Source: Alphaproteobacteria bacterium (GTDB lineage: Bacteria; Pseudomonadota; Alphaproteobacteria; RF32; CAG-239). Taken from it: DNA of 34,091 nucleotides. The stretch is from assembly GCA_017480995.1 (NCBI GenBank), contig JAFUQJ010000018.1:1-34091 (forward strand), read 5' to 3'. The position numbers and the translations under genes were made by a program. The notes under the pieces are model-generated. The model saw only the letters and a program-made list of their open reading frames with translations, made no database searches and had not been told where the DNA came from. Below, in pieces: positions 1 through 34,091 of the stretch (its first letter is position 1; each line of letters starts with the position of its first letter).

Positions 1-95
1 AGCCCCATATTTCGGCAATGATTCAGGCTTATGGTCAGAGTGCCAAAACATCTGTCAACCTTTATAAAGAGAAGGGGAATAAATTTGCACCCTGA
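1..95 (+). CDS. virB3: 3' end of probable VirB3 (partial, begins before window)
   Basis: Not in the ORF track. The frame from nt 3 reads PHISAMIQAYGQSAKTSVNLYKEKGNKFAP-stop (TGA 93-95). This resembles VirB3 C-termini ((D/E)P...N...G..(F/Y).P) and overlaps the virB4 start, the usual virB3-virB4 arrangement. Confidence 0.6.
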   Translation, partial: PHISAMIQAYGQSAKTSVNLYKEKGNKFAP

Positions 96-2514
96 TTTTG
101 ATTTTTTTAGCACTTTTGTGCAGGGATTGTCGAGCCTTGAAATCTTGGTTGCCGTTATCGGTTTCGTTTCGGCGGCGGCCTTTGCCGGCTTTTGGGTAAC
201 CAAACTGGGCTATTATATTTTGCCACAGCCGCGTGAATCCCGGGTGTCGGATTTTTTGCCGTTTGACAAACTTCTGTCCGACGGCATGACCATTCGCTGT
301 TATAACGGTTCGCTGGCGCGCGTCTTCAGGGTTGAAGGCATCGACCTTGCTTTCGTGACCGACGAAAAGGTGATGTCGATGCAGGAATCCCGCAAGGCCT
401 GGATTGACGGCATGTCGGATTTGCAGGTGACCTGCCGGGTTATCACGCTGCGCGAGCGGATTCCCATGGCGCAGGAAAAAGGCGAGTTTAATAATCCGCT
501 GCTGGAAACGATTTCCGAAACCTGGTCGGCCAATCTCGACCGCGTTTACAAAAACTCGCACTATATTGTTCTGACCGTTGCCGACCGCGAGGACAACCTC
601 AAGGATTTGAACTATGCGTCGCAGGCGCTGATTGCCACGCTGAACGAATACGGCGTTACCACGCTGTTTGAAGCCGAAGGCAGCGATGCCGCCGACAGCC
701 CGTTGTCGGTTTATGCGCGTATCTGCAGCCCGATTTCCAAACCGATGCCGAAGGTTAACGGCGCTCAGGGCGCCCACATGAATCAGCTTTTGACCGCCGA
801 TCACATCCATTTTACCGGCGAAAACGGCGTCATCAGGTTCTTTTCGGGAGACAAAGAACGTTATGAAGTCGTTATGGGGATTCGTTCTTCCGGCGACTAT
901 ATGGACGAAGGCATGGTCGCCTCATTGCTTGCCATCGACTGCGAACTGACGCTGCTGCATAACGTTCGTCCGATTTTCAAGCCGCATGCCCGTGCTCTCC
1001 TGATGCAGCAGCAGCGCATGGCAACCATGACCAGTTTTTCAAGCGATGTTATCGATCAGTACAGCGAAGTTCTGGCCTCGATTGAAGACAGCGACACCAA
1101 CCACCAGTCTTTGACCGAATATGCCATGGCGGTCATTCTGCAGGGTGAGAGCATGGAGGAAATCGATTTCGGCGAGAGCGAGGTTCAGCGTATCTGCCGT
1201 CTGTTCGGCGTTACGCCGGTGCGCGAGGGCTGGGTGACGCAGGCGACTTTCTTTAATCAGTTTCCGACCTATGATACGCTACCGCGGACATACCGCTATC
1301 TGTCCCGCGTGGTGGCAACGGCCATTTCGTTCGAAAAACCGTCCGAAGGTTTCGGCAAGAGCGACTGGGGCAAAGGCGCAATCAGCATTTTCCGCACCAC
1401 TTCCGGTTCGGCTTATCAGTTCCAGTTTCACGTTTCGCCGGAAGATTCCGCGGTGGCCCACTGCTGCATTATCGGTCCGACCGGTCAAGGTAAAACCACT
1501 TTGCTGACGTTTCTGGCCGGTCAGGCAATGCGCCATCCCGACTTAAAGGTCTTCTTCTTCGACCGTCACCGCGGTGCCGAGATTTTCACCCGCGCCATCG
1601 GCGGCGCCTATGTCGGTTTTGAAGGCGATGAGAAAAACGTGTCGCTCAATCCGTTCGACTGTGACAACAATGTCAACAACCGCGCTTTTCTGCGCCGCTG
1701 GATGCGCGCGATTACGCTGGTCGACGACGCCGTTTCCGAAAAGGAAATCGCCCGTGCCGTAACCACCGCGTTTGACTATCTGCGTCCGGAAGAACGCCGC
1801 ATGACCAATCTCTACAAAAGCTGTTTTTCGCCGACCGGCAATATGCGCCGCGAATTGTTCAAATGGGTTAACCCCGATCAGTACGGCAATATTTTCAACG
1901 CCGATACCGATAGTCTGGACTTAAAGTCCAAGCGCTTTATGGCCTTTGACTTTACGCATATTTTCGAAGACGAGACGCTGGCGCCGGCCGTCATCAGCTA
2001 TATTATGCACCGTATTCAGTCCGAAACCGGCGAGACCGGCGTGCCGTCGCTGATTATGATTGACGAAACCGCGCCGATGCTCAAGCATCCGATGTTCCGC
2101 GACTACTTTGCCATCGGTCTGCAAGAGGGACGTAAAAAACGCCAGGCTTATCTTTGCGCGTTCCAACAGCCCAACATTATCGATAAGCTCGGTGTCGGCG
2201 AGGTCATCCGCGGCCAGTGCCAGACCGTTATCTTTTTCCGCAACCCGCAGGCGATGCCGGAAGACTATGTCAACTGGAACCTGACCAATGCCGAGACTGA
2301 TTTTATCTTCGGCAAAAGCTATCGCGATTTTCCGTATGCCATTTTGCTCTCAAGGCCGGCTACCGGTGAATCTGTCATTCTCGACGTCGATTTGAGCGGT
2401 CTGGGGCCCTATCTGCGGCTCTACAATTCCGGCCGCAAAAACGTCCTTTTGGTTGAGGAACTGATTAAGGAATACGGCGAAGAAAACTTTGTTACAAAAT
2501 ATTTAAATATTTAG
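85..2514 (+). CDS. virB4: VirB4 family T4SS ATPase
   Basis: Walker A GPTGQGKT, FFFDRHRG, LNPF, Walker B LIMIDE and EGRKK motifs; ~810 aa. TTG at 85 (RBS AGGGGA 73-78) is preferred to ATG at 31, which lies deep in virB3. Confidence 0.95.
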   Translation: MHPDFDFFSTFVQGLSSLEILVAVIGFVSAAAFAGFWVTKLGYYILPQPRESRVSDFLPFDKLLSDGMTIRCYNGSLARVFRVEGIDLAFVTDEKVMSMQESRKAWIDGMSDLQVTCRVITLRERIPMAQEKGEFNNPLLETISETWSANLDRVYKNSHYIVLTVADREDNLKDLNYASQALIATLNEYGVTTLFEAEGSDAADSPLSVYARICSPISKPMPKVNGAQGAHMNQLLTADHIHFTGENGVIRFFSGDKERYEVVMGIRSSGDYMDEGMVASLLAIDCELTLLHNVRPIFKPHARALLMQQQRMATMTSFSSDVIDQYSEVLASIEDSDTNHQSLTEYAMAVILQGESMEEIDFGESEVQRICRLFGVTPVREGWVTQATFFNQFPTYDTLPRTYRYLSRVVATAISFEKPSEGFGKSDWGKGAISIFRTTSGSAYQFQFHVSPEDSAVAHCCIIGPTGQGKTTLLTFLAGQAMRHPDLKVFFFDRHRGAEIFTRAIGGAYVGFEGDEKNVSLNPFDCDNNVNNRAFLRRWMRAITLVDDAVSEKEIARAVTTAFDYLRPEERRMTNLYKSCFSPTGNMRRELFKWVNPDQYGNIFNADTDSLDLKSKRFMAFDFTHIFEDETLAPAVISYIMHRIQSETGETGVPSLIMIDETAPMLKHPMFRDYFAIGLQEGRKKRQAYLCAFQQPNIIDKLGVGEVIRGQCQTVIFFRNPQAMPEDYVNWNLTNAETDFIFGKSYRDFPYAILLSRPATGESVILDVDLSGLGPYLRLYNSGRKNVLLVEELIKEYGEENFVTKYLNI

Positions 2515-2532
2515 GCAAAGGCTCCGAAACCG

Positions 2533-2561
2533 TTTATTTGCATACGAATCTGTGCTATGAT
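2533..2561 (+). promoter_or_regulatory. Putative sigma70 extended -10 promoter for the exported-protein cluster
   Basis: TGcTATGAT at 2553-2561, with weak -35 TTTATT (2533-2538) at 17-nt spacing, in an AT-rich gap. RBS AGGAGG at 2588-2593. Confidence 0.4.
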
Positions 2562-2599
2562 AAAAGAATATAAGGCACTAATACAACAGGAGGTCTGTG

Positions 2600-3208
2600 A
2601 TGAATAAAAAGCCGGAAATGAAGTTGGGTTTCGCTTTATTGATTATAGCCTCTTTGTTCTGCGGATCCGTCCATGCGCAGATTCCTGTTACCGACAGCCA
2701 GAATACCAAGAGCACGATTAAAAACTGGTTCACCAACCTGAAAGAAAGCAAGGTCGTCGTCAGCACCATGAATACGGCCAAAAAGACCAGCGCCGCCATC
2801 GGTACCGCCAAAAAGGCCGTTTCCGAATATGTTCTGGAAAACAAAAAGAAAATCGAAGAAAAAATGGCCAAGGTGAAGGAATATAAGGAAAAGGTCGAAA
2901 AATACAAAAAAGATTACGAAGAATACAAAAAGCAGCTTGACGAAGGCATTGCCAAGGCCAAGGAGCTGAAACAGCAGGCCGAAGAAGGCATTCAGACCGC
3001 CAAAGACACCGCTGCCGCCGCCAAGGGAATTGCGGCTGCCGCCAAAGACACCGTCAACAGCAAAATCGGTTCGGTAAGCGACAAGCTCGGAATCGAAAGC
3101 GGAAACTCAGGCAGTGCCTCGGCCGTCGCGCCGGCTGCCGAAACGGAAGCGCCGTCTGTTGAACAAGCGTCGCCCGCCGTTCGCAATACTGCCGTTTCCG
3201 CGGTGTAG
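2600..3208 (+). CDS. Exported VirB5/TrbJ-like coiled-coil protein, N-terminal part of an interrupted gene (2600-4312)
   Basis: Signal peptide ending SVHA followed by QIPVTD, a typical VirB5-type mature N-terminus. K/E-rich coiled coil. Ends at TAG 3206-3208, after which the frame stays open. Confidence 0.75.
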   Translation: MNKKPEMKLGFALLIIASLFCGSVHAQIPVTDSQNTKSTIKNWFTNLKESKVVVSTMNTAKKTSAAIGTAKKAVSEYVLENKKKIEEKMAKVKEYKEKVEKYKKDYEEYKKQLDEGIAKAKELKQQAEEGIQTAKDTAAAAKGIAAAAKDTVNSKIGSVSDKLGIESGNSGSASAVAPAAETEAPSVEQASPAVRNTAVSAV

Positions 3209-3319
3209 TCAAAACCGGCCGTTGCTTCTGCCGCGGCGGTTTCGACCACGCGCCGGCCGTTTACCGGTGCAGGCGCCGGCTCTTCCGCCGGTTCCGTTGT
3301 TTCGGCCGGACAGTCCGTC

Positions 3320-4312
3320 GTGTCGTCGGGCAGCGGTTTGTCCGCTCAGATTCAGCCCGTTGCGGTTGCCGCGCAGCCGCAGGCCGCCGCTGCCGTTATG
3401 ACGGATGCGGTTGCAGCTCAGGCTGTTCCCGCTGCCGCGGTTCTAAACGGCGCCGAAGTTTCCTCTGCCGTCAGTATGGCGAAACCGGCGGTTGTTGCCG
3501 CGCCTGAAGCCGCGGCAGCCGTCCGGGAGACGTCCGTTCAGCTCAAAGACGCCGCGTCTGTCGGCGCGCTGCCTGCTGCCGACGCTCAGGTCAAGGCCCT
3601 AAAAGCGGCGGAACTTCCGCAGGCCGAACTGACAAAATCCGCTGCGGTGCCTGCCGCCGTCCGCAAACTTGAAACGTCCGATTCCGCGGCCGTGCCGGCA
3701 GCGTCTGTCCGGGATGCGCAAAAAGCAGTTCCGCTTAATTCCGAAAAAACGCAGAGAAAAAGCCTGCGCCGCACCTTTACAACCTCGTCTCTGGAGGGAG
3801 CAGCGCGCATAAACGCGGCTGTTCCTGTCGCTTTTGCTTATGCGCTGGAACTTCCCGATGATTGCAGCGACGTCAATAATACCCGTTTGTTTCCGCGCGC
3901 GACCTGCATGTATTGCGGCCTCAGTTCCGCCAAAGTCAAAGAAAGCGGCGCGGTTGACGAATGTTTGCAGAGCATAAACCTTGAAAGCTCCAAGGCTCAG
4001 GCGTATTCCGGCCGCGACGCGCCCCGGACATATCGCAAGGGTAAACTGGAAATTGCCGCCGTCATGATTGCCGAAAGCTACCGGGCTGCCAACAAGGCGG
4101 AGACTTTTTATGACAACAAGGTCGCGCCGATTGCCGAAGCGCCCGAGGGCGTGGAGCAGGACGCGCTGTCCAATCTGGTGGAATTCAACAAAGTCGTAGA
4201 CGAGCAGCTGAATGACCTGCTGCAGTTGTACAGCTCCCGTCTGGCTTTGCAGAGTTATCTGAATTACGGAAAGTATCGGTTCAAGCCGGAGGATGCGGAA
4301 GATGAGGAATAA
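3320..4312 (+). CDS. C-terminal part of the interrupted gene: Ala/Pro/Val-rich linker plus Cys-containing helical domain
   Basis: Same frame as 2600-3208 with no stop between 3209 and 4309, and no convincing own RBS or signal peptide. The C-terminal domain is similar to the 4302-4898 product. Confidence 0.7.
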   Translation: MSSGSGLSAQIQPVAVAAQPQAAAAVMTDAVAAQAVPAAAVLNGAEVSSAVSMAKPAVVAAPEAAAAVRETSVQLKDAASVGALPAADAQVKALKAAELPQAELTKSAAVPAAVRKLETSDSAAVPAASVRDAQKAVPLNSEKTQRKSLRRTFTTSSLEGAARINAAVPVAFAYALELPDDCSDVNNTRLFPRATCMYCGLSSAKVKESGAVDECLQSINLESSKAQAYSGRDAPRTYRKGKLEIAAVMIAESYRAANKAETFYDNKVAPIAEAPEGVEQDALSNLVEFNKVVDEQLNDLLQLYSSRLALQSYLNYGKYRFKPEDAEDEE

Positions 4313-4898
4313 GATTGCCATAGCCGCTGTTTTATTCGGCATCTTTTTGAGCCCTGCCGGAACGGCGCGGGCCGGAGTGGATGACGGCACCGGTTCGGAC
4401 GGCGTCGTCGTTATCTGCAGCCGGACGTTGGCAATGCGCTGCGGCTTGGGTTCCGAAGACGGCGGCAACGCCGACAAGATTAAAGAATGCTTTGACAAGA
4501 TTGCTTCCGATACCTATGGCAGCCAGCTGTATAAACAAAGCGTTACCGAAACGCGGGACAAGGTACTGCACGAGTGCAGCAGAGTTTATTACGAACAGGC
4601 CATAAAATACAAAGCCGATGCCGGCGACTTTGTCGACAAAGGCGACGAAAACGGCAATTCTGAACTCAAAACCGACAAGCACGGCAAAAAAGAGCAGGAA
4701 GGCAAAGTAACGGCAAGTAATGCCAAAAACATCGTAAAACTTTTGGACGTCTATTCTTCAAGCGTCATGCTCGATTCGCTGGAAACGATGTTTGACAATA
4801 TTTCCCAGCGCGAAATCTCCGAGGAAATGAAAAACGACGGCGAGGAGAAACAGGAAGAAACTGCCGCCGCACCGGCCGGAGGAGAAAGCAATGGATAA
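4302..4898 (+). CDS. Exported hypothetical protein, Cys-containing helical domain (VirB5-like candidate)
   Basis: RBS GGAGGA before ATG 4302; signal peptide ending TARA; CGL...EC and LLDVYSS motifs shared with the upstream gene; overlaps both neighbours. Confidence 0.8.
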   Translation: MRNKIAIAAVLFGIFLSPAGTARAGVDDGTGSDGVVVICSRTLAMRCGLGSEDGGNADKIKECFDKIASDTYGSQLYKQSVTETRDKVLHECSRVYYEQAIKYKADAGDFVDKGDENGNSELKTDKHGKKEQEGKVTASNAKNIVKLLDVYSSSVMLDSLETMFDNISQREISEEMKNDGEEKQEETAAAPAGGESNG

Positions 4899-6030
4899 AC
4901 GCGCCGTTTTATTTGTGTCGCTTTTTTTCAGTCTCGCTTGGGGCGCCCGTAATGCCGCGGCGATTACGGACTATGCGATTAACCTGATTGACAAGGGAAC
5001 CGAATATGTCGAGCAGGTCGGGCAGGTACAGGAAGACGTCGCTTCCCAGATGAGTGAATATATGAACGTCAAAGTCGGTATTCCGGGCGATGCCAAGGCC
5101 GTGCAGAAAGCGGCGGAAAAAGCCCAGCGCATAAAGGAAAAAGCCGAAAAGTATCAGGCTAAGGCTGAAAAAATGCAGAAAAAAATGGAAAAAGCCAAAG
5201 AAAAAGCCGCTGCCGTCAAGGCCGAAAAAGACAAACTGCAGGCCAAAGCCGACAAAATCAAAGCCGAATACCAGAAGGCTCAGGACAAAGTAAACAAGGC
5301 CAAAGCCAAAATAGCCGAAGCCAAGGCCAAGGCGGAAGAAATTAAGTCCAAAGTTGACGATGCCAAAGCTCAGATAGACGAGGTCAAGTCCGGCATCAAC
5401 GACATCAAGGAAGGAGCCGCCGCGATTAAAGGCGCTGCGGAGGCCAAGCTGGACGAAGCCAAAGAAAAAATATCCGGTTCGGACGACGGCGCCTCTGCCG
5501 AAGAGGAATATGCGGCGGATGCGGCCGCCGACGAAACGGAGCCGGCTGACGAAAATGCCGGAGAAGCCGATACTGCCGACGCAGCCGCGGAGCCGAGCTC
5601 CGGAGCTGCCGCAACCCCCGTTTCTGTCAAGGCCGATACCCTGTCTGCCCTGAACGGCATGATGCGGGAAAATGCCGTCCGGACGGAAGTCGGCGCCGCG
5701 ATTGCCCTGCCGGAGGATTTGAACGCTGCTGCGGCTCTGACACCGCAGGAAGTCTTGAGCCGGGCCGAAGAGATTAAAGTCGACACCCCGGAAAAAGCGG
5801 AGCTGAGCAGCCCGTATGATTTGCAGGAACAGTTGAAGATGATGGACGAGGCCAAGGCCAAAGAATTGTCGGAACAACGGCCGAAATACATCAGTCAGGA
5901 AGAACTTGAAGGATTGCTCAAAGCCGGGGACGAGGCCAAACTGGAAGCCCTGCGCGCCGGCCGTCAGCCCGTGCGCAAAGGTTTCGAACAAAAAACGGAC
6001 AGTCTGAAAGGAGAGACGAATGTTAAATAA
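4891..6030 (+). CDS. Exported coiled-coil protein with acidic linker
   Basis: Signal peptide (..RNAAA-ITD), long K/A/E heptad region, D/E/A-rich linker, coupled overlaps with both neighbours. Confidence 0.8.
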   Translation: MDKRAVLFVSLFFSLAWGARNAAAITDYAINLIDKGTEYVEQVGQVQEDVASQMSEYMNVKVGIPGDAKAVQKAAEKAQRIKEKAEKYQAKAEKMQKKMEKAKEKAAAVKAEKDKLQAKADKIKAEYQKAQDKVNKAKAKIAEAKAKAEEIKSKVDDAKAQIDEVKSGINDIKEGAAAIKGAAEAKLDEAKEKISGSDDGASAEEEYAADAAADETEPADENAGEADTADAAAEPSSGAAATPVSVKADTLSALNGMMRENAVRTEVGAAIALPEDLNAAAALTPQEVLSRAEEIKVDTPEKAELSSPYDLQEQLKMMDEAKAKELSEQRPKYISQEELEGLLKAGDEAKLEALRAGRQPVRKGFEQKTDSLKGETNVK

Positions 6031-6547
6031 AACGAGTATAATTTGTCTTGCCTTTACGTTTTTGTTCCGGATTGAAGCCGCGCGGGCTTTTGACATCGCG
6101 GGCTGTCTCGACAGCTATGCCAAAGAACACAATATCGAATATGATCTGAACAAGCCCGATACCATGATTCAGCCTATTGTCTACTGCCACACGGTAACCG
6201 GCAGCGGGGCCGAAAGCGCCGCCGAGGCCGCCGACACTGTCAATGCGATTATTAACGGATACGCCGTCGAGCTCTATGGCGAAGCGATAGCCGTGCGTGC
6301 GCAAATGGGTGAAGACGCCAAATCGGGCTCTGCCAAACAGCTGGCCAAAAAGGCGCTGAGCTCTTTTATGTCCAAGGACAAAAAATCGGTAATTCAGGAT
6401 AAAGTCACCCCCAATTACAAGGATATTGCCAAGAACATCAGCAAGATTATGGAGCTGGAAGCCCGGATTGCCAATCTGGAGGCCGCGCGCATAATTTCTC
6501 AGGAAAAAGACGGCGCCGAGCTTTTTGAGAAGGAGGACAAAGAATGA
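6020..6547 (+). CDS. Exported hypothetical helical protein (VirB5-like candidate)
   Basis: RBS AGGAG; signal peptide ending AARA; Cys pair; C-terminal amphipathic helix ISKIMELEARIANLEA; ATGA overlap with the next gene. Confidence 0.8.
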   Translation: MLNKTSIICLAFTFLFRIEAARAFDIAGCLDSYAKEHNIEYDLNKPDTMIQPIVYCHTVTGSGAESAAEAADTVNAIINGYAVELYGEAIAVRAQMGEDAKSGSAKQLAKKALSSFMSKDKKSVIQDKVTPNYKDIAKNISKIMELEARIANLEAARIISQEKDGAELFEKEDKE

Positions 6548-7902
6548 AAAAACTGCTGAGCCTTTTTGTTGTCCTTCTGATGCTTGGCGTCGTGCCGTCC
6601 GTCACGCCCGATGTCCGGGCGCAGGCAACAATGGATCCGGTCAAGGAACCGAGCAAGGTGAGCCTGTGGTTCGGCAAGATGAAATCCAAGTGCGAAAAAG
6701 CCATGGAGTGGGTTGCCAATTCGCAGGTCGGTCAGTTTGTCGGCGACGGCATCAAATATGCCAAGCAGGGCATTGCCTTTGCCAAAGAGCAGTACGAGGC
6801 GGCCATGGACTTGTATAACAAGACCAAGGATGCCGTCCTCAACAGTAAGGAATACAAGGCGGCAATGGTTTCCAAAGAAATCGCGCAGGAAACCATGAAG
6901 ATGAAGAAGACGCAGGAGGAGAAAAAGCAAAAACTCGAAGAGATTGAGCAGCAGCAGGAATTGCTCAAACAGCAGGCGCAGGCCAAAATTGCCAATATTC
7001 AATCCAATCTGAACCTCAATGAGAAACGCATGACCGAAGATGCCGAAAAAAGCGGCAGCGTCAGCAGCGAAACGCAGTCTTTTATGAGCGAACAGGAAAA
7101 GGCGCTCGAAGAAATCGAGGCCGAGCTGGAAGATCAGCTCGACAGCCTGAAGTCGTCGGCGGAAACGATTGAGAGCGAGTATAACGACAAACTGGAAACG
7201 CAAGCCGAAAAAGTTGCCGACCTCGGCGTCAAACTGAACGATATCCTCAAAGACGGAGACAACAAGAAAGAAACCCGCTCGGCCAAAGAGATCATACAGG
7301 AACAGCAGGACAAACTGTTTTTGAAAGCCAAAGAAAAGGCTGATCTGGCAACCGAAAAGAAAAAGAAGAAGAACCGCTCCAAAGCGCTGAACGACAGTCT
7401 GGACGGCGGCATGCAGGTTGTCATGGGCGACGTCAAGCTCAAAGAGAGCTCTTCTAACGACAAGGTCGAAGCCAAACAGGGCGTTGCCGGCACTATGACC
7501 GGAGAATCCGAGGTTTCCGGCGTCAACACCGAGGTTCTCGGCGAGCAGATGAATTTTATTATGAATTATATTCGCCTGAATCTGGCCATGATAAAAAGCC
7601 AGGCGATTGCCGAGCTGAATGGCCTGCACGAATTGAAAACGTCGGCCGCGGACAATAAGTTTGACATCTGCCAGTATACCGATCCCGAAAATCGCAAAAG
7701 CGCGCTCGAAATGGCCAAGAGCAAAGCGCAGAAACTGCAAAACAATCTGAATAAGGCAAAAGACAAGTTTGAAGCCGCCAAAGACAAGGTCGAGGAAATC
7801 AGCAGCACGGCCAAAGAGGCCGCCGCCGTTGCCGGCGAGCTCGGCAGCGTGACGCAAGGTCTGGGAGACAGCCTCAAAAACGGTGCGGCGGGGATGTTCT
7901 AG
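6544..7902 (+). CDS. Exported coiled-coil protein (VirB5/TrbJ-like candidate)
   Basis: RBS GGAGG; signal peptide ending VRA-QATMDP; long E/K/Q coiled coils. Confidence 0.85.
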   Translation: MKKLLSLFVVLLMLGVVPSVTPDVRAQATMDPVKEPSKVSLWFGKMKSKCEKAMEWVANSQVGQFVGDGIKYAKQGIAFAKEQYEAAMDLYNKTKDAVLNSKEYKAAMVSKEIAQETMKMKKTQEEKKQKLEEIEQQQELLKQQAQAKIANIQSNLNLNEKRMTEDAEKSGSVSSETQSFMSEQEKALEEIEAELEDQLDSLKSSAETIESEYNDKLETQAEKVADLGVKLNDILKDGDNKKETRSAKEIIQEQQDKLFLKAKEKADLATEKKKKKNRSKALNDSLDGGMQVVMGDVKLKESSSNDKVEAKQGVAGTMTGESEVSGVNTEVLGEQMNFIMNYIRLNLAMIKSQAIAELNGLHELKTSAADNKFDICQYTDPENRKSALEMAKSKAQKLQNNLNKAKDKFEAAKDKVEEISSTAKEAAAVAGELGSVTQGLGDSLKNGAAGMF

Positions 7903-7912
7903 GGGGAAATCT

Positions 7913-10900
7913 ATGATGAATAAAGTATTGAAAATTTGTTTGCTGAGCTTCCTCGTATCGGTCGTAACGGCGGTCTTTCAGACGGCCGAGGCATTCTTTT
8001 TCCCGCAGCTGGCGATTGATCCTTATCCGGTTTTCAAGCCGTCCGAAACCCTGATTACGGCCGGCAAAAGCACCGCGCATCTGGCGCATACGGCTCAAAA
8101 AACGATTAATACCACCGAGACCACGCTCAACAACGCCAAAACTGCGGTTATGGCCGCATACAGCGGCGAGCTGACCAGCCTGCTCGACGTCGGCGGCACC
8201 AACCCCGGCCAAAAAGAAATCGCCGACTGCAATTATCTCGGACACAAGTTCAAAATGACCAAGGCGGACGACGTGGCCGAGATTGCGCGTCTGCTGTTTC
8301 TGCAGTACCCCGTCAATCCCAAAAAAGACACGGTCGGCGCCCAAAAATACGACGCTTACCGCCAGAGCTTCTATCGCGACAGCCTGATGGAAATTTATAC
8401 GGCGGCTCTTGCTTTGGAAGGAGATTTGGAAACTTCGCTCAAACCGTCTGTTGAAGACAGCATCAAATGCATCAAAGGCGAGGGCACCAACTGCGGGATT
8501 CCTTCCCCCGACGGCAATAACGATTCGGCGTTTGTCGAGGGCAAGGCGCTGGAAGCGACGGCCAATCTCTATGAAATGCTCTTGAAAGTAACCGCTCTGA
8601 AGGCGCAGCTTGCCGCCGTCAAGGTTATCGGCACCGGCACGCCGGGCAGCTATACTGAAGGATACGAGGATACGCCTGTCGTTACCGAGGATTCTGCGTC
8701 GGAAAGCGCTTCCGAGACGCCGCAGCAGCAAAGCAGCCTGCTGCCTGCCGACGGCCGGGTATATGCCTCCGCGCATAAGGCCGCGGTTCAGAGCGTCGGC
8801 TTTGCTCAGGTCGGAATGTCCGGAACGGTTGCGACGTCTTTGTCCGATATCGAGGCGCAAAGCAAGCTCTCCGGCAGCGCTTCGCAGCAGATTGTCGACA
8901 ATACGCTGAGCTTTGTAATGGCGCCGGAAGACACCTCTTGGCACCCTTATACCGAAGCTGCCGACAAAATGGCCGAGCTCGACAAGATTGCGCCGATTTC
9001 CGAGCTGGCAGACGAGGCGATGGCCGTTCATAATCTGATTGTCAAGCTGCCGGAATACCGGAATGCCGCCGAAACCCTCAACGAGGTTAAGGAAGCGCAT
9101 AAACGCGCGTTGGATTCTCTCAAAGAGTCGGATCAGTGCGCGCTGAATTATCTCGGCCGGCGTTATTCCGGCCCGCAAACGCCCTGGGCCGGCCGCAGTC
9201 TCGGAAGCGAAGTGAACAATGCCGACATTCGCAAGGGGATTTCCGGCTGGGCTCTGGAAGCCTATGAGACGGCCAAAGCCGCGCAGACCGCCTCGGACGC
9301 CGGAGAAAACGCGGCCGTTCTTGACGTCGATTTTGATACGGTTGACTTGTCTGACATCAGCGACACCCAAAAGGGCAATCAGGTTATCAAAGCCGGCGGC
9401 GGCGAGAGCATCAGCAGCAACAAAAAGGAGCAGGGCGCCAAAGAAGCGCGGGAAACGGCCATGATTTCGTGGCAGATAGGTTCGGAAGCGGCGCATTTGC
9501 TGACGGACACGCCGGACAAATGGGGCGCCGTTTCCAAAAAAGAGCCGGTTTGGACCGACGTTAAGACTTTTTATAACCAGTATCTTCAGTTTAAATATGA
9601 CAATATCCGCAGTTATCTGAAATCTTATTCCAAAAACGATGTTTTGGCGGTGGTTGCCGAGCGTTTGAAAGGCGGCAAAGATGTGGAAATCAGCGACAAT
9701 AAAAAACAGCAGGCCGTTCAAAACGCCGTCGATACGTTGAGTCAGGAGCTTTCGGCCGTTTCCGCGCAGCAGGATGAAGAGCTCAAAAAACAGACCTCGG
9801 CCCACAGCGGCCAGCTGGCCGCTCTGCAAAAGCGCCGTCAGGATATTTTAAGCCGTATGGAAACGGTTGACGCCAAACAGAAAGAACTGTCCGACAAACT
9901 GGGCGACCTGCGCAACAAAGCGCAGGACGACGCCGTCAACGCCATGCAGGCGACGGTCACGCATAAAACGACTTTTCCGGTCGGGAGCTATACCGTTGCC
10001 GACGAAGGCGGAGCGGAGACGCGCGAGGTTGCTGACGCCGATTCCGACAGCCGCGTTTTCGAAAGCTCAACAGCGGCTAATAAGCAGGATTCCGAAATCG
10101 ACGAGGTTAAGCAGGAACTGGACAAGCAAAATTCCCGGTTGAGCTCGCTCGAAAACGAGCTTGCTTCGGTGGACAAGGAAATTGCGTCTTACCGTCTCGG
10201 CGCTCCGGCAAAAGTTACTTCGCTTTTGGAACGCATCAGGGCCGCCAAACTCCAAAAGAGCGATTCCGTAATGGATAAAATCAGCGAACTGGACGTTTCT
10301 TACAGCAAAGACGTCAAGACTGCGCTGCTGGACGTTATCGGCAAAAAAGCCTCCGCCAATCCGTTGATGACGCCGCTGATTATTTTCGAAAATGTCGACC
10401 GCGCCGCGGGAGAGGCTCTGGACGATTTGTATAGCAAGGTGGACGCGCGGATTGCTCTGGCGCAAAAGCAGTTCGAAAATCTCGGCGACGATTTGTACGA
10501 TGCCGCCAATCATGCCAAAGTGACGGAAATTCATCAGTCGATGATAAACGATATCAAGGCGATGTCGTTGACCGTTGCCGCCGCCGGAATTGAGACCGTG
10601 GACAATATCCGCCTCTATGCCAAGCTGGAAACCGCCGATACGACGGCCGAAGAGGAGGATTATTTTGTCGGTGCGACTGCCAAGGCGCGTGACTTAAAGG
10701 CGCCGAAGGCAATTTTTGAAATAAAGCTGCCGCCGCTGCGCGAAGCCGTCCATTTTGACGAAGTCGACTGGCAAAACGTTTCGCCTTATTCCGAGGGCGT
10801 AACCAAAAGCGGCGCGATAATCAAAGAGGACTTTTTGAACTACGGCGGAAAAATCCCCGAAATCTGGAAATATCTCCTCAAAGACAACGCCTTTGTCGAA

Positions 10901-11839
10901 AAATCGCTGGATCTCAAAGCCGCTCTCAATCAGGGCTGCGAGGCGGTGGCTTTGTACCGCGGCGGCGTTCTGCCCTGTAAAGTCAAAGATTCCGCGATTA
11001 TTCTGGATGTCGACGCCGAAGGAAAATATATCAAGGGAAGTGCCGGCGGAAATCTGAACGTCTGCGCCGGAATTGAAATGAAGTCGGGCCGTCCGCACCA
11101 TGTTCTGCGCGATGTCGACATTACTTTCCCGCTGTTTTTCGGAACGGAAAAAGCGGAAAAAACCGACTGTCCGTACAGCGAGCTCGGAACACTGCTCGAT
11201 GCCGACGAAAACGGCACGCTGTTTTTCCGTCAGGCCGCGTATAACGCTTTTTACGGAATTGTTCATGAGCAAAGACACACGGACAAGGAGTTGAGCGCCA
11301 AGGAAAACATGCTGCATGCGGTTTACGATCAGACGCCTCTTAATCGTAACCAGACCGGCGATTTTCTGGTCTTTTTCGAAAATGAACAGACGCAGCGCAA
11401 AAACCTTGAAGAAACGCAGAAAGACTATGACGAAATGATGCAGGAGTTTTTCGATGTTCTGAAAAGTCAGGGCTTTACGCCGAGCGCCGGTTTCGATTTG
11501 TCGAAAGAAAGCGATTACAACACCGCCCGCCAAAAGCTGGACGACATCAAAAACGGCAAGATTTCTCAGGCTTTGAGCGAACTCGGCGGAATTGACGTTG
11601 CCGACAACGCGGTTGTTCAGGAACGGGTGGACATCATCAAATCCATGATTGCCGCGTTGCAGAAAGACAGCGATGAGACGACGATTATTTCGGCCGGTGC
11701 GGATGAAGATAATCATCTTGACGAAGACATAAAAAGCTCTAAAGTAAATGAAGAAGTCGCGGACAGGTTTACCAAAAGTCTGGACAAGAATGCGGAAAAG
11801 GCCAAACAGGGGCTCAGTCCGTATTGTCCGAACTATTAA
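7913..11839 (+). CDS. Large exported coiled-coil/Cys-containing protein (~1308 aa)
   Basis: RBS AGGGGG at 7901-7906 before ATG 7913; signal peptide ending TAEA; coiled coils; several Cys pairs; ends SPYCPNY. Confidence 0.88.
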   Translation: MMNKVLKICLLSFLVSVVTAVFQTAEAFFFPQLAIDPYPVFKPSETLITAGKSTAHLAHTAQKTINTTETTLNNAKTAVMAAYSGELTSLLDVGGTNPGQKEIADCNYLGHKFKMTKADDVAEIARLLFLQYPVNPKKDTVGAQKYDAYRQSFYRDSLMEIYTAALALEGDLETSLKPSVEDSIKCIKGEGTNCGIPSPDGNNDSAFVEGKALEATANLYEMLLKVTALKAQLAAVKVIGTGTPGSYTEGYEDTPVVTEDSASESASETPQQQSSLLPADGRVYASAHKAAVQSVGFAQVGMSGTVATSLSDIEAQSKLSGSASQQIVDNTLSFVMAPEDTSWHPYTEAADKMAELDKIAPISELADEAMAVHNLIVKLPEYRNAAETLNEVKEAHKRALDSLKESDQCALNYLGRRYSGPQTPWAGRSLGSEVNNADIRKGISGWALEAYETAKAAQTASDAGENAAVLDVDFDTVDLSDISDTQKGNQVIKAGGGESISSNKKEQGAKEARETAMISWQIGSEAAHLLTDTPDKWGAVSKKEPVWTDVKTFYNQYLQFKYDNIRSYLKSYSKNDVLAVVAERLKGGKDVEISDNKKQQAVQNAVDTLSQELSAVSAQQDEELKKQTSAHSGQLAALQKRRQDILSRMETVDAKQKELSDKLGDLRNKAQDDAVNAMQATVTHKTTFPVGSYTVADEGGAETREVADADSDSRVFESSTAANKQDSEIDEVKQELDKQNSRLSSLENELASVDKEIASYRLGAPAKVTSLLERIRAAKLQKSDSVMDKISELDVSYSKDVKTALLDVIGKKASANPLMTPLIIFENVDRAAGEALDDLYSKVDARIALAQKQFENLGDDLYDAANHAKVTEIHQSMINDIKAMSLTVAAAGIETVDNIRLYAKLETADTTAEEEDYFVGATAKARDLKAPKAIFEIKLPPLREAVHFDEVDWQNVSPYSEGVTKSGAIIKEDFLNYGGKIPEIWKYLLKDNAFVEKSLDLKAALNQGCEAVALYRGGVLPCKVKDSAIILDVDAEGKYIKGSAGGNLNVCAGIEMKSGRPHHVLRDVDITFPLFFGTEKAEKTDCPYSELGTLLDADENGTLFFRQAAYNAFYGIVHEQRHTDKELSAKENMLHAVYDQTPLNRNQTGDFLVFFENEQTQRKNLEETQKDYDEMMQEFFDVLKSQGFTPSAGFDLSKESDYNTARQKLDDIKNGKISQALSELGGIDVADNAVVQERVDIIKSMIAALQKDSDETTIISAGADEDNHLDEDIKSSKVNEEVADRFTKSLDKNAEKAKQGLSPYCPNY

Positions 11840-11854
11840 CGGATAGGTTGATTC

Positions 11855-12613
11855 ATGGTGCAAGGTCAAATACAAAACGGCAGACAGACGCTGGCAATCG
11901 AAGACGCCGCTGCCTCGTCGCCGGAGTTTATCGAAAAAATCGAGCGGGAGACGGAAGGCTTCAAGCTGTATTATTATCTGTGGCTTTCCCGGCTGTTTAT
12001 CGCGACGACGATTTTTTCGATGCTGTTTCTGATTGCTTCGGCGCTGGCTTTGTTCCGGCTGGCGCCGATGGTTTCCGTCGAGCCGTTTCTGATTATCCGG
12101 CAGGACGCTTCGGAAGGGATTGTCCGTGACGAGCCGATTGCCATGGACATGCCCTCGCGCGACAAGCTGCTCGAAACCTTTATCCGCCAGTATGTCATTA
12201 CCCGCAACACGGTTATCAACGATCCCAAGGAGATGCGTTCCCGCTGGATGGGCGGAGGGATGGTAAACTTTTTGTCTTCGCCCGAGGTGTTTGAGGAGTT
12301 TTCCAAAGACGTCCGCCGCCGCTGGGAAAACATGTTTAAGCAGGCGCTGGTGCGCGAGGTGGAGATTATTTCCGTCGTTCGCCAGGGCGGCGCGCGTTCC
12401 CCGGTCTGGAAAGTCGATTTTAAGACTTATGATTTATACGACGAGCAAAACCGCAATCAGGCCCAAAAAGAGGCGACGCTCCGCGTGCGTTACTGGACGG
12501 CTTCGGTAACGGCCGCTTTTATCCGCGAGCGCGTCTTTATGGGACGTCGCCTGATTAATCCGCTCGGCTTTACCGTCACGCGCTATTCTCAGACCGAGGT
12601 CGACATCTTCTAG
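11855..12613 (+). CDS. virB8: VirB8 family protein, copy 1
   Basis: Single TM, then VEPFLI, FIRQYVITR, MSS-like FLSSPEVFEEF, and the C-terminal INPLGFTVTRY signature. Confidence 0.9.
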   Translation: MVQGQIQNGRQTLAIEDAAASSPEFIEKIERETEGFKLYYYLWLSRLFIATTIFSMLFLIASALALFRLAPMVSVEPFLIIRQDASEGIVRDEPIAMDMPSRDKLLETFIRQYVITRNTVINDPKEMRSRWMGGGMVNFLSSPEVFEEFSKDVRRRWENMFKQALVREVEIISVVRQGGARSPVWKVDFKTYDLYDEQNRNQAQKEATLRVRYWTASVTAAFIRERVFMGRRLINPLGFTVTRYSQTEVDIF

Positions 12614-12646
12614 CGCTGCAAATTGTTGATAAGTATGGTTAACCTG

Positions 12647-12674
12647 TTAGACATTTAAACTAAAAGAGTATAAT
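12647..12674 (+). promoter_or_regulatory. Putative internal sigma70 promoter for virB7-virB11
   Basis: Perfect TATAAT at 12669-12674 with TTAGAC/TAGACA 15-16 nt upstream, in a 110-nt AT-rich gap. GATAAGTAT occurs twice around it (12628, 12688). Confidence 0.45.
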
Positions 12675-12724
12675 TTCATAATAACTGGATAAGTATATAT
12701 TATGGAAAAGAAAGGCCTTTCTTT

Positions 12725-12913
12725 ATGAAAAAATATTCTAGAGTTTTGTTATTGCTGGTTTTATTTCTGCTGTCCGGCTGTTTCGGCTCCTATTACGAGC
12801 CGGAGCCCGTCGGTATCGGCAAAGGCAGCGACGAGCTGAAGCTGTCGCCCTGCGCCTGCATGGAGATCGAACTTCCGAAAACTTTGCCGGACTGGTTTGT
12901 TGCAACAATATAA
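12725..12913 (+). CDS. virB7: Small lipoprotein, VirB7-like
   Basis: 62 aa; lipobox LSGC; KLSPCAC Cys motif; sits between two virB8 genes and upstream of virB9. Confidence 0.7.
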   Translation: MKKYSRVLLLLVLFLLSGCFGSYYEPEPVGIGKGSDELKLSPCACMEIELPKTLPDWFVATI

Positions 12914-12928
12914 CAGATAGAGAATCTG

Positions 12929-13657
12929 ATGGCGGAAAGAATTGAGGGGAACCCCGGCGGACGGAGATTAATCGGCAGCAGAGCGGCCGAAAATGCCGCG
13001 CTGAAGCAGTCTTCCGAGCTTTTTGTAGCCAATGTCGGCGAAAAAAGGTATCTGTGGACGGCGCGCGCTTTCGCCGTCATCACGGCGCTGAGCATTTGCT
13101 GCAATCTTGTCTTGATTTTGGCAATTTATCAGGTTTTGCCGCTGTACCGCGTCGAGCCTTTTCTGCTTACGTTCCAAAACCGCTCCGAACAGGTTTACAA
13201 TATTCAGCCGATCCGCGAGGGCATGCGCAACCAGAAGGCGATTACCGAAGTTTTTGTCCGTCAGTATGTGCTGATACGCAGTTCTTTCAGCCGCGATTTG
13301 GCCGAGATGGAAGCGCGCTGGATGCCCGGCGGCGCAATTCAGGAGATGTCGGCGCCGAATATCTATCAGGACTTTTTGAACAATACCGCCAAAAAGGCGC
13401 TCAGCGTTATCAGAACCCGCGGTTTGCAGCGCGAAGTCAAGATTCTTTCCGTCAACGAGCTGACCAACGGCATTTGGCAGGTGGAGTACGAAACCCGCGA
13501 CATGTATCCGGATTCAGCCAAGCCGGAAGTCAATTATTGGACGGCGTCGCTCAACGTCGGCTATCGCAGAAAAACGGTCAAATACGGCGATCGCCTCAAA
13601 AATCCGGTCGGCTTTACCGTCAACAGGTATTCTTTGACTTATAATAAAGTGGAGTAA
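12929..13657 (+). CDS. virB8: VirB8 family protein, copy 2
   Basis: Single TM, VEPFLL, FVRQYVLIR, KNPVGFTVNRY; clearly paralogous to 11855-12613. Confidence 0.9.
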   Translation: MAERIEGNPGGRRLIGSRAAENAALKQSSELFVANVGEKRYLWTARAFAVITALSICCNLVLILAIYQVLPLYRVEPFLLTFQNRSEQVYNIQPIREGMRNQKAITEVFVRQYVLIRSSFSRDLAEMEARWMPGGAIQEMSAPNIYQDFLNNTAKKALSVIRTRGLQREVKILSVNELTNGIWQVEYETRDMYPDSAKPEVNYWTASLNVGYRRKTVKYGDRLKNPVGFTVNRYSLTYNKVE

Positions 13658-13664
13658 TTCGAAA

Positions 13665-15332
13665 GTGGCTTTTATGACTAAAAAATCAGGTTTGCTTTTA
13701 TCTGCCGGGCTTTTGAGCTCCCTTTTGTGCTTCGGCTTTGCCGAGGCGCAGGTCAATCAGCAGGTGATGGACGCCAGCGCCGAGCAGGCTCAGGGGACGT
13801 ATACGCCGATGAATTTGGGCTATGCCGGGTTTAATTCGCTCGGCATGACGCAGGCGGCCTGGCTTGATCCGATGCAGAATTTGGGCGAAGGACAGAGCAA
13901 ACCTGCTTATTCGCGCTATTACTGGTCGCCCGATCTGGTCTTGCCGATCCGTGTGCGCGAAGGCATGATTACGCTGATTAATTTTCCTAATTGGGAAATG
14001 ATTGAAGATATTTTTATCGGTGACAACGCGACGTTTGACGGTCAGATTTCCGGGCCGAATTCGTTAATGCTGTATCCGCGCAAGGGCGCCAACGTCGGCG
14101 TCGACACCAACGTGATTGTCTTCGGCCGCTCCGGCAACCGCTATGTGTTCTACGTCAAGAGCGAAGCTGTCAATACCGAGCGTTTGACCAACTCGATTAT
14201 TGATATCGACGTCGTCGGCGGCAACGACGGTTCCGGCGGAACGCCGAACTATGGCAGCGGCGGCGTTTTGGGCGTTCATACCGGCGGCACCGTTTCCGGC
14301 GGCAAGTCGGTTGACGCCAACTATACCCGCAGCTTCCAGAAGAGCGACTGGCTCAAGTCGATTCCGCTTGATCCGTCCAAATTTCGTTTTGATTTGGAAG
14401 TCTATGTACCGAACCCCGACGACGTGGTGATTGCGCCCGAGCGCGTCTGGCGCGATGATATCTTTACGTATATCGACCTCGGCAAAAAGGCGCTGAACAT
14501 GATGCAGCGTCCGGTTGTCAGCATGATCGTCGAACGGGTTGAGGTTCCGGTCGGCTTCCGCACCAAGGGGCCCGACAACCGTTTGATTATTGTCGAGGGT
14601 GTCGGCGATTTGGTCTTGCGCAACGGCAAGCGCCTGATTTGCATCAAACTGCGTCGTTCGGACGCTTCCGGTCTTGAATACGCAATCGATTCTGCCGATT
14701 ATCTGCCTCCGACCTGGGAAGTTCCGGCCCCGCTGCCGGCGCAAAGCGGCGGCGGAGCGGCAGGACAGGGCGGCGTGCCTTATGGTGATGCCGCAGGGGC
14801 TGCCGCCGGTGCGGCTCAGGGAATGCCGGCCGGTTCGGTTCCCGGACAATATGATATTCAGGTCGGCCAGAGTCAGGTTATCGTTCCGCAGTACGGCGGC
14901 AATGCCGGGGGGCAGAACGTCGGCGTGGGGTATCAGCCCGGAACCGGCGCCGCCGCAAACTTTGATTATTCCAAGATGCAGCGGATCAGCAATACCAACG
15001 CCGGCAGCGGCGCGTCCGCCAATCCGTATTGGCAGCAGTACGGCTACGGTTCGGGCTTTGCCGACGGAGGCAACTCCAATATTTCGATTGAGCTCGGAAC
15101 CGATGCCGATGTCAGCAATCTTGAGGAGCTGTGGGGCAGGCTGTCCAAAAAGTATAAGGCGGACTTGGAGCGTTATGAGCCGTTCTTCTCGGTTGACGCG
15201 CCGGCCGACGGTCAGGGCAAGGAGCTGTTTCATCTGCGTGTCGGCCCTGTCAAAACGCTTGAAGAAGGGGACAAAACCTGCAGCATTCTGGGCCGCAACG
15301 GCGTCTTTTGCAGCGTAGTCAGGACACAGTGA
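13665..15332 (+). CDS. virB9: VirB9/TrbG family protein with C-terminal SPOR domain
   Basis: Signal peptide; GMITLINF, DTNVIV...RYVF, PERVWRDDIFTYIDL, LRNGKRLICI motifs. Gly-rich linker, then a SPOR-like domain (IELG...WGRL...HLRVGP...C...C). Confidence 0.9.
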   Translation: MAFMTKKSGLLLSAGLLSSLLCFGFAEAQVNQQVMDASAEQAQGTYTPMNLGYAGFNSLGMTQAAWLDPMQNLGEGQSKPAYSRYYWSPDLVLPIRVREGMITLINFPNWEMIEDIFIGDNATFDGQISGPNSLMLYPRKGANVGVDTNVIVFGRSGNRYVFYVKSEAVNTERLTNSIIDIDVVGGNDGSGGTPNYGSGGVLGVHTGGTVSGGKSVDANYTRSFQKSDWLKSIPLDPSKFRFDLEVYVPNPDDVVIAPERVWRDDIFTYIDLGKKALNMMQRPVVSMIVERVEVPVGFRTKGPDNRLIIVEGVGDLVLRNGKRLICIKLRRSDASGLEYAIDSADYLPPTWEVPAPLPAQSGGGAAGQGGVPYGDAAGAAAGAAQGMPAGSVPGQYDIQVGQSQVIVPQYGGNAGGQNVGVGYQPGTGAAANFDYSKMQRISNTNAGSGASANPYWQQYGYGSGFADGGNSNISIELGTDADVSNLEELWGRLSKKYKADLERYEPFFSVDAPADGQGKELFHLRVGPVKTLEEGDKTCSILGRNGVFCSVVRTQ

Positions 15333-15340
15333 CGCAACAC

Positions 15341-18300
15341 ATGAGCAAAGATAACTTAACACATTCCGAGAAGTATATCAAAAAAACCAATCGCATTATT
15401 CTTGCGATTGGTATTACTTCTTTTTTGATATTTGTTTTCGGTGTGTTTTTGCTCATCAAAAGCAATCAGGTCGAAGATAATTTCGAAGAGCCGGTCTTTA
15501 CGGACAACGCCGACGTCTTGGGCGACGTCAGCGCGCCGGCGTTAACGCAGAACATTGAGTTTTCGACCATGGAGGGCGAGATTCCTCTGACCACCACGCC
15601 CGATCCGGTGCCGATGGGCGAGGTTGTGCTCGGAACCGATGCCAAAAACGTTCTGACGCTCGGTACCAACGGCAGGGCCGCCGTCAAAATCGTTTCGGTA
15701 GAGCTGGCAGATCCGCCGGCCGACGGTTTTTCTTTTCAGAGCGGCTGCGACGGCAAAACGCTGACCGGTAACGATACCTGCCATATTACCATGAGCTGGG
15801 CGCCCGTCATTGCCGGAAACGTGCAGAACAATTTTATTATCTCGTGGTATGAGCTTAATCTTGGCGAAAACAACGTCAAATCTGCCAAAGTTCCGGTCAG
15901 CGGCAATGCCGTTACCAAGGAAGACTGCAAGTTGTGCGAGAACGTTTCGGTTTCCGAGGCCGGCGGTGTGGCCGGTACGCCTAAAGCCGTCCGCTATGCA
16001 ATCGGACCGGACGGAAAAATTCTCGGTATTATTGACGAAGACGGCTATGTCCGCGATGCCAACGGCAATATCATCGGCCGTGTCGGCGCCGACGGCATGA
16101 TCCGCGATGCCGACGGCAATGTCATCGGCGTTGCCGAAAACCGTCGTGCCGTTTACGACGAATTCGGCAATCTCATCGGCTATGTCAATCCCGACGGTTC
16201 GGTGGTCGATTTGGACGGCAATGTCATCGGCCGCGTTCTGCCCGACGGCACGGTGGTCGATCTGAACGGCAAGGTTATCGGCCGCGCGGTCGAAACCGGC
16301 TTTGTTTATGATAAGGACGGCAATATTATCGGCCGCGTTTTGCCCGACGGCACGGTTGTGGATATGGACGGCAACGTTATCGGCAGGGTAATGCCCGACG
16401 GCACGGTGGTCGATTTGAACGGCAATGTCATCGGCAATATTACCAAGCCGGGACGCGTGGCGGTCGATGCCAACGGCAAGGTCTTGGGCGTCGTCATGCC
16501 CGACGGCAGCGTTGTCGATGCCAACGGCAATGTTATCGGATACGTTGACGAGAACGGCAACATCGTTTCCAAAAATTCGCCCCTGCAGGGCAAAAAACTG
16601 CGCGTTGCCTACGATGCCAACGGCAATATCATCGGCTATGTCGATGAAAACGGCAATCTGCTCGACATTAACGGCAACATCATCGGCAGAATGCGCGAAG
16701 ACGGCACGATTGTCGATTTGCAGGGCAACGTTATCGGCTATGTCGGCGAAGAAGTGCAGTTTGACGAGAACGGCAATATTATCGGCGCCGTGGTAAACCT
16801 GAGCAGGCTGCCGATTACGCCGCAGGGAACGCTGCTCGGAATTTTGCAAAACGACGGCAGCATCGAAAATTCGGCCAAACAGGTCGTAGGGCGGGCGCTT
16901 CCCAACGGTCTGGTTAAAGATCCCGGCGGTTCCAAAATCGTGGCCAAAATGGTCAACGGCGGCTTTGTCGTCGGTTTCGGCTGCAAACAGCTGGGATATC
17001 TGGACAAAGACGGCCTGATTAAGAAGGGTAACGAGGATACCAAACTGCGGATTACGCCCGAAGGCTCGGTGCTGGATGCCGAGGGGCGCTATGCCGGAGA
17101 AGTCTTGCGCCGCGGCCCCGTGTTTGACAATAAGTGCCGTTTTTTGGGAACGGTTGACAATACCGGAATTGTCAAAGACAACGATAACCGCTATGTCGGC
17201 TGCGTCAATCCCGACGGCAGCGTTTTGGACGAGAAAGGCGATTACGTCGGCCATGTTGCGAGCCGGGGCGCCGCTGTCGACTATGACGGCCGCTACCTCG
17301 GGCGGATAGACAATCAGAACCGCGTCGTCAACGATGCCGGGCTTCCGGTCGGCTGCGTCGGTTTCGGCGGCGACGTTTTTAACAACGAGGGCGTTTATAT
17401 CGGCCGTGTCGTCGGCAGAAAATATGCGTTTGATTTCAACGGCGACTATATCAACCCGGTTGACGACGACGCCAAGGTAAAGATTTACGGCAAGCCCTCG
17501 GCTTCGCTGTCTTCCAATAATCTGGTGCTGGACAACAACAATAAGATTATCGGCGTTGCTCTGGATGCCGAAACGGCGGTCGGCAACGCCCGCGGCAACG
17601 CTTTGGGAATGCTGTTCCCCGACGGCGGCATCTACAGCGCCAAAGGAATTTCTCAGGGAAAGGTCAAAAATGACGGCCTCGGTTTTTACGGTTCCGTTCT
17701 CGGCGCGGCTTTTCCGCGCGGCGAGGTGATTAATCTGCGCGGGGAGAATGTCGGCGTCGCTTATCAAAACGGCGAGGTCTTCAGCCGTTACGGCGATCGG
17801 CTCGGCTATGTCGACGGCCGCGGCAAGTATTTTAATCACAAAAACGAATATCAGGGCGCGATCGTCCGCCGGGGCGCCGCCATCGGGTATGACGGCTCGT
17901 ATCTCGGCTATGTCATTGCCGACGGTACCGTGGTTGACATCAACGGCAAAACTTCCGGCCGCGTTACGCATGACGAAAAAATCGCCGACGACAAAGGCCG
18001 CATTATCGGTGAGGTTATTCCCGAAAACGCGATTATTGACATTTGGGGGAATTATAAAGGCTTTTTGAACTCGCTCGGCGACGTCACCGATCTCAAGGGC
18101 GAAGTCGTTACCGCCATTTTGCCCGGCGGCGCGACCGACAACAATCTGAGCGTCGTCAAATCGGGCGTCGTTATCGATTTCGGCGGCAATCCGGTCGGCG
18201 TGGTCATGCCTGACGGTGCCGTTGCCGATAAGAATAATGTCGTCATCGGCCGGGCGCTGTCCGACGGAAATGTCGTCAGCGTTGCCGGAAAACTCATCGG

Positions 18301-18649
18301 CGAGGTGGTCGACGGCGACATCGTCATCGGCAATAACGATAAAGTTGTGGGTTATGTTCTTTTTGATGGCAAAATAATCGGTAAAGATGATAGTATTATC
18401 GGCAGGAGCCTCTCCGGCGGCCTGGCCATTGATCTGAAAGACGGTATTCTCGGCAAGATTTATAAGATCGGCGCTTCCGTTTTGGGCAATGACGGCGGCT
18501 ACAAGGGGCGGCTGGCGCATGACGGCAGCGTGATTGACGCCGACGGCAAAAATATCGGCTATGTCAAGAGCAACGGTTCGTTTATTGATTTGGACAAGAA
18601 AGTTGCCGGCTATGTGCTGCAAGAGGTTGCCAAAAACCGGAGGAATTAG
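15341..18649 (+). CDS. Membrane-anchored protein with Ig-like domain and ~50 17-aa beta repeats (DUF3659-like)
   Basis: N-terminal TM; ASH/choice-of-anchor-D-like Ig segment (GFSFQSGC...TCHITMSWAP); then (P)DGxVxDxxGxxIGxV repeats to the C-terminus. ATG 15341 lies just after the virB9 stop. Confidence 0.85.
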   Translation: MSKDNLTHSEKYIKKTNRIILAIGITSFLIFVFGVFLLIKSNQVEDNFEEPVFTDNADVLGDVSAPALTQNIEFSTMEGEIPLTTTPDPVPMGEVVLGTDAKNVLTLGTNGRAAVKIVSVELADPPADGFSFQSGCDGKTLTGNDTCHITMSWAPVIAGNVQNNFIISWYELNLGENNVKSAKVPVSGNAVTKEDCKLCENVSVSEAGGVAGTPKAVRYAIGPDGKILGIIDEDGYVRDANGNIIGRVGADGMIRDADGNVIGVAENRRAVYDEFGNLIGYVNPDGSVVDLDGNVIGRVLPDGTVVDLNGKVIGRAVETGFVYDKDGNIIGRVLPDGTVVDMDGNVIGRVMPDGTVVDLNGNVIGNITKPGRVAVDANGKVLGVVMPDGSVVDANGNVIGYVDENGNIVSKNSPLQGKKLRVAYDANGNIIGYVDENGNLLDINGNIIGRMREDGTIVDLQGNVIGYVGEEVQFDENGNIIGAVVNLSRLPITPQGTLLGILQNDGSIENSAKQVVGRALPNGLVKDPGGSKIVAKMVNGGFVVGFGCKQLGYLDKDGLIKKGNEDTKLRITPEGSVLDAEGRYAGEVLRRGPVFDNKCRFLGTVDNTGIVKDNDNRYVGCVNPDGSVLDEKGDYVGHVASRGAAVDYDGRYLGRIDNQNRVVNDAGLPVGCVGFGGDVFNNEGVYIGRVVGRKYAFDFNGDYINPVDDDAKVKIYGKPSASLSSNNLVLDNNNKIIGVALDAETAVGNARGNALGMLFPDGGIYSAKGISQGKVKNDGLGFYGSVLGAAFPRGEVINLRGENVGVAYQNGEVFSRYGDRLGYVDGRGKYFNHKNEYQGAIVRRGAAIGYDGSYLGYVIADGTVVDINGKTSGRVTHDEKIADDKGRIIGEVIPENAIIDIWGNYKGFLNSLGDVTDLKGEVVTAILPGGATDNNLSVVKSGVVIDFGGNPVGVVMPDGAVADKNNVVIGRALSDGNVVSVAGKLIGEVVDGDIVIGNNDKVVGYVLFDGKIIGKDDSIIGRSLSGGLAIDLKDGILGKIYKIGASVLGNDGGYKGRLAHDGSVIDADGKNIGYVKSNGSFIDLDKKVAGYVLQEVAKNRRN
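16005..16790 (+). repeat. Coding tandem repeat, ~51-nt/17-aa unit
   Basis: Near-identical units such as cccgacggcacggtggtcgat..gaacggcaa.gt.atcggc (PDGTVVDLNGNVIGRV). Confidence 0.9.
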
Positions 18650-18652
18650 GGA

Positions 18653-21600
18653 GTGACCTGGAAGACAAGACTGAAAACGATTTTCAAAACGGCGCGCTGC
18701 GTTATGCTGGCGCAGCTTTTGACGGTCGGTCTGTCTGCGGTGCAGGCGCAGGAAATCACGGCCATTAACTTTGACGGCGAAGTCTTGGGCAAAGTTATTC
18801 CCGACGGCAAGGTTGTCGGCGCCGACAACAAACTTATCGGCAACGTGACCGCCGACAGTTTGATTGTCAGTTTTGACGGCAAATTAATCGGCGGCGTTAT
18901 TCCGCAGGGCGTGGCCATCGGCAGTGACGCGCGTCCGCTCGGCAAAGTAAATAACGACGGTTCCGTCCGTTCCGCTTCGGGACAGGTGCTGGGACGCGTT
19001 TTGCCCAATGGCCTGGTGGTGGACGATTTCTTTAACATTGTCGGCGCGGTTGTCTTCCCGGGGCTGGTTTATTCCGACGAGGGGGCGACGGTCGGCCGCA
19101 TTACCGGCGACGGCCTGTATACCAACCTTCAGGGCCAGCAGATCGGCGTTGTCACGCCGGACGGCTATGCGTACCGCAGGGTAGGCAACGATTATCTGCT
19201 CGAAGGCCGGCTGATTTCTTCCAAAATGGTGGTTTCCCTGCAAGGGGAGTTTATCGGCAGCGTTTCTCCGGGCGGCCAGGTTTCCGACTTTAATTCTCAG
19301 ATAATCGGCAAAATCAAAGCCAACGGTTTTGTTTATGACGACGAAGACCGGATCGTCGGCAAAATCGTCAAAACCGGCTATGCTTTTGACAACAGCGGAT
19401 ATTATCTCGGTTTCGTCAGCTACAACGGCGAAGTCGTTGACGGCGGCAATACGGTCGGACGGCTGCGCGCCGACGGAAAAATTGCCGACCTGACCGGCAA
19501 AATCATCGGTTACAGCATTGATTTCGCGGCGGCCGCGACTGATCTGAAAGGCAAATATATCGGCCGTGTCCTGCCCGACGGAAATTTGGCGCGCGCCAAA
19601 ACAATCAGTGCTCTGGTCGGTGCCCGCGGCGTCGTTTTCGGAGCTGACGGCGGCACCATGGGACAGCTTGCGGCAACCGGCCCTGTTTTTGACTATAAAG
19701 GGGCGTTGCGCGGCCATGCTTTGCCCGGCGGCAGCGTAATTTCGCTCAACGGCACGCCGCTCGGATACGTTGTCGGCTCGGCGGCTTATGATTTGTCCGG
19801 CCGCATGCTGGGACGCGTCAGCCGCGGCAAAATGGTTTTCTCGACGGCCGGCGACGTTCTGGGCGTCAGCGGCATCGGCAGCCGCATGACGGCGGACTCC
19901 AAGCAGCTGTTGGTTTCTCCGCTGGGTTATGTCTTCAATCAGGACGGCGATTTCTCCGGCGAAGCGCGGACGATTGCGCCGCTGTATAATCCTGCCGGCG
20001 CCAATGTTTCGATGATCGGGCTCAACGGCCGCGCCGTCAACGAACGCGGGCTGGATGAGGGCTATGTGACCGGCGGCGGCTATTTGATAAACCAGCAAAA
20101 CAAACTGACGGCCAAGGCCATAGACGATTTTTATGCCGTTTCCAAAGAGGCGAAGTCTTTGGGCAGTCTCAATGCCGACAATCTGATTTTGGATACTTCG
20201 CTGCGCATTATTGCCAAAATTCTGCCCGACAATTCGGTGGTCGAAACCGACCGTTCGGTCAGCAACAATTATCAGCCCAAAACCGGTCAGGCCTATGCCG
20301 AAGACATTGCTGTCGATTTTACCGGAAATTTTGTCGGTTACACGGACATTCTCGGCAACGTCAATAATCTTTCCGGCGCCAAGGTGGGGCATGTGGCCGA
20401 GCGCGGTCTGGTCATTGACAACAACGGCATCGTCAACGGTTTTGTGGTTCCGTATCGCGCCATGCTGAACGAAAGCTGCGAGGTAATCGGCGTCGTCACC
20501 CCGCGCGGCGATGTTCAGAATTTCCGCGGTGTTTATCTCGGCAGGGTTTTGGCCAACGGTCAGGTTCTGAGCGACAGCGGCAGTATTCTGGGCTTCTTGG
20601 CGCCGTCTGCGCCGGTTGTCGGTACTGACGGCAGTGTTTCCGGGGTGGTCGGCGCCGACGGCAAGGTTCTCGATATGGAAAAGAACAGCCTCGGCTGCAT
20701 CAGCCGGAGCGGCCTGCTGCGCAATGCCGACGGTTTGGTTATCGGCGGCGCGCTCAAATCGGGCGCGGCCATGGCTTTCAACGGCGACGTTCTCGGATAT
20801 TCGTCAATTGACGGCGGCATTGTCGGCGCCAATAATCAGATTGTCGGCTATCAGCAGCCCGACGGCAACGTCAATTCCTCTGCCGGCATTCCGGTCGGCG
20901 CCATGATGGAATACAAAGTGGCCTTTAATTTGGACAACCGTTTTATGGGCCGCGTTCTGTCTGACGGAACCGTTGTTGGCGACAAGTTCAAGAATGTCGG
21001 CCGCGTCAATTTTGAAGGATACGTCGTTTCCGGCGGCCAAAAAGTCGGCTATGCCTTGTATGATTTTTACGTCTACGACGCAAACGACAACGCAATCGGC
21101 TATATCAACCGCAACGGCGATGTCGTCAGCTTTATCAACCAGAGCCTGGGGCGGGTTGAACGCGGTTTCCTGCTGGACAAAGAGCAGAATGTCATCGGCC
21201 GTGGCAATCGCGATTACAACATCCGCGAAAAAACGCAGCTGGTTATCGGTCGTCTTTTGTTTAACGGCGATGTAGCCGATGCCGCCGGCAATATTGTCGG
21301 CAAGCTGGCCAAGGCCGGAGAGATAAAGGACAAAAACGAACAGACGATTGCCCAGGCCTCGCCGTTGCAGTATTACAGCAAGATTACCGCGCAGCCCAAG
21401 CGCAAAATGGTCTTTGACAAAGACGGCAACTTTATCGGTTATCTTGACGAGAACGGCAATGTGGTCGATGCCGACGGCAATATCATCGGCACCCTTGACA
21501 AAGACGGCAATGTGGTCGACAAGGACGGCAACATTATCGGCAGCAACGCCAAAGGCAAGGCTGTTTATGACAAGGACGGCAATGTTATCGGTCATTTGGA

Positions 21601-23200
21601 TGAAGACGGCAACGTCGTTGACGCCAACGGCAAAATCATCGGCAAAGTGGCGGAAAACGGCGATGTTGTTGATGCCAACGGCAATGTCATCGGCGGTATC
21701 GGCAGCAACTGGTACGAGAAAGCGCCGGCCCGCAGCGAGCCCGCCGCCAAAGACGAGGACGTCAGTCCGGCTCTCAAACTTCTGGAAAGCAAGCAGTATC
21801 GCAAATCATTGGGTATAGCTCTGACGCCGGACGGCGAATATCTGGGCGATATTCTGGAAGACAAAACGGTCATTGATGCCGACGGCAATTATCTCGGACG
21901 CTTAATGCCCGACGGTCTGGTTATTGACGACGACGGTACTTTAATCGGTGTTGAGGAGGTCAAAAAGCCCGATACCTCCGGAATGTTTGTGCCTGCCGGA
22001 ACGTTCGGCGACGGCGGCGCCTACGGAACCGGAACGGGGCCTGCCGGCAATCTCGGTCCCGGCGGCGGCTACGGTCCCGGCGAACGTTATGATCCGGCGC
22101 GTCAGGCCGCTCTGAATGCGGCCATGGCCGAACGCCGCAAAAACATTACCGTCGGCAAAATCAGCAACGGCATGCGGAAAGAAGCCTTTGACGGTATGCA
22201 GAAAGACTGGGAAGAGCAGGGTATCGGCAAGGTAATTTCATCCTGGCGGGTTGACCTGAGCGAAATGATTTTTGCCGACAAACCGATTCCGGCGGTAATT
22301 GCCCGTCCGATTGACAGCAACAATCCGGCGCCGATTACCGCGTTTGTCGAACGCAATGTCTATGCCGAAGAAGGGCGCAACGTCATCATTCCGGCCGGCA
22401 GCCGTCTGATGGGAACGCTGGGCGGCCTGACCGCCAGCGCGGAAGCGACTTCGGAATCCGCCCGCGTACAGATTTCCTGGGAACGCCTGATCCGTCCCGA
22501 CGGCTCGCTGTTTGTCTTCCAGGGCCTGACTGCCGATGCTCAGGGCCGTGCCGGCGCGCTGGGTTACGTCGATCAGCAGCTGTTCAAAAAATACACTTTG
22601 CCGGTCTTGACAACCAGTTTAACCAGTGCCACATCATACTTTATGGCGCCGAGCGACAACGAATCCGACAATGAAACGCCGCGTCAGCAGGCGGCCAACG
22701 ACGCGCGGCAGAACTTCCTGAACGAAATGAGCAATATTTTTGACGAAATTCTGGCCGACAAGTCAAGCATCAAACCGATGACTTATATTCCGGCCGGTAC
22801 GCGTATTATCGTCTTTCCCAATACCGATCTGTGGTTAAGAACGCTTGAGCGTGATCAGGATTCTTCTCTCCAGCTCGAAAAACCGCAAGTCTTTATTGAC
22901 GATGGCGAAAAAGCTGCCGAAAAGGCCAAATTTGATGCCGAAAGCACCAAAAAGACGGTCAGCACGGCCGGTGCCGGCGGCGATGTCGTTTATGATGCCA
23001 GCGCCGATGTCGAGAGTGCCAAAGCGCCGGCGCCGTTGGTCAGCTCGCCCAAGCAGAATAAACCGGCCGGCGCGGTTCCGGGCTATATTGCTCCGCCGCC
23101 TCCGCCGTCCTCCTCCTCGGGAACGACGGCATCAACGCCGCAGACCGGTACGGGCAGCGGAACGTCGTCGTCTAATAACAGTGTCCCGGCATTGTTTTAG
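18653..23200 (+). CDS. virB10: Giant VirB10/TrbI protein with N-terminal 17-aa repeat array
   Basis: TrbI domain at ~22265-22835 (IPAVI..PIDS, VERNVY, IIPAGSRLMG, ISWERLIRPDG, DAQGRAG..GYVD, IPAGTRIIVF..DL). Signal peptide AVQA-QE; ~1070 aa of repeats; Pro/Ser tail. Confidence 0.93.
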   Translation: MTWKTRLKTIFKTARCVMLAQLLTVGLSAVQAQEITAINFDGEVLGKVIPDGKVVGADNKLIGNVTADSLIVSFDGKLIGGVIPQGVAIGSDARPLGKVNNDGSVRSASGQVLGRVLPNGLVVDDFFNIVGAVVFPGLVYSDEGATVGRITGDGLYTNLQGQQIGVVTPDGYAYRRVGNDYLLEGRLISSKMVVSLQGEFIGSVSPGGQVSDFNSQIIGKIKANGFVYDDEDRIVGKIVKTGYAFDNSGYYLGFVSYNGEVVDGGNTVGRLRADGKIADLTGKIIGYSIDFAAAATDLKGKYIGRVLPDGNLARAKTISALVGARGVVFGADGGTMGQLAATGPVFDYKGALRGHALPGGSVISLNGTPLGYVVGSAAYDLSGRMLGRVSRGKMVFSTAGDVLGVSGIGSRMTADSKQLLVSPLGYVFNQDGDFSGEARTIAPLYNPAGANVSMIGLNGRAVNERGLDEGYVTGGGYLINQQNKLTAKAIDDFYAVSKEAKSLGSLNADNLILDTSLRIIAKILPDNSVVETDRSVSNNYQPKTGQAYAEDIAVDFTGNFVGYTDILGNVNNLSGAKVGHVAERGLVIDNNGIVNGFVVPYRAMLNESCEVIGVVTPRGDVQNFRGVYLGRVLANGQVLSDSGSILGFLAPSAPVVGTDGSVSGVVGADGKVLDMEKNSLGCISRSGLLRNADGLVIGGALKSGAAMAFNGDVLGYSSIDGGIVGANNQIVGYQQPDGNVNSSAGIPVGAMMEYKVAFNLDNRFMGRVLSDGTVVGDKFKNVGRVNFEGYVVSGGQKVGYALYDFYVYDANDNAIGYINRNGDVVSFINQSLGRVERGFLLDKEQNVIGRGNRDYNIREKTQLVIGRLLFNGDVADAAGNIVGKLAKAGEIKDKNEQTIAQASPLQYYSKITAQPKRKMVFDKDGNFIGYLDENGNVVDADGNIIGTLDKDGNVVDKDGNIIGSNAKGKAVYDKDGNVIGHLDEDGNVVDANGKIIGKVAENGDVVDANGNVIGGIGSNWYEKAPARSEPAAKDEDVSPALKLLESKQYRKSLGIALTPDGEYLGDILEDKTVIDADGNYLGRLMPDGLVIDDDGTLIGVEEVKKPDTSGMFVPAGTFGDGGAYGTGTGPAGNLGPGGGYGPGERYDPARQAALNAAMAERRKNITVGKISNGMRKEAFDGMQKDWEEQGIGKVISSWRVDLSEMIFADKPIPAVIARPIDSNNPAPITAFVERNVYAEEGRNVIIPAGSRLMGTLGGLTASAEATSESARVQISWERLIRPDGSLFVFQGLTADAQGRAGALGYVDQQLFKKYTLPVLTTSLTSATSYFMAPSDNESDNETPRQQAANDARQNFLNEMSNIFDEILADKSSIKPMTYIPAGTRIIVFPNTDLWLRTLERDQDSSLQLEKPQVFIDDGEKAAEKAKFDAESTKKTVSTAGAGGDVVYDASADVESAKAPAPLVSSPKQNKPAGAVPGYIAPPPPPSSSSGTTASTPQTGTGSGTSSSNNSVPALF
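21410..21705 (+). repeat. Coding tandem repeat, 17-aa unit, most regular block in virB10
   Basis: DKDGNFIGYLDENGNVVDADGNIIGTLDKDGNVVDKDGNIIG..., with gacggcaa/aacggcaa recurring in the DNA. Confidence 0.85.
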
Positions 23201-23214
23201 TTAAGGAGCGTCAA

Positions 23215-24183
23215 ATGAGTTTTACGGTGTTAGAGTCGATTTTAAGACCTTTGTCTTATTGGTATACTCAGGACAATATCGAAGAAGTGGCGGTCAACCG
23301 CTCCGGTCAGGTATGGCTGCGTCTGCGCGGCAAACGGGCCTATCCGTGGGTGATGTATAAGGATGAGAAGCTGACCAAAGAATATCTGACCGATTTGCTG
23401 TATATTATCGCCAATACCTATGAACTTCCCTTTGATCCGGTGCAGGGCAACCCGGTCGTTTATGCCGCAATTCCCGGCGAGCACCGTTTTTCGGCAATCT
23501 GCGGCCGCAACGTCATGTATGATAATGACGATTTGACCGGCGGTATTGCGCTGACCATCCGCGTCCATTCCGATGACGTTGCTTTCGGGCTGGGAGATTA
23601 CGGCCTTACTCAGGGGCAGAAGCTGCACAAAATTAATCCGCTCAAAGATATCAAAGAACCGGAAGATCCCTACGAACGCCTGCTCCTGAGCATCAAACGC
23701 GGCGATCATATTCTGGTTTCGGGCGCAACCGCAACCGGTAAGACGACTTTCTTAAACAACCTGCTCAAAATTTTGGACATCAACAAACGCATTCTGACAA
23801 TCGAAGATACGCGCGAGCTGGTCGTGCCGCATCCGAACCGTGTGCATATCGTCTTGTCTCGTACCGAGCAGACCAATGCCCTGACTTATGCCAAAGTTAT
23901 CGATTTGGTGGTTCGTTTTACGCCCGATGCGATTATCGGCGGCGAGATATCGACCGGAAACGCCGGCGCCATTTGGGAGCTGATGGGCTCTGGTCACGAC
24001 AACTGTCTGGCCACCATTCACGCCGAAAGCTCGGAAGCGGCGTATCAGGCTTTTACCGATCGTATTTTGCATACCTATCCGACGATCGACCGCAAAAAAA
24101 CCATTGAGGAAATGCACCAGAAGCTGCGCGTTGTCCAAATCAACCGTGACGGCAACCTGCGCGCCGTCACCGAAGTCACTTAG
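23215..24183 (+). CDS. virB11: VirB11 family secretion ATPase
   Basis: EEVAVN, Walker A GATATGKT, Asp box TIEDTREL, PDAIIGGEI, His box SGH..LATIHA; RBS AAGGAG. Confidence 0.95.
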   Translation: MSFTVLESILRPLSYWYTQDNIEEVAVNRSGQVWLRLRGKRAYPWVMYKDEKLTKEYLTDLLYIIANTYELPFDPVQGNPVVYAAIPGEHRFSAICGRNVMYDNDDLTGGIALTIRVHSDDVAFGLGDYGLTQGQKLHKINPLKDIKEPEDPYERLLLSIKRGDHILVSGATATGKTTFLNNLLKILDINKRILTIEDTRELVVPHPNRVHIVLSRTEQTNALTYAKVIDLVVRFTPDAIIGGEISTGNAGAIWELMGSGHDNCLATIHAESSEAAYQAFTDRILHTYPTIDRKKTIEEMHQKLRVVQINRDGNLRAVTEVT

Positions 24184-24211
24184 TTTTTTTCATGAAATTA
24201 AGAACGAACGG

Positions 24212-24244
24212 AACGTTCCGCCGCCGTTACAGCGGCGGAATGTT
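24212..24244. terminator. Hairpin at the junction of the convergent blocks, possible terminator
   Basis: AACGTTCCGCCGC-7 nt-GCGGCGGAATGTT, a 13-bp stem with one G:U pair. No classical U-tract, and it overlaps the stop codon at 24227. Confidence 0.35.
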
Positions 24245-25006
24245 AAACTGCGCGATGTCTCCGGGACGAATCTTGGTATTGGAATAGCGCATGTTTCCGG
24301 TTTCGATGACAAATCGCTGCCGTCCGGTAAGTTGCGCGGCAAGATCATAGAAGTCGCGCGCCGGCATTTCCTGCCGCTGCGGATTCATCAAATACAAAAT
24401 GCAGCCCTGCGTTCGCTCGGCCACGCCGCAGCGCGCTCTGCCTTTGGGAACTTCCGGGTTGACAACCACGCCCTGCAAACCGTTGCGCACGACTTTTTCT
24501 TCCGAGAAAAGAACTTTGGAGGTAATAATTCCCACAAAAAACAGCAGGGCGCCGAGCATGATTAAAATCTTTTTGGTCAGGTACGGCGGAATGTCTGACG
24601 CCGGTACAAAAGGCTCATTGGTTTCTTCGACAATGTCGTCATCCGGCTGCTGCGCGGGCAAATCCTCTTCTCCCAAAAAACGCCGCGGCGCATTGCTGCC
24701 CGAAAGCGGAGCGCTCTTGGCCGGAAGCGTCTCTTCGTCCAGATAGGCGTCCAGATTAAAGGCATCGTCGTTATTGCCGCCTTTGGAAATAAAAGGATTG
24801 CTGAAACCCGGATTTTTGGGCGCCGCGAAGGGATCCGCCGGTTTGCCGCCGGCTGCGGCCGGATTGGCGTTGTTTCCCGTTTGCCCGCCGCCGGCCGGAG
24901 CCGAACCCATTGGTCGCTGCGGCATGCGGTTAATCGGTCTCTTAACCTTTTTGAGCATCGGTCGCTGCTGCGTATTTTGATTGGAGCTGTTGTTATCCGT
25001 TTCCAT
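24227..25006 (-). CDS. Bitopic membrane protein with disordered N-terminus and LysM-like C-terminus
   Basis: Pro/Gly/acidic N-region, one TM (ILIMLGALLFFVGII), Cys pair, ends ..IETGN..KIRPGDIAQFNIP. ATG 25006 is preferred to TTG 25012. Confidence 0.75.
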   Translation of the reverse strand: METDNNSSNQNTQQRPMLKKVKRPINRMPQRPMGSAPAGGGQTGNNANPAAAGGKPADPFAAPKNPGFSNPFISKGGNNDDAFNLDAYLDEETLPAKSAPLSGSNAPRRFLGEEDLPAQQPDDDIVEETNEPFVPASDIPPYLTKKILIMLGALLFFVGIITSKVLFSEEKVVRNGLQGVVVNPEVPKGRARCGVAERTQGCILYLMNPQRQEMPARDFYDLAAQLTGRQRFVIETGNMRYSNTKIRPGDIAQFNIPPL

Positions 25007-25024
25007 CTTCAAAACCTTTGCCGT

Positions 25025-26281
25025 TTAGAGGTTGTTTTCCAAATGTTTGTTTGTTTTCAGCGTTTTGATAATCCGCGGCACCATAAAGACGATTGTTTCG
25101 GATTTAGGCTTTTTTACGCCGAAAATGCCGTTGGGCAGCCCGATGATCAAAAAGTTCTCGCCGAGTTTGCTGCGCACGTCAAAACTGGTTATTTCGCCGT
25201 CGCGGGATTCCAAGGTCAGGTCGGTGAAAATCTTGTCATTTTGCTCAAAAGAGGCTTTTGCAAGAATTGAAAGGTCGGCCTCTTTGGAAGTCCGTGCCGC
25301 GCATTTTCCGATGTCAAAGCGCGAGAACCAGACGTTGGGCACGACGAATTTTCCCTCGGCGACCGGTTCCACCCGCGCCTGCTGCCCCAAAAAGGCGTTC
25401 AAAGTACCGACATTAATGTCGTTGGAGGTTGTCAGCACGCGGCCGAGGACGCCGGTGCGCGAACTTTTGATGGCGCCGAATTCAAAGACGCTGGTCATTG
25501 CCTGCCAGTCGATGTCTTTGTCGTTGTGCGGATAAAGCGTAAAGACGCGCACGTCAAAGGCAATCAAAATCGGGTTTTCTTCAAAGTAGTTAATCAGGTT
25601 GAGAACCTGGTTTTTGAGCTCGTAATCGGCATTGAAAGTGATTGAGTAATCGTCAAAATCCGCGGTAAAGTCAGTGATCCCGGCGCCGCGCAGAACGTCG
25701 AGGATTGCCAGCAGTATCGGCCGCGACTGCGGTACATAAAGGCTGAAATTGGCCTTGCGCGAAATCCGCAGCGTTTTGTTGTTGGCATTGTAGGTATAAT
25801 AAATTTCTGCCGCTTCGGTAATCATGTCGATGACTTCCGAAAGCTCGCCGCGCAGATTTTCGGCGGAAATGCTGGCATACGGCGCGTCTTTTGCCACCAG
25901 TTTGATGCCGGCTTCTTTGGTCAGCTTGAGCAGGGCTTTTTCAGCCGGCATTGTCTCAAAGGAAAACCCGGTTACCTCAAACCGCGGCAGCAGGTCGTTG
26001 GTTCCGTTGCGAACCATGTTAAACGCCGTCAGGTTATAAGGGATGGTCGAAATCATCTGCTGGGTGTTCCAGTTGACCGAACAGCGCAGCGGGCTTTCCA
26101 AATCAAGCTGATTGGCGCCTTGGGGCGTCCGGATGTCGGGATATTTCGGTTCTTCGATTTTGGCACTGTACACCGGCGTTTTGGGCTGTGCCTGAACAGG
26201 CTCTTTCTGCCAGGCTCCGCAGGAAGTCAGTCCCAAAACGGCCATTGCCAATATAATACGGGAAGCGTTTTTGAAAATCAT
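25025..26281 (-). CDS. Secretin-like lipoprotein (type IVb pilus PilN/BfpB/TcpC-like, short and divergent)
   Basis: Lipobox LTSC; STN/N0-like segment (AEKALLKL..AGI...GELSEVIDMI...YY....LRI); IAFDVRVF...IDW, FLGQQARV, and terminal KSETIVFMVPRII. Confidence 0.7.
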   Translation of the reverse strand: MIFKNASRIILAMAVLGLTSCGAWQKEPVQAQPKTPVYSAKIEEPKYPDIRTPQGANQLDLESPLRCSVNWNTQQMISTIPYNLTAFNMVRNGTNDLLPRFEVTGFSFETMPAEKALLKLTKEAGIKLVAKDAPYASISAENLRGELSEVIDMITEAAEIYYTYNANNKTLRISRKANFSLYVPQSRPILLAILDVLRGAGITDFTADFDDYSITFNADYELKNQVLNLINYFEENPILIAFDVRVFTLYPHNDKDIDWQAMTSVFEFGAIKSSRTGVLGRVLTTSNDINVGTLNAFLGQQARVEPVAEGKFVVPNVWFSRFDIGKCAARTSKEADLSILAKASFEQNDKIFTDLTLESRDGEITSFDVRSKLGENFLIIGLPNGIFGVKKPKSETIVFMVPRIIKTLKTNKHLENNL

Positions 26282-26811
26282 TGCTTTGTTCCTTGAGGCG
26301 TCGGCGCAGGCCTCTGCGGCGCGGGAGCCGCGGCGGGCTGGTTTTCCGATTTATGCAGGAGCTTCTCGACCACCTGGTCCATCGACATGCCGGCGCCGAC
26401 CGTCGGATCGACGGATTTGTCCTGCGCGCCGAGCGCTTCTTTAAACTTTTTGAGTTCGTCTTTGTCTTGTTTAATCATGTCGGGAGAAGCGTTGTTTTGC
26501 AGTTCGGTCTTAAATTCTGACAGGTTTTTTTTGAGCGCGTTGATGCCGCCGGCCATTTTCTTTTCGACATACGGATAAAGCTGCTGATGAGACAGGATAT
26601 ATTCGCCGGTTTCGCTGATTTCTTCAAGCAGGTCGAGAATATAGCCGTAATGCTCGTATTCCTCCATGGCAATATTGCCCTTGCGCACGCACCGGGCGGC
26701 CACGCGCGAAATCGTTCTGTCATAATAGTCTTTCAACAAAATATAGTTGTCGACATACCACAAGTCGTCATTTCGTCCTTTGCCGCTGCTGAAAGAATTA
26801 CTCTGTTCCAT
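26278..26811 (-). CDS. Hypothetical cytoplasmic helical protein
   Basis: RBS GAGGAG before ATG 26811; ATGA overlap with the secretin-like gene. Confidence 0.75.
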   Translation of the reverse strand: MEQSNSFSSGKGRNDDLWYVDNYILLKDYYDRTISRVAARCVRKGNIAMEEYEHYGYILDLLEEISETGEYILSHQQLYPYVEKKMAGGINALKKNLSEFKTELQNNASPDMIKQDKDELKKFKEALGAQDKSVDPTVGAGMSMDQVVEKLLHKSENQPAAAPAPQRPAPTPQGTKQ

Positions 26812-26879
26812 CTTATGCTCCTCGTTCAATACGCTCTCGCTTCTAATCTAATTGAGACGGCGTCGTTTGTAAATTGATT

Positions 26880-29459
26880 TTAATCTTTTATAACACCCTT
26901 TTGATACGGATCGTCCTCGGCGCCGGCCGCGGAATCCGTAATGCTCAGGTTATAGGCGGCTCCCTGCGGCAGTGTATTGGCCGAAATCGTTGCGCCGTCA
27001 AAACTCGGATTCTGATAGAACAAGTCGCCGCAGCAGACGGCTGACTGCTGCAGGATCGGTTCCAGATTGTCGTTGCCGTAATTGATGTTGGCCGCTTCGG
27101 GTTCGTCCTCAATATATTCCCAAACCCATTCTTCGCCTTCGCCGTCGGAAGCGCCGCTCTCGGTGTCAACAGCCTCTTCCGCGTCGTCAAACGCGGCTGC
27201 AGCAGCCGGAGCCGTCTTGGTTTCCGCTTCTCCGCTGCCGAAGCCCCAGTCGTCGGCGGAAAATTCGTTGTCCGCAAGGACAGGCGCAAAATCGGAAGCC
27301 TCGGCGGAGCTTTCTTCTTCAACCGAGCCGAGCCAGTTGGCGCCGATGTTTTCATCCGCGGTTGTGTTAATAAAATCGTCGTCGGTGTCGTCAAGACCGA
27401 GCTCTTCGTCCGACGGCAGCTCGTCCATCGGCGGGGCCGAGGCGGTCATCGCACTCAGAATATCGCGTTCGCCGTCGGTTTCGTCTCTTGCTTCCGGAGC
27501 TGTTTCTTCGACCGGAACTTCTTCAATCATGTCGGGTGCGGTCTCGCTTTCCGTTGTCAGCGGAAAATCCTCGTCCGGCAGAGCGATGTCCGTGTCCGCC
27601 AGCTCAATTTCCGCTGCCGGAGCCGCCAAAACTTCGCTTAATTCCGCTTCCGCAGATTTTTTCTTTTTTTTCTTCTTCGGCGCGGGTTCTTCCGTGACAT
27701 CCGCGGCCGAAAACGTTTCTGCGGCCGGAATATCGGGCTGTTCCGCCGCTTCTTCCGGTTGGTCGTCGGCCAGTTCGAACAACGGCGCGGCCTGAGCTGC
27801 CGGTTCTTCGGCGGGGGCCTCGTCTTTGTCGGGCGAAATGCCTTTTGTTTCAAACGTTTCCGGAGCCGGCTGCAGATGCGGCAGATTGTCGCTCATCCGC
27901 ACATGCCGCGGCGGCGTGATTTCCGAAATGTCGATAATGTCGTCGATTTCGGGTTCCCCGACCGGGCCGTGTCCGTGCGCAAACGGACGGTTGTAAGCGC
28001 CGGACGAATTCTCGGCGGCCGTATTGGCCGGCGTCTGTACGATGACCGGATTCGCCTTGAGCGCCTCAATCAGGCTCTGGGTTGAAAGTTTTTGGCTTTC
28101 TTTAAGCGCAAGCGTAATCATCGAGCCGAGTTCTTCGGTCTGCGATTTTGCCATCTCGCGGTAAAGTTCGGATTGTGTGGCGACCGCGTCTTGCAGCATT
28201 TTGCCGATTTTTTCGCCGTCAAAATCAAAGTTGGCCGCAATTGGTGTCGCAGCCGAAACCGGCGCTGCCGCCGGAACCGCAGCGGGAGCGGCCGGAGCAG
28301 TCGCAAAGGCGGATTCGGGAAGGGAAACGCTGATTTGCAGATTGGCCAGTTTTTCGACAATCTGGTTCAGCTGCTGCGAATAGTCGGTCGTGTTAATCTG
28401 AATGTTGTTGGCGTTGTTGCTGCTGGCCGCGGCGTTGCCGGAATTTTGGTTCAGCGTGTTGTGCTGAACCATAAAATTCATCATCTGCTGTTGAGATTCG
28501 TTTATCAGTCTGGCGATTTCGAGCGTGTCGTTTTTTTGGCGTTCGCTCAAAACAGCAATCGTTTTGCCGAAGTTTTCCTGCGAATTCAAAATTGCCTGGC
28601 TGATTTGCTTGAAGCCGTCTTCGCTGAGCGCCGCCGGTGCCGGCTGGGGAGCTTGGGCAGGGGCGGCCGCTTTGGTCGAAATCGCTTCTGCGGCGGCCTC
28701 AACCTTGCCGAGCCTCTGCGCCAGCTGTTGCTGACCGCTGACCAGAACCTTAATCAGATTCTGCGTCTCGTCGCTGGCCGCGGCAAGCGCAGCCTGCGGC
28801 TGACCGGACGCGGCCGCTATTTTTTTCTCAGATTCGCTGATAGCCTTGTATATGCTTTGCATTTCCTGCCGCTGCTGGGCGCTCTCGTTTTGCAGAACTT
28901 TGACGATTTGCAGCTGCGTCTGCCCGAGCGTCTGGATAATATTGCGGATGTCGTCTTTCTGCGCGGCGTTGTTTTTCTGCATCGCGTCGGCCAGCGTTGC
29001 CGCGAATGTGGCGGCAAAATCTTTGTCCAGCGAGAGTTTGGAGGGGGCTGCCGCAATTACGCCCGCCGCGGGAGCCGCGGCCGCCGGTGCCGCCTGTATC
29101 TTGGCGGTGGCCTGGGCCTGAGCTTCGGCCAGAGCGGTTGCCAGAATCTTTGCTTTGGATACTTCTTCGTCGTCAACGTTTGCGGCCGTCGGCGCTTTGG
29201 ATTTCTCAACGCCTTCTTTCTCGGCCAGTTCGTCAACATAGTCCTGAAGCAGGGCGCCGCCCGGCAGCGAGCCGAACAGACCGCGGATATCGGCCGGCAG
29301 CTCCAGCAGCATTTTGTTAAAGGCAGCCTTGCGTTCCGGCGTAAAGATGTGAATCTGCCGGTAAATGTTCAAAAAGCGCTGCGCAATGACGACCGGATCT
29401 TCTTCTCCGTTTCGCTGGGCCTTGCGGCGCGCTTCCGCTGCTTTGTCAATTTCTGCCAT
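26880..29459 (-). CDS. Large hypothetical protein: helical N-domain, Q/A coiled coils, acidic disordered C-half
   Basis: 859-aa ORF with host-like codon use; no TM or signal peptide; poly-K patch; GEEWVWEYIED motif. Confidence 0.85.
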   Translation of the reverse strand: MAEIDKAAEARRKAQRNGEEDPVVIAQRFLNIYRQIHIFTPERKAAFNKMLLELPADIRGLFGSLPGGALLQDYVDELAEKEGVEKSKAPTAANVDDEEVSKAKILATALAEAQAQATAKIQAAPAAAAPAAGVIAAAPSKLSLDKDFAATFAATLADAMQKNNAAQKDDIRNIIQTLGQTQLQIVKVLQNESAQQRQEMQSIYKAISESEKKIAAASGQPQAALAAASDETQNLIKVLVSGQQQLAQRLGKVEAAAEAISTKAAAPAQAPQPAPAALSEDGFKQISQAILNSQENFGKTIAVLSERQKNDTLEIARLINESQQQMMNFMVQHNTLNQNSGNAAASSNNANNIQINTTDYSQQLNQIVEKLANLQISVSLPESAFATAPAAPAAVPAAAPVSAATPIAANFDFDGEKIGKMLQDAVATQSELYREMAKSQTEELGSMITLALKESQKLSTQSLIEALKANPVIVQTPANTAAENSSGAYNRPFAHGHGPVGEPEIDDIIDISEITPPRHVRMSDNLPHLQPAPETFETKGISPDKDEAPAEEPAAQAAPLFELADDQPEEAAEQPDIPAAETFSAADVTEEPAPKKKKKKKSAEAELSEVLAAPAAEIELADTDIALPDEDFPLTTESETAPDMIEEVPVEETAPEARDETDGERDILSAMTASAPPMDELPSDEELGLDDTDDDFINTTADENIGANWLGSVEEESSAEASDFAPVLADNEFSADDWGFGSGEAETKTAPAAAAAFDDAEEAVDTESGASDGEGEEWVWEYIEDEPEAANINYGNDNLEPILQQSAVCCGDLFYQNPSFDGATISANTLPQGAAYNLSITDSAAGAEDDPYQKGVIKD

Positions 29460-29486
29460 CGGTTGTCTTCAGGTTAAACTTTATCC

Positions 29487-29527
29487 ATAATACCGATTTT
29501 AAAGAAATGATGTAAATTTCTGGTTAA
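29487..29527 (-). promoter_or_regulatory. Putative promoter with overlapping CtrA-like box
   Basis: On the - strand: TTTACA (29516-29511), 18 nt, TATTAT (29492-29487). TTAAccagaaaTTTAC (29527-29512) is one mismatch from TTAA-N7-TTAAC. Confidence 0.4.
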
Positions 29528-29535
29528 TAAAAACG

Positions 29536-29562
29536 AAAAAAGCTCCGCAAAACGGAGCTTTT
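29536..29562 (-). terminator. Rho-independent terminator after the XRE gene
   Basis: AAAAGCTCCG-caaaa-CGGAGCTTTT perfect inverted repeat with a T6 tract on the - strand, 20 nt past the stop codon. Confidence 0.85.
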
Positions 29563-29581
29563 GACAGGGGTTTCGCGGGTT

Positions 29582-30553
29582 CTAGAGGCTGATGAAAACA
29601 ACCTTGTGAACTTTTTGCAGATCGTTGTTGCTCAGTTCGATTTTTTCTTCGGGATTCCAGCGGATTCCGTAGAGCATGCCCTGATCGTCTTCGCGAACGG
29701 AAACAATCGCCGCTTCGTTTTCGGAAAGGTAATAAACCGCAATGTCGCCGACGCTGACCACTTCCTGCGGATTGACATACAGAATGGAGCGGCTCGGCAG
29801 CAGCGAACCGAGACGGCGCGTGCACAAGGTTACGGCATAAGCGTCTTTTTTGCCGTTCAGCTGGGCCGGACGGAAGACCTTTTTGATTTCTTCTTTAAAA
29901 TCAATGATGATATTGCCGTTTTTGCCGGCGGCACCGTAAACCGGAACGCGCGAATTGTCCTGCGCGCTGGCGCCGAAAGAGGCGATTGCGCCGCGCGGAT
30001 TGGACAACAGTTTGTATTTTGCGTCGTTACGCTGAATGATTTCTTCCAGCATGCCCTTTTCATCCAGACTCTTGATTTCTTTTTTGAGTTCGTCCAAGGG
30101 CATCTGCAGGGCTTTGGCAATGTTTTTGAGCTCTTTGTCGGAGACTTCTCTTTGTCCCATTTCGATACGGTGGTATACGGACAAGGTCATGTCGGCGCTT
30201 TCGGCCACTTCTATCAGGGTGAGGTTTTTGTCGTTGCGGATCTGCCGCAGTCCGGCGCCGAGCGTTTTCAAGCCGGTTTTTTCATTGATTTTGTTGCGGC
30301 GTTCCTGCTCGCGGCGCCAGGCCTGAACGATTTCTTCCTGAGAATTTTGCTCGTTGACAAACAAATCCTGCAACGGACAGTCCAAGAACTCGGCGACGCG
30401 CACCAGCTGCTCCTGATCCACCCGGCGATATCCTTTTTCGATTTTGGAAATTGCCGACAGGCTGACGTTCAGATGATCGGCCAGTTCCTGCATGGAGCGG
30501 CCGCGCAGGCGGCGATACATTCTGATTTGATTCGGGAAAATAATTTCTTCCAT
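29582..30553 (-). CDS. XRE-family regulator with two HTH domains and a degenerate S24 domain
   Basis: HTH1 SMQELADHLNVSLSAISKIEKG; HTH2 TLIEVAESADMTLSVYHRIEMG; C-terminal VPVYG...RP...DAYAV...LYVNP...GD. RBS GAGGA before ATG 30553. Confidence 0.9.
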   Translation of the reverse strand: MEEIIFPNQIRMYRRLRGRSMQELADHLNVSLSAISKIEKGYRRVDQEQLVRVAEFLDCPLQDLFVNEQNSQEEIVQAWRREQERRNKINEKTGLKTLGAGLRQIRNDKNLTLIEVAESADMTLSVYHRIEMGQREVSDKELKNIAKALQMPLDELKKEIKSLDEKGMLEEIIQRNDAKYKLLSNPRGAIASFGASAQDNSRVPVYGAAGKNGNIIIDFKEEIKKVFRPAQLNGKKDAYAVTLCTRRLGSLLPSRSILYVNPQEVVSVGDIAVYYLSENEAAIVSVREDDQGMLYGIRWNPEEKIELSNNDLQKVHKVVFISL

Positions 30554-30597
30554 CTGAGAATTCCTCACAACAATATGATACCAATATCTGCTGATAA

Positions 30598-30679
30598 TAG
30601 TAATCATTGCAAAATATTAATCAAGAAAATAGTACAAAAAAAGACAATTTGTGTACAAATTTTGTTGCTATTGTGTCAA
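30598..30679 (-). promoter_or_regulatory. Promoter/operator region of the XRE gene
   Basis: Minus-strand TTGACA (30679-30674) and TTGATT-16-TACTAT; inverted repeat AATTTGT-gt-ACAAATT at 30646-30661. Confidence 0.4.
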
Positions 30680-30695
30680 GAAATTCCGTCTTGTC

Positions 30696-33344
30696 CTAAC
30701 CGTTGTAGCGCTCAAACTCATACATGTGGGCATAGGCCATTTCATTGCCGTTGGCGGCGGCAAAACTGCGGGCGTTCTTAATTTCGTCTTCGCTGAAAAT
30801 GCTGGTGTTCAGGCCCTCGTTGAGTTTTGAATAACGCTTGGTTTTGTTGTAGTAGTCGTAATAGGCCGAATACCCGTAGGTTTCGCGGACGGATTCTGCG
30901 TCGGCGGACTGCTGCCAGTTCTGCATGTCGACGTCTTCGACCTTGCCGTTGATGCGGAACGTCCGCTTGCGGTTAATCACGCCGTCGGTTGCCAGACTGG
31001 TGCCGCGGCCTTTTTTGTCAATCTGCGTCATTTCGGTCATCATGCGCCCTTCGTCCATGCGCGTTTTGACAATCGTTCTGGAACCGTCGGCATGCGTCTC
31101 TTCAAAGCCGATAATGTTGCCGTTGTTGTCGCGAATGGCTTTTTGCTGAACATAAGCGTGGTTTTTCATGTTCATTTTGGTGTTGGGAATTGTCTTGGCC
31201 GCGATTTGTTTTTGCAGCGCAATCATCAGCTGTTCTTCATTGGGCTGCCCTTTAACCGCTTCCATAGCCTTCTGGTAGTTTTCCTGATTGACGGCGCCGT
31301 TCTTTTCAAACATCTTGTTCAGGAACGGGCTGTTGGCCGTGACTTCGTCGTTGTACGAGGTGATGTTTCCGTCTTTGTCGCGTTTTACCTCGGTCGTTAT
31401 GGTAAAGTTTTTGTTTTTGACTTTGGTAACGGTCTCTGTTCCGGTCGCCTTAAAACCCTTAAAAGGATTAATACTGTGCGTCTTTCTGATTTTGCTTTCG
31501 GTCACGGTTTTGCGGCCGTCGGCGGTTTCCGTCAGCGACAAGGTTTTGGAGCGTCTGCGCAGCCAGGATTTCGTATTGTAAGTATAAGTGCCGGTAGCCG
31601 CGTCATAAGTGCCCTTTTTCTTGATACGGTCGGCCTGACGGCTGATTCTCGCCTGACGAATGCCTCCGGCCAGACCGGCGCCGGCGCGTTTGGTCAGATT
31701 CCATGCCTTGTCGGCGGCGGCCGAAACCGGCTTGTCCAAAACTTTGGTTGCGGCGCTCTTGGTAAACGAGCCGGCCATTGTGCCGATGGAACTGCCGATT
31801 TTGGTGCTCGTAATGCTGCCCGAAAATTGTTTGGCGAAATCCGTTGCCTCGCCGATAACGCTCCAGGCCAGGATCAGAACAAAGCAAACTTCCAGGAATT
31901 TTGAAGAAAACCAGGATAACTCGTTGAGAAGGAGTTCCATCTCAACGCCTTTGGCATATTCTTTAAACAAGGTATCCGTATTGGCCGTTGCGTTGGTAAT
32001 GATTTGTTCCAGCGCGGTGGTTACCATCAGCGCAATCAGCGACACAAACACAAAGGCAAACATCGCGTTGATAAACGTCTCCCAGACTTTGCCGGTATAT
32101 TGCCGCGTCGCTTTGAAGGCATAGGCGCCGATGGCAAACGGGAGAAGCGAGCCGGCCACTGCCAGCTGCAGCACGGAGTCGATCATCATAAACGGCACCG
32201 CCAGCAGAATCAGCATGCCGCCCACCCACAGGCCGATTCCGACCAGCAGATAACCGAGATGAGGAATAATAAAAGCTCTTTTTTGCCATGAATAACAAAT
32301 ACTGGCGCTGCCCAGAGCCTTAACCCGCGCCGCCCGGTTTTGGATCAGTCCCATCGTGCAGAGGACGCCTTCTCCCATTTCGGTCGGCAGCGCGCCTTCT
32401 TTTTCGGTGCTCGGGAGATTATATTTGGTCATGCTTTCGCATTTGTATTCGTCAACTTCGGCTTTAACTTCGGAAGTATTTGTCGTTTTTGCCTTTTGCA
32501 GGGCGTCATTGGAGCCGCTGCCTGCCTGTTCCGGCGTTAGAATCGCTTCCGCCGCGCTCATTCCGGTATTGAATATCGGGCTGAGTGCATCATTAAGAAA
32601 AGAAAAGGCGCCGGATTGCAGCAAAACGACCGCAATCAAAACAAACAGACTCTGGGTAATGATTGCCAACACCAGATCTTTGAGATCGCGGACTTCCGGC
32701 GAGGATACAAAAGCCAAAATCTGCAAAGCAATCCAGACTGCAAAACCGATAATAACCACTTTGTAAACCGAGCCGGAATAGCCGTCTATCGCTTTGCGTG
32801 TCATAACGCTGGCAGCGCGGAAAAACGTGGCAAACAGCGGACAGAAAGTACACTTGCCTTTGACTTCATCGTAGTAACATTTAGGCGAGCATTTGGTATC
32901 AGAGCTTTTACAAGCATTTGCTAATTTGAATAACATGTTCTTTTGCGAGTTGAGATTCGCTATTTTAACGTTTAGTTTTGATGCTGAAGCCGCATCCTTA
33001 GTTTGATGTAAGGCTTCTTTGGTCGCCGCAATTTCTTCATCAATTTCGGCATTGCGTTTTTGTATCAGGCGGTCTTTATCAACATCAAGATATTCATTAT
33101 ACAACTCCGTGGTTCTTGCTTCTCTTTTTTCAGCCGGAATGTTGGCCACGGTTGTCATTAGTTTATCAAGCTCTTCTGTCTCAGCTTCCGTACGGTTTGC
33201 TTTATAGAGCAATTCCTCCGCTCGTTCTATATATTGAGTATAATCTTGAGCATAAGAAAATTGAGAGAATGCAATAATAGCCCAAATCGTCAGAAACAAA
33301 ATTTTGACGTTTATTTTCTTGAATATGCCCAATACGTTAGTCAT
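30696..33344 (-). CDS. virB6: VirB6/TrbL-like polytopic membrane protein with long N- and C-terminal extensions
   Basis: Signal peptide, CTFCPLF motif, about six TM segments, and LLPFAIGAYAFKATRQYTGKVWETF resembling the VirB6 P.....F..T......W loop. Basic hydrophilic tail. Confidence 0.7.
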   Translation of the reverse strand: MTNVLGIFKKINVKILFLTIWAIIAFSQFSYAQDYTQYIERAEELLYKANRTEAETEELDKLMTTVANIPAEKREARTTELYNEYLDVDKDRLIQKRNAEIDEEIAATKEALHQTKDAASASKLNVKIANLNSQKNMLFKLANACKSSDTKCSPKCYYDEVKGKCTFCPLFATFFRAASVMTRKAIDGYSGSVYKVVIIGFAVWIALQILAFVSSPEVRDLKDLVLAIITQSLFVLIAVVLLQSGAFSFLNDALSPIFNTGMSAAEAILTPEQAGSGSNDALQKAKTTNTSEVKAEVDEYKCESMTKYNLPSTEKEGALPTEMGEGVLCTMGLIQNRAARVKALGSASICYSWQKRAFIIPHLGYLLVGIGLWVGGMLILLAVPFMMIDSVLQLAVAGSLLPFAIGAYAFKATRQYTGKVWETFINAMFAFVFVSLIALMVTTALEQIITNATANTDTLFKEYAKGVEMELLLNELSWFSSKFLEVCFVLILAWSVIGEATDFAKQFSGSITSTKIGSSIGTMAGSFTKSAATKVLDKPVSAAADKAWNLTKRAGAGLAGGIRQARISRQADRIKKKGTYDAATGTYTYNTKSWLRRRSKTLSLTETADGRKTVTESKIRKTHSINPFKGFKATGTETVTKVKNKNFTITTEVKRDKDGNITSYNDEVTANSPFLNKMFEKNGAVNQENYQKAMEAVKGQPNEEQLMIALQKQIAAKTIPNTKMNMKNHAYVQQKAIRDNNGNIIGFEETHADGSRTIVKTRMDEGRMMTEMTQIDKKGRGTSLATDGVINRKRTFRINGKVEDVDMQNWQQSADAESVRETYGYSAYYDYYNKTKRYSKLNEGLNTSIFSEDEIKNARSFAAANGNEMAYAHMYEFERYNG

Positions 33345-33355
33345 CGCCTTATTCC

Positions 33356-34091
33356 CTACTTGTCCTTGTCGCCTTCGGGCTTTTTATTACGGGTGCCGAA
33401 TTCGTTATAAGCCTTGTCGGTTGCATCTCCGGCCTTTTTGGCGGCATCTCCGGCTTTTTCAACGCCTTTTCCGGCCATCTCAACGCCCTTGCCCGCCATT
33501 TCTGTCGCTTTCCCGGCTGCCATCATCGCGCCGCCGACCACATTGCCGACCACCGGAATGGCCTGCAGTCCTTTGCCTGCCGCAGACAAGCCTTTGCCGA
33601 TTCCCTGAACACCTTTGCCGGCGGCCTGAGCAACTTTGCCGGCTCCTTTGGCCGCGCTGCCGGCTCCGCGCATTCCGCGTCCGGCAAGCGTTTTGGAATT
33701 GCCGCTGCCTTTGCCGGCCATGCTTTTGGCAAATCCGACGGCTTTTCCGGGCAGGCCTTTGAGAGCGTTTCCGGCCTGATTGAGCGCAATATCCCGTGCA
33801 TATCCGACCGGCTTCATCGCCTGATCTTTTGCCCAGCGTGAAGCTGCCGTCGCCCACTGGTGCATCGGATTCGTCTCGCCGAAGGCCTTGTCGGGGAAGA
33901 ATTTGTTGACTAAATCCGGCACGGTGTTTTGAACCAGTTTGAACGAATACAGGAACGCAAACAACAGCATCACAAATGTTGTGCTGAACAAAGACAGTTT
34001 GGCGGCAGCGTAATCCAGATCCGGTTCATGATCATTTCTGTAATTCTTCGCATCGACAGCCTTGCTTTGGATAGAACCGGATTCATCCATA
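33356..34091 (-). CDS. C-terminal part of a second probable VirB6/TrbL-like protein (partial)
   Basis: Frame open to the window edge. Last TM followed by VPDLVNKFF and a G/A/K-rich tail as in TrbL/VirB6 proteins; 11 nt upstream of the next virB6-like gene. Confidence 0.6.
   Translation of the reverse strand, partial: MDESGSIQSKAVDAKNYRNDHEPDLDYAAAKLSLFSTTFVMLLFAFLYSFKLVQNTVPDLVNKFFPDKAFGETNPMHQWATAASRWAKDQAMKPVGYARDIALNQAGNALKGLPGKAVGFAKSMAGKGSGNSKTLAGRGMRGAGSAAKGAGKVAQAAGKGVQGIGKGLSAAGKGLQAIPVVGNVVGGAMMAAGKATEMAGKGVEMAGKGVEKAGDAAKKAGDATDKAYNEFGTRNKKPEGDKDK
33410..33670 (-). repeat. Coding 7-aa (21-nt) repeat G(K/D)(G/A)xxxA
   Basis: GKGVQGI GKGLSAA GKGLQAI ... GKATEMA GKGVEMA GKGVEKA GDAAKKA GDATDKA. 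Confidence 0.75.

Follow-up and report, generated by a model that had tools for sequence, protein, structure and literature searches.

A VirB10 in two genes: sequence comparison identifies the front half, with the membrane anchor, of a giant secretion subunit in gut Alphaproteobacteria

Here we report on a gene, called X or virB10-N in the following, that stands between virB9 and the gene for the TrbI-bearing part of VirB10 (VirB10-C), and that sequence comparison supports as the front half, bearing the membrane anchor, of a giant VirB10, which sister lineages make as one chain. VirB10 is described as the sole subunit of type IV secretion systems (T4SS) that bridges the inner- and outer-membrane complexes, and it coordinates the machine (PMC12857230). 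Because the front half is located in a separate gene, VirB10, normally the link between the two membranes, comes as two pieces in these gut bacteria. VirB10 itself was already known; new here is its split form. The best explanation, which we hold to be likely, is that X corresponds to VirB10's N-terminal half, that a giant gene became two and that the two halves dock with each other in the periplasm. The window is the whole stretch of DNA that was analysed (34,091 nucleotides), and residues of X are numbered from the ATG at 15341.

Results

The gene X begins with the following parts:

15341..18649, forward strand: X (virB10-N), assigned as the N-terminal half of a split VirB10, anchored in the inner membrane; 1102 amino acids plus stop
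15341..15394, forward strand: cytoplasmic tail of X, residues 1-18, with the conserved motif S-E-x-Y-[IV]-K-K-[ST]-N-R
15395..15457, forward strand: single transmembrane (TM) helix of X, residues 19-39; KD19 2.79, AlphaFold2 helix 10-40
15587..15913, forward strand: Ig domain of X, ASH/PapD-like, residues 83-191; beta-sandwich in the AlphaFold2 model, C136 and C147 invariant

The frame of X is open up to the TAG at 18647-18649. Judged from the orthologues, the ATG at 15341 is the true start: M1 is invariant (n = 50), and in several loci (L016-L019) a stop codon lies immediately 5' of this ATG. Residues 1-25 have a mean identity of 80% (51 sequences), and within the tail T7, S9, E10, Y12, K15, T16 and N17 are invariant. 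The hydropathy profile of X has one hydrophobic segment: the Kyte-Doolittle mean over 19 residues (KD19) peaks at 2.79 for residues 19-37, the sole run above 1.6. The Ig domain was recognised by its fold, since Foldseek against the PDB gave 2e6j, 6fvi, 4lk4 and 7ptb with a probability of 1.00 (TM on target 0.61-0.63 for 2e6j and 6fvi). Against sequence profiles it scored below the cut-offs, with 17 bits for ASH (PF15780, cut-off 27) and 26.5 bits for choice-of-anchor D (PF22544, cut-off 45), and a one-piece relative likewise remained under both. In the atlas its neighbours carry PF22544; at scores of 0.80-0.81 they count as leads only. In 50 sequences, the invariance of C136 and C147 is shared by the repeat-module cysteines C548, C599, C621 and C672; at C196 and C199 conservation reaches 90% or more. 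The TM anchor, the Ig-like domain (placed at ~15585-15910) and the cysteine pair that a sequence-only reading had attributed to X are thus borne out.

The remainder of X is made of beta-hairpin repeats. The beta-flower profiles of clan CL0395 match X with PF21785 (Bflower_2) at E 5e-65 (216.8 bits, cut-off 38, 8 stretches) and with PF21784 at 89.2 bits (cut-off 25). The repeats recur with a main period of 17 aa, their motif was counted 37 times compared to a mean of 16 and a maximum of 25 in shuffled sequences, and the AlphaFold2 model (pLDDT 81, pTM 0.70) shows 98 strands in residues 216-1092, corresponding to 49 predicted hairpins. VirB10-C, a protein of 1515 aa, has the same repeats together with a TrbI domain; it matches PF21785 at E 8.5e-63 and contains ~55 hairpins. 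The ~50 repeats that X had been said to have in common with VirB10 are therefore present. In the 1.49-Mb genome X and VirB10-C are the only two genes that match the beta-flower family, and the two arrays are colinear with 26% identity over 987 columns.

The families PF21784, PF21785 and PF21786 go back to Durairaj et al. 2023 (PMC10584680), and the hairpin units of X carry the tip motif [DNEQ]xxG given in the part of that paper cited here. The beta-flowers described in that part are small, ~96 residues, some of them being lipoproteins, and T4SS are not mentioned there; in the present case, by contrast, ~49 and ~55 tandem hairpins are found within a subunit of a secretion machine. Foldseek with the whole X model listed PDB matches that do not include a solved beta-flower, the best ones being Rhs and teneurin chains, and the YD-repeat profiles TIGR01643 (53.3 bits, cut-off 15.8) and PF05593 (52.3 bits, cut-off 22) also match X, with scores far below that of the beta-flower. 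We rejected X as an Rhs protein, because the Foldseek likeness is one of local hairpins only (TM 0.07-0.10, rmsd ~30 A); profile scans of X gave no Rhs core and no C-terminal toxin domain. A surface adhesin was rejected as well, on account of the uncleaved-type TM helix of 21 aa, the VirB10-homologous N-terminus and the location of X within the chain's periplasmic portion.

The neighbourhood of X and the junction with VirB10-C contain:

13665..15332, forward strand: virB9, CagX-type, 555 aa, upstream of X, with a long Gly/Ala-rich insert
18639..18643, forward strand: Shine-Dalgarno (SD) sequence GGAGG of virB10-C, inside the last codons of X
18653..18748, forward strand: presequence of VirB10-C, residues 1-32; basic n-region, short h-region, then VQA ahead of Q33
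22268..22837, forward strand: TrbI/VirB10 C-terminal domain; PF03743 E 3.6e-35, genome search E 9.3e-37
23215..24183, forward strand: virB11, T2SSE ATPase, downstream gene; PF00437 E 3.6e-22

The assignment of virB9 is based on Pfam CagX (E 8.5e-12) and TIGR02781 VirB9 (E 5e-8), and a SPOR-like match at its C-terminus is weak (E 0.0011, under the cut-off). Of ten unnamed ORFs of the window scanned against NCBIfam, seven had no match and three gave coiled-coil or TrbJ-like matches far below the cut-off. The genome-wide TrbI search furnished one match, at 22268-22837 in VirB10-C, and Pfam and NCBIfam profile scans of X gave none (PF03743, NF038091), in agreement with the earlier remark that X lacks this domain. 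Since TrbI sits in the gene after X, X alone is not a member of the VirB10 family by its TrbI domain; the pair is. X does have the tail and TM helix of a VirB10 N-terminus, homology to the N-termini of TrbI proteins and the position between virB9 and virB11.

A hydropathy scan of the VirB10-C of the window detected no TM-grade segment. In 74 loci the chain starts with a presequence of 24-36 aa that has an AxA-type end, which places 72-108 nt between the stop of X and the conserved mature N-terminus. The presequence would be a cleavable Sec signal peptide according to the sequence rules for cleavage. It could also be read as an uncleaved signal anchor, which would make VirB10-C bitopic and X a paralogous subunit derived from a partial duplication of the virB10 front, and its moderate hydrophobicity (median KD19 1.67; at least 1.6 in 46 of the 74 loci) would fit. 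We nevertheless consider an uncleaved anchor very unlikely: position -1 is A or S in 74/74 loci and position -3 is A, V, S or T in 72/74, the presequence is variable in sequence with conservation beginning sharply and exactly at +1, it is short and has no conserved cytoplasmic motif such as X and the one-piece forms have in common, and the TM helix of X reaches a far higher KD19 (median 2.87 across 74 loci). The assumption that X supplies the anchor missing from VirB10 thereby holds up, as far as sequence can tell.

Between the TAG of X (18647-18649) and the GTG of virB10-C at 18653 there are 3 nt, and the last 25 nt of X contain an SD-like word in 72/74 loci (GGAGG in 55/74). We propose that X and virB10-C are translationally coupled. 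Both ORFs of the window are in the same frame, separated by one TAG and one codon, as would be expected if they gave one protein via read-through or frameshifting, or if the split reflected an error of sequencing or assembly, or a pseudogene. Such an origin is hardly credible. The two genes are in frame in 17 of 74 loci only, which is below the one third expected by chance and led us to reject read-through of X into virB10-C; the stop codons of X are TAA (40), TAG (23) and TGA (11), the stop is followed by a start codon with its conserved SD, and the split is found with both genes intact in 261 of 283 genomes.

These 283 genomes are those of the window's order, and the N-terminus of X is found in 261 of them, in 212 of the 219 high-quality ones and in 23 of 24 genera. 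The order virB9-X-virB10-virB11 is present in 74 of the 80 fetched loci, the other six ending before TrbI, and in 0/80 loci are X and TrbI in one frame. The co-occurrence of X with a repeat-bearing VirB10, for which the sequence-only reading had suggested a check, hence holds as far as the assemblies allow. Because the locus is found in nearly all these genomes, the machine is probably central to the life of the bacteria.

One-piece relatives were searched using HMMER with X 1-224 against 1.84 billion representatives, which gave 565 matches. Among the 150 matches listed, at least ten proteins of 1498-2363 aa align from residue 1 and have TrbI at the end (P0051, P0072, P0077, P0081, P0086, P0105, P0111, P0123, P0126, P0166), and the tail motif of X is also N-terminal in ten one-piece VirB10 proteins. 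The cluster of one of these proteins has 141 members, on many contigs. Additionally, eleven loci (L104-L114) from 11 genomes of 6 other alphaproteobacterial families have the order virB8-virB9-[N-terminus + repeats + TrbI]-virB11 with a single frame of 1280-2838 aa, and all four scanned of these eleven contain both Bflower_2 and TrbI. Representatives and loci align to the N-terminus of X with E 1e-14 to 2e-33. The natural fusions that had been suggested as a test thus exist. They resemble the split pair in the N-terminal motif, the TM helix, the Ig domain, the Bflower_2 repeats, TrbI and the gene neighbours; unlike the pair they are one frame without an internal signal peptide, and the arrays are not colinearly alignable. 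The earlier statement that no canonical VirB subunit looks like X has to be withdrawn, because X is homologous to the VirB10 front half of sister lineages. For comparison, 61 genomes drawn from the class (one unpublished genome was left out) gave 21 further TrbI matches, which lie in frames of 188-672 aa as opposed to the 1280-2838 aa of the one-piece loci.

In a VirB9+VirB11+TrbI tree of 29 loci, one branch parts the split from the one-piece forms (SH-aLRT 99), and rooting puts all split forms into one clade (SH-aLRT 100), nested within the one-piece forms. The root consists of two canonical systems that are long-branch outgroups, 2 of 6 fetched outgroup loci being usable; five small genomes of the class gave no TrbI in the outgroup search. 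On this tree the split of VirB10 has a single origin. The split point was not mappable on the one-piece proteins with a motif search and BLAST (last 150 aa of X, first 200 aa of VirB10-C), and profile HMMs of both ends and sliding windows against whole arrays and fixed modules gave no colinearity, the repeats matching in every register. With the arrays of X and VirB10-C colinear and the split point unmapped, a simple fission of the gene and a tandem duplication with later complementary loss are indistinguishable.

The repeat arrays of the two proteins are divided into the following zones:

15986..16810, forward strand: canonical 17-aa hairpin repeats of X, residues 216-490; sole repeat-gaining zone of orthologues
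16811..18646, forward strand: fixed-length degenerate repeat module of X, residues 491-1102; C-terminal part is the predicted docking face
18749..21376, forward strand: repeat module of constant length in VirB10-C, mature residues 1-876; first ~260 are the predicted docking face
21377..21997, forward strand: variable zone of VirB10-C, mature ~877-1083; canonical repeats followed by the beginning of the pre-TrbI linker

All insertions of at least 15 aa in X, observed in 26 longer orthologues, are at residues 196-222 or 395-490, and residues 491-1102 (pLDDT ~90) have zero indels of this size in 26 orthologues. Mature residues 1-876 of VirB10-C are equally free of them in 35 length-variant orthologues, the indels being located at mature 877-1083 with one exception at 1466. 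Length changes are thus confined to the membrane-proximal repeat zones, and modules of fixed length flank the split. The last 27 aa of X have an identity of 89-97% (mean of X 66%), and mature residues 1-50 of VirB10-C one of 81-84% (mean of VirB10-C 64%); for the last ~6 residues of X the embedded ribosome-binding site of virB10-C can partly explain the conservation.

We modelled the complex of X 833-1102 with mature residues 1-290 of VirB10-C, using three unrelated proteins as controls. The ipSAE values were 0.84, 0.84 and 0.82, while the best control gave 0.00. The model has ~236 contacts, of which the runs share at least 86%, the pLDDT of the partner is at least 83, and the interface residues named on X form patches between 850 and 1102. 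The mark applied to the model is reached by 58/80 solved complexes and 2/110 mismatched pairs, counts that are only approximate because own alignments were used, and close cousins of a true partner are noted to pass as well. The two chains are themselves arrays of paralogous repeats and the controls unrelated proteins, so the model may just stack any two such arrays. Within these bounds it supports binding of the C-terminus of X to the mature N-terminus of VirB10-C, and the repeat-to-repeat docking proposed in the sequence-only reading stands as a prediction of the model.

Alternatively, the halves no longer bind, X being an independent periplasmic scaffold with an inner-membrane anchor, an accessory subunit as DotF is beside DotG in Legionella, and VirB10-C a part of the outer-membrane core only, so that a continuous bridge would be missing. 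The choice of unrelated proteins instead of paralogues as controls leaves room for this. Furthermore, the repeats of X align along all of the VirB10-C array, and the pair, which totals 2585 aa here and over 3600 aa in genus g19, exceeds most one-piece forms in length, which together would fit a duplication followed by separate careers. We judge this rather improbable, because the complex model passes strongly, the modules flanking the split are constant in length when other zones vary, conservation within the arrays is highest at the ends that face each other, and X and virB10-C are always adjacent and coupled.

Discussion

The reading that we prefer, a split VirB10 whose halves dock, could have come about as follows. 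In this small-genome lineage of Alphaproteobacteria, a VirB10 would have gained an Ig domain and a very long hairpin array between its membrane anchor and the TrbI barrel, and in the ancestor of the window's clade this giant gene would have become two adjacent, translationally coupled genes. X would have retained the conserved tail, TM helix and Ig domain together with ~49 hairpins and would remain in the inner membrane. VirB10-C would have gained a Sec signal peptide and be exported, carrying ~1000 aa of hairpins and the TrbI domain that may join VirB9 at the outer membrane. Residues 491-1102 of X and mature residues 1-876 of VirB10-C would then dock side by side in the periplasm, rebuilding the bridge from the inner to the outer membrane without a covalent link, and the variable canonical repeats near each membrane might act as length-adjustable tethers. 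The data show the anatomy, homology and synteny, the one-piece relatives, the single origin of the split and where length changes fall, whereas we infer that the signal peptide is cleaved, that the halves dock and that the tail might have a role in signalling. One may speculate further, though we would rather doubt than expect it, that the VirB10 bridge, presumed to need an unbroken chain from membrane to membrane, is two polypeptides joined solely by a large fixed beta-hairpin interface, and that ~14 copies of the ~100-hairpin pair build an as yet unseen periplasmic superstructure around the channel. If so, the distance from one membrane to the other would depend on the ends with variable repeat numbers, and any energy or contact signal exchanged by the cytoplasmic ATPases and the outer-membrane gate would need to cross a non-covalent joint.

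The genes of canonical VirB10/TrbI proteins (A. tumefaciens VirB10, R388 TrwE, pKM101 TraF) lie between virB9 and virB11 as well, and their layout of cytoplasmic tail, single TM helix, periplasmic linker and TrbI barrel is shared by X and VirB10-C together. Different from these, two genes are used here, an Ig domain and ~2000 aa of hairpin repeats replace the linker, and the TrbI half begins with a signal-peptide-like presequence. Helicobacter pylori CagY is likewise a VirB10 homologue of unusual size whose interior contains large repeat regions, but it is, in the part of the source cited here, one large protein with alpha-helical repeat modules instead of split beta-hairpin arrays (PMC2581425). 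Functionally, the nearest two-protein arrangement to VirB10-C with X is that of Legionella DotG with DotF. DotG retains its own N-terminal anchor. Both DotG, a VirB10 homologue, and DotF, a second core protein that spans the envelope, are listed in the outer-membrane core complex (PMC12857230). Unlike DotF beside DotG, X is the front of VirB10 itself. In the literature we found no split or repeat-bearing VirB10 of the present kind, and the words "split" and "fission" are absent from the 2025 nomenclature review (PMC12857230).

A clade-wide natural split beside intact one-piece relatives is a ready-made experiment on the need for a covalent link, and the split VirB10 can reveal which surfaces carry the connection between the inner and the outer membrane. 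For the beta-flower fold, the periplasmic spacer of a secretion machine is the first defined cellular context found. Bacteria with the split VirB10 are widespread and uncultured, with genomes of 1.2-2 Mb, and related records are metagenome-assembled genomes from gut and rumen.

Results and Discussion

The window, from a genome of 1.49 Mb that is 84% complete, carries a virB-type locus on its forward strand, as assigned by Pfam and profile matches.

Genes of the virB-type locus (positions, strand, product)
31-2514, +, VirB4
between the VirB4 and VirB8 genes, +, several ORFs without family
11855-12613 and 12929-13657, +, two VirB8 paralogues in tandem (PF04335, E 4.7e-16 and 4.4e-24)
13665-15332, +, VirB9, CagX-type, 555 aa
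15341-18649, +, X
18653-23200, +, VirB10, 1515 aa, with TrbI at 22268-22837
23215-24183, +, VirB11

X starts at the ATG at 15341: all 50 orthologues share M1, and a stop codon directly precedes it in some loci. The sequence-only reading had listed a TM anchor, an Ig-like domain, a Cys pair and repeats without TrbI, and we found all of these elements. The single TM helix (19-residue Kyte-Doolittle mean of 2.79 at residues 19-37; helix 10-40 in the predicted structure) is followed by a disordered linker (40-79) and a predicted β-sandwich (83-191). In the profile search this sandwich scored below threshold for both ASH and choice-of-anchor D; by fold, its predicted structure matches the solved ASH/PapD-like domains 2e6j, 6fvi and 4lk4 with a Foldseek probability of 1.00. 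C136 and C147 are invariant and C196 and C199 nearly invariant in the 50 orthologues. Residues 216-1092 form 98 strands, hence 49 hairpins of a 17-aa unit, according to predicted structure and sequence periodicity. They are of the β-flower type (PF21785; 216.8 bits, cut-off 38), a fold named in PMC10584680. VirB10 bears the same repeat family (E 8.5e-63), which a genome-wide search found in no further gene of this genome, and the Pfam search detected no TrbI domain in X.

That VirB10 itself lacks an anchor, as had been proposed, was borne out: hydropathy revealed no TM-grade segment. In 74 related loci only 72-108 nt separate the stop codon of X from the first conserved VirB10 residue. This short stretch is unconserved in sequence and gives way abruptly to conservation. 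Its position -1 is A in 70 loci and S in 4, and position -3 is one of A, V, S and T in 72/74. We read these features as marking a cleavable Sec signal peptide, which would be removed in the mature protein. The alternative that VirB10-C, the TrbI-bearing gene product, keeps its presequence as an uncleaved anchor, with X an additional paralogue, appears very improbable beside this start. At its other end, VirB10 continues after TrbI for ~120 aa (22838-23200, +) into a Pro/Ser/Thr-rich stretch; its last 8 residues are 80% conserved, the stretch before them only 35-50% (34 sequences).

A search with X 1-224 against 1.84 billion representative proteins gave 565 matches, the majority being unrelated proteins with many Ig repeats. 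Among the matches listed, however, we found the natural fusions whose search had been suggested: at least 10 proteins of 1498-2363 aa align from their own residue 1, contain the same repeats and then a C-terminal TrbI. The cytoplasmic motif of X is common to them, and one represents a 141-member cluster found on many contigs. The X N-terminus was present in 20 of 401 genomes drawn from the class, and the DNA around 15 such places was fetched. Eleven loci from six other families (working labels f4, f20, f25, f40, f79 and f108) show the order virB8-virB9-[N-terminus, repeats and TrbI in a single frame of 1280-2838 aa]-virB11; the four of these proteins scanned with curated Pfam models all contain Bflower_2 plus TrbI. 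The window's family, f2 and f109 have the split form, as does f57, where X reaches the contig end and the TrbI frame, of 1349 aa, is on a different contig.

Within the window's order, the X N-terminus was detected in 261/283 genomes, 212/219 high-quality genomes and 23/24 genera. Co-occurrence with VirB10 held within the reach of the assemblies: 74/80 fetched loci have virB9-X-virB10-virB11 with separate X and TrbI frames, and the other six break off too early to show the arrangement. Of five near-complete genomes without an X match that were examined, three also lack TrbI, and a contig end interrupts the locus in the remaining two. Read-through or an artefact behind the two-gene form is hardly credible, since X and VirB10 share a frame in only 17 of the 74 loci. 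By sequence, X constitutes the N-terminal half of VirB10.

For the origin of the split, we built a tree from concatenated VirB9, VirB11 and TrbI segments of 29 loci. A single change separates split from one-piece forms (SH-aLRT 99). Two canonical systems served as outgroup; in one of them, a virB8-9-10-11 locus, the VirB10 frame of 672 aa includes a strong TM segment. The tree rooted in this way groups the split forms as a clade (SH-aLRT 100) within the one-piece forms; its root is provisional because the outgroup branches are long. The architecture of canonical VirB10, a single N-terminally anchored chain, points to the same direction, from one piece to split. Simple fission or tandem duplication followed by complementary loss would serve equally, as the repeats of one array align with those of the other in every register and so do not distinguish these routes.

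Length varies in defined places. X ranges from ~1070 to 2446 aa between species (2205-2412 aa in genus g19; examples are locus L084, 10001-17338, and L116, G063:C6), with growth confined to one hot zone of canonical repeats. In 26 longer orthologues of up to 2446 aa, all insertions of at least 15 aa fall at positions 196-222 or 395-490 and none within 491-1102. Among 35 VirB10 length variants, indels of this size lie at mature 877-1083, just before the TrbI linker, with one exception at position 1466 in the C-terminal tail; none was found in mature residues 1-876. Two fixed-length modules thus face each other across the split, while the variable canonical repeats, as placed by the sequence, adjoin the membranes. 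Conservation peaks in the cytoplasmic tail (80%) and last 27 residues (89-97%) of X (mean 66%) and over residues 1-50 of mature VirB10 (81-84%; mean 64%). The last codons of X are also constrained apart from protein function, because they hold the ribosome-binding site of virB10 (GGAGG, 18639-18643; TAG 18647, GTG 18653); an SD-like word is present here in 72/74 loci.

The proposed repeat-to-repeat docking was modelled with X 833-1102 and mature VirB10 1-290, using a separate alignment for each chain (A1, 50 rows; A2, 46 rows). The model supports binding of the X C-terminus to the VirB10 N-terminal array, with ipSAE values of 0.84, 0.84 and 0.82 versus 0.00 for the best of three controls, ~236 contacts, at least 86% of them common to the runs, and partner pLDDT of at least 83. 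The X tail (1093-1102) is predicted to contact the first VirB10 hairpins at residues 16-18, 33, 37 and 50. The ipSAE mark is reached by 58/80 solved complexes and 2/110 mismatched pairs, counts that hold only roughly here because own alignments were used. Since X and VirB10 are paralogous repeat arrays here but the controls were unrelated proteins, the model might pair any two arrays of this type. That the halves no longer bind each other nevertheless seems unlikely to us.

Most likely, X stays in the inner membrane, and its tail, also conserved in the one-piece relatives, likely contacts the cytoplasmic ATPases by analogy to the VirB10 N-terminus (PMC12857230). VirB10-C would be exported, lose its signal peptide and join VirB9 at the outer membrane via TrbI. 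In the periplasm the two fixed hairpin modules would then bind each other and re-establish the bridge, with the canonical repeats as tethers of adjustable length and translational coupling keeping both halves in step.

Ordinary VirB10 frames in the class measure 188-672 aa (21 matches, 61 genomes drawn). CagY is also a giant VirB10, but a single chain with α-helical repeats, as described in PMC2581425. DotG works beside DotF (PMC12857230), a functional likeness in the two-protein arrangement. In the published literature searched we found neither a split VirB10 nor one with β-flower repeats, and the words "split" and "fission" are both absent from a 2025 review of T4SS diversity (PMC12857230).

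Several further features accompany the locus. The VirB8 tandem pair is present in one-piece relatives too. VirB9 contains a low-complexity stretch of ~100 aa rich in Gly, Ala and Gln, and its C-terminus weakly resembles SPOR, a peptidoglycan-binding domain (E 0.0011; 19.7 bits, below the cut-off of 21); if VirB9 were tethered to the cell wall, this would suit a periplasmic assembly of very large size. ORF 2597-3208 weakly matches TrbJ (E 1.4e-4), and the 379-aa ORF 4891-6030 (+) shows weak coiled-coil matches only. Forward-strand ORFs of 330, 201, 175, 452 and 1318 aa within 3320-11839 and reverse-strand ORFs of 261, 418 and 859 aa within 24227-29459 gave no Pfam or NCBIfam match, and a 183-aa ORF in the latter region no Pfam match. 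Divergent from the main operon lies a gene for an 882-aa VirB6/TrbL-like protein (30696-33344, -; E 3.5e-9), adjoined by one for a protein with two HTH_3 domains (29582-30607, -). Two VirD4-type coupling-protein genes (PF02534) are located outside the window, on other contigs of this genome (G000:C72:17135-18739 and G000:C29:1495-3060). The related records are gut and rumen metagenome-assembled alphaproteobacteria, with titles such as "Proteobacteria bacterium CAG:495" and "Candidatus Scatocola faecigallinarum"; the title of L087, which bears the same alphaproteobacterial locus, reads "Lachnospiraceae bacterium" and probably reflects mistaken binning or labelling.
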